64,000 bases of DNA from Selaginella moellendorffii (taxonomy: Eukaryota > Plantae > Lycopodiophyta): the NCBI RefSeq assembly GCF_000143415.4, contig NW_003314288.1, positions 357,838 to 421,837 on the forward strand. Reading direction: 5' to 3'. The notes under the pieces are model-generated. The model did no database searches. It was not told the DNA's origin and worked only from the letters and a program-made list of their open reading frames with translations. This document shows positions 1 to 64,000 of the stretch, one piece after another. Made by a program: the position numbers and the translations under genes. Within the stretch, counting starts at the first letter, position 1. Every line of letters begins with the position of its first letter.

Positions 1-1343
1 AGGTGGACCCGAGATGGACCCGAAATGGAGTCCGAGGTGGAGTCCGAGGTGGACCCGAGATGGACCCGAAATGGAGTCCGAGATGGAGTCCGAGATGGAC
101 CCGAGATGGAGTCCGAGGTGGACCCGAAATGGAGTCCGAGGTGGACCCGAGATGGACCCGAGATGGAGTCCGAGATGGAGTCCGAGATGGAGTCCGAAGT
201 CGAGACCGAGACCGGGACCGAGACCGAGACTGAGACCGAGACCGAGATCGGGACCGAGAACGAGACCGAGGCTGAGGCCGAGACCGAGCCCGAGCCCGAG
301 TCCGAGTCCGAGTCCGAGTCCGAGTCCGAGTCCGAGTTCGAGTCTGAGAGGGTGAAAGCCCAAAGCGTTCGTCTCCCAGACCCTGGGGGGTTTGGTGAGC
401 TCCAAAAGTATAGTAAGGGGGAGGACTGCAGTGGAGCCAGTTTGGCCAGGAAAGGCCAGTTTGGCCTAGGAAGGCCAGACCCAGTGTTGGGTGATGAGCT
501 GCCCACTGGGAAGTCCAAGACTAGAGTGAACACAGACCGACAAGCGGGGTAGCTTGGTGAAGTGTTCAAGAGCGGGCTCTAGTTCCCCTGGGAGATCAAC
601 TGGCCGATGCTCCCAGTCCAAGTGTGGGTGGCACTACCTACTTGGATACCTGGTGTGGCTCAACGGAACCCGCTCTAAGCCCATGGCTAGAGCACCTAAG
701 GGCAGAAGGCGAGAAGAGTACCCAGGTGGCTCGCGTAAGGCTATGGTGTTCCGAAATGTTGTCCCAAAGGCCCAGACTGTGGAAAGGAAGAGGAGCAGTC
801 CTTTGGGGTAGTGACCAAGGACACAGTCGTGTGGTGAGGAAGTCCCAGAGGACCGTGGGACTTAGTGGTCGGGCCTGTGGGTCTCGATCCAGTGGCAGTG
901 TTGGCAAACACGGCCAGGGGCAGAAAGGGACTTAGTGGGGACTGACAGAGGGATATTGGGGAAGGCTATTCCCCTTGTTGGTGGGCATCCTAAGGGTGCT
1001 AAGGAGTGGATCTCAAATGACCACTCACGGATGGTTTGCCTAGTGTTGGAGAGCCAAGACTGTGATGCAAGTGGTAATGGACTACCAGTGTGGCAAAGGT
1101 GATTGGGCATGGCCTTAGCGTAACGGGCTAGCATGTCGGTGGTACCTTTGAGTGTCGGTCATGGGATCGGACACGTGGAGCACTTGGACCAAGTGCAAAT
1201 GTTGAATGGCATGAATGCCATTCTCGGGGCTAGCAAATCCCAAGTCCTGGATTGGACTTATGGAGGTTGTGAATGAGACTCCTCCAAGTGGTCGGAGGTG
1301 TGGTTAAGTGACTAAAGTAGAATGGAAAATTTAGTCGCCTACA
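1..1343 (+). repeat. 5' LTR (partial) with internal minisatellite
   Basis: Ends ...TAGTCGCCTACA immediately before the PBS; matches the 3' LTR. Confidence 0.9.
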
Positions 1344-1346
1344 ATT

Positions 1347-1358
1347 TGGTATCGGAGC
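1347..1358 (+). promoter_or_regulatory. Primer-binding site (tRNA-iMet type)
   Basis: TGGTATCGGAGC, one mismatch to the canonical TGGTATCAGAGC, directly after the LTR CA. Confidence 0.85.
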
Positions 1359-4300
1359 TGTTCCTTAGTCCGACTTTTATTGGTGCTCAAGTATATCACC
1401 ACTGGTGTTGGCAACGGAAGGTCCGAGAAGTGGGCCTATCCTTGAGGAGTAGCAGGTCGAGAAGACATGGCTCTCCATTACAGTTCATGTGTGAACTTGT
1501 AGACAAGGTGGTGGATAGAAAAGGGGCCAATAATGGAACGACTTTGGGATCTTAGGAATAGTGCAAGGTTTTCCTCATTGAGTTGAGGAGGTGATCCAGA
1601 TGAGCGTTTGACTCAGCAAACGGGCTAATGTAGTTGGGGTAAACAACTATAGTTGGGATCACGGGGAAGATAGAGACTCCAAAAACAATAAAGGAGTCAC
1701 AAGTTTATCCTCACATGGTTGAGGCTGGTGCTCATGAAGGTGAGACCGGAATGGATGACCGTGAGAGGTCAAGTATGGATGAGGACACGAGTCTTCGAAA
1801 TGGTAGCCGGGGCTACCTGTAATAAATGCTGGAACAACCCAAGGAGTTAGGGGTGTATTAAGTGGATGAGTTGGTATTCTCATCACATGGACAAGTAGTC
1901 CTAAGGGGCAAAGGTTGCCCCCAGAGAACAAAATCAAGTGTCGGAGTAACACTTGTGAAAATAGTCTTTTTGAGTAGGACAGGAATGCAAGAAGTGTATT
2001 CAGTGAGCTAGTGCCTCACAAGTAGGACCTTACGGGTCGGTGGATTAATCAAGTCCAAAACTGCTAGACGACTCAAGTAGAGTCAAGGGATGGTCCTAAA
2101 AGGACTGATGGAAGCATTTGGGTTGAGGTGTGTTGTACCCCACAAAGGATGGGGGGGGATCATAGGATCCAAGGATGAGAACAGAGGGTATCTCATCGAT
2201 GGCAAAATGTGTCATGCTAAAGTTATGGGAAAGGTGTTCCCAGAAGAAAACAACTTTGACATAAAGTTGTGTGTGACCTCTATGGGGCAGTGCTAACGGA
2301 TGATTGGCATGAGAAAGAGCGGTGTTGGTCTTGGCAAAGACTTAGACACGAAGGGGAAACGTCATAGATGTAGGCTCGTGGAGCCGATGGTGTGGAGACA
2401 CCAAATGTGCCAAGGTGTGATACCTTGAGGCTATGTTGGTGGGTTCATGAGAACCCTTGCCAAAGGAATCCCAATGGAAATGGGAATGGCATAGCCTAAG
2501 CTGCAGAGCATGCAGTTGGAGTGTGGTGACCCAGATAATGATGGAGGTGTGAAAGCACCAAGCAATGAGTTGTAGGACTTGACAACTATGAGGCAATTAA
2601 GCAAGAGGTGCAAAATAACTGGTTAAACGGGTAGAAGGTAGCTACCCAAGACTTCTTAATAGCATAAGGAAGTTGGATATACCCTTACGGGGGATAAGTT
2701 GCTTGTGTTGCGATATAGTAAGTCAATATCATAAAAGGAAATACTCATTGTCAAGAAAGCCATCATTGGGACACCCGGACACTCTAGAACACCAGAAGGT
2801 GGTGTTTGATGTCGCGAGGGCAATGGATAAAGCCCAAGGGACTAAGTCCCTAGCGAATGATGGATAGAAGGTGCTATCCAAATGTCCAAGGTTGCGGAGA
2901 CAGGAGAGGACTGTCTACCCGAGTTGGACAAAGCCAAAAATGAAATTTTGGCAAGGCTAGTGATGGGCATGTAAAGGCCCATAAGCAACAATGTAATCCC
3001 AGTGTGTGGGATTATAAGGTGAGCATACCCGGATTGAGGAACCACTCCCTAGGCTATTGGGTAGGCTCATCCCTAAGAATACTTGCTAAAGCGTGATAGA
3101 AAGTGCAAAGCTATCCTCCTAGTCTGGAGGAGAATGACCAAAGGAAAGGTGTGAAGCCAAAAAGCAAGAAGTAAGGGGATAGAACCGAACCATAGGAATC
3201 AAAGGGCATAACCAAGGTTGGTTATGCCAGCTGGGAGTGGAGAATCAAGTGGGGGCTCGAGGGTGTTGCCACTAGCAACTGTGATGCCATGGAGAGTCTA
3301 AAATATGGAATTGTCCATGTTAGACTATGTGGCATTTTGAAGGCTTGCAAAAAGGGAGGCCTTAACAAGCTGAGGGACAGAGTTCCTTCAAGGTTCCCAA
3401 AGACGATTCTAGGTAGCTTAGTACCTAGAAAGGCCAAGTGTAAATGGTTCAAAGAACGCGCGAAATCAGAGTGGCGCAGCAGAAGCGTGGTCTTGAAGCT
3501 TGCCATGAGGCAAGGCTATCAAGGTTAGGGAAGTAGTTCCCGAGTGTTCAAAGAGAGGGCTTTGAACGAAAGTCGATGGTCAAGGACTTTCACGCTTATG
3601 CAGGAACCATGTTACAGTGGTCGGAGGACTTGCCAAGCGAGATTGGCACGTCGGGGGAACAAATACCCTAGTTGAAGGTGATAACTTCAAAAAGGGTGGG
3701 CCATGGGGCCGAGCATGGAGGAGTCCATGCATGATCACAGACATGTCAAGTGAGAGGACTTGGCAGTGTGGAGGAACTAAGTTCCTAAGCTGTGATCTGT
3801 AGCGCGCTTTAAAAATAGGTTGGTGCACCGGCGTGGGGAGTCACGCCAGGCATCTAGTGTGATGCCGTCCGTAGATGCATATACGGAGGTTGGGTTTGAG
3901 TCCCGACCCTCTAGTGCTTGGGTTCGAGTCCCAAATCACTAGGGCGTGGTGATGGTTTGGAATATGAGGACACTCATATTTCGGTGGTCATGGACTCTCA
4001 GTGGGGAGACTGGTTTGGGCACACCGCCAAGCGAGGGATGCCTCGGAGTCGTGATGCACGGTTAGATTGCTTAGTGTGAAAGCTCGGCATATCTAACTTG
4101 AACGCTTTGGTGCAAGTGGCACCAAGGTCGTGGTGAGTGAGATGGGGACACCTAATCTCAGTTGCTATGAACCCTTGGCCATAAGGGCTAGCTTGGGTGC
4201 ACCGCCAAGTGTGGGGGATGCCCCCGGGGTTATAGTCAACAACTTGGAGGTCTAGAAGACCAAGTACCTCTTGGCAACTCTGTTACGGTGCCAAGGTGAG

Positions 4301-5451
4301 ATCACTAGGTGATCTTATGGCCAGATAAGGACAAGGTCCTTGGTTGGCTAAGGAATAAAGTTCCTGGTTCAAAATGTTGAAATTGAACTGTTTAAGATGG
4401 TGTGGCTTGGTCATGATGACCAAGTGGGAAGAGCACCTAAGGGAAATAAACTATGTCCATCCGATGGCATAGTGAGTCCGAGGAAAGTAGTCTCTATAAA
4501 AGACCCATGGGAGGGTCATGAAGTTGGGCCATGGATAGAGCCCATAGTGGAGGATGCTAAAGAGACGTACTAGGGGTGAACATCCTCCAGACTTGGCAAA
4601 GAAGAGTTTTTGCTATGGAACCGAAAGGATACCTAAAAAATGGAGGTAGCGATCCGATGTTGCTGGGTGCAGCAATCAAAGATAGGAGCAAAGGACTAGT
4701 GGCCAAGTTTGGGTCATGGAATTTAATGGAAGGGACCCAAATGGCAAAGTTAGCCAAGGAACACTAATGTGTTCGATGCTAACGGCTTGTAAAGGAAGTG
4801 GACTTCCAAGGATGGATTCCTAAGTGCTCCAATTTGGCGAAGTAAAAGCTCAAAGTGAGGGAGCGGTAAGGTAGCCAAATGATAGGGCCATGGACAGCCC
4901 TAGCACAAAGTATGATAAATAGAACTTAGTGCCCAAGGTGGCACGAAATAGAAGAGAGGATGAGGGTGCCCTCAAATAATGAACTTTCTAGGATGGGGAA
5001 GTGGAGTTGCACAATCTGTGCAATGCAAGGTGTTGGGGACACCTAGGAAATTGACTTTCAAAAAGTCAAAAGAGTAAAAGTTCCAAGGTGCAAACATTCA
5101 ATAGATGGAAAATGAGACTACTCGAGAAGGAGTAGTGGGATTGACTTAGAGAAGGGTCTCTAAGAGGTTTAGCGAGAACTAAACCAATAAAAGGAGAGAA
5201 CCACTACATGTGGTCCAATCAGTCTCTAAGTTGGAGAGACTACCCTCCTTAGAGGATAGACAAGGCATGGTGAGCCTTTGGTGCCAAACCATGGAGGCAT
5301 ATGCAAAAGGCATGGTGAGCCTTCAATGTCAAACCATTGACAAATATTGGCTAGGTGCCAAGGATGGAAATGGTAACACATGCGAGTGTTACTTTACAAA
5401 ATGGTTTACCGTTCGATGAGGACATCGAACTTCGTCTATGGGTGGTGGAGT

Positions 5452-7182
5452 TGTGAGACACAAAATCCCTAGGCCCCAAAGTGGAGCCGGAAAGGGTGCC
5501 ACGTGGTAGTGGCTGAAGCGAGAGCCAAACGAGCGTAACACGTTTGGACCAAAAGCTCCGACTTGAAAAGTCAAGAGCGGGAGTGGAACTCCCAACGAAG
5601 CGAGCAAAAAGCGAGGCTCCAAAAAGGGACCCAAAAGGACCAACATATAACACGTGGAAGTGTCCGAGATGGACTCGAGTTGGAGTCCAAAGTGGAGTCC
5701 GAGGTGGACCCGAGATGGACCCGAAATGGAGTCCGAGATGGAGTCCGAGGTGGACCCGAGATGGACCCGAAATGGAGTCCGAGATGGAGTCCGAGATGGA
5801 CCCGAGATGGAGTCCGAGGTGGACCCGAGATGGACCCGAAATGGAGTCCGAGGTGGAGTCCGAGGTGGACCCGAGATGAACCCGAAATGGAGTCCGAGAT
5901 GGAGTCCGAGATGGACCCGAGATGGAGTCCGAGATGGACCCGAGATGGAGTCCGAGGTGGACCCGAAATGGAGTCCGAGGTGGACCCGAGATGGACCCGA
6001 GATGGAGTCCGAGATGGAGTCCGAAGTCGAGACTGAGACCGGGACCGAGACCGAGACCGAGACCGAGACTGAGATCGGGACCGAGAACGAGACCGAGGCC
6101 GAGGCCGAGACCGAGGCCGAGGCCGAGACCGAGCCCGAGCCCGAGTCCGAGTCCGAGTCCGAGTCCAAGTCCGAGTTTGAGTCTGAGAGGGTGAAAGCCC
6201 AAAGCGTTCGTCTCCCAGACCCTGGGGGGTTTGGTGAGCTCCAAAAGTATAGTAAGGGGGAGGACTGCAGTGGAGCCAGTTTGGCCAGGAAAGGCCAGTT
6301 TGGCCTAGGAAGGCCAAACCCAGTGTTGGGTGATGAGCTGCCCACTGGGAAGTCCAAGACTAGAGTGAACACAGACTGACAAGCGGGGTAGCTTGGTGAA
6401 GTGTTCAAGAGCCGGCTCTAGTTCCCCCGGGAGATCGACTGGCCGATGCTCCCAGTCCAAGTGTGGGTGGCACTACCTACTTGGATACCTGGTGTGGCTC
6501 AACGGAACCCGCTCTAAGCCCATGGCTAGAGCACCTAAGGGCAGAAGGCGAGAAGAGTACCCAGGTGGCTCGCGTAAGGCTATGGTGTTCCGAAATGTTG
6601 TCCCAAAGGCCCAGACTGTGGAAAGGAAGAGGAGCAGTCCTTTGGGGTAGTGACCAAGGACACAGTCGTGTGGTGAGGAAGTCCCAGAGGACCGTGGGAC
6701 TTAGTGGTCGGGCCTGTGGGTCTCGATCCAGTGGCAGTGTTGGCAAACACGGCCAGGGGCAGAAAGGGACTTAGTGGGGACTGACAGAGGGATATTGGGG
6801 AAGGCTATTCCCCTTGTTGGTGGGCATCCTAAGGGTGCTAAGGAGTGGATCTCAGATGACCACTCACGGATGGTTTGCCTAGTGTTGGAGAGCCAAGACT
6901 GTGATGCAAGTGGTAATGGACTACCAGTGTGGCAAAGGTGATTGGGCATGGCCTTAGCGTAACGGGCTAGCATGTCGGTGGTACCTTTGAGTGTCGGTCA
7001 TGGGATCAGACACGTGGAGCACTTGGACCAAGTGCAAATGTTGAATGGCATGGATGCCATTCTCGGGGCTAGCAAGTCCCAAGTCCTGGATTGGACTTAT
7101 GGAGGTTGTGAATGAGACTCCTCCAAGTGGTCGGAGGTGTGGTTAAGTGACTAAAGTAGAATGGAAAATTTAGTCGCCTACA
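5452..7182 (+). repeat. 3' LTR (1731 bp)
   Basis: TG...CA termini, preceded by a PPT at about 5438-5451. Confidence 0.9.
5664..6188 (+). repeat. LTR-internal minisatellite: 11-12 bp GAGATGGAGTCC/GAGGTGGACCC units, then 6-bp GAGACC/GAGTCC units
   Basis: Visible directly; the same array occupies 1-348. Confidence 0.9.
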
Positions 7183-8145
7183 CTAACGAGACATTCTTAA
7201 TACTACACTTTATCTTTGGATCCACCTTCACCAACCATGGCGTCCCAAGAATGAGATCCACATGATGGATATCCACGAGATAAAAAGTCTTCAGAAGTGT
7301 GGTTTTGCCAATCAACACTTCTAACCCCTTGACACAAGCATCGAAATGTTGAGTAGAGGTAACTGCACCTTCCACTATGTATAGAGGAACTCTATGTATG
7401 ACCAGGCCATGCTCCGCAACAAACATTGCTGAAACAAAGTTGTCATCGCTCCCACTCTCCAATAAAATCTATACTGGACCGCCACAAAACATGCCCTCCA
7501 GCATTAAAGTTGATTCACAAGTATCCTTGAGCTTTATTTTGTTCCACACACAGCTGAGTTGACAAGCAACAATCGAAAGCCTCTTCCTCTAACCGGAATG
7601 GTTGTCCCCATCATCCTCATACTACAAAGTGTGCAAATTTTTAGTATCTAACTTACCATCAATAAAAAATTGGCCATTCTTTTTGCTTTGTTGCTTGTTC
7701 TTCAGCTGTGGACAATCAGCTTTGTAGTGTTCAAGCTTGCCCATACATGGTATCCATCATGCCATGCATCTCGTTTTGCATCTTTTGCTAATTTTGATTA
7801 AGGGCTCGCCGCTTATGAACCATATCCTAAATGTCCCAAATCTCCACAGCTCCGTCGGCACCATCATCAGCACCACCATCGATAATAGGATTTTAGTGTT
7901 CAATTTGGTCGTCCATCGCAACCAACCTCCCTCTGATACTAATGTTATGATCCAATGCAAAAGGATAGAAATCTAATCACCCTAGACTAGGCTATGCCAC
8001 CTCTTGAGGTTCCTCACTACCCAACCACCCAAAAACTCCGCCGCTCTATTATGAGCTATAAGTCCCTTACCCTAACATGCCTTAATATACCCTTGAGCTT
8101 CCCTTTGACCGATGTTGACTATGTGGTCAAAGTTGGCACTTAACA
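7183..8145 (-). mobile_element. Decayed Ty3/gypsy 5' part (short LTR, PBS, gag zinc-knuckle/protease remnant), interrupted by the 1-7182 element
   Basis: Minus-strand ORF with xSGSDDNFVS...DLILGTPWL (aspartic protease). Reverse-complement PBS CTCTGATACTA at 7931-7941; TGTTA...TAACA segment at 7943-8145. Homologous to ~24030-24540. Confidence 0.7.
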
Positions 8146-8149
8146 GTTT

Positions 8150-9055
8150 CCTAGTCAAGAGGAATTGGCCTATGGTTCCTAGAGATGATGTTCTTTTATA
8201 GTGGATTTTGTAAGAGTGTCTGTTGCACCAAATGTAGGACATCTGAGGACATGTGTTCTAGTAGAGACACATTTATTTTGGCCTGGAATGAAGTCAAGTG
8301 TTGATAAGTATGTGCACAATTGCTAGACCGGCCAGGCAGTCACAATGGATTGTCAGAAGCATGAAGGTCTCTACCATAGTTAACCTCAGCAGAAGTGGGA
8401 TAGTATTTTCTATGAGTTTCATAGTAGGCATTTCAAGGCAATAATGCTATTTAGGTTGTTTGATGATGTTGGCTCACTTCTTCCTTATGAAGACAAATGT
8501 TAAGGCTTTTGACCTTGCTCAGCTGTATTTCTCTATGGGTTGCCTAAGGATGTTGTAAGTGATCGGGATCCCACATTCACTTTGGACTTTTGGTAGACAG
8601 TGTTCTAGAAGCTTGAGACAAAGCTGAGCATGAACATCCACAATCAGATGGACAAAAAAAACGAGTTAATTAGATGCTGGAAGGCATGGTGAGATCATTT
8701 GTTGGTCATCTGAAGAGATAAGGTATTTGGGAGAAGTACCTGTCTTTGTCAACTAGACTTGCCTAGTGGTGTGAAGATTCATCCTGTCTTCTATATAGGA
8801 AGTTGAAGGCATGTTTGCATTCTGGTAATATCTTGGACCAGTCTGCGATCAAGATTCCAGAGATAGATGTTTGAAGGTTGGCCTACTTGTGTGTTATAGC
8901 AACGGCTAGCGCACACACATCGTAAGACTTGGAGAGAGTTACTTGTTCAATGGAATGGTTATTCTCCATATGATGCTACATGGGAAGCTAAGGATGATGT
9001 TGTTTCCTAATTTTGAGTATGACTTGGATGACATTCCAGAGGAAGAGGAGAAGTA
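8150..9055 (+). mobile_element. Decayed gypsy integrase and chromodomain remnant
   Basis: Translatable fragments FWPGMKSSVDKYVHNC, VVSDRDPTFTLDFW, HPQSDGQ and LVQWNGYSPYDATWE, with many stops and frameshifts. Confidence 0.75.
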
Positions 9056-9159
9056 GTCACTTGCTCCTATCCTTTCTTTCTTTTCTGACCCCGTTGATGG
9101 CTGGAGGTGTTGTGTCGCGTGAGACAGTTAGTGGTTTTGTTAGTGGGATGCTTTGCTAG

Positions 9160-10730
9160 CTTCTCTCTCCTCACCTACTGTTCATCATAGTTGGAGCAGA
9201 GGGAAAAATGTCACCGTATTTCGTGATGAACCAGCTGATTCTGGACCTAGGTCTCTGATCAAAGAGCCAAATACCAACTGCAAATTTGCATGTGAAGAGG
9301 TGTTCAAGCATCTCCACGGGGTTTTCATTGCATAGAATACACAGAGTTTTGTGAACTGTGAACCAATCACCAACAGGGATCCTGTCCTGCACAAGAAGCC
9401 AGCTTACCTTAGCTTCCACCAGTGTCTTCCACATGTTCACAATGTACTTCCAATTCTTCAACTTCCGCATAAGCCTGGTGTCAATTTTATCCATCAAAAG
9501 CTCTCTGCCATGCTTAGACCTGTACATAAAAAAAGACACACTGAACTCATTACCTTCCCAGGATAACTGAGCCGGATCCTATATAAGATCAGATTTAGGT
9601 ACTCCCCAAACTAGTGTATTGCAGAGCATTCTCCCAGTTGAACCTTAGAATCCAGTTCAGTGTATTTCCCTCTCGGATGTATCGTCCTGATCCTTTTACC
9701 GAAGGCCATCCTGGGAACTGGGACCTCCTCGGGAACTATACATGGAAACAGTGCACCACTGTTATGGGGATAAAAAACAATACCTTGAGGTGATGGGGTT
9801 GTTTCCATAACAAAGATGATTTGAGTCTCAGCACCATCAAGCATTATCCAATCACGAACCTCGATAACTTCAGTTTGTAAAGCAAGATGAAGGCGATCAC
9901 AAGCGATGCTGCCTTAAGCTTTGATGTGGAGTTTTCATCCTGGGTTGTAATGGGTTGTCATGAGGCCATCCGATGAGCAGGGTTTGCTCCAAGCGGACGT
10001 CAAACAAATACCTGACTTGACCTTTTTCATTGTATCATACCTTGTCCACTGCTGAGGAAGAAAAACAAGATCCCAACAAGAACTTTGCTGTAAGTGATGG
10101 CTTGCTAGCTCTTTGTAGATCCAATAAGTCTTTGATCTAAGCTCCCACATTTCTATGCCACCTAGGCCAAAGACCTCTACCCAAGCCTGGAGCTGAACAA
10201 TCACCTATATACTGTTGATTACTGTTCTTATGCGCTACGTTGAAGAACAAGCGATCAGCTAATGCCTCTGTCAGATTCTGGTTCTTTCTGACTTAACCTG
10301 GGTAGGAGTGTGACTTCCATACCTTCAACATCTCTTTTGCTATTCCATCCTGGACCTTCTTTGTGTTGAGAGGAGCAGTGCCAATCGATTCCTTGTTTCT
10401 AGTTACCACCCTGTCTAGGCAAGATCTTCAGTTTCGTGGATATAAACCTGACACAAGAACTTTGAAGAGAAGAGCTTTGGATTGAATTCCTGGGTGTGGC
10501 ACATTCCGAATAACTCACTCTACTTTTGCCCGGACTTTGCACCCGCTGGAGTTTCTAAAGTTTCTACATATGTCGTTGGAGATCAAGTGTTGGTGAGTTA
10601 TCGGGTGTTGCAGATCCAAGGTTTTTGCTGCGTAGGTCCTTATCACATCATCCAACAAGTTGGTCCACAAATCTATGTGGGGCACTCAATGCACAACGTC
10701 AAGAGAAGATCCATGTGAAGCAGTTAGCTC
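9160..10730 (-). mobile_element. LINE (L1-like) ORF2 remnant: RT C-terminus and zf-RVT region
   Basis: WKTLVEAKVSWLLVQDRIPV...CILCNENPVEMLEHLFTCKFAVGIW (zf-RVT-like) and WVEVFGLGGIE (GGLG-like motif); fragmented. Confidence 0.7.
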
Positions 10731-11379
10731 GATATTGTGTGTGAACGGATTGATGTAAGGATTCTACCATATATTCTATGGTAGATATAGATAAACTCAA
10801 CAAGATTGTATTTATGGAGCCCACAAGAGTAAGAGTGAGGTGTTATCATATTATGAATCCCACAAGATCAAGAGTGAGAGGTGTTAATCACATTTTTTAT
10901 ATGCTCCATATGATCCTGAGGGGGGGAGAGGAAGGGAAAAAAAGAATTAATTAGAGTGAAAATGCGAGTTATTGTGAAATTATAGTATAAATGTGACGAG
11001 CTAAGAGTAAAAACGTGATGTAGCAGCTTAAAAGAGGGAAGTAGGAATGCTCAGATGGAGTTCCACCAGGTTGAAAAGACAAGTCATACCTCAAGCCTCG
11101 GATTGCTCCCAACCCCTTGCCTCCACCTGGTTGCCTACTTTAACCAAGCCCCGAACCACCCAGCAGTCTTGGCGCACAGGGATGACATCAGCCCTAACCT
11201 CTTGCTCCACTGCTCCTACTTCTGAGCTTCTCCCCCCCCTTAAGAAAAAAGGTCTGTTGTTCTCTTGGAGTTCAAGAGGCATCCTCTTCACCATCTCCTC
11301 TGTTTTTGCTAGCTAGTTAGCTCTTACAAGGAGCACAAGCCAAGTTCAGCTCCATGCTCAGCTCTATCATCTCCTCTTT

Positions 11380-12119
11380 AAGACACCTCACCTCTTTGAA
11401 GCCATTCAGGAGAGCTAGCACGCTTCACGTCTAGACGTCCCCCCTTTTTTTTTTTTGCGATTGTCTCTTCAAACTCATCATACTTATTTAACTCACCAAA
11501 CCTTACCAAGCCGAGTGCAGGTTTTGAAACCCCATGAGTCACCTTCCATCTTCCAGTTGAGCTCTCCAACAATCTTGACGTGCGGATGTGTGCAAACTGC
11601 TCCTTGAGCCAGGACCATTTCTCCAGGAGATAACTTATGCTACAACACTCTCCGCTCGACGATCTCAATGTGGAAAGATCCACAAAGCTGTCCCACTCAT
11701 CATAGTTGCAGAAGAAATCATCCTCATACTGCATCTGCAACCTTGCTCAAGCCCAAGCCTCCGCCATCGCAAGCTTCTCCCTCATCTTGATCAGCTCACA
11801 CTTGAGGCGGCAAAACAAGTCCAGGTCCTGAGGAACAACAATGGAATACACCTTTCCTGGGTACCTGTCTCGAAACCTGTGAAAGTACAGTAGACGATGT
11901 GGTGTTTCAGATCGCAGTGGAATGATAACTTAATGAAAGCAACAAAGCCATCGAGCTCGCTCTTTGGGGATCAATTATCATCTCCTCCTTTGAAGCAATG
12001 AGCAGCAGGCCTTGATCCCATCCAGAAGTACTAGAGATAGTCTGCAAAAGCAAGTTTGACACCAGTCTACTCGACAATGAATGAATATGTTCAAAATTGA
12101 CCAAGTCAAACACAGTCAT
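11380..12119 (-). mobile_element. Possible upstream part of the LINE ORF2 (endonuclease end and linker)
   Basis: Degenerate SRLVSNLL and LSYHSTAI resemble APE SRLDRFL and SDH motifs; weak. Confidence 0.3.
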
Positions 12120-12844
12120 TAAAGAATATTACACATGCAAGAGAATATTTTATATAAATGAACAAAAAATGAATAATACTTTTCTGTGGTTTTCTTAATA
12201 ATAGTGCTTCATATTGATCAATGAGAAGATTGTAATTATAAACATGTTTATAATTTATAAACAAGAGATTAATCTAGAATAACTAGAATATACTAGGAAG
12301 TGTATAAACATGTTTATAATCTATAAATACATCATTAATCTAAATAAAAACAACCATTAGATGGTAGAATATTCCAAAATATAAAGTATATTCTAGGTAT
12401 ATTCATTACCCTGTTTGCTTCTAATAAAAATAAAATATTTATAATATTAAAAATATTTTAAATAATATTTATAATTATTTTGCATATATAAATTATCCAA
12501 TATTTTAGTAAAATAAATTACCAGAAGAAAAAGAAGAAAAATAAACTCAAGTTTCAAAATTTATAGAGATCCATACAATCCAAATCAAGATCAATCTTCC
12601 ACGAACTTAATGCCGCTTTCAGCACCTCGAAGCTCTGCCGAAAAACGTAGCCATGGTATGCCACAATCGTTCGCTTGAAAATCTGAAGATGTCAATCGAA
12701 GCATGCCAGCAAAAACATGAAATAAAGAAGCGCAGGTGGACAACAAAGGAGATGAACTGAGCGAGGCCAAGAACACATATAAGGACTGAATGTAACCATG
12801 TGAGGCCTTGCGCGGTTTTTTCCTCCATGCATGGCTTCATGTGC

Positions 12845-13030
12845 GAAGAGTTTCGTGTGGTAAGGTATGTTGCGGAGCAGCCAGAAGCCCAGGGTGAATA
12901 TAAGTACGTGAGGCCTTGTGAGGTTTTACCGCCGCCCGAGGACTCCTATGCATGGGCCCCAGGCGAGAGTCATTTGCGAAAGTGTTCTGCATGAAACTGG
13001 TGCCCTGAGGCTTCTGGCCGTGTCGCCCCA
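12845..13030 (+). pseudogene. Possible Agenet/Tudor-like fragment
   Basis: VVRYVAEQ...VRPCEVLPPPEDSYAWAPGE...GFW loosely resembles the Agenet pattern; frameshifted. Confidence 0.2.
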
Positions 13031-13483
13031 TGAAGATGATTTTTTATTTAATTTGTGTAGAGTGTGGTTTATTTTTGCATATTGAGTGTATCAATATCTT
13101 TTAGTTAGCAGATTATATTGAAGAACTGAAGACTACCTACAATTAAGTGCATGCAGCAACAGATTATATAAAAAATGAATGCAGAGAATAACAAATCGGG
13201 ATTTCTAGGAAGTTCGTGAGTGTTGTTAGTAATAATAATAATAATCATAAAAACATGATGTTCAGCCAGTTAGAAGATTGTCTGAAAATTATGCATGTAC
13301 TGATTCTTCAGCTCTTGAGCAACTGATTGCTGCTGGCTCACTTTCTATATATATAAAAGAGACAATAAACATCTAAGCTGCTGCAGTTAAGCTGTGACAT
13401 TATAAAGTTTAAAAAGGAAAAGAATTAGAAAAAGAAAAAACAGAAAACACAGTTAAGTACTAACAAATCGGGATTTCTAGGGT

Positions 13484-16400
13484 ATGCGTGCGGCGCTAGG
13501 GTTTGTGTGGTGTGTGTCATTTCTCAACAATCTCATGGAGTGGAAAACGTTTTTCAGGGATCCCACTTTCTGGTGGGACAACAGGTTCAAGAAGAAAAAC
13601 AAGTTCTTCTCAGAGTCCTACCCGGATTTCAAACATGTTTCTACCGGAGAGAGCCTGTGGATCGCCAACAGGAAAACACCAACCTGGGTCTCTGCAAAAC
13701 TCGAGTCGCTCGCTGACCCAGCTGTAGGTAAGGCCGCCACGGCCCGCTACAAATCTCCACATACCCCACCTGTAGCTGGTGATGAACCGGTGAGTTTAGG
13801 GAGGCTGATACACCGCGTGAGAGACTCAGCTGAGAGCAGATCCCTTTCTTTGGGAAAACAAGCCCATGAAGCTGTGCTCAAGAGTGATGAGCACAAAAGC
13901 AACATCTACTTGTTGACGGGATTGATCGATATGTACTGCAAGTGTGGAGAGCTTGAGGAGGCTCGCAAGATTTTCGACTCCATGGGAACCCGGAGTGTTG
14001 TGTCCTACAACGCGATCATCCAGGGCTGTGGCTCGAACGGGCAAGCTGAACTTGCTCTGGAGTACTACTCTGCCCTGACAGTTGATAACACCATTCAACC
14101 CGACGATCGGACTCATGTCGCGGTGATCAGTGCCTGCTCCAGACTTGCTACCGAATCCAGCGAGAAGAGGGAGAGAGCTCTACGCATCGGGATGGAGATC
14201 CATTCAATGCTGAGCAAGGAGAAGAAACAGGTAGATCTGTTCGTGGCGACTTGCCTGGTAGACATGTACTGCAAGTGTGGCGAGCTTGAGGAGGCTCGCA
14301 AGATTTTCCACTCCATGGGAACTCGGAGTGTTGTCTCCTACAATGCGATCATCCACGGCTGCAGCTCGAACGGGCAAGCTGAACTTGCTCTGGAGTACTA
14401 CTCTGCCCTGAGAGCTGATAACACCATTCAACCCGACGATTGGACACATGTCGCGGTGATCAGCGCCTGCTCCACACTTGCTACCGAATCCAGCGAGAAG
14501 AGGGAGAGAGCTCTACGCATCGGGATGCAAGTCCATTCAGTACTGAGCAAGGAGAAGAAACATCTAGATCTGTTCGTGGCGAATTGCCTGGTAGACATGT
14601 ACTGCAAGTGTGGCGAGCTTGAGGAGGCTCGCAAGATTTTCCACTCCATGGGAACTTGGACTGTTGAGTCCTACACCGCGATCATCCAGGGCTGCAACAC
14701 GAACGGGCGAGCTGAACTTGCTCTGGAGTACTACTCTGCCCTGAGAGTTGATAACACCATTCAACCCGACGATCGGACTCATGTCGCGGTGATCAGCGCG
14801 TGCTCCAGACTTGCTACCGAATCCAGCGAGAAGAGGGAGAGAGCTCTACGCATCGGGATGGAGATCCATTCAATGCTGAGCAAGGAGAAGAAACAGGTAG
14901 ATCTGTTCGTGGCGACTTGCCTGGTAGACATGTACTGCAAGTGTGGCGAGCTTGAGGAGGCTCGCAAGATTTTCCACTCCATGGGAACTCGGAGTGTTGT
15001 GTCCTACACCGCGATCATCCAGGGCTGCAACACGAACGGGCGAGCTGAACTTGCTCTGGAGTACTACTCTGCCCTGAGAGTTGATAACACCATTCAACCC
15101 GACGATTGGACTCATGTCGTGGTGATCAGCGCCTGCTCCACACTTGCTACCGAATCCAGCGAGAAGAGGGAGAGAGCTCTACGCATCGGGATGGAGATCC
15201 ATTCAATGCTGAGCAAGGAGAAGAAACAGCTAGATCTGTTCGTGGCGAATTGCCTGGTAGACATGTACTGCAAGTGTGGCGAGCTTGAGGAGGCTCGCAA
15301 GATTTTTCACTCCATGGGAACTCGGAGTGTTGTGTCCTACAACGCGATCATCCAGGGTTGCGGCTCGAATGGGCAAGCTGAACTTGCTCTGGAGTACTAC
15401 TCTGCCCTGAGAGCTGATAACACCATTCAAGCTGATGCTTGCACCTACACCTGCGTCCTTGTTGCTTGCGGGAGTGTGATGGCGATCAAGCTCGGGAGGG
15501 AGATTCACCAGCTGGCGAAGCATAAAGGGCTGCTGAAAAACAATCCAGTTCTGGGCTCCAGCCTGGTGAGCTTCTACGGCAAATGCGGTGATGTTGATTC
15601 TGCTCAGGAAGCGTTTGACGAGTGCCGAGCTCGGGACGACACGGCTCTCTGGAACTCTCTCATACAGGCTTACACTCTCCAGGGCCGATCGATCGAGGCC
15701 TTGGAGCGTTTCTATTCCATGACTCAGGAGGAGGGCTGTAAAGCTGACGATGTGAGTTTTGTTTCGGTGTTGAACGCTTGCAGCCATGGTGGTCTGGTCG
15801 GGAAAGGAAGGCAGCTTCTGGATGAAATGCCCAAGCAGTATGGAGTCAAGCCACGTCTGGAGCATTATGTGTGCCTGATCGATATGCTCGGGCGAGCTAA
15901 CCTCCTCGACGAAGCTGTGAGAGTTCTCAGAGCCATGCCTTTTGAACCGGATGCAGTGGTTTGGACGTCCCTGCTCGGAGCCTGCCGGAAGTGGAAGAAT
16001 TACACGATCGGCAAACTCGCGTTTGAGCGTCTTGTGGAGATGGATCCCAAGAGCGGCACGCCCTACGCATTGATGGCCAATATATTTGGAAACCTGGGGA
16101 TGCTCAGTGAAAGGGCCGCTGTTGTGGAGAGAATGAGAGGTGAAGGCAGCTTCAGGGAGCCCGGGAGAAGCTGGTGGACGGATGTTTGCTCAGGAAAAGT
16201 GCATTCTTTTTCTGTCGAGGATAGGAGTCACTCACAGAGCGACGAGATTGCGGCCAAGCTCAAGCAATTGTTGCTGAGAATGAAAGAGGAGGGGTATGCG
16301 AGCGATGTGATCAACGTTCTAAAAGACATACCCGAGGAAGAGAAAGAGGATCACCTGTGCGGCCACAGTGAGAAGCTTGCGCTGGGGTGTGCTCTGGTGA

Positions 16401-16573
16401 ACTCGCACCAGAAGGAGACCATCAGAATTGTGAAAAATCTCCGAGTTTGTGACGATTGCCATGCGGCCACTGCTCTCATCTCTAAGCTGGAAAAAAGGCT
16501 AATCATCTGCAAAGATGCCAGTCGGGTTCATGTGTTCCAGGATGGCAGATGTTCCTGTGACAACTACTTTTGA
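13484..16573 (+). CDS. PLS-class PPR protein with E1/E2 and DYW cytidine-deaminase domain, plus an N-terminal PDF (OSB-type ssDNA-binding) motif
   Basis: Intact 1029-aa ORF (true start may be the ATG at 13535). S/P/L triplets, P2-L2-S2 (LEHYVCLIDMLGRAN), E1 (AVVWTSLLGAC), PG box PGRSW, HSEKLA, KNLRVCDDCH, C-terminus CSCDNYF. N-terminus WKTFFRDPTFWWDNR...PDFKH..TGESLW...PTWV. Confidence 0.95.
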   Translation: MRAALGFVWCVSFLNNLMEWKTFFRDPTFWWDNRFKKKNKFFSESYPDFKHVSTGESLWIANRKTPTWVSAKLESLADPAVGKAATARYKSPHTPPVAGDEPVSLGRLIHRVRDSAESRSLSLGKQAHEAVLKSDEHKSNIYLLTGLIDMYCKCGELEEARKIFDSMGTRSVVSYNAIIQGCGSNGQAELALEYYSALTVDNTIQPDDRTHVAVISACSRLATESSEKRERALRIGMEIHSMLSKEKKQVDLFVATCLVDMYCKCGELEEARKIFHSMGTRSVVSYNAIIHGCSSNGQAELALEYYSALRADNTIQPDDWTHVAVISACSTLATESSEKRERALRIGMQVHSVLSKEKKHLDLFVANCLVDMYCKCGELEEARKIFHSMGTWTVESYTAIIQGCNTNGRAELALEYYSALRVDNTIQPDDRTHVAVISACSRLATESSEKRERALRIGMEIHSMLSKEKKQVDLFVATCLVDMYCKCGELEEARKIFHSMGTRSVVSYTAIIQGCNTNGRAELALEYYSALRVDNTIQPDDWTHVVVISACSTLATESSEKRERALRIGMEIHSMLSKEKKQLDLFVANCLVDMYCKCGELEEARKIFHSMGTRSVVSYNAIIQGCGSNGQAELALEYYSALRADNTIQADACTYTCVLVACGSVMAIKLGREIHQLAKHKGLLKNNPVLGSSLVSFYGKCGDVDSAQEAFDECRARDDTALWNSLIQAYTLQGRSIEALERFYSMTQEEGCKADDVSFVSVLNACSHGGLVGKGRQLLDEMPKQYGVKPRLEHYVCLIDMLGRANLLDEAVRVLRAMPFEPDAVVWTSLLGACRKWKNYTIGKLAFERLVEMDPKSGTPYALMANIFGNLGMLSERAAVVERMRGEGSFREPGRSWWTDVCSGKVHSFSVEDRSHSQSDEIAAKLKQLLLRMKEEGYASDVINVLKDIPEEEKEDHLCGHSEKLALGCALVNSHQKETIRIVKNLRVCDDCHAATALISKLEKRLIICKDASRVHVFQDGRCSCDNYF
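13928..15430 (+). repeat. 333-bp (111-aa) coding tandem repeat, about 4.5 copies of an S-P-L triplet
   Basis: DMYCKCGELEEARKIF codons start at 13928, 14261, 14594, 14927 and 15260. Confidence 0.95.
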
Positions 16574-17134
16574 AAACATGTCAGTGCTCTTTCTTGCAGT
16601 TATCCCTGGTTTTAAACCCTCCGTGAGTCAAGCAGAAACATGGGGCGCTGAGTGAGCATGCCTCGTCAAAGTACCGCCGCCAACCTGAACTTCACGGAGA
16701 AAAAAATAACATTTAAAAGTTAAAACTATGCAAAAGGAGGTTGTCTTAAATTTAAATTTCTTTTTGGTAGCAGAATCGGGGAATGCTGACTAAACCTGCC
16801 AACAGGTGCCCCAAAACAGAGCACCCAGATTCAGATAATAAGCCTTAGTATGAAGGCTGATAGCAAGTACCGCCTCATGTTCCGGGAGCAAGGTGATGGC
16901 GGCTTGCGGCATGACCAACTTTGGGTTTGTGCTCCTAGAGCACGTTGAAAGACGTGTGGAAGCTGGTGACGACAGCATTTGTTTCTTGCAATGTACTCAC
17001 CAGCTCCTCGGCGACGTCTTCCTTCCAGATTTTTTGAGCTTGTCGTGAGTGGTAACCTGCTTGCTCTCTCCTGTGACGACTTCTTCCAGCCTCTGGTGCC
17101 CAGGCTCTCTTGTGGATGGAGCTAGCCCTACACA

Positions 17135-17152
17135 GTGTGTGTGTGTGTGTGT
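17135..17152 (+). repeat. (GT)n microsatellite
   Basis: Short GT run, visible directly. Confidence 0.7.
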
Positions 17153-18346
17153 ATCAACCAGCAGATGCACAAATCGTTGAGAATTAGCAACAAGTGNNNN
17201 NNNNNNNNNNNNNNNNNNNNNNNNNNNNNNNNNNNNNNNNNNNNNNNNNNNNNNNNNNNNNNNNNNNNNNNNNNNNNNNNNNNNNNNNNNNNNNNNAGAA
17301 GAGTAGAAACAAATTAAGAAATGTAAATTAAGAAGTGCAAAAGAGATGAAAATAAAAATTGTCCATCCTAATCAGTTTGCTGAAATTAAGTTGGATTCAA
17401 TTCTTCCAGCTCCAAATATTGTGTGATTGAGTTGTAAGTTAATTAATAGTAGAAAATAAGAAAAAAAACAAACATTGAAAAAATAGTGTTTGATAATATC
17501 TTCTTTGCTTTTAGTTTTTTATTTTCGAAAGAAAATTAGTGGGGGAGTGCTGGTAAAGATATCTTTGCCGTTCATTGGTGGTTAATTAAATGAGCATGTT
17601 TAGAGATGTTTATAAGAGTTTAGCTCTGGACCAAGAGTTACCCGAAAATTAAAGTTCAAAATTTACGTTTTCCCTATTTGCACAATAACTTAAGCTAAAG
17701 TAATGTACTTACCCTTATTTTTTATGGGAAAATTATTAGTATTTTGGATTCGCACGGAAAAAAAGGGAGGATTCTTAAGTAATTTTCAAAATCCCCGACC
17801 AAATCTAAAGTGTTGGGGTCATTTTATTTTAAGGGAAGTTGTTAAAAATTATTCCGGAAATATTCGAGAAGATCCTTAGGTTAGGGTGATCTTGCGGCAC
17901 AGCCGGTAATCCAATTTTAGGGTTGGAAGAGGAAACAGAGCTCTGGGAAATGGGGCCGATCGAGCTGGATCTGGGCCTGCTCTTGCTCTATCTTCACCAA
18001 CAGGAGGAGGAAGAGGTGCCCATGGAGGGAGAGGTGGCCATGGAGTGGGAGGAGGGCGCGGGGTGGCCGGGGTTGGCCGCGGATCTCTGAATCTGGCCCT
18101 GGGAGGATTAGGCCATGGTTCTGAGGTGACTCGAGGAGGGGGTGCCCCGGGAGGAGGAGGCCATGGTTCTACCCTAGGAGGAGGATGCCGCAGTTCTTCT
18201 CCAGGAGGAGGAGGCCATGGATCATCACCAGGAGGAGGCCAAGCCTTGGTGGGAGGAGCCGAAGCCACAGCGGGAGGAGTCCAAGCCACGCCCAGAGGAG
18301 CCCAAGCCATGTCCAGAGGAGTCGATCCAATTCGCAACATCAATAG

Positions 18347-19206
18347 GTACTTGATGTCTGGTGCTGGAACTGACTGGCTCCCTCCGGAGTGTGATATCTC
18401 CTTAACGGGCTGTGGCTCACCCGTTAACTTGATCCAACCATTGGCAGCCGTCAGATCGAGTCAGGTTCTCTGTGAGAATGTGGCTGACAACTGCCAGGTT
18501 CTCCAGAACCCAGCTGCCAGTTGCCAGGTTCTGGAGAACCAGGCTACCAGCTGCCAGGTTCTGGAGAACCAGGCTACCAGCTGCCAATTCTGGAAAACCC
18601 TCTCATCCTCGAATAACATTCTTCCACGTGTCTGTTAACAGTCTTGCCACAGCCCGTTAAGGCCGTTCCCGGGCATGGGCTCGCTCGTTCCCTCCAGAAC
18701 GTGCTCACCGGGCTAACGCCCGGCTCGCCCGTTCTGGGCGGGAACGTGCTCGCCCTAACCGGGAACTGCTTCTTAACAAGCTATGGCTTGCCCGTTGACT
18801 TGATCCAACTGTTGGCAGCTGGCCAATTCTGGAGAACCCTCTCATCCTCGAATAACATTCTTCCACGTGTCCGTTAATGGTCTTGCCACAGCCTGTTAAG
18901 GCCGTTCCACAGGGACGGGCTCACTCGTTCCCTCCAGAACGCGCTCGCCAGGCTAATGCCTGGCTTGCCCATTCTGGGCGGGAACGTGCTCACCCTACCC
19001 GGGAGGCCTGGTTGGTTTTGGCACGGGAACGAGGCTCCAAAATCCCTGGAGCAGCTGCTTGACGTTTTCTACAAATCATCCACCAGGAACTGCTTGCTCC
19101 TGCTCAACGTCCCTCCAAACTCGTTGGGACTGATTGACAAATCCGACTTCCAGACGCTGGAGCGGTTTAGCTCCGCCACAGATTCCATCTTCAGCATCAA
19201 CTTAGC
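18347..19206 (+). pseudogene. Alpha-L-fucosidase (GH29, FUC1-like) fragment interrupted by a ~600-bp insertion; runs into a gap
   Basis: GTDWLPPECDISL (to 18404) joins RPGWFWHGNEAPKSLEQLLDVFYKSSTRNCLLLLNVPPNSLGLI (from 19004), a conserved plant GH29 stretch. Confidence 0.85.
18402..19003. mobile_element. Tandem array of TTAA-bounded inverted-repeat (MITE-like) units
   Basis: TTAACGGGCTGTGGC at 18402 is inverted at GCCACAGCCCGTTAA ending 18660. A second unit GGCCGTTCCC...GGGAACTGC follows. The pair repeats from 18773. Internal 30-bp tandem repeats. Confidence 0.65.
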
Positions 19207-20186
19207 NNNNNNNNNNNNNNNNNNNNNNNNNNNNNNNNNNNNNNNNNNNNNNNNNNNNNNNNNNNNNNNNNNNNNNNNNNNNNNNNNNNNNNNNNNNNNN
19301 NNNNNNNNNNNNNNNNNNNNNNNNNNNNNNNNNNNNNNNNNNNNNNNNNNNNNNNNNNNNNNNNNNNNNNNNNNNNNNNNNNNNNNNNNNNNNNNNNNNN
19401 NNNNNNNNNNNNNNNNNNNNNNNNNNNNNNNNNNNNNNNNNNNNNNNNNNNNNNNNNNNNNNNNNNNNNNNNNNNNNNNNNNNNNNNNNNNNNNNNNNNN
19501 NNNNNNNNNNNNNNNNNNNNNNNNNNNNNNNNNNNNNNNNNNNNNNNNNNNNNNNNNNNNNNNNNNNNNNNNNNNNNNNNNNNNNNNNNNNNNNNNNNNN
19601 NNNNNNNNNNNNNNNNNNNNNNNNNNNNNNNNNNNNNNNNNNNNNNNNNNNNNNNNNNNNNNNNNNNNNNNNNNNNNNNNNNNNNNNNNNNNNNNNNNNN
19701 NNNNNNNNNNNNNNNNNNNNNNNNNNNNNNNNNNNNNNNNNNNNNNNNNNNNNNNNNNNNNNNNNNNNNNNNNNNNNNNNNNNNNNNNNNNNNNNNNNNN
19801 NNNNNNNNNNNNNNNNNNNNNNNNNNNNNNNNNNNNNNNNNNNNNNNNNNNNNNNNNNNNNNNNNNNNNNNNNNNNNNNNNNNNNNNNNNNNNNNNNNNN
19901 NNNNNNNNNNNNNNNNNNNNNNNNNNNNNNNNNNNNNNNNNNNNNNNNNNNNNNNNNNNNNNNNNNNNNNNNNNNNNNNNNNNNNNNNNNNNNNNNNNNN
20001 NNNNNNNNNNNNNNNNNNNNNNNNNNNNNNNNNNNNNNNNNNNNNNNNNNNNNNNNNNNNNNNNNNNNNNNNNNNNNNNNNNNNNNNNNNNNNNNNNNNN
20101 NNNNNNNNNNNNNNNNNNNNNNNNNNNNNNNNNNNNNNNNNNNNNNNNNNNNNNNNNNNNNNNNNNNNNNNNNNNNNNNNNNNNNA

Positions 20187-22566
20187 ATATATGTGTGCAA
20201 ATACTAAACAGGTAATACACCTTGTGGGTGTTCTTTTGCAAATAGCCTGCAGAAAAAAAGCTATTAAAATAAATATTTGATTTGTAAAGAATACTTGATG
20301 CATTAAAAATATAAGCTTATAAAACACTTTTTCTCCATCTAGCATGTCATAGAGGACAAAGTAGCAATCTATTTAAATTATAACTCAATGTAGATTAAAA
20401 TCACTAAAGGATGATCCTAATGATTCAAAACAACTATTATACTTGTCTCAAAAGGCTAGCAATATTCTAATCTGAATACCAATACTGGATTTGGAATGAT
20501 GCTAGACTGGGAACTGAAGTATAACTCTAGTTGAGTCTAGTATTCCTAAGAGTTTAAGAATGATTAAGATTGTACTCCAATATGTTAGTTTTGAAAAATT
20601 TCATATACTTATATTCCATGATATTGGAAGAGAAGAGAATAGATTGGTCATGAAACATTGAACAAGTGCTAGTTGCCATTGAAGAAGCAATAGTGCTCTA
20701 TACAACAACATTATATATAAAACTCCACCCTGCAGAATAGAAAGAAAGTTTTCGAAGGGAATGGATGAGTAGGAAATGGCACTTGTGATATTTCTTATTT
20801 CCAATGGGGAGAATTGTTTGGGATGTTGAGCATCCCTGATTGCTATGCTAGATAATATGTTTGATAACATATGTCAAACTTCTCATCATCAAATTACTTA
20901 ACTATCCTTCATTATGCATATATTAATTCCTAAAGCTCTCCAAGGATTTGGTTCTTGACAGATTATGGCATTGACTTTGCGGAAGATTTGATAAATTTCC
21001 TTGTAAAATCGCCTTGCATACATGCTTTGCAAAGAACAATCCAGTCAACATAGATTAAGCCCATCATAAAAGTGGGCCAATTGTCTTTAAACTTAATTCT
21101 CTGTATCAACATCCAATGAAGCCTTTGTAAATGCTAGCCATCAACGAATGGGCTGAGGCCCAGCTCCAGCAACATGCTGTGCAATGCTTCGCAAGCGGAG
21201 AGGATACCATATGGAACACAGAGAGGAGAACATATGAAGCATGTCGGGAGGCAACCAGGAAGATAGGATACAAATGGGAACGAGCTATCACCTTACTGCA
21301 ATGAGCCCATCTCCACCTGCGCCTCAAACGCAAGCTTTCCACACCACTACTTCCCACTTTCAACAAGAGCTCATGAGAGACTTCCACAGCTCACTCTCAC
21401 CGGCATGGTCTTGAGAATCTGGATTACCACGCCTAGCATGGCACTGATGTGGAGCAGGAGGAGCGCAGTGCTGCTGCTGAAATTCACAACAGCAGCATTG
21501 GATCTTACATTGCTGACTATAGCAAACCCACTGCACTTAACATTCCAGATGCATGGGACACCACGGACTCATACACAAGAGGCGGAGGACTATGCTCCTC
21601 ATGAAGACTCTCCTATGCTCAATCCTCTGTGCGTCCCGCTCTCCATCCATGGGGGATGGGGTGGCTCACGGAATGGCTGGATATCAACGATCGATGTTTG
21701 GGTCAACACATCAAAACAGTGAAGAATCAAGTCTGAACTGCTCTGAAGATGTTCTCCAGCATCACATAAGGCAATGCATCACTCACAAGGCTGGACTGGC
21801 ACGTAAATTCCGCAGCATGCATCCCTCGATTCATCTCCCCGTGGTTTTTACACGCGGTAAGAAACGTTGCCCATGAAACTCCATCAGCTGGCAAAGGCAT
21901 ATTCTCCAGGACATCCTCGGCCTCTTCCAATTGCCCTAGCCGTCCTAGAGCATCAACAATGCAGGTGTAGTGGTCTTGCGAAGGGTCCAATCCATTGTCA
22001 AAGCTCATTGCCGTGAAGTAGCTTACTGCTTCCTTGACAAGCCCCAGATGGCTACACTCCGTCAAAACAAGGGCAAACACTGCCTTGTCGGGATCAAAGC
22101 CGTGAAGAAACATCGCCCAAAATAGCTGGATCGTAGAATACGTATGGCCAGTCTGGGCATATGCTGCTAGCATCGTGTTCCAGGAGACCAAATTCCAAGT
22201 TGGTATTCTATCAAATGCCTTCTTTGCATCACAAATATTTGCATCTAAAGCATATGCCATGAGAATTGTGTTCCATGAATAGGAATCCCAGCAGCAACAC
22301 AAAGAAAACCCTCGTATAGCGTCTTTGAAATGATCTCTCTGGGCATAAACAGTGATTATCGAGTTCCATGAAACAAGATCTCTGTGTGGCATTGCTTCAA
22401 ACAATTGTTTTCCTTGATCAGCGTTGCCTTTTTGTGTGTATGACTTGATCATAATTGTCCACAAAAGTATGCTGTGCAGAGGCATCCTATCAAACAAACT
22501 CTTGGCTTGAATCAAATCCCCATTTTGGGCATAGCAGCAGTGCATTGCCCCCCAGAGGATTGCGTT
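20187..22566 (-). repeat. Left arm of an inverted segmental duplication (partner 27657-29475)
   Basis: 20881 TCTCATCATCAAATTACTTAACTATC is the reverse complement of ~28730-28755; the PPR coding parts are also homologous. Confidence 0.9.
21727..22566 (-). pseudogene. PLS/E-class PPR gene, 3' part (5' end replaced by a gypsy remnant)
   Basis: LVSWNTMLAAYAQTG, DHYTCIVDALGRLGQLEEAE, E1-like VSWATFLTACKNHG. Confidence 0.85.
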
Positions 22567-22569
22567 CTC

Positions 22570-25240
22570 CAAGTAGACCGCAACCAAGTCTAAGGTAGTG
22601 ACTCAAGGATAAGTGTCACTTATAGTACTCAAGGATATAAGCTTTTATATTCCTCCAATAGAAATTGTGCTTAATCAACTCATATGTCTTCTTACCCCCA
22701 AAATGACTAGCCTCTTGACAATTATGATAGTGAAATAAAACCTGAATAATTAATGCATCCACTTGTGGCAAATATATATGGCCATTGTAGTAAAGAATCC
22801 CATCCACCAATGAAAAAGGTGCTTTCATCTGGGCTTGCAATGAGACCACCTCAACATCTCGAGCCTAAACACACTCAACCAACTATGCTAACCATCTTAC
22901 TTAAAAATGATAGCAAAACCATGTTTATAACGCTATCACATGGCAAATATGAGATAAAGCATCTGCCACCATATTTGATTTTCCCAGACAATGCTCAATA
23001 GGAAACTCCCCAAATTCCATAAGTTTGACTATCCAATGAACTTACTTAGTGTTCAACTCCTTTTGTGTGAAAAAATATACAAAGGGTTTGTGATCTGTCA
23101 ACACCATGAACACTGCACCATAAAGATAGTGTTGCCACGTAAAGCATGAACAATGGAAAGTAACTTTTGCTCATATATGGAATAGTATTGCTCCGTGAAA
23201 TTCAAAGTTCAACTCTCATATGCAATAGGTTACCCTTTTTGCATAAGAACTCCTTCCAGTGCATAACCACTCGCATGACATATCACCTCATAAAGTTTTG
23301 ATGGATTAGCAATGTGAAGCACTGGAGCGTCGCTTAACAACCGTTTCAATGCCACAAAACTATCCTCATGTGGTTTCTTCCACTTGAATGGCACGTTCTT
23401 GTGCAACAATCGTGCTAAAGGAATAGCCACCTTTGCAAACTTATGCTGAAAATGTCAGCAATAACTAGCCATACTAAGAAAACTACGTAACTCAGCCACT
23501 AAAGTTGGTGTAAGTTAGTTCTCCACCATAGCCACCTTCCCTGGATCCGTCTTGACACTCTTGGATGTTATAATATAGCTTAGACATTCCATCTTCAACT
23601 TTGCGAACTCACATTTGCTCTTTTTCATATAAAGTTTGTTATTATGGAGTAACAAAAGAACCTTACGCAAATGCACCTTATGCTCTTCCATAATTTTTCT
23701 GAAATGGATGCTAGTAAATTGGCCGTGTCCCCAGCTCCAACGTAATCCCATGCTCCACACGTCATAATCGAGGCAATCCATGAGGAATTTTAGAGGGAAA
23801 AACATTAGAGAACTCTTTGAGTATAGTCTGCACTACTGCCTCTCCTCCACACGTGGCTTGGTCCCCCAAGTTATAAACAAACAGTAAGTAACTCAAAAGT
23901 GTTTTTCCATTACGACAAGCCCGCTTCAAAGATGTAGTGAAGAGCATAACAACTAAAGGTTGAACTCCCTCTTCAAACCACACATCGTTAATGCCACTGT
24001 ACTTCACACTTAATACTCCACTTTATCTCCGAATCCACCTTCACCAACTATGACATCCCAAGAATGAGATCCACATGATGAAGATCTGTGAGATAAAAAG
24101 TCTCCACAAGTGTGGTTTTGCCAACCAATACTTCCAGCCTTTTTACACAAGTATCGAAATGCCGAGTAAAGGTAACTACACCTTTTACCATATATGGAAG
24201 AACTTTTTGTGTCACCAAGCCATGCTCCTCAACAAACTTTGTGGAAACAAAGTTGTCATCACTTCCATTGTCCAATAAAATCTACATTGAACTGCCACGG
24301 AACACACCCTCTAGCAAGCTGATGCACAAGTGTCCTCGACCTTCATTTTGTTCCACACACAGTTAAGTTGATGAACAACAATTAAAAGCCTCTTCCTCCA
24401 ACTAGAATGGTCATCCTCGTCATCTTTGCGTTGCAAATCTTAGTATCTAACTTACCATTAGTAGAAGATTGGCCATTCTTGTTGCCATGTTATTTGCTCT
24501 TCACTGTGGACAATCAGATTTGTAGTGTCCTAACTTGCTGCAATGATGACAACTTTATCTAAAATTCTTCACAAAGAATTTCTGATTCTTTGACCCCTGT
24601 GTACTTGAAGTAGCCACTATAGACTTCAGCTTGTGATGTTTATTCCCATCCTTGTGTCCACAACAATCATCATGACGATTTTCAACAGAAAGACTCCTCG
24701 AACACTTGTGAAACTTATATTTGTCATTGTCAAGTCGACGAGCAGCATCAAAGACCTCTTCCAAACTCTTTGTACATTGAGAATGACGCAAGTGTTGCCG
24801 CATGCTTTCACTATGATGGCCATCAATGAAGTAGGACTTGTTTTGATTTGGATCTTTTATTGGAACACGGCTAATCAAGCAAGTTAGCTTCTCAATATAG
24901 TCCCCAAGCTTTATTTTCCCTTGCTGAAAATGTCGAAGTTCAGTGTGAGCATTCTCATATCATAGTGAGGAGTAAAACGTAAATGGAAAGCAACCTCAAA
25001 CTCATCCATTGTAGACACTAATGGTTTTTTATCCACAACACAAGACTCCTCAAGTTAATTCCACCACCAAAGACTTACATCACACAAAACCATTGAAATA
25101 TCTATTAAAGCCTTTGCATCCAGAATTCCTTTAGTAACCAAAAACTTCTTCACATTAACTAGCCAAGCTAGACACTCATCCACACCACCATCACCAGAAA
25201 AGGTTAGAATCTTGAGTCAATCCAACCTTTTCTTCATTAG
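22570..25240 (-). mobile_element. Decayed Ty3/gypsy gag-protease-RT-RNaseH-integrase start
   Basis: DNGSDDNFVS/DLILG (protease), HLRKVLLLL..NKLYMKKSKCEF (RT), DAPVLHIA...HASGYALEGVLMQ (RNase H), GHIYLP...HFGGKKTYELIKHNFYW (integrase Zn region). Confidence 0.85.
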
Positions 25241-25246
25241 TGAATG

Positions 25247-26889
25247 GAAGTGTACGAATTTGCAAGAGTGACCGGCAATTCCCAGTTTATTTTACTTCCT
25301 TTTCAGCCATACAAGCTTATTTATGCGTCAATGCTTGCTGAAGCTGGAAAGATAAACGAAGCTTTAAGGTTGGTGATTTTTAACTGTATGCTTCATTAAC
25401 ACAAGGTTTCTCTTCGAAGGTATTGCCAAGCAGTGTTGAAAACGTTGAAAACAGCGGGCCATGTAGCTGATGTGTGCAAAGAAGCGGCTGTAGCCTTGGA
25501 AGAGCATCTTCGTATCCACTCTCAGGTTTGTAAGCGGACACTCGGCTTTTATATGCACTTTCCTGTTATCCAGGGAGGCTCTGACGTCAATTGTGCAACG
25601 TTTTTTTGGCAATATTGGTCTACACAAGATGATAGGCCCGTTGCCCCCGAAAGCTTCTGATAATGCTGATATTAATAACTGTCCCGCAACAGCTTCTAGC
25701 AGAAGCAGTGTATCACTTGCTTCGTCAGCATCAATGGAACCCATAAGTGATAATACGAGAAGATCCAACATGCCAGCGAGAAGCATTTCTGAGACTGACT
25801 TTAGGCCTGCACAGGTAACTTGACTTGCTCTTGTGTATCTTCGATTAAGACTTGTATTCTTTCATCAGATCGTTAGTCCAGTGAAAGGAACGCCAAACAG
25901 AGGCGTCTTTACTTCTTTCGTGCAAAGAGTGATGGGCTTCATAAAAACACCTTCGAAGGAGGTTTGTAGAAGCTTTGGAAAGAGTGCTAGCTGATTGATG
26001 GTCGGGTATGTGATGCAGGCAAAGCTTGGCGACAGCAACAAGTTTAGATACGACGAGACACTGAAGTGCTGGGTTGAAGAACGAGCCGAGGCACAAGCAC
26101 CAGACCTTCCATTGGCTCCTCCTCCCACGGCAAACAAGCTCGTCTCGCGTGTGGAGGAGAACGGCACTCCTATTTCCATGTCTCCCGAGAGACCAGAGCC
26201 AACTCCAGAAAGGCCGCAACCGGTTGTGAGTGGAATCCCACCAATGCCTCCAAGCAGTAACCAGTATGCAGCTCGCGCACGTCAAAACGTTAGATCAAGG
26301 TACCGTTTTGGTCATTCCCAGCACTCCAATCTCACGAGGTTTTTGCAGATATGTCGATACATTCAACAAAGGTAGTGTAACACCATCCAAGACATCATCG
26401 GACTCTCCTCCACTGTTTGGCGTGGTGCCAAAGGCAAGCGCAAAGCCTTTGGCTCCAGCGAGATTTTTCGTGCCTGCGGCCGCTGCTGCCGCTGCTCCAG
26501 ATATCAACAGCAACCATTCGGTGGATCCTTACTCGGCACCGGCCTTTGTCTCCGACACGGCGTTCTCAAACGGGAATGGAGCATTCGCTCAGCTGGTTGT
26601 ACAGGATATGAGAAACGATCCGGGGCCAATGCCTGATCATCTCTCGAGCAGCTCTTCACCAGCAATGTTCTATTCGAATCACTATCCAGCAGCACCGTCG
26701 ACCGTCTCGTTGCCGCCACCTCCAGCTCTGGAAGTCACTCCACCAGTGATGGTCGAGCAGCAGCAGCAAAACCAACACCAGGAAAGTTCGATTAATCGGC
26801 ACCACCATCAACAGTCCGCCACAGTGGGATTCGAAGCTGCCAGTTCCTCTGGAGTGTTTGGAGACGACTTGCAAGAGGTGGAATTGTAA
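25247..26889 (+). pseudogene. SEC16: SEC16 (MAG5-like) COPII scaffold homolog, C-terminal portion; 5'-truncated with one apparent frameshift
   Basis: EVYEFARVTGNSQFILLPFQPYKLIYA, AKLGDSNKFRYDETLKCWVEE, GIPPMPPSSNQYAAR, RSRYVDTFN, ending DDLQEVEL*. GT-AG introns at 25369-25419, 25526-25573, 25815-25868, 25962-26018 and 26300-26348. Frame change near 25592. Confidence 0.85.
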
Positions 26890-27098
26890 ATCACACTCCA
26901 CAAGTAGTGTTGCTGGGTGGATTTTGGTAGAGCAGTGTGGCGAAGTAGTAGTCGTGGAAGGAGGAATTTTTTTTGGCTGGGGAGCCACGAGCGAAAAGCT
27001 CCTTAAAGTTGCTAGAGAAAGGAAACTCTTTACAGTGTAACAAATAAAAGCAAAGGCCTTGTGTGAATATACCTCGAATAATCTCCCGGATTTAAAAT

Positions 27099-28444
27099 AT
27101 GGCGCGCGTAGCTCACAAGCCGTCGTCTTGGTGGGATGAAACGCTGGTTGTCTACGGGCGGTGTGGGCATTTGGAGGAATCGAGAAGGAAGAACATCGCG
27201 TCGTGGACGTCTCTCGTGACCGCGTATGCCGAGAGTGGGCATCCGGGGGAGGCCAAGGCAGCGTTCGATCGAATGGCGGTATGGGACGTAGTTTCCTCCA
27301 CTGCGATGGTCAAGGCGCTGGGCGATTGCGGGCGGATTGGATCGAGCAAGGCGGTGTTTGATGCGATGCCCGAGAGGAACTGCAAGACGTGGGCGACGCT
27401 GCTGCGAGGATTTGCTCGCGGCGGAGAGATTGGGCGAGCGAGAGAAGTGCTGGATCGGATGCCCGAGACGAATGTGGTAGCGTGGACGATCCTCGTGCAG
27501 GGTTTCGCGCAGCGCGGGCGAGTGGGCGGTGCGAAGGCCGCGTTTGATTCCATGCCCGAGAAGAACAGCATCACTCGCGCGGTGATGCTCGTCATGTTTG
27601 CGGAGAATGGATTCGTGGAGGAGGCGGAGGATGTCTTCCAGGAAATTGTCCACCGAAACGCGATCCTCTGGGGCGCGATGCACTGCTGCTATGCCCAAAA
27701 TGGGGATTTGATTCAAGCCAAGAGTTTGTTTGATAGGATGCCTCAGCACAGCGTACTTTCGTGGAAGATTATGATCAAGTCATACGCGCAAAACGGTGAT
27801 GCTGATCAAGGAAAACACTTGTTTGAAGAAATACCACACAGAGATCTTGTTTCATGGAACGCGATAATCGCTATTTATGCCCAGAGAGGTCGTTTCCGGG
27901 CGTTTTCTTTGGTTTGCTGCTGGGATTCCTATTCATGGAACACAATTCTAGTGGTATATGCTCTAGATGTAAATATTCGTGATGCTAAGAAAGCGTTCGA
28001 TGAGATGCCAGCTTGGAACTTGCTCTCCTGGAACACGATTCTTGCAGCATATGCCCAGACCGGCGATCCAGCTCTTCTGGGCGATGTTTCTTCACGGCTT
28101 TGGCCCCGACAAGGCAGCGTTTGACATCGTTTTGATGGCGTGTAGCTATCTGGGGCTCGTCAAGGAAGCAGTAAGCTACTTCACGGCAATGAGCTTTGAC
28201 TATGGATTGGATCCTGCACTACACCTGCATTGTTGATGCTCTCGGACGACTAGGGCGATTGAAAGAGGCCGAGGATGTCCTGGAGAATATGCCTTTGCCA
28301 GCAGATGGAGTTGCATGGGCAACGTTTCTTACCGCGTGCAAAAACCACGGGGAGATGAATCGAGGGATGCATGCTGCGGAATTTACGTGCCAGTCCCTTG
28401 TGAGTGATGCATTGCCTTATGTGATGCTGGAGACTCCTCTCTGA
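27099..28444 (+). pseudogene. S/SS-motif-rich PLS/E-class PPR gene with frameshifts
   Basis: 31-aa repeats (FDRMPERNVVAWT-type). The frame is broken near 28065 and 28215, and the 3' end is deleted relative to the inverted copy. Confidence 0.85.
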
Positions 28445-29475
28445 GTTCCATATGTTATCCTCTCCGCTGGGCCTCAGCCCATTCTTGATATTTACGAAGG
28501 CTCCATTGGATGTTGATACAGAGAATTAAATTTAAAGACAATTGGCCCACTTTTATGATGGGCTTAATCTATGTTGAATGGATTGCTCTTTGCAAAGCAT
28601 GTATGCAAGGTGATTTTACAAGGAAATTTATCAAATCTTCCGCAAAGTCAATGCCATACCTGTCAAGAACCAAATCCTTGGAGAGCTTTAGGAATTAGTA
28701 TAGGGATATATAGGGATGCATAATGAACGATAGTTAAGTAATTTGATGATGAGAAGTTTGACATGGCACAAGCAGAGTGCGCCTCTCAAGGCATCCAAAT
28801 CTATGTTCTAGCTCCCATTTGGAAATAAGAAAGATTACAAGTGCCATTTCCTATCCCTTTGAAAACTTTCTTTCTATTCTGCAGGGTGGAGTTTTACATA
28901 TAATGTTGTTGTCACAAATAATTATAAAGCAAGTATAAGGGAATATTGCTTCTTCAATGACAACTAGCAATTTGTAAAATGTTTTGTGACCAACTATTCC
29001 CTTCTCTTCCAATATCATGGCATATAAGTATATGAAAATTTTCAAAACTATTATGTTGGAGTACAATCTTAATCATTCTTAAACTCTTAGGAATACTAGA
29101 CTCAACTCTTCAGTTCCCTTTAATCTTTCAGTCTAGCATCATTCCAAATACAGGATTGGTATTGCCTTTTGAGACAAGGATAATTAGTTGTTATTTCAAT
29201 TTACATTGAGTTATAATTTAAATAGATTGCTACTTTGTCCTCTATGACATGCTAGATGGAGAAAAAGTGTTATATAAGATCATATTTATTATGCATTCCT
29301 CAAGTATTCTTTACAATTCAAATATTTATTTTAATAGATTTTTTTTCTGCAGGCTATTTGAAAACGAACACGATTGCATAAATAGAAGATGATGGTCACA
29401 TTAGATTATGGTTTCCAGAAATGCAAATGATTCTTTCACAAGGTGTATAACCTATTTGCACACATATCATATTTT
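27657..29475 (+). repeat. Right arm of the inverted segmental duplication
   Basis: Reverse-complement match to 20187-22566, with indels. Confidence 0.9.
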
Positions 29476-29959
29476 TATATTATTTATTTTTCCACAAAAC
29501 CTATCTTTTATAGCTTCAGTTTTGAGTATTTCTTCAATGTAGGCACTATATTTTTGGTTTGCTTAATAGACACTACACATGTGACTATCACAGTCAAATT
29601 GTGATGGCCACATCAGCAATTTGAAGTAACGTTACCTTAGTACATATCACTAACACCATCATTTTTTTAATAGTGGCATTGTGATAGTGAAATCAATTTA
29701 AATGTTTTTCAAAACTAGCCTAGCTGGTTGACCACCATGAAACCTGTAATAGCAAGTTAAAATGCTGATGTGGCAGTTATTTCCTCCCGCCACTATTGCT
29801 GACATGTCAATTCATGGTTTTAGAGTCTTGAGTAGAATGGCAGAGCAACAGTTGAAAAATTTGGAGATTGTGTTCTCCACTCAATGTCAGCAAGAGTTTC
29901 TGGATGATGGTTCTCAATTCAGCAGGGGGAATTTTACTGCTCCCACTCCACTAAAGCCT

Positions 29960-30830
29960 CTAAAACCAACTAGAAATCAGGGGTATTGGTCTTTAAATGA
30001 ATTGTTGGCTCTGAATGAAGCAAATAAACATGATTTCTTCTTACAGTAGTGAGGTAGCATTCAGGAGGCACAAGACTAAAAGCGTTCATTGGCAGTAAGT
30101 TTCCGAGTAAGTTTTGGATTTTTTAAACTTCCAGTCATTCACTAAGTTTTTAGCTACTGTTTGACACATGGTGTCAACCATTTGCCTGGGCAATGCCAAT
30201 CTTGTTGGGAGTATATTTACAAAGAGTTCAACAAAATCAAGTCATATGAATATCATGTTCTTACTGGCAAATGCAGTATTGAAACATGACAACAGAACAA
30301 TGTCGTGAGGTTGATATACCACCAACATTCAATGATCAACTATATGCAATGATGGACGAGTGGCTTTAGGACTGTTAAACTGTAAATTCACAGAGACAAA
30401 CTTAGGAATCAATGTCTTCACCATCTACATCCCAACAATCATCATTACTGACACCAAGAGCTTCACAACAACAATCACTATTACCTCTATATGGAAAATT
30501 AGAGCCTAAAGGTATGTTTTGTAGTTTTTGTTTATAATCACTTTTGACAATGACAAAAAACAATAAGAATCCTAAAAAGCATAGTTTAGGCCGGCTGAGG
30601 AAGAAGTCTTGCACACAACTTGCAGAACAACTTGCAAAAGCATTGTGTGACAACAATGTAAGCCTCATTGATACAATGGAAAATAGCTAGAAGGAAATTT
30701 GTTATCATAATCTGAAGAAGGAAGAATTCATGGAGCGTACTTTGGTTGTGGATAGCTAGATGGTGAAGAGTGTGGATCAAGTAGCTCAAACCTTATTTGC
30801 AATTGCTGATTCTTTGGTAAGTCAATTCAT
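29960..30830 (+). pseudogene. Myb/SANT-like (trihelix) remnant, possibly a PIF/Harbinger accessory ORF
   Basis: YWSLNELLALNEA and CQSCWEYIYKEFNKIKSYE...PPTFNDQLYAMMDEWL resemble the trihelix pattern; many stops. Confidence 0.45.
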
Positions 30831-31309
30831 ATTATTATTCATGAACTTCACTTTTGTAGTTTACAGTTTTATTGATTACTATCTCCGAAGTGACAAGAGA
30901 GATGATGAACTGATGAAGATGTGATGATTTACCTGATCAACAATTCTAGGCCTAGCATTCCCATTGCCAATATCCTTGGATCAATTCCATCAATTTAGAT
31001 AGAGCATTCTTGTTGGAAGGACGTGAGCATTCACATAAAGCTGTTTGTATCAGTTGTCTGGCAATAGAAACACAAATGGATCAAAGTTAGATTGAAAGGA
31101 AGGAAAGAACTTTGCAAGAGTAAGTACCAAGAATGCCAAACTGCGAAATGACAATCTTTGTGTATGGTTGATTGAATCCCCTCTCAGTGACCACTACTCA
31201 GGTATTGCCTATAAGCTTGGCAATGTTGTGGGGATTCAAGATGAGATTTTTCCCAAGGAACGAAGAGAAAAAAATACATATTGGAAGTAAAGATTGCTTG
31301 TGTTATCTT

Positions 31310-33365
31310 TGACCACCCTAGTACTCCCAGCCAAAGGAACACCGAAGGAGCATTATGAGCAAATTAAGAATATAAAACAGCAACCAAAGGAAGGAATTCA
31401 AGACTATACTAGACAATTCAAATTATATGTAAAGAAATGTAAAGATCTTATCACCGACAAAAGCAAGAGTTTGTTTTATATACAAGGATTACGAGAAGCC
31501 TATTGCAACATGATAGCCTTGGCTGATACACCTAATAAAGAAAGTGTTAATTCACTATCTCAAGGAATCTTAAAACTTGAGAAATAGTTTAAGCAATTCA
31601 CTAAAGGTGAATCTTCTCATGCTAATGATAACTCAGATGATGAAGAGGAAGAAATACTAATCAAAACAAAAAAGAAACAGATACAGGGAAAAGACATTAG
31701 ACATGTATTGAAGAAGTTGGCTTTAACTGAACTTAAACAAGGAGTCTTTTGTACAAAATACAAAAATGAAGGACATTCTGTTTTAGACTGTAAATTCCAT
31801 TTACCCAAATGTCAGATTTGTGATATGGAAGGACATATAGCCAAGAATTGTTGATATAGAAATACCACCGAAGTTTCAAGAGTGGAAAATCTTCAATGAG
31901 GACCACTATAACAAAATTATCAAGGAAACAACAACCAAGAACAAAAACCACCAAGAAATTATTATTACCAAGATAATCAATAATATAATCAAGGATATAA
32001 TCATGGATATAATCCCCCACAAAATCAAAACTATAGTCAGGGACAAAACAATTTTAGAGGCAATTACAACCAACAATGATACAATAGACAACTAAACAAT
32101 TATCAACATCCACAAGGGAACAACTACAACCAAAGCCAACCAAGGCAATATAACAATTACAACAATCAAGCATCACAACAAAATTATCAACCAAGACAAA
32201 ATCAACCACAAGAAAATCAAATTAGACAACAATACAATCCACAAAACCAAAGAGTCAATTAAGCTCCTGCTGGAAGGCCACCAGCAGCACAAGTAGTTCA
32301 AGCAGAAGTTGATGTAGAAAATGAAGAACAACTAATGACTAAAGAACTAGAAGTTTTGGCAATCACAAGAACACAATATGAATATCAACAACCTGATAAT
32401 TATGAAGAACAAGATGAAAGTGATCAAGCATTAGAAATTGGGAATACCAAGTGGAAAAAGAGTAAGAAAATACTTAAAACTATTCAACAAGAGCTTCAAA
32501 ACAAAGATCCCAAAATTATTAATGATCAAATATACAATCAAGATGACCAAACTCAAGTATTAAGCTTTACTCAAGATGAGCATACAACCATTGCTGAGCA
32601 CATACTACAAAAGGGAATTACTTTAACCTTATAGCAAATATTGCAAATAGCACCATATATGAAAGACTAAATCTTAAAGATATGTAATCGAAAGATTCTT
32701 GAAGCTCACACACAAGAAAAACACCAATCTCAACCAGCACGACAAGAACAACCTGAAAGAATCCAACCCAGTGATTATGATGATAATGTACCTTGTATCA
32801 ACGTACACATTGGCAAAAATCATATTGAAAGAGCTATCTTTGATGGAGGTTCTGGGGTTAATATCATCGAATATGCACTATGTAAAGCTTTAGGACTCGG
32901 CAATATATAAACTGCACCATTCATTGTATGCATGGCTGATCAAAGAGTTGTCAGACTAGCAGGCATCATCTGTGATGTCTCTATGACAGTCAAAGGACAT
33001 AAATTTAAAGTTAACTTTGTTGTGTTAAAAATGCCGATTGAAGAATCTTCTTATGAAATCTTGTTAGGTAGACCTTGGCTTAACAAAGCTATTTCTACAC
33101 AATATTGGATGGAACATGAGATATGTATCCAATCCCAACAAGGACAAACTAAAATATTAACATTGACAAGCAAGAAAATCTCAAGAAGTTTCTGACCAAC
33201 ACAAGTTCAAGAATACAATTGGCAAGAAGGCTTAGATGATCTTGAAAAAGCTAAATTATTTGAAGCATATCCTGAACTTAAGGCAATCCAAGAAATTGAC
33301 CTCAATAGGATACTTCCTGTAACCAAGTGTCAAGACTATGAAGATTCAAAAACAATAGGAGCAGT
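31310..33365 (+). mobile_element. Decayed gypsy gag-protease remnant (second, A-rich family)
   Basis: IKQQPKEGIQDYTRQF (gag), Cys/His knuckle remnants, IFDGGSGVNII and YEILLGRPWL (protease). Confidence 0.75.
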
Positions 33366-33402
33366 TTGTCAAGCAACACCAGCCTCAGCAGCAACAGCCT
33401 CC

Positions 33403-34564
33403 TGTAAAGAACCAACTCGCCGAGGTGTCGTAGGCTAAAGGAACCCCAAACGCATGACCAAAATGACAAAGAGTTCATCGGATGGGACCAAGTCGAAGAT
33501 CGAATCCAAGACCGACTTTAGGACTGAGTTCGAGATAGAGTCCGGAATCGAGTCCGAGATCGACTCGACGACCGAGTTCGAGTCCGAGACCGAGTTTGAG
33601 ACGGAGTCCGAGATCCGAAATCGGGTCCGAGACCGAGTCCGAGGTCGAGTCCGAGGTCGGGTCCGAGATCGGGTCTGAGATCGAGTCCGAGATCAAGTCC
33701 GAGACCGAATCCGAAGTCGGATTTGAAATCGGGTCCGAGATCGAGCCAGAGACTAAGTCCGAATACTAATACGGGCCAAGGGGGGAAAGCCCAAAGCGGG
33801 GGTCTCCCAGGGGGGGGGGGGGGGGGGGGGCTGCAGGGGGTTCCAAAAGTATAGTAGAGATAGTAAGGTCCAGGAACCAGTCTTGAAGGAACTCTCAAGT
33901 GGTGCTTCCAAACTGACTTGAGGTTGAGACTGGGGCCGAGGGGCCTTGGGTGGGAGTGAGCATGGGCTTGAGTGGTGCCGGAGGGGTCACCCAGGGAAGT
34001 GCTCAAGAGCAGCTCCCACTCCCGAAAGGGAAACCGACTGCGGTGCTCCCGGCTCATGTGGAGTGGTGCCCCACTTGAGTACCTTGTGGCTCATTGGTCC
34101 TCGCCCTTCCTAGGGGCTTGGGCCTTCCCTTCGGGATGGAAGTGGGGGGGTAGAGGTACCCATACCGGGCCGTTAGGCCACGGTGTTTCACCCCGATGTC
34201 CCGAAGCAAGTGCTGCACCCAAGACTTGGGATGTAGAGGGTCCCATGATCAAGTCTTGTGGTACCAAGGGGGTTAGGAATCTGGAGGCTTGGTGTGCTTG
34301 GCTGCTTGTGCCTGCGGGGAGTGTAGCCGAACTTTAAGTCCAGTCTAACCCGGGGACGGGGATTGGGAGAGATTTGGGAATCCGTAGATGGATGGCTAAC
34401 ACTCCATTGCTCATGCAGTGAGTAGCTGAAACCAAGTAGGACCAAGTAGGAGCTGGTACCATAGGCGGGAGCCTTGGCGAGGGAACTTAGCACAAGCCAA
34501 GGCAGAGTTGGTCAGATAGACGAGGTAAGCTGGCAAATTGGAAAGGAAAAATTTGTGGCTTACA
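33403..34564 (+). repeat. 5' LTR with 6-bp CCGAGx minisatellite and poly-G tract
   Basis: High identity to 39778-40943. Confidence 0.95.
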
Positions 34565-37500
34565 ATTTGGTATCGGAGCCTCTTCCTCAGTTCTAGCGAA
34601 GGATGGAGGCGGATTGCTGGGAGATGGCAAGGGCAGGACGTAAGCAAACCCAGGCGGAGACGGAACCTCCTCCAGAGCTGGAGCCTCCGGTCGAACAGGA
34701 GGCTATGGATGAGGAATCCTTGGATGAGGAGGACTCCAGTGAGGCAACTTCCAAACAGGAGTCTGGTGGTGAGGTTCAGTCGTCCAAGGCTCGATTGGAC
34801 GTTCTAGAAGGACAATTGGCGCAGACCAATGCTCTGCTGGAGACTCTCGTACCCAAGCTAAAGCGTGATGAGAAGCGGAAGAAAAAGCGAAAGACTGCGG
34901 ATGCTGGCAGCGTAGAAGGTGCGGACCCTTCAGTAGGGACTGAGGTAAAACCAGACCAGGTCGAACAGACCGAAGTGGAATCAGTCCCTCAGGCAGTTCC
35001 CAAGTACAAACCAAAGCCCCCACCGATCTTTAAGGGAGTGAACGACTATAAGGTGGTGGAGGATTGGTTTTACGATATGGAGGACTACTTCCGAGTGTTG
35101 CAATTACCGAGCTCGGAGAAGGTCCCATGTGCAAAACCATACTTGGCAGATAATGCCAAGTCTTGGTGGAGAACAACAAAGGCCAATGAAGGACCAGTGG
35201 CCACTTGGGAAATGATGAAGGCGAGGATTCGCACAACTTACGTTCCTCCGAATGCTACTCTGCATCTAAGGGACAAGCTGAGTAGGCTGAAGAAGACCGG
35301 AACCATTCAAGAGTATGTGAATGGGTTTATGGCAAAGAGGATACTTGTCACGGACATGGGGGATATGGATGCGTTCCATGCCTTCATATCAGGTTTGCAA
35401 ACCTAGGCTCGCGGCAAAGTGATGCAGTGGAACCCGACCAACTACAAGGAAGCGTTGGATGTGGCCATCAAGGTGCATTTCAACGATAACCTGCGAAAGG
35501 GGAACACGACGGGGTCAGGATCCACATTTAGCAAAGGGGCCAAACCAAGGGGAACATTTAGCAAAGGGGAATTCAAGAAGAGTTTCTCTAAGAATGAGTC
35601 CTCGGGGTTCCGGAAAGGTAGATCCGGTGGCCAGCGAGCGAGTACGTGGGGGAGTCAAGCGAAAAGAGACAAACCCACGGATAAGAAGGTCAAGTCGTAT
35701 AGCAGCATGGGAAACAACGTATGCTACAACTGCGGTGAAGCGGGACACTTTTCGAGGGAATGTCCCTACCTGAAGAAGGCCAGAGCCAATATGGCCATCA
35801 AGTTGGGTGAAGTCCAAACTGAGGTACGTGATCCAGTCCCTAACTCAAAGTTACTCATTACACGAGCAACTTTGGTAGAGAGTCGTTCGCGACATCTACT
35901 AGCCCTCCGAGGGAAGCTCGGAGGTAGCTTTGTTAAGATCCTTATTGACACGGGTGCTTCGGATAATTTTGTGGCTGCAGACATAGTCTGGCAAGCCGGA
36001 CTAACGGTGCAGCAGCTAGGCGAACCAAGGACTATAGAGTTTGTTCAAGGTAGCCAAAGCACCGATGAGGTACTTTGACAAGCGAGAGTCGAAGTGGGGA
36101 CTTGGAAGGTGGACATGGATTTCACTGTGTTGGACATGGTGGGATTTGACGTGATCTTCAGAATGGACTGGTTCAATCGATTCGTGGTAGCCCTACATGG
36201 ACAAGGTAGAAACCTTGTGGTACTGGCGAATGCCCAAGGAATAAGATCTAGGGTGGAGGCCCAAGATCTAAAGGTAGGGCAAAGCAAGGCCAAAGATTCC
36301 TTCTTAAACCTGGTGTCCACAAGAGGACAACTCACTAGGCGGCCTTTTTATGCTTACTCTCGGTGAAGAGTGACAAAAAGACAGAAATGAAAGAAGTACC
36401 TTTAGTGATCCAGTGGGTGTTGGACCAGTTCCAGGATACCATGCCAGAGGCGCTACCAGCGGGGCTACCCCCAGCACGACCGATAGAACATAAGATTGAG
36501 CTGGTCGAGGGTGCTGAGGCAGTGGTTCGTCCCCCTTATCGTTTGAACGAAAAAGAACTCAAGAAGCTCAAGTGCCAACTAGAGGAGTTGGTGGACAAAG
36601 GGTATGTTAGGTTGAGCAAGTCACCATATGGGCCGCCGGTGTTATTTGTGAAAAAGAAAGATGGATCTATGCGCATGTGCATAAACTACCGGTTGCTCAA
36701 CAAGTATACAAAGAAGAACAAGTACCCTTTGCCTAGGATTGAGGACCTGTTCGATAGGTTGGGAAAGGCAAAATACTTCTCGAGGATTGACCTAAGGTCA
36801 GGATACTACCAGATCAGGGTAGCCGAGGAAGATGTCGAGAAGACAACCTATCGAACGAGGTATGGGAGCTTTGAGTTTCTGGTGATGCCTTTTGGGCTAT
36901 GTAATGCGCCGGCAACGTTTTCGGCACTAATGAACCACATCTTTGTACCCTATCTGGATCACTTCATGGTCGTCTATATCGACGACATCCTGATCTATAG
37001 CGAGACACTAGAGGAGCATGCCGAACACTTGGCGAAGGTGTTTGAGAAACTAAGGGAACACAAACTGTATGGTAAAGAGAGCAAATGTGACTTTGCTCAA
37101 CAAGAGGTAAAGTTTCTCGGGCATGTGGTGGGCCAGGACAGGCTCAAGGTGGACCTGGAGAAGGTCCAAGCGATCCAGGAATGGGAGCGACCATTGAATG
37201 TACACGAGTTGAGGGCATTCCTGGGGCTATGCAACTACTATCGAAAGTTTATCAAACACTATTCGAGAGTAGCCCTGCCCTTAACGGACCAAACAGGAAA
37301 AGGGAAGATGGTGTGGACAGCGGAATGCGAGGCGGCATTTGTCCACCTCAAAGGGAAGTTGAGGAAGGCTCCCGTATTGGCATTACCAGACTTTGGTAAG
37401 GACTTTGAGGTAGAAACGGATGCTTCGGACTTTGCGTTGGGCGCAGTTTTGAAGCAAGACAACCATCCGGTAGCGTTCTTCTCGAAGAAGTTGGACAAGG

Positions 37501-38476
37501 CTCAACGGAAGTGGCCTGCCCACGAGAGGAATTGTTTGCGGTGGTCAAGGCACTCAAGGAGTGGCGACACTACCTTGGGAGACACTTCAAGGTTTACACG
37601 GACAATATGGCAACGAAACACTTCTTGTCACAGCCTGACCTGAGAGGGAAACAAGGTCGGTGGGCCAATGCCTTGGCCGAGTTTGATTGTGAGATTCTGT
37701 ACAAGCCTGGGAAGAGCAACATCGTGGCGGATGCGCTAAGTCGAAAAGCGAGTTTGAGGTTGGCAATATCCAGCGCAACAGCAACCTTCTGGGACGATGT
37801 GCGGATGGCATATGAGAACGATGGTCTAGCACAAGAAGTGTTGCTGAGGAATCTAGAGGCACGAGAAGCTCACCAAAGAGGTGAGCTGCCAACGGAAGAG
37901 AAAACGAGCTATGCGGAACACAACGGACTCATTTATTACAAGCAAACAAGGGTGTATGTTCCAGAAGGGGAACTAAGGAAGGTGGCCTTAGAAGAGTGTC
38001 ATGACGGACCTCTTGCGGAGTGCCCAAGATGATGGGCTTACTCAAGAGGAAGTACTATTGGCCAGATATGGCTAAGGACGTCCAAGACTATATAAAGACA
38101 TGTCCAACATGTCAGTAGGTAAAAGCCGTGACTAAGGCTAGTGGGGGCTTGTTGCAAAGCATCCCAATTCCAGATCGTCTGTGGAAATGTCTTACGATGG
38201 ACTTCATCATGGGACTCCCCCCAAGCGAGGGGTTTGATGCGATATTCGTGGTGGTGGATCGATTTTTGAAAATGGCACATTTCATACCCACCACAACGGA
38301 GGTGGATGCGGAAGGTGTGGCGAAGCTATTCTTTGAATAAGTGGTTCGAGTGTGGGGAAGACCAGAAGAGATCATCTCAGATCGAGATAAGATCTTCACC
38401 AATAGGTTCTGGAGGACTCTCATAGAACAGTATCGCACCAAGTTGAAATTCAGCACAGCCTATCACCCACAGACAG

Positions 38477-38522
38477 GTATGGGGTATTAAGTCAAGTTGT
38501 TGGCACTAACACTTCTTGACAG
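38477..38522 (+). other. 46-bp GT-AG intron in the integrase core
   Basis: CAG|GTATGG...CACTAAC...TTGACAG|ATGGA; removal restores HPQTDGQTERVN. Confidence 0.85.
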
Positions 38523-38940
38523 ATGGACAAACGGAAAGGGTGAATAGGCAGGTAGAGGATTAGTTGTGATGCTATGTTTCGGGAGACCAGACCGATTGGG
38601 TAAGTCATTTGGGACTTGCGAAAATGTGTTATAACAACTCACCACATTCGAGTATCGGGGTGAGTCCATGGGAAGTCATCAATGGGCGAGCTATTGAAGG
38701 TCTTGTGGAACTCGGCGTGGCCAAGTATCATGGAGAGTTGCCCGTAGTGGAGGCATTCACGGCGGAAAGACTTAGCATTTGGAATCTAGTGAGGGATTCC
38801 TTGGAATGGGCTCAACAAAGGCAAACCAAATACGCGAACCAGAAGCGTCGGGATGTAGAGTTCCAAGCTAGGGAGAAGGTGTGGCTGAACACCAAGAACC
38901 TCAGACTACCAAGTGGGATCAGCCGAAAGTTGACCCAAAG

Positions 38941-38992
38941 GTAAAGATGCATGTATTCCTGTAAATGAATTGATCTTGAGTTCCTTAAGCAG
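38941..38992 (+). other. 52-bp GT-AG intron before the GPY motif of the integrase
   Basis: AAG|GTAAAG...TTAAGCAG|GTTC; removal restores KLTQRFVGPYEI. Confidence 0.85.
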
Positions 38993-39777
38993 GTTCGTGG
39001 GGCCTTACGAGATTGAGGCACGAATCGGTAAAGTGGCTTACCGTCTCCGACTTCCTCGAGAGATAGGGAAGATGCACCCGGTGTTCCACGTGAACTTACT
39101 CAAGCCGTACTTTGAGGATCCGCTTCGCAAGGACCAAGTGAGACCTTTACCTAAGGTTATCCAAGGGGAAGAGGAATACAAAGTTGAGGCCATCCTTAAT
39201 GCGCGCAAGAGCAAGCGACAAGGACGCGAGGTGAGAGAGTTCCATGTGAAGTGGAAAGGATTTCCACACTGCGAAGCAACATGGGAACCGGAGGAGAACC
39301 TAGCGAACGCTCGAGATCTAGTGGAGGAATTTCTGCAAGGCAGAACTCTATGTACTTATGCAAAATTCAATTAAAAATGTCAATTTGCAAAGTTGAGCAA
39401 GTGGCATATGTTGGGACCCGAAGGCGCGCCGAAGGTAAGCTAATTAGCATGGGTTGGATAGGTCGACCAGGCGTAGGGCACTACGCCCGACTCCCCGCGG
39501 GGATGTCGAATCCGTAAACGTATTCTATGGAGGTTGGGTTTGAGTCCCAACCCCCTAGTAAAGCAAGGCTGGGTTCAAGTCCCGACCCCATACTAGGGCG
39601 TGGTGAGGTGAGGGGTATAGGGACACCTATATTCCGTTGTCATGGGCTCTTGGCCGGGGAGGCTAACTTAGGCACACCGCTAAGTGGGGGGATGCCCCCG
39701 GAGACATGGTCAACAAGTCGTAGGATAAAACGAGGCATTCGATGTGGGCATCGAACTTCTTCCATGGGTGGTGGAGT

Positions 39778-40943
39778 TGTAAAGAACCAACTCGCCGAGG
39801 TGTCATAGGCTAAAGGAACCCCAAACGCATGACCAAAATGACAAAGAGTTCATCGGATGGGACCAAGTCGAAGATTGAGTCCAAGACCCACTTTAGGACC
39901 GAGTTCGAGATAGAGTCCGGAATCGAGTCCGAGATCGACTCGGGGACCGAGTTCGAGTCCGAGTTTGAGACCGAGTTTGAGACGGAGTCCGAGATCCGAA
40001 ATTGGGTCCGAGACCGAGTCCGAGGTCGAGTCCGAGGTCGGCTCCGAGATCGGGTCCGAGATCGAGTCCGAGATTGAGTCCGAGACCGAATCCGAAGTTG
40101 GATCTGAAATCGGGTCCGAGATCGAGCCAGAGACTAAGTCCGAATACTAATACGGGTCAAGGGGTGAAAGCCCAAAGCGTGTGTCTCCCAGGGGGGGGGG
40201 GGGGGGGGGGTGCAGGGGGTTCCAAAAGTATAGTAGGGATGGTGAGGTCCAGGAATCAGTCTTGAAGGAACTCTCCAGTGGTGCTTCCAAACTGACTTGA
40301 GGTTGAGACTGGGGCCGAGGGGCCTTGGGTGGGAGTGAGCATGGGCTTGAGTGGTGCCGGAGGGGTCACCCAGGGAAGTGCTCAAGAGCAGCTCCCACTC
40401 CCGAAAGGGAAACCGACTGCGGTGCTCCCGGCTCATGTGGAGTGGTGCCCCACTTGAGTACCTTGTGGCTCATTGGTCCTCGCCCTTCCTAGGGGCTTGG
40501 GCCTTCCCTTTGGGATGGAAGTGGGGGGGTAGAGGTACCCATACCGGGCTGTTAGGCCATAGTGTTTCACCCCGACGTCCCGCAGCAAGTGCTGCACCCA
40601 AGACTTGGGATGTAGAGGGTCCCATGATCAAGTCTTGTGGTACCAAGGGGGTTAGGAATCTGGAGGCTTGGTGTGCTTGGCTGCTTGTGCCTGCGGGGAG
40701 TGTAGCCGAACTTTAAGTCCAGTCTAACCCGGGGAGGGGGATTGGGAGAAATTTGGGAATCCGTAGATGGATGGCTAACACTCCGTTGCTCGTGCAGTGA
40801 GTAGCTGAAACCAAGTAGGACCAAGTAGGAGCTGGTACCATAGACGGGAGCCTTGGCGAGGGAACTTAGCACAAGCCAAGGCAGAGTTGGTCGGATAGAC
40901 GAGGTAAGCTGGCAAATTGGAAAGGAAAAATTTGTGGCTTACA
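39778..40943 (+). repeat. 3' LTR
   Basis: TG...CA termini followed by TSD CCTCC. Confidence 0.95.
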
Positions 40944-43533
40944 CCTCCACCGCAGCAACCCATCGAGCAGCACCAACCTTTGCTGCCATAGCCTGTTGAG
41001 CAGCCATCTCCACCACACCAGCATGCTAAGGAGCAGCCATCTTTGCCGTAGCAACCAACCGAGCTACAGCAGCCTACTGAGCCGCACTAAACATTTGCTC
41101 TAGACACCACTGCCGATGACATGCAGCCACCTTGTTGAGCAATGCAATGCTAGTTTCATCACAAGTGCATGAGCAACAAGCATCATCATTATGATAAATA
41201 TGCCACCAACAACATTCCAATTGAGACAAAGGAGCAGCATCAACCGAAAGTGATCTGTCCTATGCCTACAAACTTCATGGAGCAGTACCATAACTCCAAC
41301 ATGGCAGTGTACACATGGGATGGCATGGAGAGCTTCTTTCACAATGTTTTTGTACGACCATATGAGGAGAAGATGGCAAGCATGGCTCAGGAACTCGATC
41401 AGGTAAAGGGAATCCTTTGCACTATACAAGCTCATGGGCTCCCAACACCAAACACCTGCTAAGAATCTTTCGAGTTAGTGCAGCAGTACCAACTCGAGAA
41501 TGCCCGCATCACCAAAGAAAACATGGAGCTCAAGGCTAGACTTCAAGTGCTCGAGACTACCATTAAGAACTACACTCGCGACGAGCTTGAGGACTATGAG
41601 GAAGAACCAGAGGCTAACACCACAACTGCTACTATGACCACAATGGAAGCTTGAGCCGCAAGAGCTGCTCAACTCTAGTCGTCGGAGAGTAGAGGTACAT
41701 GCATTTTGCATCGTGATTTAGGCACAAAGGCATTTCCTGAGTTAGGAATTGAAATCAGGATTTCTCCCGGTCTAAATTCCTAACTTGGATGACTGGGCAT
41801 GTAGTGGTTATATAGGCTGATGATAACACGCTAGATTTATCCCCTTTTTGTCTTTTATATCCTTAGCCATAATAACATGCACTCCACTTGCTCAACATCT
41901 ACTCTTCTCTTCCATGCCTATCTTACTCATTACCTTCTGGGGATCAAGGCTGTGAGATGTAGATCAATCTAAGCATCAACATTTTTGCAACAACACATGG
42001 CTAAGTATTTCTTTTCTTTTTATGTTTGGATCTAGTTTAGATTAGAGAGGATTCACAAGATCATTGTAGAGGTGATTTTGTAGTTCTCCAGCCTCTTATC
42101 CTCAAGATCTTCTTTAAGATGCCTTCTAGATCTTCTATAAACAATAACCAACTAATCAATTGCAACAATAGCCACAACAACCACAGAAACCACAACTATT
42201 GCCCTATTCATCCCACATGAATCCTAATGATGTGGCATTAATCAATGACAAATCAGCATTGACTCAATGGTAACTTGATTTTGGAATATTCTAGAATAAT
42301 CTGATGTGGATGATGATTACATGTACAACATTTTATCATTGTCACCACACAGAAAATGACAGTGATGGTCACATAGTGTCTCTAAGCAAACCAACATAGG
42401 ATATACCTGGGTATTTTTGAATATCCTATAATGTAATTGTTGATATTTATTTAGACTAATCTTGTGTTTATAAATTCAAAACATTTTAATAATGGTCATC
42501 ACATTGACTACAAAGAGTTGATTATATAGTTGACTGACGGTTTTGGCAAAAAGATGTTGTCTTGAGAACTACATTGTAGTTCAATGTTTGGACATGTGTT
42601 TGCAAGTGTGATTTTGTGGCAAGGAAACAAGAGCAACAGGAGGTCCTCTAGACAAGCTAACTTCTGTAGTTTAACCAGCTGCCACCTCCATGCAAGGGTA
42701 CTTTCCATGAGCTCAAAGTGTAGAGGGCTAGCTTTTGAATTTTTTTTTGTTGTTCTCTAGGTCTAATCTGTTAGGAGTGATGCAAAGAGATTGTTATTGA
42801 TCAGGCTAGGGATTTCCAACCCAAAGCTATGTTTCTCATACCTGAAAAGTGTATCCATGAAATATATATATCCTCTTGTGGTTTCTCTTCTAAATAGAAG
42901 ATGAGTGTGTGAGGTTGTACATATTGAAGTACAAACTAAAGAAGCAGATCAATGGATCTCCCTGTAATGCGTCAATCATTAGTCGAATGAGGCAAGTAGC
43001 ACATACTTGATCCTCTTCCAATCAATTTGCTTTGAAAAGCAATTTTTGTCTAGATCTGAAGTAAAGTCTTCCACAAATTAGCTATCATATGTTTGAAAAA
43101 CTATTTAATGTCATTCCATAAGCAAATTGATCTACAATAGGCTATCATGGGTTAGACAATTTGACTTTTATGTTGATTCCACAGGGCAATTTCATGGAAT
43201 GGTCTCTACGCCCTAGTCTCTAGTGTTGATCTAGTTTGCCTAAAATTTACCAAGAGCAATAAGCCACTCTTTCTAATTCCATAATTGTAAGGGCAAAGTT
43301 GGCTATAAATTACTAAGCATGGGCAGAAAGGAAAGATCCTCATACACACCTAGGTAGAAAGATTAAGGATTGACAACCCTCTACATTCTTGATAAAAGTT
43401 GAATAGGGGAATTGGGGTAGACAAAATAAAAATATTTATCAGTGATCCATCACACTTATCAGAAGATATATTTTTCTTATAGACTCAGATAAAATTTGGT
43501 TGATCCCCACTCTGTGTGACTAAGCAAAACTAT

Positions 43534-44081
43534 TGTAAGCAACCAAAGAGAACGAGTTAAGAGACGATCTATGGGGTTTAAATATAGAGGGATCGGTTAA
43601 GGGTCTTGGGATATTTAGAGTTAAGCATTTTTGGGTTTGAATAGTACTGGGTTAGGTGACCTCCCGGAAAAACCAAATTTAGGAGCTTACATTTGGTATT
43701 AGAGCAGTCTTGGGTCTGACTCTGTTGGTTGGCTAAGGAAATCACACCACATGTTGATTGACATCTAGTTGGTCTAGTTTTGTCACGCTGGGCTCGACCC
43801 AAAGGGTAGGGTGTCAAAAGAGTGGGGCTCTCAGGAGAGCTGTGGCTCTCAACTTCCATTCAGGAGGGCGTGAACTTGTAGGGAAGCGTGTTGAATTGTA
43901 AGCAACCAAAGAGAATAACTCAAGAAACGATCCATAGGGTTCAAATATAAAAGGAAAGGGTCCATGCACAAAAATGCACCCCTCGGTTAAGAGTTTTAGG
44001 ATATTTAGGGTTAAGCGTATTTGGGTTTGAATAGTACTGGGCTGGATGACCTCCCGGGAAGACTAAATTCAGGAGTTTACA
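43534..44081 (+). mobile_element. Cassandra-like TRIM with 5S rRNA-derived segments in both LTRs
   Basis: LTRs 43534-43691 and 43897-44081 (TGTAAGCAACCAAAGAG...TTACA), PBS TGGTATTAGAGC, flanks ACTAT/AGTAT. The LTRs contain GTTAAGCGTATTTGGG..TAGTACTGGG..GATGACCTCCCGGGAAG, matching the 5S internal control region. Confidence 0.88.
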
Positions 44082-44869
44082 AGTATAAGAAAGGAAAAAC
44101 TATCTTGTGTGCCTAATTAGGCTAGCGAATGATAAATTTAACAAAATTGCTTAAATAACTCGATGAATTACAGAGAAAAATACCTAATAATATTTTTCTC
44201 AGGGTATACAGAAGTCTAACTCCTTGTATCTTTACTATTGTCAAAGAAAGTGTGATAATACTTTATAGGTACATAGAATAAATGAGACTTATATCTGTGG
44301 AGTTATTCAGAATTTGCATTTAGCTCAGATAGGCAAACTATCTCTCTATCTAGGAAGAATTCTAGTCCTATTTTCTTTTTGTATAGGTAGCAAAGGATTT
44401 ATAAAATTTTGCCTACTAAACAATTGCTAAATTTTATGCAATCTTTAGGTAAAAAAGTTATTGTGGGAACTTTAATGGTTCACAATAAAGCTTGGATACC
44501 CATAGGCAAAAATACACTTAGTGATAATTGGGTTAATAAACATTGGATCAATTCTAAATTTGAATTGGTAGGCAACAAAAATTTGTGGAGTAAAAATATT
44601 TTAAGGTGGACCACATTTAAGCAAAATAGATATGCTTTGAAAAATAATATTTGTTGCTCAAGAAATTTTTGGAACTTTTGTATAAAAACTGCTCTAGACA
44701 TTTGGCCTCTATAGGAAAGCTATCCTTATTTCAAAATTTGTTGGAAAGCTAAATACTTACTCCTAAGAATGATTAATAGGGCAATTTACAAGAGGGATAC
44801 ATTGCATAAAAAAGCCTTGTACCACTCACTCCACCAACGAGGCATAATAACTAAACTTGCCCAACAGAC

Positions 44870-47800
44870 TTCAAAATATTATAGCATATGTGATCATAGG
44901 ATGAATTTTGGATATACTGTCATCGTAGATCCTTGGAATGTTGGGGGATAAATGGGGATAAAATAACCTAAAGCAATTACCCTTTTGCCAATTGGTTTAA
45001 AGGGAGAGAGATAGGGTACATTACATGTATATAGGCATAGACCAACAATTGATCGTACCTATAAAGTTTTAAATGACATAATCTCTATGTATAAAATTGT
45101 CATTGTCTATACCAAACAAAGTAATAGATATACAATATTTCTCTCACAATCTAATAAGCAAAAGGTAGTTTGAAAAGAAGTATTCACAAGATCTAAAATA
45201 AAATTACAAGGCACTTGCTCGTGATATTTGTGATCTTAACCTCCCTTTAGAAAAGACTAAATCATTGCTCAATTAAGCTAAAGAAAAATTTAAAAGAGAG
45301 TGAGCTAAAAGTATATTGGGTACACCTCAACAAAGAGGAGATCAAAAATCCAAATACGACTTTGATGATCATTTAAAATATGTGAATCCATACACTACTC
45401 CTCTTTGGCAACATCAGCACATAGAAAATGCCTCTACTTCAACTGAGAGTAGTGAAACACAAAACAATTGAAGTGATTCCCCACAAGAGAAAAAAGCGTT
45501 AAATTTACAACTTTTACCCTTTGACAGTGATCCAGATTCCTCTACAAACTAAATATTTGTTTTGCCTATATTATTTACAAAATAGAGCATTTCTTATCAA
45601 ATTACAATAAGCACAATAGCAATTACACGAACAATAATAGGCATCATTATTACATATCCATCCTTTTCTGAAATTAAAGGAGAGGAGCTACAACTACATA
45701 TTAAGCAATATAGAAGCAATTAAGCTCAATTAAGAAGATAGGCAAAAAAATAATTTCCCCCTATACGCTCAAAAACAAAGTCAAAGATTGGTACTATGAT
45801 AATGATAAAAATCTTGGCACATTTGATGAGCAAACAAAGTTTTTTCTAAAAGTTTTCTTTATGGAAACAAACCTAGGAGAAAACTATGATAAGTTGCAAA
45901 AGTTTCATCAAGGAAAATCTGAGACAATTGAGGAATATACAATTCGATTTATAAATATTAGTGTTAGACAAAATATGCCTATGCCTATATATATAGAGCC
46001 TCAAGAAAATTATTGTGAATATGCGATAAAGAATATGTAAATTTCAATGATTTGAAAAAAAGCCATATTTTCTTACTAAAATATCATAAAATAATATGAC
46101 ATGGTAGATATGGTGAAGTCAGACAAAAAAACAACTTCTATAGATAAGGAAACTAGTCATTTAAGGAGCCTCAAATTGCAAATCAATCTCAAATAAGGGA
46201 TTTAGTGTACTAAATGCAAAAATAAAAGTCATAACAAAGAAAAATGCAAAGTTCAACTAATAAAGTGCTAATTTTGTGAAAAACTATGATGAGTTGCAAA
46301 AGTCTCATCAAGGAAAATCTAAGACAATCGAGGAATATACAACTCGATTTAACAAGCGTTATAAATATTAGTGTTAGACAAAATGTGCCTACACCTATAC
46401 ATATAGAGCCTCAAGAAAATTTATTGTGAATATGTGATAAAGAGAGCTCATGTAGATTTTGATGATTTGAAAAAAGCCATGTTTGCTTACTAAGATCTTA
46501 TAAAATAATATGACATGGTAGATATGGTGAAGTCAGACAAAAGGATAATTTCTATAGATAAGGAAATTAGTCGTCTAAGGAGCTTCAAATTACAAACCAA
46601 TCTCAAATAAGGGATTTGGTGTACTAAATGCAAAAAAAAGGTCATAACAAAGAAGAATGCAAAGTTCAACTAATAAAGTGCTAATTTTATGAAAAATAAG
46701 GGCATTCAGCTAAGGAGTGTAAAACCTTGTTTAAATAACTAAGAGGCTAACAGGCAGCCTGAGTTAATAAAACAATATGTAGGCAAAATTATTCATTTGA
46801 CGATAAAAGTTATTGTAAGAAAAACGATTATAATGATAATTAAAATGCCAAACGTGAATACTCATGTGTTAAAAGGGTAAATGACTATCGGGATTATCCA
46901 CCTAAGGGTAATTTTTTATATTATCCACCTAGCCATGAGGAAAATAGGCTTAAAGAGTATTATCAACCTAGAGAATATGATTAACTCAGAGGTTATAATA
47001 GGCCTAGAAAATATAAAAGACCAAAAGAGTATAATCAACTTAAGACACCTATTCACTATCCTATGCTAATATAATCAAGCTAAATCATCAAGCAAGAATG
47101 ATAGGCCTTATAACGATACATAACATGCAACTAGGTATATTGAGGTAGAATGGTTAAATACAGAAGAGCTACCTCACTCTCTTTATCTTGGCTTTCAGAT
47201 TCAGCCCTTCTTCGTTAGGCTCCAATCATGACATAGATGCTAAGTAGTAAAAATCATCCCCAACTCTCAATGGCACCAAAAGAAAAATATCAACAAAGAA
47301 ATTACTCAATAATTCCAAGACTTACAACCACAAGTCGATTTGGAGAATGGTGATTCTAACACAAAGAGTCTCACACATTTACAAGCTGACACGAATTTAT
47401 CATTAGTGCAAAAGGAAAATCCTATATTAAAGCTAGATGGCCAGGATGAAAAAAAGGTAGTGAAAGACACTTTGAATGCCAGAATTACACTCACTCTAAG
47501 CCAACTTTTCACTATAACATAAAGTTACATTGCTTAGAGATTTTTCACCTAAGAAGGAAGAAACTTTAATCCCATCTATGGCCATTGTAATTGAGCTAAG
47601 AGATTGTGATGATGAAGTTCCTACAATCGATATAAAGATTGGTAAAATTCTATTATGTGGAACTATTATTGATGGTGGCTTAAGTATAAATATTCTAAAA
47701 GAGAGTATTTGCAAAGAATTAGGCCTAACCCCAATTCAACCAACCCATTTAATATATAGATGGCTAATGACCGAAGTGTTAAGCCCATTATAATTATTAG

Positions 47801-48065
47801 AAATGTCTTAACTAATGTGGTTGGCATAAAATACAAACTTAATTTTGTCGTGCTTAAAATAACACGACAAAATTATGCCTACAAAACTCTACTATGCAAA
47901 ACTTAGCTAAAAATTACTTGCACAAAGCAAGACTGAAAAAATGGTTTTTTATATATAGAGCAAAGCAACCAAAAAAAGTCTGTGCTCATTACATCCACTA
48001 TACAATTGGAAAGAAAAATTGACCTCAAAACTCAATTTTATAATTGGGAGGAAGACTTAGACAGT
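44870..48065 (+). mobile_element. Decayed gypsy remnant: LTR end, gag with ~400-bp tandem duplication, protease
   Basis: 44875-45025 matches the LTR-like sequence at 58430-58994. Duplicated gag block starts at ~45879 and ~46281. IIDGGLSINIL protease motif. Confidence 0.7.
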
Positions 48066-48849
48066 TTCCAAGTAGTAGTCATGGAAGGAGGAATTTGTTT
48101 TGGCTGGGGTGATTCTTTGGAGCCACAAGCGAAGCAAGGAAGGAAGATACATAAAATGGATCAAACAATATAATTCAGGAATTAAATTCTATAAAACAAT
48201 AAAATTTAAAATGAAAATGGTAAAATATAACATAGAATATAAATAGAATAAAATAGAGTAATAAACTAAAACATATGCAACATATACTCTTCAATAATAA
48301 ATTTCAAGCCATGATTCTCATTATATAATCTTGTAAAAAAAAATTCAATAAATACTAAAAAAATTCTAGTTATCTCATTTTTTGAAAAAACTTTTTATGG
48401 AGTAAGCATTAAATATCTGTACTACATTATTTAATAATCCTACCTAAATTCAAACAAAACTGATACAAGCTATTAGTATTATAACACTACCCTTGCATTT
48501 CAAGTTCTTTGTCAAGCTTGCATTTCAAATTTTCCCCCTCTTAGCCCTATGGTTTTTTCTTAGGTTTTATTATTTGGGTTCTCTAGGGTTCGCCACTACT
48601 GGTTCATCTCAGGAGGCATTTTTCCTTCCTCTCTAGCACATCCTAAGCACATATCTCTCCCACACTGTTTTGGTTTGTTTATACTATAGTAAGTTTTTCT
48701 TTCCTCAAAACATATGGTTTCCATTATTATAAAGAGCATACATTTGTATTTTAGTATTGCTTGGCATGAGACTATATGATAGTATAGTGTATTTACAAGA
48801 GAGTCATCCCATACTTGTTTATAGGCATGAGAGCGCATGCCTAGAAATC

Positions 48850-49470
48850 TCAAAACAAAAGAACAAAGATTTACAAGTATAGCGTATGTGGTTTTGACCT
48901 TTTATCCTATAGTGATTTACCATAGGATAACCACGAAGCGGAACCTAAACCCTTTATATGCCATGTGTCACATGCCACATATCCAAAGGATAGTGGTGTG
49001 AAACCCGAGTTTCAGAGCCTTAGGCCATTGAACGAAGGAATGGTGCCAAACTCCCAAGCATGAGCAATAGCACTAGAGCACAGAACGACTCTCGAGCATA
49101 TAGCCCAAGGAATGAAGGGATAGGAGCATGGAATGACTTGGATCAGTCCTAGAGCAAAAAGCATCCTAATGCCAGGACTAGCACACAAAACAAAGCCAAA
49201 CAGAGTTTGGTGCTCGGTGGCCTAACGTGAGGATATAGGTACTCCACCAACTGACATGGAATGGAACTTGGGCTTAGACCCAAGCCGAACGCAGAGTAAA
49301 GACAGGCATGCAAACGGGAGCTAGACTATGCCTTAAGTTAGTTAGCCATGCTCGACTTACCCACTATCCCTACTATACATTTGGAACCCCCATAACCCCC
49401 CCACTTGAGGAACATACGCTTTGGGCTTTCATCCCAATCCTCCCTTAGTATTAGGAGTTAGTCTCTGTGA
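48850..49470 (-). repeat. LTR fragment related to the two chromovirus-type LTR families
   Basis: 49370-49465 is the reverse complement of the shared LTR block GAAAGCCCAAAGCGT...TCCAAA.GTATAGTAGGG. The left boundary is uncertain. Confidence 0.55.
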
Positions 49471-49731
49471 CAAGCTCGAAACTTACTAAATATGGAATGT
49501 CCCTAGATTGCGAATTTGGACACGGGACGAACACCATTGTGTTCAGGCCAATCTCTACATTCCGTAGATATGCCAAATGAGCAAATCTAGAAACTTTCCA
49601 TAAATAGCATTTGGGACCGGAATGAGACTAACACAAAGGGCATGATAGCAAGGGTGTTTAGCAGACATAGTAAGCTATCATCCAGCAATATTGAGGGATT
49701 AATCTCAATATACAAGGGTTCTTGTCAAGCC

Positions 49732-52269
49732 CCGTGTTACGAACACGGCCGGGATCCCGGCCGTGTTCACCGTGTTTCACGAACACGGCCATGGGTCGTG
49801 TTCCCACGGCCGTGTTCGTGAACAGTGGTCCGTGTTACTAACACGGACCACTGTTCAGAATATTCTCGCGCGGAATATTCTGGTTTTAGGGTGCACGGCA
49901 TCACACGACAATCCAGCCAGAGCGCACCATTTCAGGGCACAGCAGCAGCAATCCAAGGCAAACAAGCATGGCGCAGCAATCCAGCATACTGCGAAAGCAT
50001 CCTTCTTCGCGATGGTGGGATGAGGTAAGTGTTCTTGAGAGCAGGGGGCATGGCCACAAATTATGGTCATGCAAATACTGCCCAATGGTGAACAAACTGA
50101 GTGGTGTTGATCGTGTGCGAGCTCATCTGTTAGGAGAAGGCCCAGGCAGCAAGGATATTGTGAGTTGTCCTCTCATCCCAGGTAACAAGAAAGTAGATCT
50201 GCTCAATATGCAAAAGGTTATTGATTCCGAGAAAGGGGCAAGGGGGAAGAAACGGCCGAATGAATCTGGTGGTGCTTCTATGAGAATGGATGGCAATGTC
50301 CAAGGATTTCCACCGGTGGTATCATCCCAGTCAAGTGGAAGTGGCTGCAGTTCCCTGTTTTTTAGCAAACAGAGTCAAGTCCATATTGTTGATTCGATGG
50401 ATCCTGAGCGGAAGAACCAAGTTGATGTGGCTATCGGAAGATTTTTCTGGAATGAACACATTCCATTTGTCAAGGCTCGGTCACCTTACTTCCTCAACAT
50501 GATACAGGAAGTTGCCAGGCATGGTGTGCCTTATGCACCACCAAAATATGATGATCTCCGGGATAAGCTTTTGGTGAAAGAGAAATGATTCATTGACATT
50601 GAGATGGCGTCCTTGAGGAAGCAGTGGGAGCAGAGGGGTGCAACCATATGCGCAGACGGGTGGGCAGATAGGAGGAATCGGCATATCATGGGGCTTGTGG
50701 CATATAGTCAAGGACGAGGAGCTTTTATGAAGGCTATCAACATTTCCTTAACAGGAAAAACAGCTGAAAATACTCTGCACTGCTGGGAAGAAGGCATTAA
50801 CATTGTAGGTGCAGAGAACGTTGTCATGGTTGTGACCGATGGGGAAAATGCAAACAGAGCAATAGCAGCACTTTTGCAACAGAGGTACCCGAAAATTCAA
50901 TGGGCAGCATGTTTTGCCCATTGCTTGAACAATGCCTTGAAAGACTTCGGTGTACTTCCATGGATGGCAACACTTCTGGAGCGTGGAAAGTCTTTGGTGA
51001 TCTTCGTTAGAAACCACTCTCATATAGTGGCACTGCTGGCGGAGTTTACTCACAAGCGATTGCTGCGTTATTGTGATACCAGGTTCGGCTACAACTTCAT
51101 TATGATGGAGAGGCTGGTGGAGCTCCAAGAAGCTTTACAATAGATGTTCGTATGCCCTGCGTACAGAGCAAGGCCTAAGTCGAAGTCAAGAGCAGGAAGG
51201 GACAGTTATGCAACGGTTTTTGATGACAGTTTCTGGCAACAGGTTAAGGACATGCTAGAGGTGTCCAAGGATGTTATGCTGCTTCTTCGTGTTGTGGACG
51301 GTGATATACCTGCGATTGGAAAGATATATGAGTGCATGAACAGGTTGGATGCAAGTTTAGAGGAAGGACAGTCGGATTATGGCAGGTACAGGGAACTTCA
51401 TCAGATCATGTCTAATAGGTGGCATGAGTATCACTCGCTCATGCACTCGGTGGCGTACATGTTGGACCCCGAGTTTCAGGAGTATGAAAAGCATGCTAAC
51501 AGAGAGGTCATGAAGGACTGGAATGCTTATCTGCTGGCCATGTTTACATCCAGTGAGAGGGATGTGATACGTGATGAACTTTTAACTTACCGGAGGATAG
51601 GAGGCATTTTCAACTCATATGATGCTAAGGCTGATCGCACTAAGAGGGGAGCTGTACGTTGGTGGGAGGACTATGGTTATGAAACTCCAGCTCTTTAGAA
51701 GTTGGCCATTCGAGTTCTAAGTCAGGCATGCTCGTCGTCCTCGGTGGAGAGATTGTTCAGTACTTTCGAGCATGTTTCTTCAAAAAAGAGGAACAGACTT
51801 ACCATGGACAGGACAGCGGATCTGGTTTTTGTGGCTTGCAACACCAGGTTGTTAACCTGCAAAAATGATCGTGATTACGACAAGTTTGTAAGCTACAAAG
51901 TCCTGGAGACAGTTCCTCATCCTGAAGACGAGCTTGAGTCAGGACAGGAAGAGGAAGATGGAGATGATGTCGAAGATCGTGAGGTCGAAGATCATGAGGT
52001 TGAAGATGACGATGAGATGCAGGATATTTGAGTAGTTTAAAAGTGTGAAGTAGTTTATGTGCAAATAAAAATATTAAGAATAATATAATAAAATATAGCA
52101 TATTCCTATAATAATATAATAAGAAATAGAATATAATTTTTAAATAACATATTTTTAGAATATTCAGTAGAATATTTGTGAGCCATCGTGGGCCGTGATC
52201 GTGTTCCGTGTTCGGGTTCCTGAAATCTGAGGCTCGTGTTCATGTTCCGTGTTCGTGTTCGTAACTATG
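49732..52269 (+). mobile_element. hAT DNA transposon, full length
   Basis: 8-bp TSD GTCAAGCC (49724-49731 and 52270-52277). Imperfect TIRs CCGTGTTACGAACAC / GTGTTCGTAACTATG. Subterminal GAACAC/GTGTTC repeats. Confidence 0.93.
49968..52031 (+). pseudogene. hAT transposase (BED finger, DUF659-type core, dimerisation domain) with three in-frame stops
   Basis: WSCKYC...RAHL...C, ICADGWAD, CFAHCLN, TRFGYNF, LAIRVLSQACSSSSVERLFS. Stops at 50586, 51141 and 51696 lie in a single frame. Confidence 0.92.
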
Positions 52270-55200
52270 GTCAAGCCAATGCAATACAAAGCAAAAAAGA
52301 ACTAAAAAGCTGCGCCATGGCTAAATAGACACTTAGGAATTCTGTCCTTATACTCATTTGGTAAGGTACAGATGCAAATTCCAGTTTACTAACACTTGAA
52401 CAAGAGGGACTAATAAAGGGTCTAGCAATACTGACCTCCTACCATCGTGGTAGTAAGGAAAAAGTGTCCGTAAGGACTATCCGACAGATAACTTTCGATA
52501 CCCAAAGTCACATTCGCGACACTCTCCCCCCCTAGGGAAGATTGACGTCCTAATCAATGTATATTCGAGTCTACACCACCCCAAAGGAAACAACTCCAGA
52601 AAAAGTTTAAGGTGATCACACTATGTGAAAAATGCACCAACTTAAATGAGTTAGGGGGCAACCTCTTTGTCTAATGTGGATGCATTACTAGCTCAAACAC
52701 CTTTCGGCCATCACCGACAAGGAAATGACTAATAGAGTTAGCCACCCTTGCTGCTTTAGGTGTCACCCAACTTACAAAAGTGTGATACGCCCTTGCTCGT
52801 AGGGACATAAAGAGAGAAGCCAGGCGCTAACCCTCCTAAGCAAAGAAACCAAACCCGTCAGTAAGGTTTAGATAGACTATTGTATACAAGCAGTTAGAGT
52901 TGTTTACACAGTCACACCTTTTTAACAGAATAAGAAACATCGATAGAGAGGTAGGTGATGTGACCAGTCGACAATAGCTACCTTATGACTAGAGATTTCA
53001 CCATACATATGAAATGCCGAAGCCAGTCTGCCTATATTGGCCCAAACTCAAAGATCAATAGATGGACAATATCAAAGTTATAGACAATGATAGCTTAGAG
53101 ACTCAATTATTAGTGACTATATCTTAGATTAGAACACAAAAGTATTCTAAGTAATTTATCATCTGATAAACCAGTATTATAGGATAGGAACCACCAAGAG
53201 CACTATAGTTGGAAAACATAGGATTTACTATCCAACAAAATTCAATAATCAGTGTATCATCAAGGAAACTTAATGCTAAACTTAATTATCAAATATTGTC
53301 GATAGCATGCTAAACAATTTACAAAAGATAACTGAAAGAACACAAAGTATAATCAACCGACAAACACAATGCTCGCGAATGTATCACTCGAAGGAAATAA
53401 CATCCTTGACATTGAATATTAACTTCAAATATTAAAGAAAATATTAACTTCAACATTGAAGCTAATAAGCTAAAATGCCATTCCTCAACAACTTTTAACA
53501 AATGGAGCAATGAGCATAAAATTCAAAGAACCAAAAGCTCAAAAAAGCCTATAGCCAAGTCTTGCTTAATAATGATCACAAGTCTTGTATGAACCAACTT
53601 CAATGCTAAAGAAGAAATCATGGTACAACCCACAATATCCTCTTCAACACTTCTATAAGCTAAACTTCATAATGCCAAAGCTAATGAAGAGCATGCTTAC
53701 ATCAATCCAAAAGCCAAGCACAATGAAGTTATGTTCAACAAGTGATCACCAAACGATCCTCCATGAATCCATTTATAGCAAGACATAACTCACTTCATAA
53801 CAAACACAAGAAAAATCATTAATGATAATATATTTCAATTGAAATCTAACAAGGATTCAATCACTTCAATACTGATCACTAACTCTTCTTTTTATAAAGA
53901 TACTATAATCCACAACTAAATCACTTTCAAAGAAAGCTCAAGCGGACCCTTACTAAATATCTCGTCTAGAACACAACTAACTTAAACTTGCCACTCAGTT
54001 CATTTCAACGTCAATACAGTTGCTACCTAGCAAATTCACGAATGCCAATACCATGAAGCCATAGGCAAATCATTAACATTATCTTCATTGAGACTAATGA
54101 AACTCAATATCAAGCCTGTCAGAGAGACATTTCATTTCACTCAAATCTCAACATCAACAATGTCAATGACAAGGCATCACTTCAATGCCATCAATAACAA
54201 AGCTAGAAAAAAGCACGAGTGAATCACCACTCAAAGCTCTTTAGCATTTAAGCTAACCAAAGTCGAAGATACTTTAGTCAGTATCCGGGATTAATCCTTT
54301 AGCAAAACTCAATTACAGATAACACTTCATCAAAAATGAATCACCACATCCAAGACTCAATGAAATCCAGCACTATAAACTAAACATAACTAAATGATAT
54401 TGACAGGGGTAGAGTCGACATGCCAACATGGAAAACTCATGTAAGTCTAACGATATGATCCTCTGCAACACCATCCTGGTAAAGCAAACTCATCACTGAT
54501 AAATCTTTATTGAGTGAAGCAAGTGTCAACAGTTTTTGCAAGCAATCATTAGTCGCAAAAAAATTAACAATCACTATTTCAACTTGCCTTCACAAGACCC
54601 AACACTAAACTTATGCCATCAAGTCATATACTTGTCCAACATGAACGTAATACCCTAGATATGAGATATTGGTTCATGAACAAGCACGAACTAAATGATC
54701 ACTCGAATCCAACTCAGTCACAATAAGTTCACCAACTTGTCTAGCTAATAGCTTTGAGCATGCCTTGAAGAAGCTAGCTATGTATGATCAACATTTAATT
54801 AAAACTAAAGTGAAGACCATGAGATGGACTCATATTAGTACACAACCTCCTCATAGACAAAGCTATAATACAGGTACCAACATCTCAACCTCAAACAACT
54901 AAGTTGGATATCACTATCCTTAGCTAAGGTACAAAGCTACCAAGACCAAGGCAAGATCAATGAGAGCTCACTACTCTTATAGAGTCTAACGAAATGCAGC
55001 GTGCAACCAAATATAATACTATAGAAAAAAGGCACAAGAGTCACCCTTCTTAGAAAAACCCAATAGTCATTTTTCTACACCAACTCCAGACTCTATCCCA
55101 CTCAATTGCCTTAGCCCCCAAAGTCAACATCCCTTTCAGGCGCATCATACAAACTATTTACTAAGGTTTAATCCAACCAAAGTCAATTCCAACCCCTTCA

Positions 55201-56827
55201 CTAGTTTGTATTGGCTTATGAAAATGAAATGGTTTTTGGGCAAAGTGATCAACAGATCAGCCATTGGAAAAGTTTAAGAAAATTTGTGGAAAATTTTCCA
55301 TCCTAGAGAAAGAATGACTCTCAATCCAGAAATGCAAACTTTCAAAACTCAACTAACTTCTTCTTACCTACAATTTCATATAGTTCACCTCAACACCAAT
55401 TCTTATGACCCATAGTATACTTAAACCTTGAACATCTTTTGCCCATATTTCTGACATTTAACACTGAGATTCGTAAATGCAAAATAAACATTTAAAGCTT
55501 GATCATGAAGACTATATTTTCGGATATCCACATTGCACTAACATTCTTTTTCAACCACCTTCAAGATCCAATGTGAAGCCAAAACACTAACAAGAAAAAT
55601 GACATGGAAAATCAAGCTCTAAGGAAAATCTTAATCACTTAAATTAACAATGCCACTTCTACTAACACAAGTGTTAGCAATGTCAATGCCTCAACTACAC
55701 ACCTTCTCCATCCAACAATCTACTCCAAGTGCTAATGGATTAACCAATAAGCTATAGCAAATGAATGCTATAACCCCTTTTCCAACACCTTATGGGTAAA
55801 CCCTCAAGGAAACAACATACCAACTCAAACTTAGCATAATGGACCACCATCGAGAATCCAGTCAAAGTTACTACAATGCTACTATATGTAAATAGACTAG
55901 CTTCTCCATCAACCACTTTGGGGTTGATCATCATTTAACCAAGCAACTTCGTAAACACATTGCTCACTATCACATGGATATAATATAAAATTACAATAAC
56001 TTGATCATCAATTGAGCAACACCACAAGCAATGCTAATGTCACTACTACAAAGGTTTACGTGAGTATCAAGTGTTAACTCAACTCGACAAAATGCAACAT
56101 AAATGCCACAGTCCACTGATAGAGACTTACAACACTTAACACCATTAACTTTTATTCATAACATGGACAAGCTTATGCCACTCTTTTTTTGACCAAACTC
56201 AAAACTAATCCAACACCAAGCTACTCAAGAAGCAATAGCAAAGTTCATCAGAAAAGAATTGAGTATTGTAACTCAAGTTTTCAATAGCAAGCCTAGATAA
56301 AATGGCTTAGTGCTTCACTGTTATTTGATATTTATAATTTTCTTTGTTTTTCTCAAGTTGTTAAAGGAGATGTAGTAGACATTGTTTAGGATAATGGAAA
56401 ATCAATTGCAAAGGGAAGAATAGAAACTATAGATGCTACTTGCATTTGTCACTGTGCTTCTTTAAGAGTTAGATGTGTTTTGCTTTGCATTATTAAGGGG
56501 TTTAACTTGAATTACTCCCTCCTTACAGGTCAGTTGGATGTTAGTGGGTTTTCTATATAGAAGTAGAATCAACTAATGTCTCCAATAGAGATATTTCCTA
56601 CCAAAATCTCTTAGGGAAATACAATTGGAACACAAAGGAATAATGATGAAGATGTTATTCCACAGAAGATAGAGAGTAAAAATTATTTCCAGAGGCAAGA
56701 ATATCCTTAATTCTGGTTGTTCTTTTATAGATATAAATACTTGTAGTATATGGTATAAAGCTCTTGTGAAGATAGTGAATGCTATACACGCAATTGTGGC
56801 TGAGGGACTAGTTATTGTTGTAGACCT

Positions 56828-58150
56828 ATGTTCTTCTTGAAGAAATGTCGTGTAGTTGTAAAATCATGTGGTGTAAACTAACACAATTTATGTATTGGTA
56901 TTTATATTGTTATGTTATACTCAGCTCGGTAAAGTTGATTAGTCTTCAACAAGGTCGTTGCTCGCCAACTTTGGGATCGAATAGGAGTGCATACTATAGC
57001 TACTCTTTTTACGAGTCCTTGTTGTAATAAAATTTTGTAAAGTAATTGTGGCCTACCTTTAATTGTGTTGTATAAAGTCGTGCACATCCTCACTATGAGC
57101 ATTTGTGTTCTTCAATCGGTGGTGATGTTCAAAAAGTTTGAGCTGAGTAGTGGTTGTATTCTAAGTGTTGTTGTCCTCAAGGTTGTTGTTGATACAGGTT
57201 TCTAGATTCTTGATTCTTGTATTTTTTATCTTTGATCACTATCCATGCTTCAATTAACTATTATTTTTATTCTCTATCGTCCCCAAGGGACCTCCACTTG
57301 TTAAATCCTTAGTATTTGATTTCTATTTGCTTGGTTACTTCTTAATAGCTCATCTGATAAATGTATATTTTTGTTTTCAATAATGTGAAGAAGAAATGCA
57401 AGTGCTTAGTTCCAGATAATTTCCGAACTAGACTACCTATTTCCAACTTATTTGAAACATCAACAAAAGAAGAGATTGAGATTCCAATATAATCCCACCC
57501 TAAAGTTATGTTGTGTAGAGCATCTTGAGACAAACCAAAGACAACAACAATAAAACCATAAAAGAAAATTTAAGAAAATGATAACTCATGAAAACTCTAG
57601 CACAACATCGAATGTACAAATATAACCTTGATCCACTCAAGAAACAAGAGCAAGATCAAATACAAAAAATACGAGAACAGAAGAAACAACTCCATCAAAA
57701 ATTAGAAGTAGACAAGCAATAGAAGACTCAAGCTTAAATCAAAATCCTTAAAACTATATTCAAGATTTTTAAAAAAATGACCTAAGCCACACTAGTTGGC
57801 AAACCAAACAACATTAACACAACCACTACTCAACTCAAACTTTTTGAACATCACTATCGACTAGAGAATGCAAACGCTCATAGTGAGGATGCATACGATT
57901 TTATACAACACAATTAAAGGTAGGCCACAATTACTTTACAATAATTTAACATAACAAAGACTCGTAAAAAGAGTAGCCATAATATGCACTCCTATTCAAT
58001 CCTGAAGTTGGTGAGCAATGATCTTGTTAAAGACTGGTCAAATTTACTGAGTTGAGTATAACATAGCAACACAAATACCAATACATAAAATCGTGTTAGT
58101 CTACACCACATGATTCTACAACTACACAATATTTCCTTGAGAAGAACACA
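56828..58150. repeat. Inverted repeat, ~330-bp arms (56828-57158 and 57818-58150), probably LTR-derived
   Basis: GTAGTTGTAAAATCATGTGGTGTA pairs with TACACCACATGATTCTACAACTAC; GATGTTCAAAAAGTTTGAG pairs with CTCAAACTTTTTGAACATC. Confidence 0.85.
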
Positions 58151-58430
58151 ACAAACCAAAGACAACAACAACAAAACCAAGAAAGCAAATTCAAAAAAAT
58201 GATAACTCAAGAAAACTCTAGCACAACATTGAATGTATAAGCACAACCCTGATCCACTCAAGAAACAAGAGCGAGATCAAATGTAACAAATACGAGAAGA
58301 GAAGAAATAACTCCAATAAAAATTAGAAGTAAACAAGCAATAGAAGACTCAAGCTTAAATCAAAATCCTTGAGATTATATTCAAGACTTTTGATAAAACG
58401 ACCCAATCCACACAAATTGGCAAACCAAGC
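57530..58430 (+). repeat. Direct repeat of ~280 bp (57530-57810 and 58153-58430)
   Basis: Both copies begin CAAACCAAAGACAACAACAA and end TTGGCAAACCAA. Confidence 0.85.
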
Positions 58431-58994
58431 AATTATAGCATATGTGATCATAGGATGAGTTTTAAATATACTGTCACCGTGGATCCTTGGAACCTTGGGG
58501 GATAAATAGGGATAAAATAGCCACTAAAGACTCTCTCATCAAGCAATTACCCCTTTTCCAATTGGGTTTAAGGGAAGAAAAATTCTTCCCTTAAACCAAT
58601 TGGAAAAGGGGTAATTGCTTGGTATTGGAGTAAATGGCACAGGTTTGATTCCCATTGATTAGTGGCTACTTAAAAATATAATATACCCTTGAGTAAAGTA
58701 TATTCCTACCCCTAAATTTGAAATTGTATGTATTGGGCATCTATGCATACGTCCTTCCTCTTGTGTGGAGTATCCATGGATAAAGGTATCCACCGTGAAA
58801 CTGCAGTATGAGTGAATGACTACTTGCCTCACATGGAATAGCTAATCTACACAATGGAAGGATTGATAGATTTAGTGCGGAAATGGAGATACCTTAAGGG
58901 ATAAATGGGGATAAAATAGCCACTAAGAGCTCTCTCATCAAGCAATTGCTCCTTTTCTAGTTGGCTTAAGGGGAGAGAGATAGAGTGCACTACA

Positions 58995-61900
58995 ACAACA
59001 TCAACATAACTAATGTTGAGGAAGACACAATCAACCAAAATTTAAACTTAGATCAAGATTTACCACCACTCAAAAATCCTGATTACGAAGATTACAACAC
59101 CAACAACTTTCAGTCTTATCCAGCTTCTCCAAAAATTGAACCATCACCAACTGTAGAAAGATGGCACTCATCAACCTAGCAACACCCTATTGCATCATAA
59201 TTATGTATCCAATCTTCACCGGTAGCAAAATTGAAGATGTAGAAAGACATCTCTAGCAATTCAACCAAATTATATAAGTTAATCAGCAAGAAGACAACAA
59301 AGAACTTCTATTCCCTTTCACACTTAAAAGAAAAACATTAAAATGGTATTATAATCTTGATGAAAACTTAAGTTTCAAGAAAAAGTAAAGCGATTCAAAG
59401 AGAAGTACCAAGAGAGTACCAAGAGATTGAAAGAGAAGTCAAGAAAAGAGGAATAACCAAAGCTCATCACCAACATTTTTCAACAAGGTATCACACTCAC
59501 CCTTCTCGAACTTTTACAAGTAGCTTCATACTTGAGAAAACAACTTCTCAAGATATGTTAAGCTTCTCCACTAAAAAACTTCAGCTCAAGTCAAGAAAAA
59601 AACCAACAATTCATCCCATAAGGCAAACANNNNNNNNNNNNNNNNNNNNNNNNNNNNNNNNNNNNNNNNNNNNNNNNNNNNNNNNNNNNNNNNNNNNNNN
59701 NNNNNNNNNNNNNNNNNNNNNNNNNNNNNNNNNNNNNNNNNNNNNNNNNNNNNNNNNNNNNNNNNNNNNNNNNNNNNNNNNNNNNNNNNNNNNNNNNNNN
59801 NNNNNNNNNNNNNNNNNNNNNNNNNNNNNNNNNNNNNNNNNNNNNNNNNNNNNNNNNNNNNNNNNNNNNNNNNNNNNNNNNNNNNNNNNNNNNNNNNNNN
59901 NNNNNNNNNNNNNNNNNNNNNNNNNNNNNNNNNNNNNNNNNNNNNNNNNNNNNNNNNNNNNNNNNNNNNNNNNNNNNNNNNNNNNNNNNNNNNNNNNNNN
60001 NNNNNNNNNNNNNNNNNNNNNNNNNNNNNNNNNNNNNNNNNNNNNNNNNNNNNNNNNNNNNNNNNNNNNNNNNNNNNNNNNNNNNNNNNNNNNNNNNNNN
60101 NNNNNNNNNNNNNNNNNNNNNNNNNNNNNNNNNNNNNNNNNNNNNNNNNNNNNNNNNNNNNNNNNNNNNNNNNNNNNNNNNNNNNNNNNNNNNNNNNNNN
60201 NNNNNNNNNNNNNNNNNNNNNNNNNNNNNNNNNNNNNNNNNNNNNNNNNNNNNNNNNNNNNNNNNNNNNNNNNNNNNNNNNNNNTCGACAGTTATGAAGA
60301 AGCTCAAATTCTCAAGGCATACCCTGAATTAAAAACACTATTCTAAGTCGATCTCACCCAAATCATCCTGAAGAAAACAAGCATCAAAGATCCTCAACTT
60401 CAAAATGAAGATTTCCAATACCAAGATGTGAAAGAAAAGACAACACCAGCACACATGAAAAAACAACGAGAACATTCAAGCATCAAACTTGAATAGTTTA
60501 AACCAACGCATCAACAAATTCCACTCCAAGAACAACTAGGTCTACGACAAGAAGGATCATGATTTACACCAATACTCAACCTTGAAGAACCAGCTCAAGA
60601 AATTAACCTTGGAACACTTGAAGAACCAAAAGAACTTCACATTGCCCAAGAGCTTGATGAAGATTTTAAAGCAAAAGCAACCCAACTACTTGACACTTAT
60701 CAAGATGTTTTCACTTGGTCTTAGACCGACTTACAAGGAATTCCACTTGAACTCTACACACATCGGATTGAACTTCTATCACAAGCGGTACTAACAAAGC
60801 AATCAGCCTACCGAATGAATCCCAACTACAAACCAAAGTTAAGGAAGAGCTTGACAAACTCGAAAATATTGGATTCATCTTCCCAATACAAAATCCAATA
60901 TAGCTATCATCATTAGTCATTGTCCCCAAAAAGAACAACAAGTTTAGGATTTGTGTCAACTATAAGAAGCTCAACAATACAACTCAAAAGGACACCTTTT
61001 CAATTCCATTCTTTGATGAAATTCTTAATGCAGTTGTAGGATATGAGATGTACTCTTTTCTTAACGGCTTTAGTAGACACAATCAAGTATACATTGCACC
61101 TGAAGATCAACAGAAGACGGCTTTCATCAATCCATGGGGAGCATACACCTATCTTCACATGCCTTTCAGTCTCTCCAATGAACTATTCATGTTTCAATGG
61201 ATCATCATTGACACTTTTCGAGAATACCTCACCGAATTTATGCGAGTATTTATGGATGACTTTAGTGTCTTTAACAACAAAGAAAATCATCTCCAATGCT
61301 TAGAGAAATGCTTCATCAAATGCTGTGATCACAAAATCGCATTGAACCCTGACAAGTGCATTTTCTTCGTCAAATCAGAAATTCTACTCAGACATGTAGT
61401 TTCCAAAGAAGGAATCCTCATCAACAAGGACAAAACCCTCACAATCACCAACATACAACATCCATTTGATATTTGAAGCCTTCGATCATTCCTCAGTAAG
61501 ATGGGATACCATCGAAGATTCATCAAAGACTACGCTAAGATTGCAAAACCCATCACTGAACTCCTCAAGAAGAATCAAGCTTTCAACTGGACTCAAGATT
61601 GTCAAAAAACCTTCATCAACCTCAAGAATTCCCTCACCCAAGCTCCAATACTTGCTCAACCAAACTGGAACAAAGACTTTAACATCCAAGTTGACGCCTC
61701 CAACTACACCCTCAAAGTGATCCTTTTGCAACAACAAGATCATAAAGACAGATCAATCTACTATGCAAGTCAACGACTCAACTCAACCAAAATGAACTAC
61801 ACTACAACTAAGAAAGAAGCTCTAGCAATGATCTACACACTCTAGAAGTTTCAACACTACCTACTTGGTAACTTCCTCCACCTTCTCAACAAAATGATCC

Positions 61901-62100
61901 TCACTGGCAGAATTGCATGATGGTTCTTACTACTTCAAGAATACAACTTTGAGATCATCTACAAACCTGGAAGAGAACATGAACAAGCCGACCACCTAAG
62001 CCGCATTACAACCAATGAACAACTGAAACACAACATGGACAACTTTCCTGACTCCAATATCGTTGGCAATATAATACAAAATCAACCAAGAAAAATCAAT
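58995..62100 (+). mobile_element. Decayed gypsy gag/RT/RNase H remnant spanning a gap
   Basis: RICVNYKKLN, KTAFINPWG, VFMDDFSV, GYHRRFIKDYAKIAKP, VDASNY, YKPGREHEQADHLSR. Confidence 0.85.
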
Positions 62101-62685
62101 CAAAAAAATGACTAACCAAGCTAGAACAACTTATTGCTAGCTGAGATCCTTTGTCTATCTCGTTTTGAAGCTTTGGAATGCTCAAGGAGTCTTTTCTAAC
62201 TCAGCAAAGATGTTGCTTCATATGATGGCCGAGGCTAACTATTATCAAACAGTTCTGTTGATAGAGTTATGCAATCTCATGTGTGAGGCACTACTTTGAT
62301 GATGTCCTACGACTAAGGAGGAACATGAGATGCATGTGAGGCAAATGCTACCGCTATTGAGGGAGAACAAGNNNNNNNNNNNNNNNNNNNNNNNNNNNNN
62401 NNNNNNNNNNNNNNNNNNNNNNNNNNNNNNNNNNNNNNNNNNNNNNNNNNNNNNNNNNNNNNNNNNNNNNNNNNNNNNNNNNNNNNNNNNNNNNNNNNNN
62501 NNNNNNNNNNNNNNNNNNNNNNNNNNNNNNNNNNNNNNNNNNNNNNNNNNNNNNNNNNNNNNNNNNNNNNNNNNNNNNNNNNNNNNNNNNNNNNNNNNNN
62601 NNNNNNNNNNNNNNNNNNNNNNNNNNNNNNNNNNNNNNNNNNNNNNNNNNNNNNNNNNNNNNNNNNNNNNNNNNNNNNNNNNNNN

Positions 62686-64000
62686 CGAGATGGTGTGTGG
62701 AAAGATCCTCAAAAGACTCAGATAGTCATTGACTAGCTTGTTCCCCCTACTGTGCATGGGTTTCCTTGGTATGGTGGGAGTCTTTTGCCGGTTTGTGAAG
62801 GACTTCTCCTTGATTGCTACTCCTTTGATGGATATTCTTCGAAACACCACCAAGCATGCTTAGTTGGTGTGGGGTGAAAGCGTCAAGAAGCATTTGAGCG
62901 GTTAAAGCAATCATGTATATTCTACAGATATTTGCTTCACAAGTGGCTTATCACGAGCAAATATCTATAGAATATACATGATTGCATATATTCCATAGCT
63001 CACACTATGGAGTCTATGTGTTCAGAGGGTATGGCTCATGAGTCCTTTTCTCTTTCTGATCCTAGTGAGGCCATGGGTGTCAATGTGGACCAAGGAGAGA
63101 ATGTATGGAGTCTATGTGTTCAGAGGGTATGGCTCATGAGTCCTTTTCTCTTTCTGATCCTAGTGAGGCCATGGGTGTCAATGTGGACCAAGGAGAGAAT
63201 GTATCTACTCGTGTTCTAGCTGACACTGCTGTCACTAAGCTTTCTGAAGGAGTGAAGAAGAATTGTATCAACTCATCTAAGCTGTACAGTTGTTTGTGCA
63301 ATGAGTTGTGCATAGCCAAGTGCTCAGTGTCCTCCTTGACTCTGGTGCTACGCATACTTTCATTAACAAGGCTAGTGATGAGGGTATAGGAGCTGTCTTG
63401 GTGCAAGACTGCTGTCCTATTGCCTACATAAGCCACAAGTTTGACACAACTTAGCTGAATTGCCACTCGGGATAGGAAGTTGTATGTTGTAGTTGTTGCA
63501 ATCAAAGAGTGGAGCATTATCTATATGGTTTGGATTTTTCATGTGGATAACTTTACCACTTGTCACTCTTTTTACTCACCAGATGGAGCTTCGAGGCCAG
63601 CTAGCTCATTGACTAGAGTTTTTGCAGGAAATGGATGTGCAGATTCCAAACCACCAGAGTTTAGCTATGGGGTTTAAGGTGATGAAAACCAGGGATTCCC
63701 GAGTAAAAGTCAAAGGGTAATTTTTACCACAGATTACTCGTGAATTCGGAAGATGATTTTTAAAGCAAAGTTGCTAGGTTTTCTAACTACAAATTTTCTT
63801 TAAGACAATTTTCCTGTTTCTAAAGGGAGTAGATGGTAAAGGTAGTTGTTTCTCCATTGTCTAGGATGGTGAACTCTATTTTGTTTGGGAAGCTCTCCAA
63901 TGGTTTGCTAGATGAAATTAAGGAGCTTGCTGACTTTGACTCCTTTGTAGTGAAGGCCATGTGTAGTTGTTTTGAAGTGGGACGCCTCTTCCAATGCAAG
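62686..64000 (+). mobile_element. Strongly decayed gypsy RT-RNase H remnant with a 98-bp tandem duplication (63006-63203)
   Basis: GMVGVFCRFVKDFSLIATPL; ELYVVV-like RNase H stretch near 63480; exact 98-bp duplication. Confidence 0.6.

What the first reader, a model, noticed from the sequence alone, without database searches (positions are those of the whole stretch)
13535..16573. PDF ssDNA-binding motif fused to a PPR array and an intact DYW deaminase, with no obvious organellar transit peptide
Seen: residues ~20-74 read WKTFFRDPTFWWDNRFKKKNKFFSESYPDFKHVSTGESLWIANRKTPTWVSAKL, followed by PLS repeats, E motifs and a DYW domain with intact HSE and CxxC zinc ligands. Established: WWDNR...PDFKH..TGE.LW...P.WV is the PDF motif of plant OSB/PTAC9 organellar ssDNA-binding proteins. 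PPR-DYW proteins are normally C-to-U RNA editors that start with a transit peptide rather than an extra domain. Here the motif begins only 2 residues after the ATG at 13535 (19 after the ATG at 13484), and a telo-box-like CTAGGGTTT lies just upstream of 13535. Inference: this may be a distinct class of sequence-programmed deaminase, either tethered to nucleoid ssDNA/R-loops for co-transcriptional editing, acting on ssDNA itself, or acting outside organelles.
Basis: partly seen in the sequence, partly recalled or inferred. Interest (0 to 1): 0.9.

Follow-up and report, generated by a model that had tools for sequence, protein, structure and literature searches.

The report
OSB-type PDF module on PPR-DYW editor
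A spikemoss (Selaginella moellendorffii) gene for an RNA-editing-type PPR-DYW cytidine deaminase really does begin with the small single-stranded-DNA-binding "PDF" module of plant OSB proteins, an architecture that recurs in other lycophytes and a fern, that I could not find described in print, and whose function is untested.

Summary
Window 13484-16573 (+) is one uninterrupted 1029-aa ORF of Selaginella moellendorffii. It holds a PDF motif (aa 20-73), a Pro/Ala-rich linker, about 20 PLS-type PPR motifs, E1/E2 and a DYW deaminase with PG box, HSE and CxxCH intact.

The PDF call is solid:
- 489 hits at E<=1e-3 among 1.84 billion proteins, with named hits being OSB1, OSB2 and OSB3.
- All 14 signature residues are kept.
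- An AlphaFold model (pLDDT 88) matches only Arabidopsis OSB1-4 PDF regions in Swiss-Prot (TM 0.67-0.72).

RNA contigs start 20-30 nt upstream of 13484 and show no upstream exon. The 13484 ATG is in frame in only 3 of 8 paralogous copies compared, so the conserved start is 13535, two residues before the motif. No canonical transit peptide is present.

The fusion is not unique to this locus. Selaginella has at least 8 near-identical loci (4 intact) and a second subfamily. Diphasiastrum, Adiantum and a transcriptome contig carry (PDF)1-3-PPR proteins, and three ESM Atlas PPR/DYW clusters match the fold. Other first-stage notes of this scan flagged further copies in this genome.

The likeliest function is an organellar C-to-U RNA editor with an accessory single-strand nucleic-acid anchor. 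ssDNA deamination or an extra-organellar role remains untested.

The parts
13453..13534 (+). 5' leader of the transcript. It holds an upstream ATG at 13484 (adds 17 mostly hydrophobic residues; in frame in 3 of 8 paralogous copies compared), a telo-box core at 13497-13504 and a (TG/GT)n microsatellite at 13504-13517.
   Evidence: RNA contigs start at 13453 and 13464 (two runs) or at 13510 after 32 unlike letters (two runs). A GT insertion lies behind 13509 in two runs. Paralog alignment shows +2, -6 and -9 nt length changes here. The telo-box occurs once against 2.5 expected.
13535..16573 (+). Coding sequence from the conserved start codon (MEW...), 1012 aa plus stop. The long form from 13484 gives 1029 aa.
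   Evidence: for the ORF. L001 and L002 have no in-frame ATG before the MEW start, whereas L003, L004 and the window do.
13541..13702 (+). PDF motif (aa 20-73), an OSB-type single-stranded nucleic-acid-binding module.
13703..13792 (+). Pro/Ala/Gly-rich linker (aa 74-103), probably flexible.
   Evidence: pLDDT falls to 60 and then 37 after model residue ~63. Composition.
13793..15952 (+). PLS-class PPR array, about 20 motifs (aa 104-823), ending in P2-L2-S2.
   Evidence: Pfam PPR, PPR_1, PPR_2 and PPR_3 hits. Motif parsing.
13931..15430 (+). 4.5 tandem copies of a 333-bp unit (one S-P-L triplet, 111 aa) at 94% identity. Differences include the fifth residue of the S and P motifs (T/N, N/T).
   Evidence: TRF result. 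Unit alignment.
15953..16156 (+). E1/E2 motifs (aa 824-891).
   Evidence: Pfam E_motif at 839-897. Alignment to 9kfx.
16157..16570 (+). DYW cytidine deaminase domain (aa 892-1029): PG box 16157-16177, HSE 16364-16372, CDDCH 16448-16462, CSC..NYF terminus 16550-16570.
   Evidence: Pfam DYW_deaminase 2.9e-31. End-to-end alignment with 9kfx (E=2.2e-50) and 7o4e. Coordinates.
16574..16937 (+). 3' untranslated region, as far as the RNA contigs reach.
   Evidence: Contig ends at 16736-16937, and depth falls to about 0 beyond 16990.

Best explanation
This is one copy of a young, multi-copy Selaginella moellendorffii subfamily of PLS-class PPR-DYW proteins, the kind that perform site-specific C-to-U RNA editing in plastids and mitochondria. 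Its N-terminus is not a transit peptide but a single OSB-type PDF module, joined by a ~30-residue flexible linker to the first PPR motif.

Shown:
- The one-exon architecture PDF-linker-(PLS)n-E1-E2-DYW.
- Intact catalytic and zinc-binding residues.
- Transcription of the family.
- No upstream exon in the RNA contigs.
- Strict conservation of the PDF signature in PPR-linked copies from at least four plant lineages.

Inferred mechanism: the PPR array reads an RNA sequence and places the DYW deaminase on a cytidine 3' of the footprint. The PDF module sits at the 5' end of that footprint and acts as a sequence-independent grip on single-stranded nucleic acid. That strand could be RNA upstream of the site, or single-stranded DNA of the nucleoid near the nascent transcript. 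Either would raise affinity or concentrate the editor where transcripts emerge. Import into organelles would have to rely on a non-canonical signal.
For: Architecture and catalytic integrity.

PDF identity.

OSB PDF motifs are reported as the ssDNA-binding part of OSB1, and OSB1/2 prefer ssDNA over dsDNA or RNA (PMC6963530, PMC4166229, both citing Zaegel 2006).

Constraint in the PPR context: all eight PPR-linked PDF motifs keep the 14 signature positions, apart from two K-to-R changes and one W-to-R change. They come from Selaginella (two subfamilies), Diphasiastrum, Adiantum and the transcript contig SRR4210093. They cluster on the PDF tree. The query pairs with P0099 at SH-aLRT 98, and a single clade is not rejected (p-AU 0.83).

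Three ESM Atlas PPR/DYW clusters (127, 57 and 63 members) match the PDF model at TM 0.72-0.80.

Transcription: four runs the tool guessed to be RNA cover about 13453-16937 and show zero depth in the flanks.

Organellar leaning: homologue P0022 has a complete ORF with a 34-aa Ser/Thr/Arg-rich leader before its three PDF motifs. The DYW domain is the PG type that aligns end to end with the solved C-to-U RNA editors.
Against: - No canonical transit peptide and no upstream exon, so organellar location is assumed, not shown.
- Published OSB1/2 data favour ssDNA over RNA, so an RNA-grip role for PDF is an extrapolation.
- Half of the 8 paralogous loci examined carry frameshifts or truncations, three of them in the PDF motif itself.
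- Synonymous to nonsynonymous codon differences between copies are about 1:1.5, so there is no clear purifying selection within the young family.
- The RNA contigs differ from this copy (13736 G>A, +GT), so transcription is shown for the family, not for this exact copy.
- No editing target was predicted or tested.
Confidence: 0.55

Rival explanations
1. A DNA-directed or extra-organellar deaminase. The PDF module brings the DYW domain to single-stranded DNA (R-loops, replication or recombination intermediates, retroelement cDNA), or the protein works in the nucleus or cytosol. In that case cytidines in ssDNA, or in non-organellar RNA, are deaminated.
For: - No transit peptide and no upstream exon.
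- PDF is the ssDNA-binding part of OSB1 and prefers ssDNA to RNA (PMC4166229, PMC6963530).
- The family shows birth-and-death turnover and repeat-number variation, with changes at base-specifying PPR positions. This is the pattern expected of a conflict-driven system.
- The KKKNK stretch fits a minimal nuclear-localisation pattern (inference).
Against: - The DYW domain is the standard PG-type RNA-editing form, and I know of no DYW domain shown to act on DNA.
- A PPR array reads RNA.
- Homologue P0022 has a transit-peptide-like leader.
- The basic stretch is part of the conserved PDF signature in organellar OSBs.
Confidence: 0.1
2. The PDF module is kept for something other than nucleic-acid binding. 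It could be a non-cleaved import or sorting determinant, or a protein-protein contact (for example with nucleoid or editosome partners). It would have taken the place of the presequence.
For: - It sits at the extreme N-terminus in three independent gene models (this gene, P0099 and Adiantum P0089).
- It begins with a confidently modelled helix rich in basic and aromatic residues.
- AtOSB2 is reported to form tetramers (PMC6963530).
Against: - The residues conserved in PPR-linked copies are the same 14 as in OSB proteins, where the motif is C-terminal and binds ssDNA.
- Diphasiastrum isoforms and P0022 carry extra N-terminal sequence ahead of the motif.
Confidence: 0.15
3. This copy, or the whole young subfamily, is on its way to decay. 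The fusion is inherited and harmless, the ORF is intact only because the duplications are recent and homogenised by gene conversion, and the protein has no specific role.
For: - Four of 8 paralogous loci are frameshifted or truncated.
- Synonymous to nonsynonymous differences are about 1:1.5.
- Coding regions are 98-100% identical against 89-95% in the flanks, at synonymous sites too, which points to gene conversion.
- The number of repeat units differs between copies (800 to 1234 aa).
Against: - Four ORFs of 800-1234 aa have no stop codon.
- All catalytic residues are intact.
- RNA coverage is high.
- The architecture and PDF signature are conserved from lycophytes to a fern.
Confidence: 0.15

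Closest known systems
PLS-class PPR-DYW RNA editing factors of land plants (e.g. Physcomitrium PPR56/PPR65, Arabidopsis OTP86; solved structures 9kfx, 7o4e)
   Same: PLS triplets, P2-L2-S2, E1/E2 and a DYW domain with PG box, HxE and CxxCH. The C-terminal 196 aa align end to end with 9kfx at E=2.2e-50.
   Different: - It starts with a PDF module instead of a transit peptide.
- The Swiss-Prot AFDB search (550,129 entries) returned only OSB1-4 for this fold and no PPR protein.
- The C-terminal tripeptide is NYF.
- The PPR array holds 4.5 near-identical 111-aa triplets.
OSB proteins (Arabidopsis OSB1-4; organellar ssDNA-binding proteins, Zaegel et al. 2006)
   Same: The PDF motif. It has 36-42% identity and TM 0.67-0.72 to the PDF regions of OSB1-4, and all signature residues are kept.
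   Different: - No OB-fold/SSB-like domain, as there is no PF00436 hit.
- PDF is N-terminal and single, not C-terminal after an OB-like domain.
- No transit peptide.
- It is fused to an RNA-reading array and a deaminase.
- A 2014 survey lists OSB as not detected in S. moellendorffii (PMC4166229).
PPR proteins with other appended domains (PRORP with a NYN nuclease, PPR-SMR), recalled from general knowledge
   Same: The principle of a PPR array joined to a second functional module.
   Different: Those modules are C-terminal catalytic domains. Here a nucleic-acid-binding module is added at the N-terminus of a protein that already has a C-terminal deaminase. I did not test these families here.
Restorer-of-fertility-like (RFL) PPR genes, recalled from general knowledge
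   Same: Clustered and duplicated loci, unequal repeat numbers, changes concentrated at base-specifying residues and many decayed copies.
   Different: RFL proteins are P-class and have no deaminase or PDF. The likeness is one of evolutionary dynamics only.

Membership tests
PPR-DYW (PLS-class) RNA editing factors | Tandem P-L-S pentatricopeptide motifs ending in P2-L2-S2 | tested here: met
   Pfam PPR families with 12-14 stretches. Motif parsing gives about 20 motifs.
PPR-DYW (PLS-class) RNA editing factors | E1/E2 motifs followed by a DYW domain with PG box, HxE and CxxCH zinc/catalytic residues | tested here: met
   E_motif, Eplus_motif and DYW_deaminase hits. EPGRSW, HSE, CDDCH and CSC align with 9kfx and 7o4e.
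PPR-DYW (PLS-class) RNA editing factors | C-terminal D-Y-W tripeptide | tested here: not met
   The protein ends in N-Y-F. From general knowledge, variants of the tripeptide occur in active factors, so this is a weak criterion.
PPR-DYW (PLS-class) RNA editing factors | N-terminal organellar transit peptide | tested here: not met
   - The conserved start M18 is followed directly by PDF.
- The first 30 aa hold 4 acidic residues.
- RNA contigs show no upstream exon.
- The 17-aa extension from 13484 is in frame in only 3 of 8 copies.
- No targeting predictor was available.
PPR-DYW (PLS-class) RNA editing factors | Site-specific C-to-U editing of an organellar transcript | not testable with these tools
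[quoted passage not shown] | One or more PDF motifs | tested here: met
[quoted passage not shown] | Central or N-terminal OB-fold / SSB-like domain preceding the PDF motifs | tested here: not met
   There is no PF00436 hit in the query at E<=1, whereas OSB-like hits P0026 and P0001 show it. The sequence after PDF is a PPR array.
[quoted passage not shown] | Preferential binding of ssDNA | not testable with these tools
   Known for OSB1/2 from the literature (PMC4166229, PMC6963530). Not measurable here.

The most novel reading that the evidence does not exclude
PDF-PPR-DYW proteins are a lycophyte/fern class of programmable deaminases. An ssDNA-binding head couples them to DNA, so they would edit co-transcriptionally at the nucleoid or deaminate single-stranded DNA itself. 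They could also act in the nucleus or cytosol, for example against retroelements, given the missing transit peptide and the arms-race-like turnover of the repeat array.
Probability: 0.1. Interest if true: 0.9.

Novelty: new variant of a known kind. Interest (0 to 1): 0.6.

Why it matters
PPR-DYW proteins are the plant RNA editors now being engineered as programmable C-to-U (and U-to-C) tools. Selaginella has among the heaviest organellar editing loads known. A conserved, previously unremarked accessory module on these editors is of interest for three reasons:
- It points to a physical link between editing and the nucleoid or single-stranded nucleic acid.
- It gives a concrete handle (with and without PDF) for testing how editors find nascent transcripts.
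- It shows that the PDF module, so far treated as an OSB hallmark, is a mobile domain. It also occurs on a kinesin and an IBB-domain protein.

The PDF fold has no solved structural relative, so it is also a structural-biology target. The finding also exposes systematic mis-annotation: RefSeq models of this family cut out the repeat array.

Tried and rejected
- **Word-indexed protein searches** restricted to the PDF region returned only Selaginella paralogues. The census of PDF-PPR proteins therefore rests on the top 150 of 489 hits and on the Atlas fold search.
- **Family and structure libraries for the N-terminus.** Pfam has no model for it. A PDB sequence search gave only chance hits with E>0.2. 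Foldseek against the PDB and VIA-align wide (best Z 3.0) found no solved relative. The Atlas feature search was uninformative, with scores <=0.68.
- **Upstream targeting exon: rejected.** There are no joints at the 5' end. The 32 unlike letters before 13510 in two runs abut a GT microsatellite with no AG acceptor, and they occur neither in the window nor in nine fetched loci. They most likely come from another copy or allele.
- **Retroposed (mRNA-derived) duplication: rejected.** Kilobases of both flanks are co-duplicated.
- **Telo-box significance: rejected**.
- **Purifying selection within the young family: not demonstrable**.
- **Literature.** Zaegel et al. 2006 could not be read. Literature searches for PDF with PPR found nothing relevant.
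Full report
**What is there.** Window 13484..16573 (+) is a single open reading frame of 1029 aa. Pfam finds 12-14 PPR stretches, the E and E+ motifs and a DYW deaminase domain (E=2.9e-31). It finds nothing for the first ~100 residues.

The protein's first 97 aa are identical to RefSeq XP_024536012.1 of Selaginella moellendorffii, so the window is from that lycophyte. That RefSeq model has only 497 aa. It removes aa 150-643 (the repeat array) and aa 695-733 as introns. The genome reads straight through both, and four RNA runs show no joint inside the gene. Those contigs are fragmented within the repeats, so they cannot fully exclude splicing.

**The N-terminal motif is a true PDF motif.**
- phmmer of aa 1-97 against 1.84 billion cluster representatives gave 489 proteins at E<=1e-3 and 130 at E<=1e-10. 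Many carry 2-13 tandem copies of the matched stretch, aa ~19-77.
- Named members are 'protein OSB1, mitochondrial-like', 'protein OSB2, chloroplastic-like' and 'organellar single-stranded DNA binding protein 3'.
- A profile built from 458 motif instances has a consensus of the form W..L..NP..WWDNR..K..PK.PDFKHK.TG.ALWL...P.WV. It scores the query at 69.8 bits.
- All 14 invariant or near-invariant columns are kept: W20, P27, W30, D32, R34, K37, P47, D48, F49, K50, L58, W59, P66 and W68.
- With a 131-sequence alignment, AlphaFold2 gives a confident small alpha/beta domain: pLDDT 87.7, pTM 0.73, with helix, strand, short helix, two strands and a helix.
- Against Swiss-Prot AlphaFold models, the only significant matches are the PDF regions of Arabidopsis OSB1 (185-240), OSB2, OSB3 and OSB4. 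They score probability 1.00, TM 0.67-0.72 and rmsd 1.4-1.6 A.
- The cluster library gives further OSB proteins.
- No solved structure resembles it. Foldseek E-values are >3 and the best VIA-align Z is 3.0.
- Reviews citing Zaegel et al. 2006 describe this ~50-aa motif as the ssDNA-binding part of OSB1. They report that OSB1/2 prefer ssDNA to dsDNA or RNA (PMC6963530, PMC4166229). I could not read the primary paper.

**The rest of the protein.**
- After PDF (aa 20-73) comes a Pro/Ala/Gly-rich stretch (aa 74-103), where model confidence collapses.
- About 20 PLS-type PPR motifs follow, then E1/E2 and a DYW domain.
- The last 196 aa align end to end with the solved synthetic PPR-DYW editor 9kfx (E=2.2e-50) and with the OTP86 DYW domain 7o4e. 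The PG box, HSE, CDDCH and CSC are conserved, and the terminal tripeptide is NYF.
- Inside the array, 4.5 copies of a 333-bp unit (one S-P-L triplet) are 94% identical.
- The differences between units include the fifth residue of the S and P motifs (T/N and N/T), which is a base-specifying position. Another first-stage note (s1-349028) raised this separately.

**Where the protein starts.**
- RNA contigs from four runs begin at 13453, 13464 or 13510 and end at 16736-16937. Depth in both flanks is essentially zero, so this is transcription and not DNA carry-over. No joint to an upstream exon appears.
- The tool only guessed that these runs are RNA.
- The contigs differ from this copy at 13736 and by a GT insertion. 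Expression is therefore shown for the near-identical family rather than for this exact copy.
- In an alignment of eight paralogous copies, the segment between the two ATGs varies in length by +2 (a GT microsatellite), -6 and -9 nt. The 13484 ATG is in frame only in the window, L003 and L004.
- In L001 and L002 the first in-frame Met is the MEW start. The GT insertion seen in two RNA runs also puts 13484 out of frame.
- The conserved start is therefore 13535, two residues before W20.
- From that Met, the first 30 residues hold 4 acidic and 7 basic residues, unlike a transit peptide. The optional 17-aa extension is hydrophobic.
- The second Selaginella subfamily (P0099) and Adiantum P0089 also begin directly with PDF. 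Diphasiastrum isoforms and the transcript-derived P0022 have 34-60 extra residues. The P0022 leader is Ser/Thr/Arg-rich and sits behind an in-frame stop, so it is complete.

**How common the fusion is.**
- Within S. moellendorffii I fetched seven further loci of this subfamily.
- Four copies, counting the window, have uninterrupted ORFs of 800, 1009, 1029 and 1234 aa that differ in repeat number.
- L004 is frameshifted in the DYW domain. L005 and L006 are frameshifted inside PDF. A second inverted copy in L006 has in-frame deletions in the PDF region. L007 lacks the first half of PDF.
- The duplications include kilobases of flank and a neighbouring gene, so they are segmental and not retroposed.
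- Coding parts are 98-100% identical against 89-95% for the flanks. Synonymous and nonsynonymous differences are both few, at about 1:1.5. This points to gene conversion rather than demonstrable purifying selection.
- Beyond this subfamily:
  - P0099/P0155 is a Selaginella protein of 910 aa with PDF plus PPR, and an intron splits its PDF.
  - Diphasiastrum KAJ7568880 has PDF plus PPR plus E.
  - Adiantum KAI5061374 has two PDF motifs plus PPR.
  - P0022 has three PDF motifs plus PPR plus E.
- On a tree of 131 PDF motifs, the query pairs with P0099 (SH-aLRT 98). The eight PPR-linked motifs are clustered (3 changes against 7.9 in shuffles). A single clade is not rejected (p-AU 0.83). With only 60 columns, and since relatedness of the species could produce the same clustering, this is compatible with one old fusion but does not prove it.
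- A fold search of the ESM Atlas found three PPR/DYW clusters (127, 57 and 63 members, Streptophyta) matching the PDF model at TM 0.72-0.80.
- No PPR protein appeared among the Swiss-Prot hits, so reviewed PPR entries such as those of Arabidopsis seem to lack the module.
- Other first-stage notes of this scan flagged the same architecture on other pieces of this genome. They are unchecked and are not independent evidence.

**Interpretation.** The safest reading is an organellar C-to-U RNA editing factor that has gained a flexibly tethered, sequence-independent single-strand nucleic-acid-binding head at the 5' side of its PPR footprint. The strict retention of the OSB-type signature in every PPR-linked copy argues that the module still binds what it binds in OSBs. 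Whether that is RNA or nucleoid ssDNA in this context is inference.

The absence of a presequence is real for this gene, but it does not show a non-organellar location. The bolder readings (ssDNA deamination, extra-organellar action) are not excluded and nothing here supports them directly. A decaying young family is a serious alternative for individual copies, but less so for the architecture as a whole.

**Novelty.** Seven full-text searches, four of them aimed at PDF together with PPR, found no paper linking PDF motifs to PPR proteins. A 2026 survey of 182 OSB genes does not mention such fusions (PMC13393729). A 2014 survey lists OSB as not detected in S. moellendorffii (PMC4166229). Subscription literature is not covered, so prior description cannot be excluded. 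I class it as a new variant of a known kind.

Noticed in passing
window 13931-15430 and 15566-15682 (aa 150-643 and 695-733): RefSeq/Gnomon models of this gene and its paralogues (471-617 aa) remove the tandem PPR repeats, and a further 39 codons, as introns. The genomic ORFs are 800-1234 aa, and the RNA contigs show no such joints.
   Followed up: partly
window 13931-15430; L001-L003: The 111-aa S-P-L triplet is repeated nearly identically. Differences fall on the fifth residue of the S and P motifs, and the unit number differs between paralogues. This resembles the turnover seen in restorer-like PPR genes.
   Followed up: partly
window 13504-17; L001-L007: A (GT)n microsatellite in the 5' leader changes length between copies and in the RNA contigs. 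This switches the upstream ATG (13484) between an in-frame 17-aa extension and an overlapping out-of-frame upstream ORF.
   Followed up: partly
window 13190-13209 and 13462-13481: An exact 20-nt direct repeat (AACAAATCGGGATTTCTAGG) lies 272 nt apart, just upstream of the gene. The second copy ends two bases before the 13484 ATG.
   Followed up: no
model of aa 15-85 (ESM Atlas search): The PDF fold shows weak likeness to uncharacterised phage (Uroviricota) protein clusters (TM 0.58-0.63) and to a phage Rad52/Rad22-family cluster (TM 0.48). The feature search also put Phage_gp49 clusters first, at low scores. This is a possible distant link to phage single-strand-DNA proteins.
   Followed up: no
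P0037, P0001, AFDB A0A484M7X6: PDF motifs occur in other contexts. Three copies precede a kinesin motor domain (1526 aa). One copy sits in an IBB-domain protein. A Kingdonia uniflora protein has 13 tandem copies.
   Followed up: no
literature (PMC4166229): A 2014 survey lists OSB as not detected in S. moellendorffii. If that is correct, the PDF module survives in this species only on PPR proteins.
   Followed up: no
window ~18950-20250; L002 8084-10904; L004 8092-10133: A neighbouring gene (Ferritin_2 plus F5/F8 type C domains in the paralogous loci) is co-duplicated with the PPR gene. The window copy is interrupted by a run of N from about 17200.
   Followed up: no

What the first reader, a model, noticed from the sequence alone, without database searches (positions are those of the whole stretch)
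13928..15430. TALE-like PPR array: near-identical 333-bp repeats shuffled at base-specifying positions
Seen: five S-P pairs and four L motifs repeat with an exact 333-bp period and very high DNA identity. The 5th/last residues are S: T/S, T/S, N/T, T/S, N/S and P: N/D, N/D, T/D, T/D, N/D. P-motif variants run N,N,T,T,N while the L-S variants alternate a,b,a,b, so the array is a mosaic and not a simple duplication. Established: the 5th and last residues set base preference (N/D=U, T/D=G, N/S=C; T/S tends to A). Inference: recent unequal crossover or gene conversion is reprogramming target specificity. The rough predicted target is A U n A U n C G n A G n C U n G U upstream of the edited C. Some non-code positions also vary.
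Basis: partly seen in the sequence, partly recalled or inferred. Interest (0 to 1): 0.75.

Follow-up and report, generated by a model that had tools for sequence, protein, structure and literature searches.

The report
Shuffled repeat modules in RNA-editing gene
A spikemoss (Selaginella) gene for an organelle RNA-editing-type enzyme has enlarged its RNA-reading part with four extra, almost identical 111-residue blocks whose pieces have been swapped by DNA recombination; this changes the RNA sequence the protein is predicted to read, but no target or activity has been tested.

Summary
Window 13931-15430 is a 333-bp tandem array of 4.5 copies, 93-97% identical, with no indels. It lies in frame inside one intact 1029-codon ORF (13484-16573, +). 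The ORF encodes a PLS-class PPR-E-E+-DYW protein, and its closest relatives are Selaginella moellendorffii proteins.

The mosaic is also real. Four sites in the P motif group the units 12|34, and four sites in the L motif and S start group them 13|24. The two sets do not interleave, so recombination is the best explanation.

"TALE-like" is overstated. 17 of the 20 variable codons are not code positions, and code residues travel inside linked cassettes. Code positions are still enriched for variation (3 of 4 S/P positions, p=0.018; family-wide 4 of 4, p=0.005). The array as a whole is under weak purifying selection (omega about 0.46).

A paralog (XP_024532426.1) has the same architecture with no array. 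Public models of other copies are truncated or spliced through the repeats.

Reprogramming of the RNA target is predicted, not shown. The scan has met this gene family before on other DNA of this genome. I found no published description.

The parts
13484..16573 (+). Intact ORF of 1029 codons plus stop: a PLS-class PPR-E-E+-DYW protein. The true start may be the ATG at 13535 (MEWKTFF...), where paralog model P0002 begins.
13535..13709 (+). N-terminal region conserved in paralogs. Other readers flagged it as an OSB-type PDF motif. No Pfam family matches it, and I did not analyse it further.
13781..13903 (+). L0, the first PPR-like motif (41 aa), upstream of the array
   Evidence: helices in the model
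13904..14236 (+). Unit 1: S (13904-13996, T/S), P (13997-14104, N/D), L type a (14105-14236). Its first 27 nt are diverged and mark the left edge of the array.
14237..14569 (+). Unit 2: S (T/S), P (N/D), L type b. It carries a private cluster of 6 changes within 36 nt (14528-14563).
14570..14902 (+). Unit 3: S (N/T), P (T/D), L type a. It carries a private cluster of 3 changes within 11 nt (14657-14667) that includes the last residue of S.
14903..15235 (+). Unit 4: S (T/S), P (T/D), L type b
15236..15436 (+). Half unit 5: S (N/S) and P (N/D). Array similarity ends at about 15430-15444.
15437..15748 (+). Non-repeated L1 (T/N), S (S/D) and P (N/D) motifs
   Evidence: sequence read directly
15998..16282 (+). 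E (aa 839-897) and E+ (aa 906-933) motifs
16292..16570 (+). DYW cytidine-deaminase domain with HSE, CDDCH and the PG box intact. The C-terminus is ...CSCDNYF.

Best explanation
The locus is an intact nuclear gene of Selaginella (closest relatives are S. moellendorffii proteins). It encodes a PLS-class PPR protein with E, E+ and DYW deaminase domains, the type that directs C-to-U editing of organelle RNA.

Its RNA-binding tract is L0, then S-P, then four L-S-P blocks, then L1-S-P-L2-S2-E1-E2. The tract was lengthened by tandem amplification of a 333-bp (111-aa) module. Because the module is a multiple of three and of whole PPR motifs, the solenoid stays in register.

The near-identical units then exchanged segments by unequal crossing-over and gene conversion, both within the array and probably with paralogs. 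A simple history fits the data: a two-unit (666-bp) duplication, then overwriting of the P motifs of units 3 and 4 by a 'T-type' P cassette, then short conversion tracts in units 2 and 3.

Each cassette carries a 5th or last residue, so exchange alters the number and order of predicted base contacts in the distal part of the binding site (about -10 to -22 from the edited C). The proximal part and the deaminase are nearly identical between paralogs.

What is shown: the architecture, intact catalytic motifs, the mosaic, copy-number differences between paralogs, and weak purifying selection. What is inferred: the order of events, RNA binding by the added motifs, the change of target, and any adaptive value.
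For: Array and ORF. Domains: PPR, E, E+ and DYW in Pfam. HxE, CxDCH and the PG box align with solved DYW structures 9kfx and 7o4e.

The AF2 model of aa 100-755 has mean pLDDT 81 and is an unbroken run of helix pairs. Its best structural matches are the PPR-DYW 9kfx, PPR10 and the designer PLS protein 5iww.

Mosaic: sites with a 2:2 split among units 1-4 fall as aabb at columns 106, 127, 129 and 139, and as abab at columns 204, 238 and 327 plus S5 of the next unit. No site shows abba. The two sets are perfectly sorted along the unit (chance 0.029), and only one of the eight sites is a CpG transition. Block distances are discordant: P3 vs P4 differ at 1 of 108 nt while P1 vs P3 differ at 8; L-S1 vs L-S3 differ at 2 of 159 nt while L-S3 vs L-S4 differ at 6; S2 and S4 are identical over 66 nt.

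Paralogs: P0002 (XP_024532426.1) has no array. P0001, P0123, P0168 and P0240-P0248 carry the same cassettes in other combinations, including P-last N, which gives N/N and T/N.

Selection: 21 nonsynonymous and 13 synonymous events, omega about 0.46, p=0.025 against neutrality.

Code positions enriched for variation: within the array 3 of 4 against 17 of 107 (p=0.018); family-wide 4 of 4 against 27 of 107 (p=0.005).
Against: There is no evidence of expression, organelle targeting, RNA binding or editing.

Most variable residues are not code positions, so cassette exchange may be selectively neutral.

T/S and N/T are poorly characterised code pairs, so the predicted target is soft.

The assembly has gaps nearby, and the genome holds many near-identical paralogs plus two haplotypes. 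Part of the mosaic could therefore be an assembly chimera.

The paralog data are protein models only, several of them mis-spliced.

The enrichment tests use few positions and units that share descent.
Confidence: 0.7

Rival explanations
1. Neutral repeat dynamics. The structure and recombination mechanism are the same, but the array is only a recombination-prone repeat in a redundant, recently multiplied gene family. Copy number and cassette order drift, and the changes at code positions are hitch-hikers with no effect on function or no selected effect.
For: 17 of 20 variable codons are non-code. The highest-entropy positions are S25, P13 and P12. Pairwise dN/dS ranges up to 0.96-2.0 for some unit pairs. 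Many near-identical paralogs exist. One published count gives S. moellendorffii 3,861 PPR genes (PMC13386178).
Against: Omega for the array as a whole is about 0.46, significantly below 1. Position 5 toggles only between T and N, the two canonical residues, in both S and P motifs. Code positions are enriched for variation. The ORF and catalytic motifs are intact.
Confidence: 0.3
2. Assembly artefact. Reads from alleles or from the many near-identical paralogs were merged, so the copy number and/or the mosaic pattern of this array are not those of any real locus.
For: The window contains four N gaps, the nearest 620 bp downstream of the stop codon. The family has many copies that are over 90% identical across several scaffolds. 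Clusters of private changes (6 in 36 nt; 3 in 11 nt) could be paralog reads.
Against: The frame is uninterrupted over 3.1 kb and the period is exact. Units differ about every 15-35 nt, enough to anchor reads that span more than one unit. The same cassette reassortment appears in independent models on other scaffolds.
Confidence: 0.08
3. Decaying or non-functional copy. This gene is a redundant paralog on its way to becoming a pseudogene, and the array has no role.
For: No expression data are available. No public full-length model matches it. There is no obvious transit peptide before the conserved N-terminal region (sequence read directly; this point comes from other readers).
Against: The ORF runs 1029 codons in a window of 41.7% GC. 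HxE, CxDCH and the PG box are intact. Omega is below 1. The C-terminal 390 aa differ from P0001 at only 2 residues.
Confidence: 0.1

Closest known systems
PLS-class PPR-DYW organelle RNA-editing factors (for example Physcomitrium PPR56/PPR65; the synthetic PLS-DYW structure 9kfx; the OTP86 DYW domain 7o4e)
   Same: P, L and S motifs in triplets followed by E1/E2 (Pfam E, E+) and a DYW deaminase with HxE and CxxCH. [quoted passage not shown] The gene is a single uninterrupted ORF.
   Different: Twelve of its roughly 20 motifs are four 93-97% identical copies of one 111-aa S-P-L block, whereas motifs in known factors are typically only distantly alike. The array L motif has 44 residues, with a second helix predicted to be 20 residues long. 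The N-terminus carries a conserved non-PPR region. The C-terminus ends in NYF and not DYW.
Restorer-of-fertility-like (RFL) P-class PPR gene clusters (Melonek et al. 2016, PMC5075784)
   Same: In both, PPR motifs are duplicated, deleted and moved by unequal crossing-over and gene conversion between clustered, similar genes, and this is proposed to change RNA recognition.
   Different: RFL genes are P-class, have no deaminase, occur in angiosperms, and are tied to the conflict over cytoplasmic male sterility. Here the unit of exchange is a sub-block of a PLS triplet inside a DYW editing-factor gene of a lycophyte, and the units are far more alike.
TALE effector repeat arrays
   Same: Tandem, near-identical protein repeats, each reading one or a few nucleotides through a few specificity residues, and prone to recombination.
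   Different: In TALEs the variation is almost confined to the two RVD residues. Here 85% of variable positions are outside the code residues. The unit holds three motifs (about 3 nt), not one, and the fold and ligand (RNA) differ. The likeness is an analogy and does not indicate relatedness.
Monotypic S-type PPR arrays of Selaginella editing factors (the basis of the synthetic dsnS scaffold; PMC8809517)
   Same: Same genus, and both are unusual regular PPR arrays in DYW-type factors of a plant that lacks MORF cofactors.
   Different: Those arrays consist of 31-aa S motifs only and are not described as near-identical at the DNA level. This one is an S-P-L triplet array with 93-97% DNA identity.

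Membership tests
PLS-class PPR-DYW RNA-editing factor | Tandem PPR motifs | tested here: met
   PF13041 E=9e-79, PF01535 E=1e-70, PF12854 E=1e-48. The model is all helix pairs and matches PPR structures.
PLS-class PPR-DYW RNA-editing factor | Alternating P, L and S motif types (triplets) | tested here: met
   My register gives S 31 aa, P 36 aa and L 44 aa (36 aa for L1), repeating in that order. The motifs were assigned by eye against Pfam consensus positions, not with the PPRfinder tool.
PLS-class PPR-DYW RNA-editing factor | C-terminal E1/E2 (E, E+) motifs | tested here: met
   PF20431 scores 36.5 bits (cut-off 27.3). PF20430 scores 21 bits (cut-off 24), so E+ is slightly below its cut-off.
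PLS-class PPR-DYW RNA-editing factor | DYW deaminase domain with zinc-binding HxE and CxxCH and the PG box | tested here: met
   PF14432 E=3e-31. The alignment to 9kfx and 7o4e shows HSE, CDDCH and EPGRSW conserved. The terminal tripeptide is NYF and not DYW.
PLS-class PPR-DYW RNA-editing factor | Import into mitochondria or plastids | not testable with these tools
   No targeting predictor was available. Only 17 residues precede the conserved N-terminal region in the ORF. The upstream exons in paralog model P0245 look spurious.
PLS-class PPR-DYW RNA-editing factor | Site-specific C-to-U editing of an organelle transcript | not testable with these tools
   93-97% DNA identity, exact 333-bp period
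   3 of 20 variable codons are code positions. The top-entropy positions are non-code. There is enrichment, but variation is far from confined to the code positions.
RFL-like recombination-driven PPR evolution | Recombination signals between motifs or genes | tested here: met
   Incompatible, spatially sorted site partitions and discordant block distances. Cassettes are reassorted among paralog models.
RFL-like recombination-driven PPR evolution | Diversifying selection at positions 5 and last | tested here: inconclusive
   Variation is enriched at code positions (p=0.018 and 0.005), but omega for the whole array is 0.46 and no per-site test is possible with 4-5 copies.
RFL-like recombination-driven PPR evolution | Genes lie in genomic clusters | not tested
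   Only earlier scan notes place further copies 46 kb upstream and 283-559 kb downstream on the same piece. I could not read that DNA.

The most novel reading that the evidence does not exclude
Selaginella has a natural 'cassette system' for making new RNA-editing specificities. A clustered family of PPR-DYW genes shares one proximal reading head and deaminase. It diversifies the distal reading tract by amplifying, deleting and reassorting near-identical S-P-L modules that carry alternative code residues (S5 T/N, P5 T/N, P-last D/N). On this reading, new editing factors arise by recombination, not by point mutation, which would help explain how hyper-editing lycophytes keep thousands of sites served.
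Probability: 0.25. Interest if true: 0.8.

Novelty: new variant of a known kind. Interest (0 to 1): 0.55.

Why it matters
How plants with thousands of organelle editing sites acquire matching specificity factors is an open question. Current accounts stress whole-gene duplication, including retroposition (PMC13386178), followed by point mutation.

This gene and its paralogs suggest another route. The reading tract is built from interchangeable, almost identical triplet modules, so one recombination event can add, remove or reorder several base contacts at once.

The family also offers natural PLS modules that tolerate being stacked in identical copies. That is of practical interest for designer PLS-type editors, and synthetic PPR work has already drawn on Selaginella motifs (PMC8809517).

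It is an annotation warning too. No full-length model of an array-bearing member exists in the protein collection searched. The public models are truncated or spliced through the repeats, so surveys based on annotated proteins may have missed this architecture.

Tried and rejected
1. Chimeric origin of the array L motif (first helix from L1, second helix from L0, as a simple duplication junction would give). Global alignments score L1 above L0 over the whole motif (36 vs 27), and both are only about 30% identical to the array L. The idea is not supported. The array L is an old L motif with a 9-residue insert, which the model shows as an extension of the second helix (helix 127-146 of the model).

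2. P0002, the copy with no array, as the ancestral state. The array L plus the S start (159 nt) has no close counterpart anywhere else in the gene or window, so the array cannot be derived from a P0002-like gene by simple duplication. A single unequal crossover between two S-P blocks, on the other hand, yields P0002's architecture. I therefore read P0002 as a collapsed derivative. This is an inference.

4. Literature. Six full-text searches and several papers gave no description of near-identical PLS-triplet arrays in Selaginella. The two most relevant surveys are not held in the library (Cheng et al. 2016 Plant J; Gutmann et al. 2020 Mol Plant), so prior description cannot be excluded.

5. 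Paralogs within the window. The two other PPR ORFs are only 18-35% identical.

I reran it using window coordinates 14903-15235 as the reference.

7. The large representative-protein search was not used. The word search and family scans left nothing open.

Full report
OBSERVATION. Tandem Repeats Finder reports one strong array at 13931-15430: period 333, 4.5 copies, 94% matches, no indels, score 2692. The repeat finder gives five copies spaced exactly 333 nt apart. The four full units are 93.1-97.3% identical pairwise, and the fifth copy follows them for about 170-180 nt. Nothing else in the 64-kb window resembles the unit.

The array lies in frame inside a single ORF, 13484-16573 on the + strand, of 1029 codons. 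No assembly gap touches the gene; the nearest is 17197-17296.

WHAT THE GENE IS. Pfam finds many PPR motifs, then an E motif (aa 839-897), an E+ motif (906-933, slightly below its cut-off) and a DYW deaminase domain (937-1028, E=3e-31). Aligned with the solved DYW structures 9kfx and 7o4e, the catalytic HSE, the CDDCH zinc site and the PG box are all present. The protein ends in CSCDNYF and not ...DYW.

The best database relatives are Selaginella moellendorffii proteins (86-90% identity over the parts that align). All other hits, from lycophytes, ferns, gymnosperms and angiosperms, are at or below about 42%. The window therefore comes from S. moellendorffii or a very close relative.

In the register S (31 aa), P (36 aa), L (44 aa), the tract reads L0, S1-P1, four L-S-P blocks, L1, S, P, L2, S2, E1, E2, DYW. 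I checked each residue.

The 5th and last residues are the accepted determinants of base choice (review PMC11897456). L motifs contribute little to recognition (PMC7190159, listed). From my own knowledge, though, T/S and N/T are weakly characterised pairs, so I would write those positions as R and Y.

STRUCTURE. An AlphaFold2 model of aa 100-755, made without an alignment, has mean pLDDT 81 and is an unbroken series of helix pairs. Its best Foldseek matches are the synthetic PPR-DYW 9kfx, PPR10 and the designer PLS protein 5iww. The nine extra residues of the array L motif, relative to L1, are modelled as an N-terminal extension of the second helix, which is 20 residues long. The amplified block is thus compatible with a continuous PPR solenoid. 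This is a prediction only.

THE MOSAIC. Among units 1-4, every site with a 2:2 split falls into one of two incompatible groupings.
- 12|34 at unit columns 106, 127, 129 and 139, in the P motif (first helix and loop, including P5).
- 13|24 at columns 204, 238 and 327 plus column 13 of the next unit, in the L motif and S5.

No site shows 14|23. The two classes are perfectly sorted along the unit, which has a chance probability of 2/70 = 0.029. Only one of the eight sites is a CpG transition, so recurrent mutation is an unlikely cause.

Block distances tell the same story.
- P3 and P4 differ at 1 of 108 nt, while P1 and P3 differ at 8.
- L-S1 and L-S3 differ at 2 of 159 nt, while L-S3 and L-S4 differ at 6.
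- The S remainders of units 2 and 4 are identical over 66 nt.

Private changes are clustered: 6 within 36 nt in unit 2 (14528-14563) and 3 within 11 nt in unit 3 (14657-14667, including the S-last S-to-T change). That pattern suggests short conversion tracts more than independent point mutations. A history that fits is a 666-bp two-unit duplication (giving a-b-a-b for L and S), then replacement of the P motifs of units 3 and 4 by a T-type cassette, then small tracts. This order of events is inferred.

ARE CODE POSITIONS SPECIAL? Within the array, 20 of 111 codons vary in amino acid and 9 more vary only synonymously. Three of the four S/P code positions vary (S5, S-last, P5), against 17 of the other 107 (Fisher p=0.018). 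Counting the L positions as code positions too gives p=0.07.

I then collected every ungapped stretch of the unit from 13 public S. moellendorffii protein models plus the window. All four S/P code positions vary (S5 T/N, S-last S/T, P5 T/N, P-last D/N), against 27 of 107 others (p=0.005; entropy rank test p=0.0005). At position 5 only T and N occur, the canonical purine and pyrimidine readers.

So code positions are enriched for variation. Three caveats apply. The most variable positions are the non-code S25, P13 and P12. The code residues are linked to neighbouring non-code changes and move with them as cassettes. The units are not independent samples, and some models are allelic duplicates or include the array's edge unit.

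Over the array I count 21 nonsynonymous and 13 synonymous events (omega about 0.46; binomial p=0.025 against neutrality). Pairwise values run from 0.10 to 2.0. The array is therefore under weak purifying selection overall, and no array-wide positive selection is detectable.

PARALOGS.
- P0002 (XP_024532426.1, 566 aa) has the same N-terminus, one S-P pair, then L1 and an identical downstream architecture. It has no array and is about 97% identical in the C-terminal half.
- P0001 (XP_002987361.2) differs at only two residues over the last ~390 aa, but its model jumps between repeats and so looks like a prediction spliced through the array.
- P0123, P0168 and P0240-P0248 are partial models on at least seven scaffolds.

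They carry the same cassettes in other combinations. Examples are QL followed by S5=T, P5=T with GCGL or with NTNGQ, and an ACTTIQPN variant that puts N at P-last, giving N/N and T/N pairs that are absent from this window.

None of these models is this window's gene. No protein in the searched collection covers more than 56% of it at high identity. No protein outside S. moellendorffii exceeds about 38% identity to a three-unit query.

The array L plus S start has no close counterpart elsewhere. I therefore infer that an array of at least 1.5 units is ancestral to the family, and that P0002 is a collapse product of unequal crossover.

Dating, flank comparison and allele-versus-paralog assignment remain open.

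EARLIER NOTES OF THIS SCAN (leads, not evidence). The same 333-bp/111-residue array family was reported at several other places in this genome. Those notes give 4 to 9 units, about 14 copies, some on the same piece 46 kb upstream and 283-559 kb downstream, and one other 4.5-copy array on another piece. My paralog comparison from public protein models agrees with their picture of cassette reassortment and copy-number change. I could not check their counts. Other notes flag the N-terminal PDF-like motif and a PPR subfamily with extended L motifs. Here the L insert is shorter and is modelled as helix.

COMPARISON WITH WHAT IS KNOWN. The gene meets every sequence-testable criterion of a PLS-class PPR-DYW editing factor. 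Targeting and activity are untested.

The evolutionary mechanism has a published precedent in angiosperm RFL genes: motif duplication, deletion and transfer by unequal crossing-over and gene conversion, altering predicted RNA recognition (Melonek et al. 2016, PMC5075784). Regular S-only arrays are known in Selaginella editing factors (PMC8809517). Expansion of lycophyte PPR genes has been attributed mainly to dispersed duplication with retroposition (PMC13386178).

I found no description of near-identical S-P-L triplet arrays with cassette exchange in a DYW factor. The two key surveys are not in the library. The TALE comparison is an analogy that fails on its main feature, the confinement of variation to specificity residues.

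VERDICT. The best explanation is amplification and recombinational reshuffling of a PLS module inside a probably functional editing-factor gene, changing the predicted distal RNA contacts (confidence 0.7 for the structural and evolutionary part). The functional consequence is inferred. The rivals are neutral repeat dynamics (0.3, which overlaps in mechanism), an assembly chimera (0.08) and a decaying copy (0.1). Novelty: a new variant of a known kind. Interest: 0.55.

Noticed in passing
window 13189-13218 and 13461-13490: A 30-nt direct repeat (87% identical) lies 272 nt apart just upstream of the gene. The second copy overlaps the ORF's first ATG (13484) and ends in a splice-acceptor-like tttctag|G, so the true 5' end and start codon of the gene are uncertain. 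Paralog model P0002 starts at the ATG corresponding to 13535.
   Followed up: partly
window 9408-10157 (-) and 12881-12991 (+): The first 155 residues of paralog model P0245 (XP_024532189.1) match these stretches at 79-95% with in-frame stops and on mixed strands. At least about 4 kb of upstream flank is therefore shared between paralog loci, which points to segmental, DNA-level duplication and not retroposition. The N-terminal extension of that public model is probably spurious.
   Followed up: partly
window 13535-13709: The N-terminal region (MEWKTFFRDPTFWWDNRF...PDFKH...LW) is conserved in paralogs P0002, P0242 and P0245 and matches no Pfam family. Other readers of this scan call it an OSB-type PDF ssDNA-binding motif. 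Only 17 residues precede it in the ORF, which seems too few for a transit peptide.
   Followed up: no
window 21727-22587 (-) and 27099-28124 (+): Two further PPR ORFs, both with Pfam PPR matches. They are only 18-35% identical to the array gene, and the second continues to about 28429 in other frames, so it may be frameshifted or split.
   Followed up: partly
window 34603-35406 and 36363-37643 (+): Gag and reverse-transcriptase/RNase H ORFs of an LTR retrotransposon.
   Followed up: no
window 1-330 and 5662-6024: A satellite-like repeat with a 23/46-bp unit (CCGAGATGGAGTCCGAGATGGAC...) occurs at two places about 5.5 kb apart. The second lies inside long ORFs (5351-6408, -) that match no Pfam family.
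   Followed up: no
window 45880-46696 and 63006-63204: A 414-bp tandem duplication (2 copies, 88%) and a perfect 98-bp tandem duplication (2 copies, 100%).
   Followed up: no
protein P0121 (S. moellendorffii, 578 aa): This PPR protein is 37% identical to the array and has much longer acidic, serine-rich inserts in its L motifs. The 9-residue insert of the array L may be a short form of that extended-L type, which this scan has noted elsewhere.
   Followed up: no
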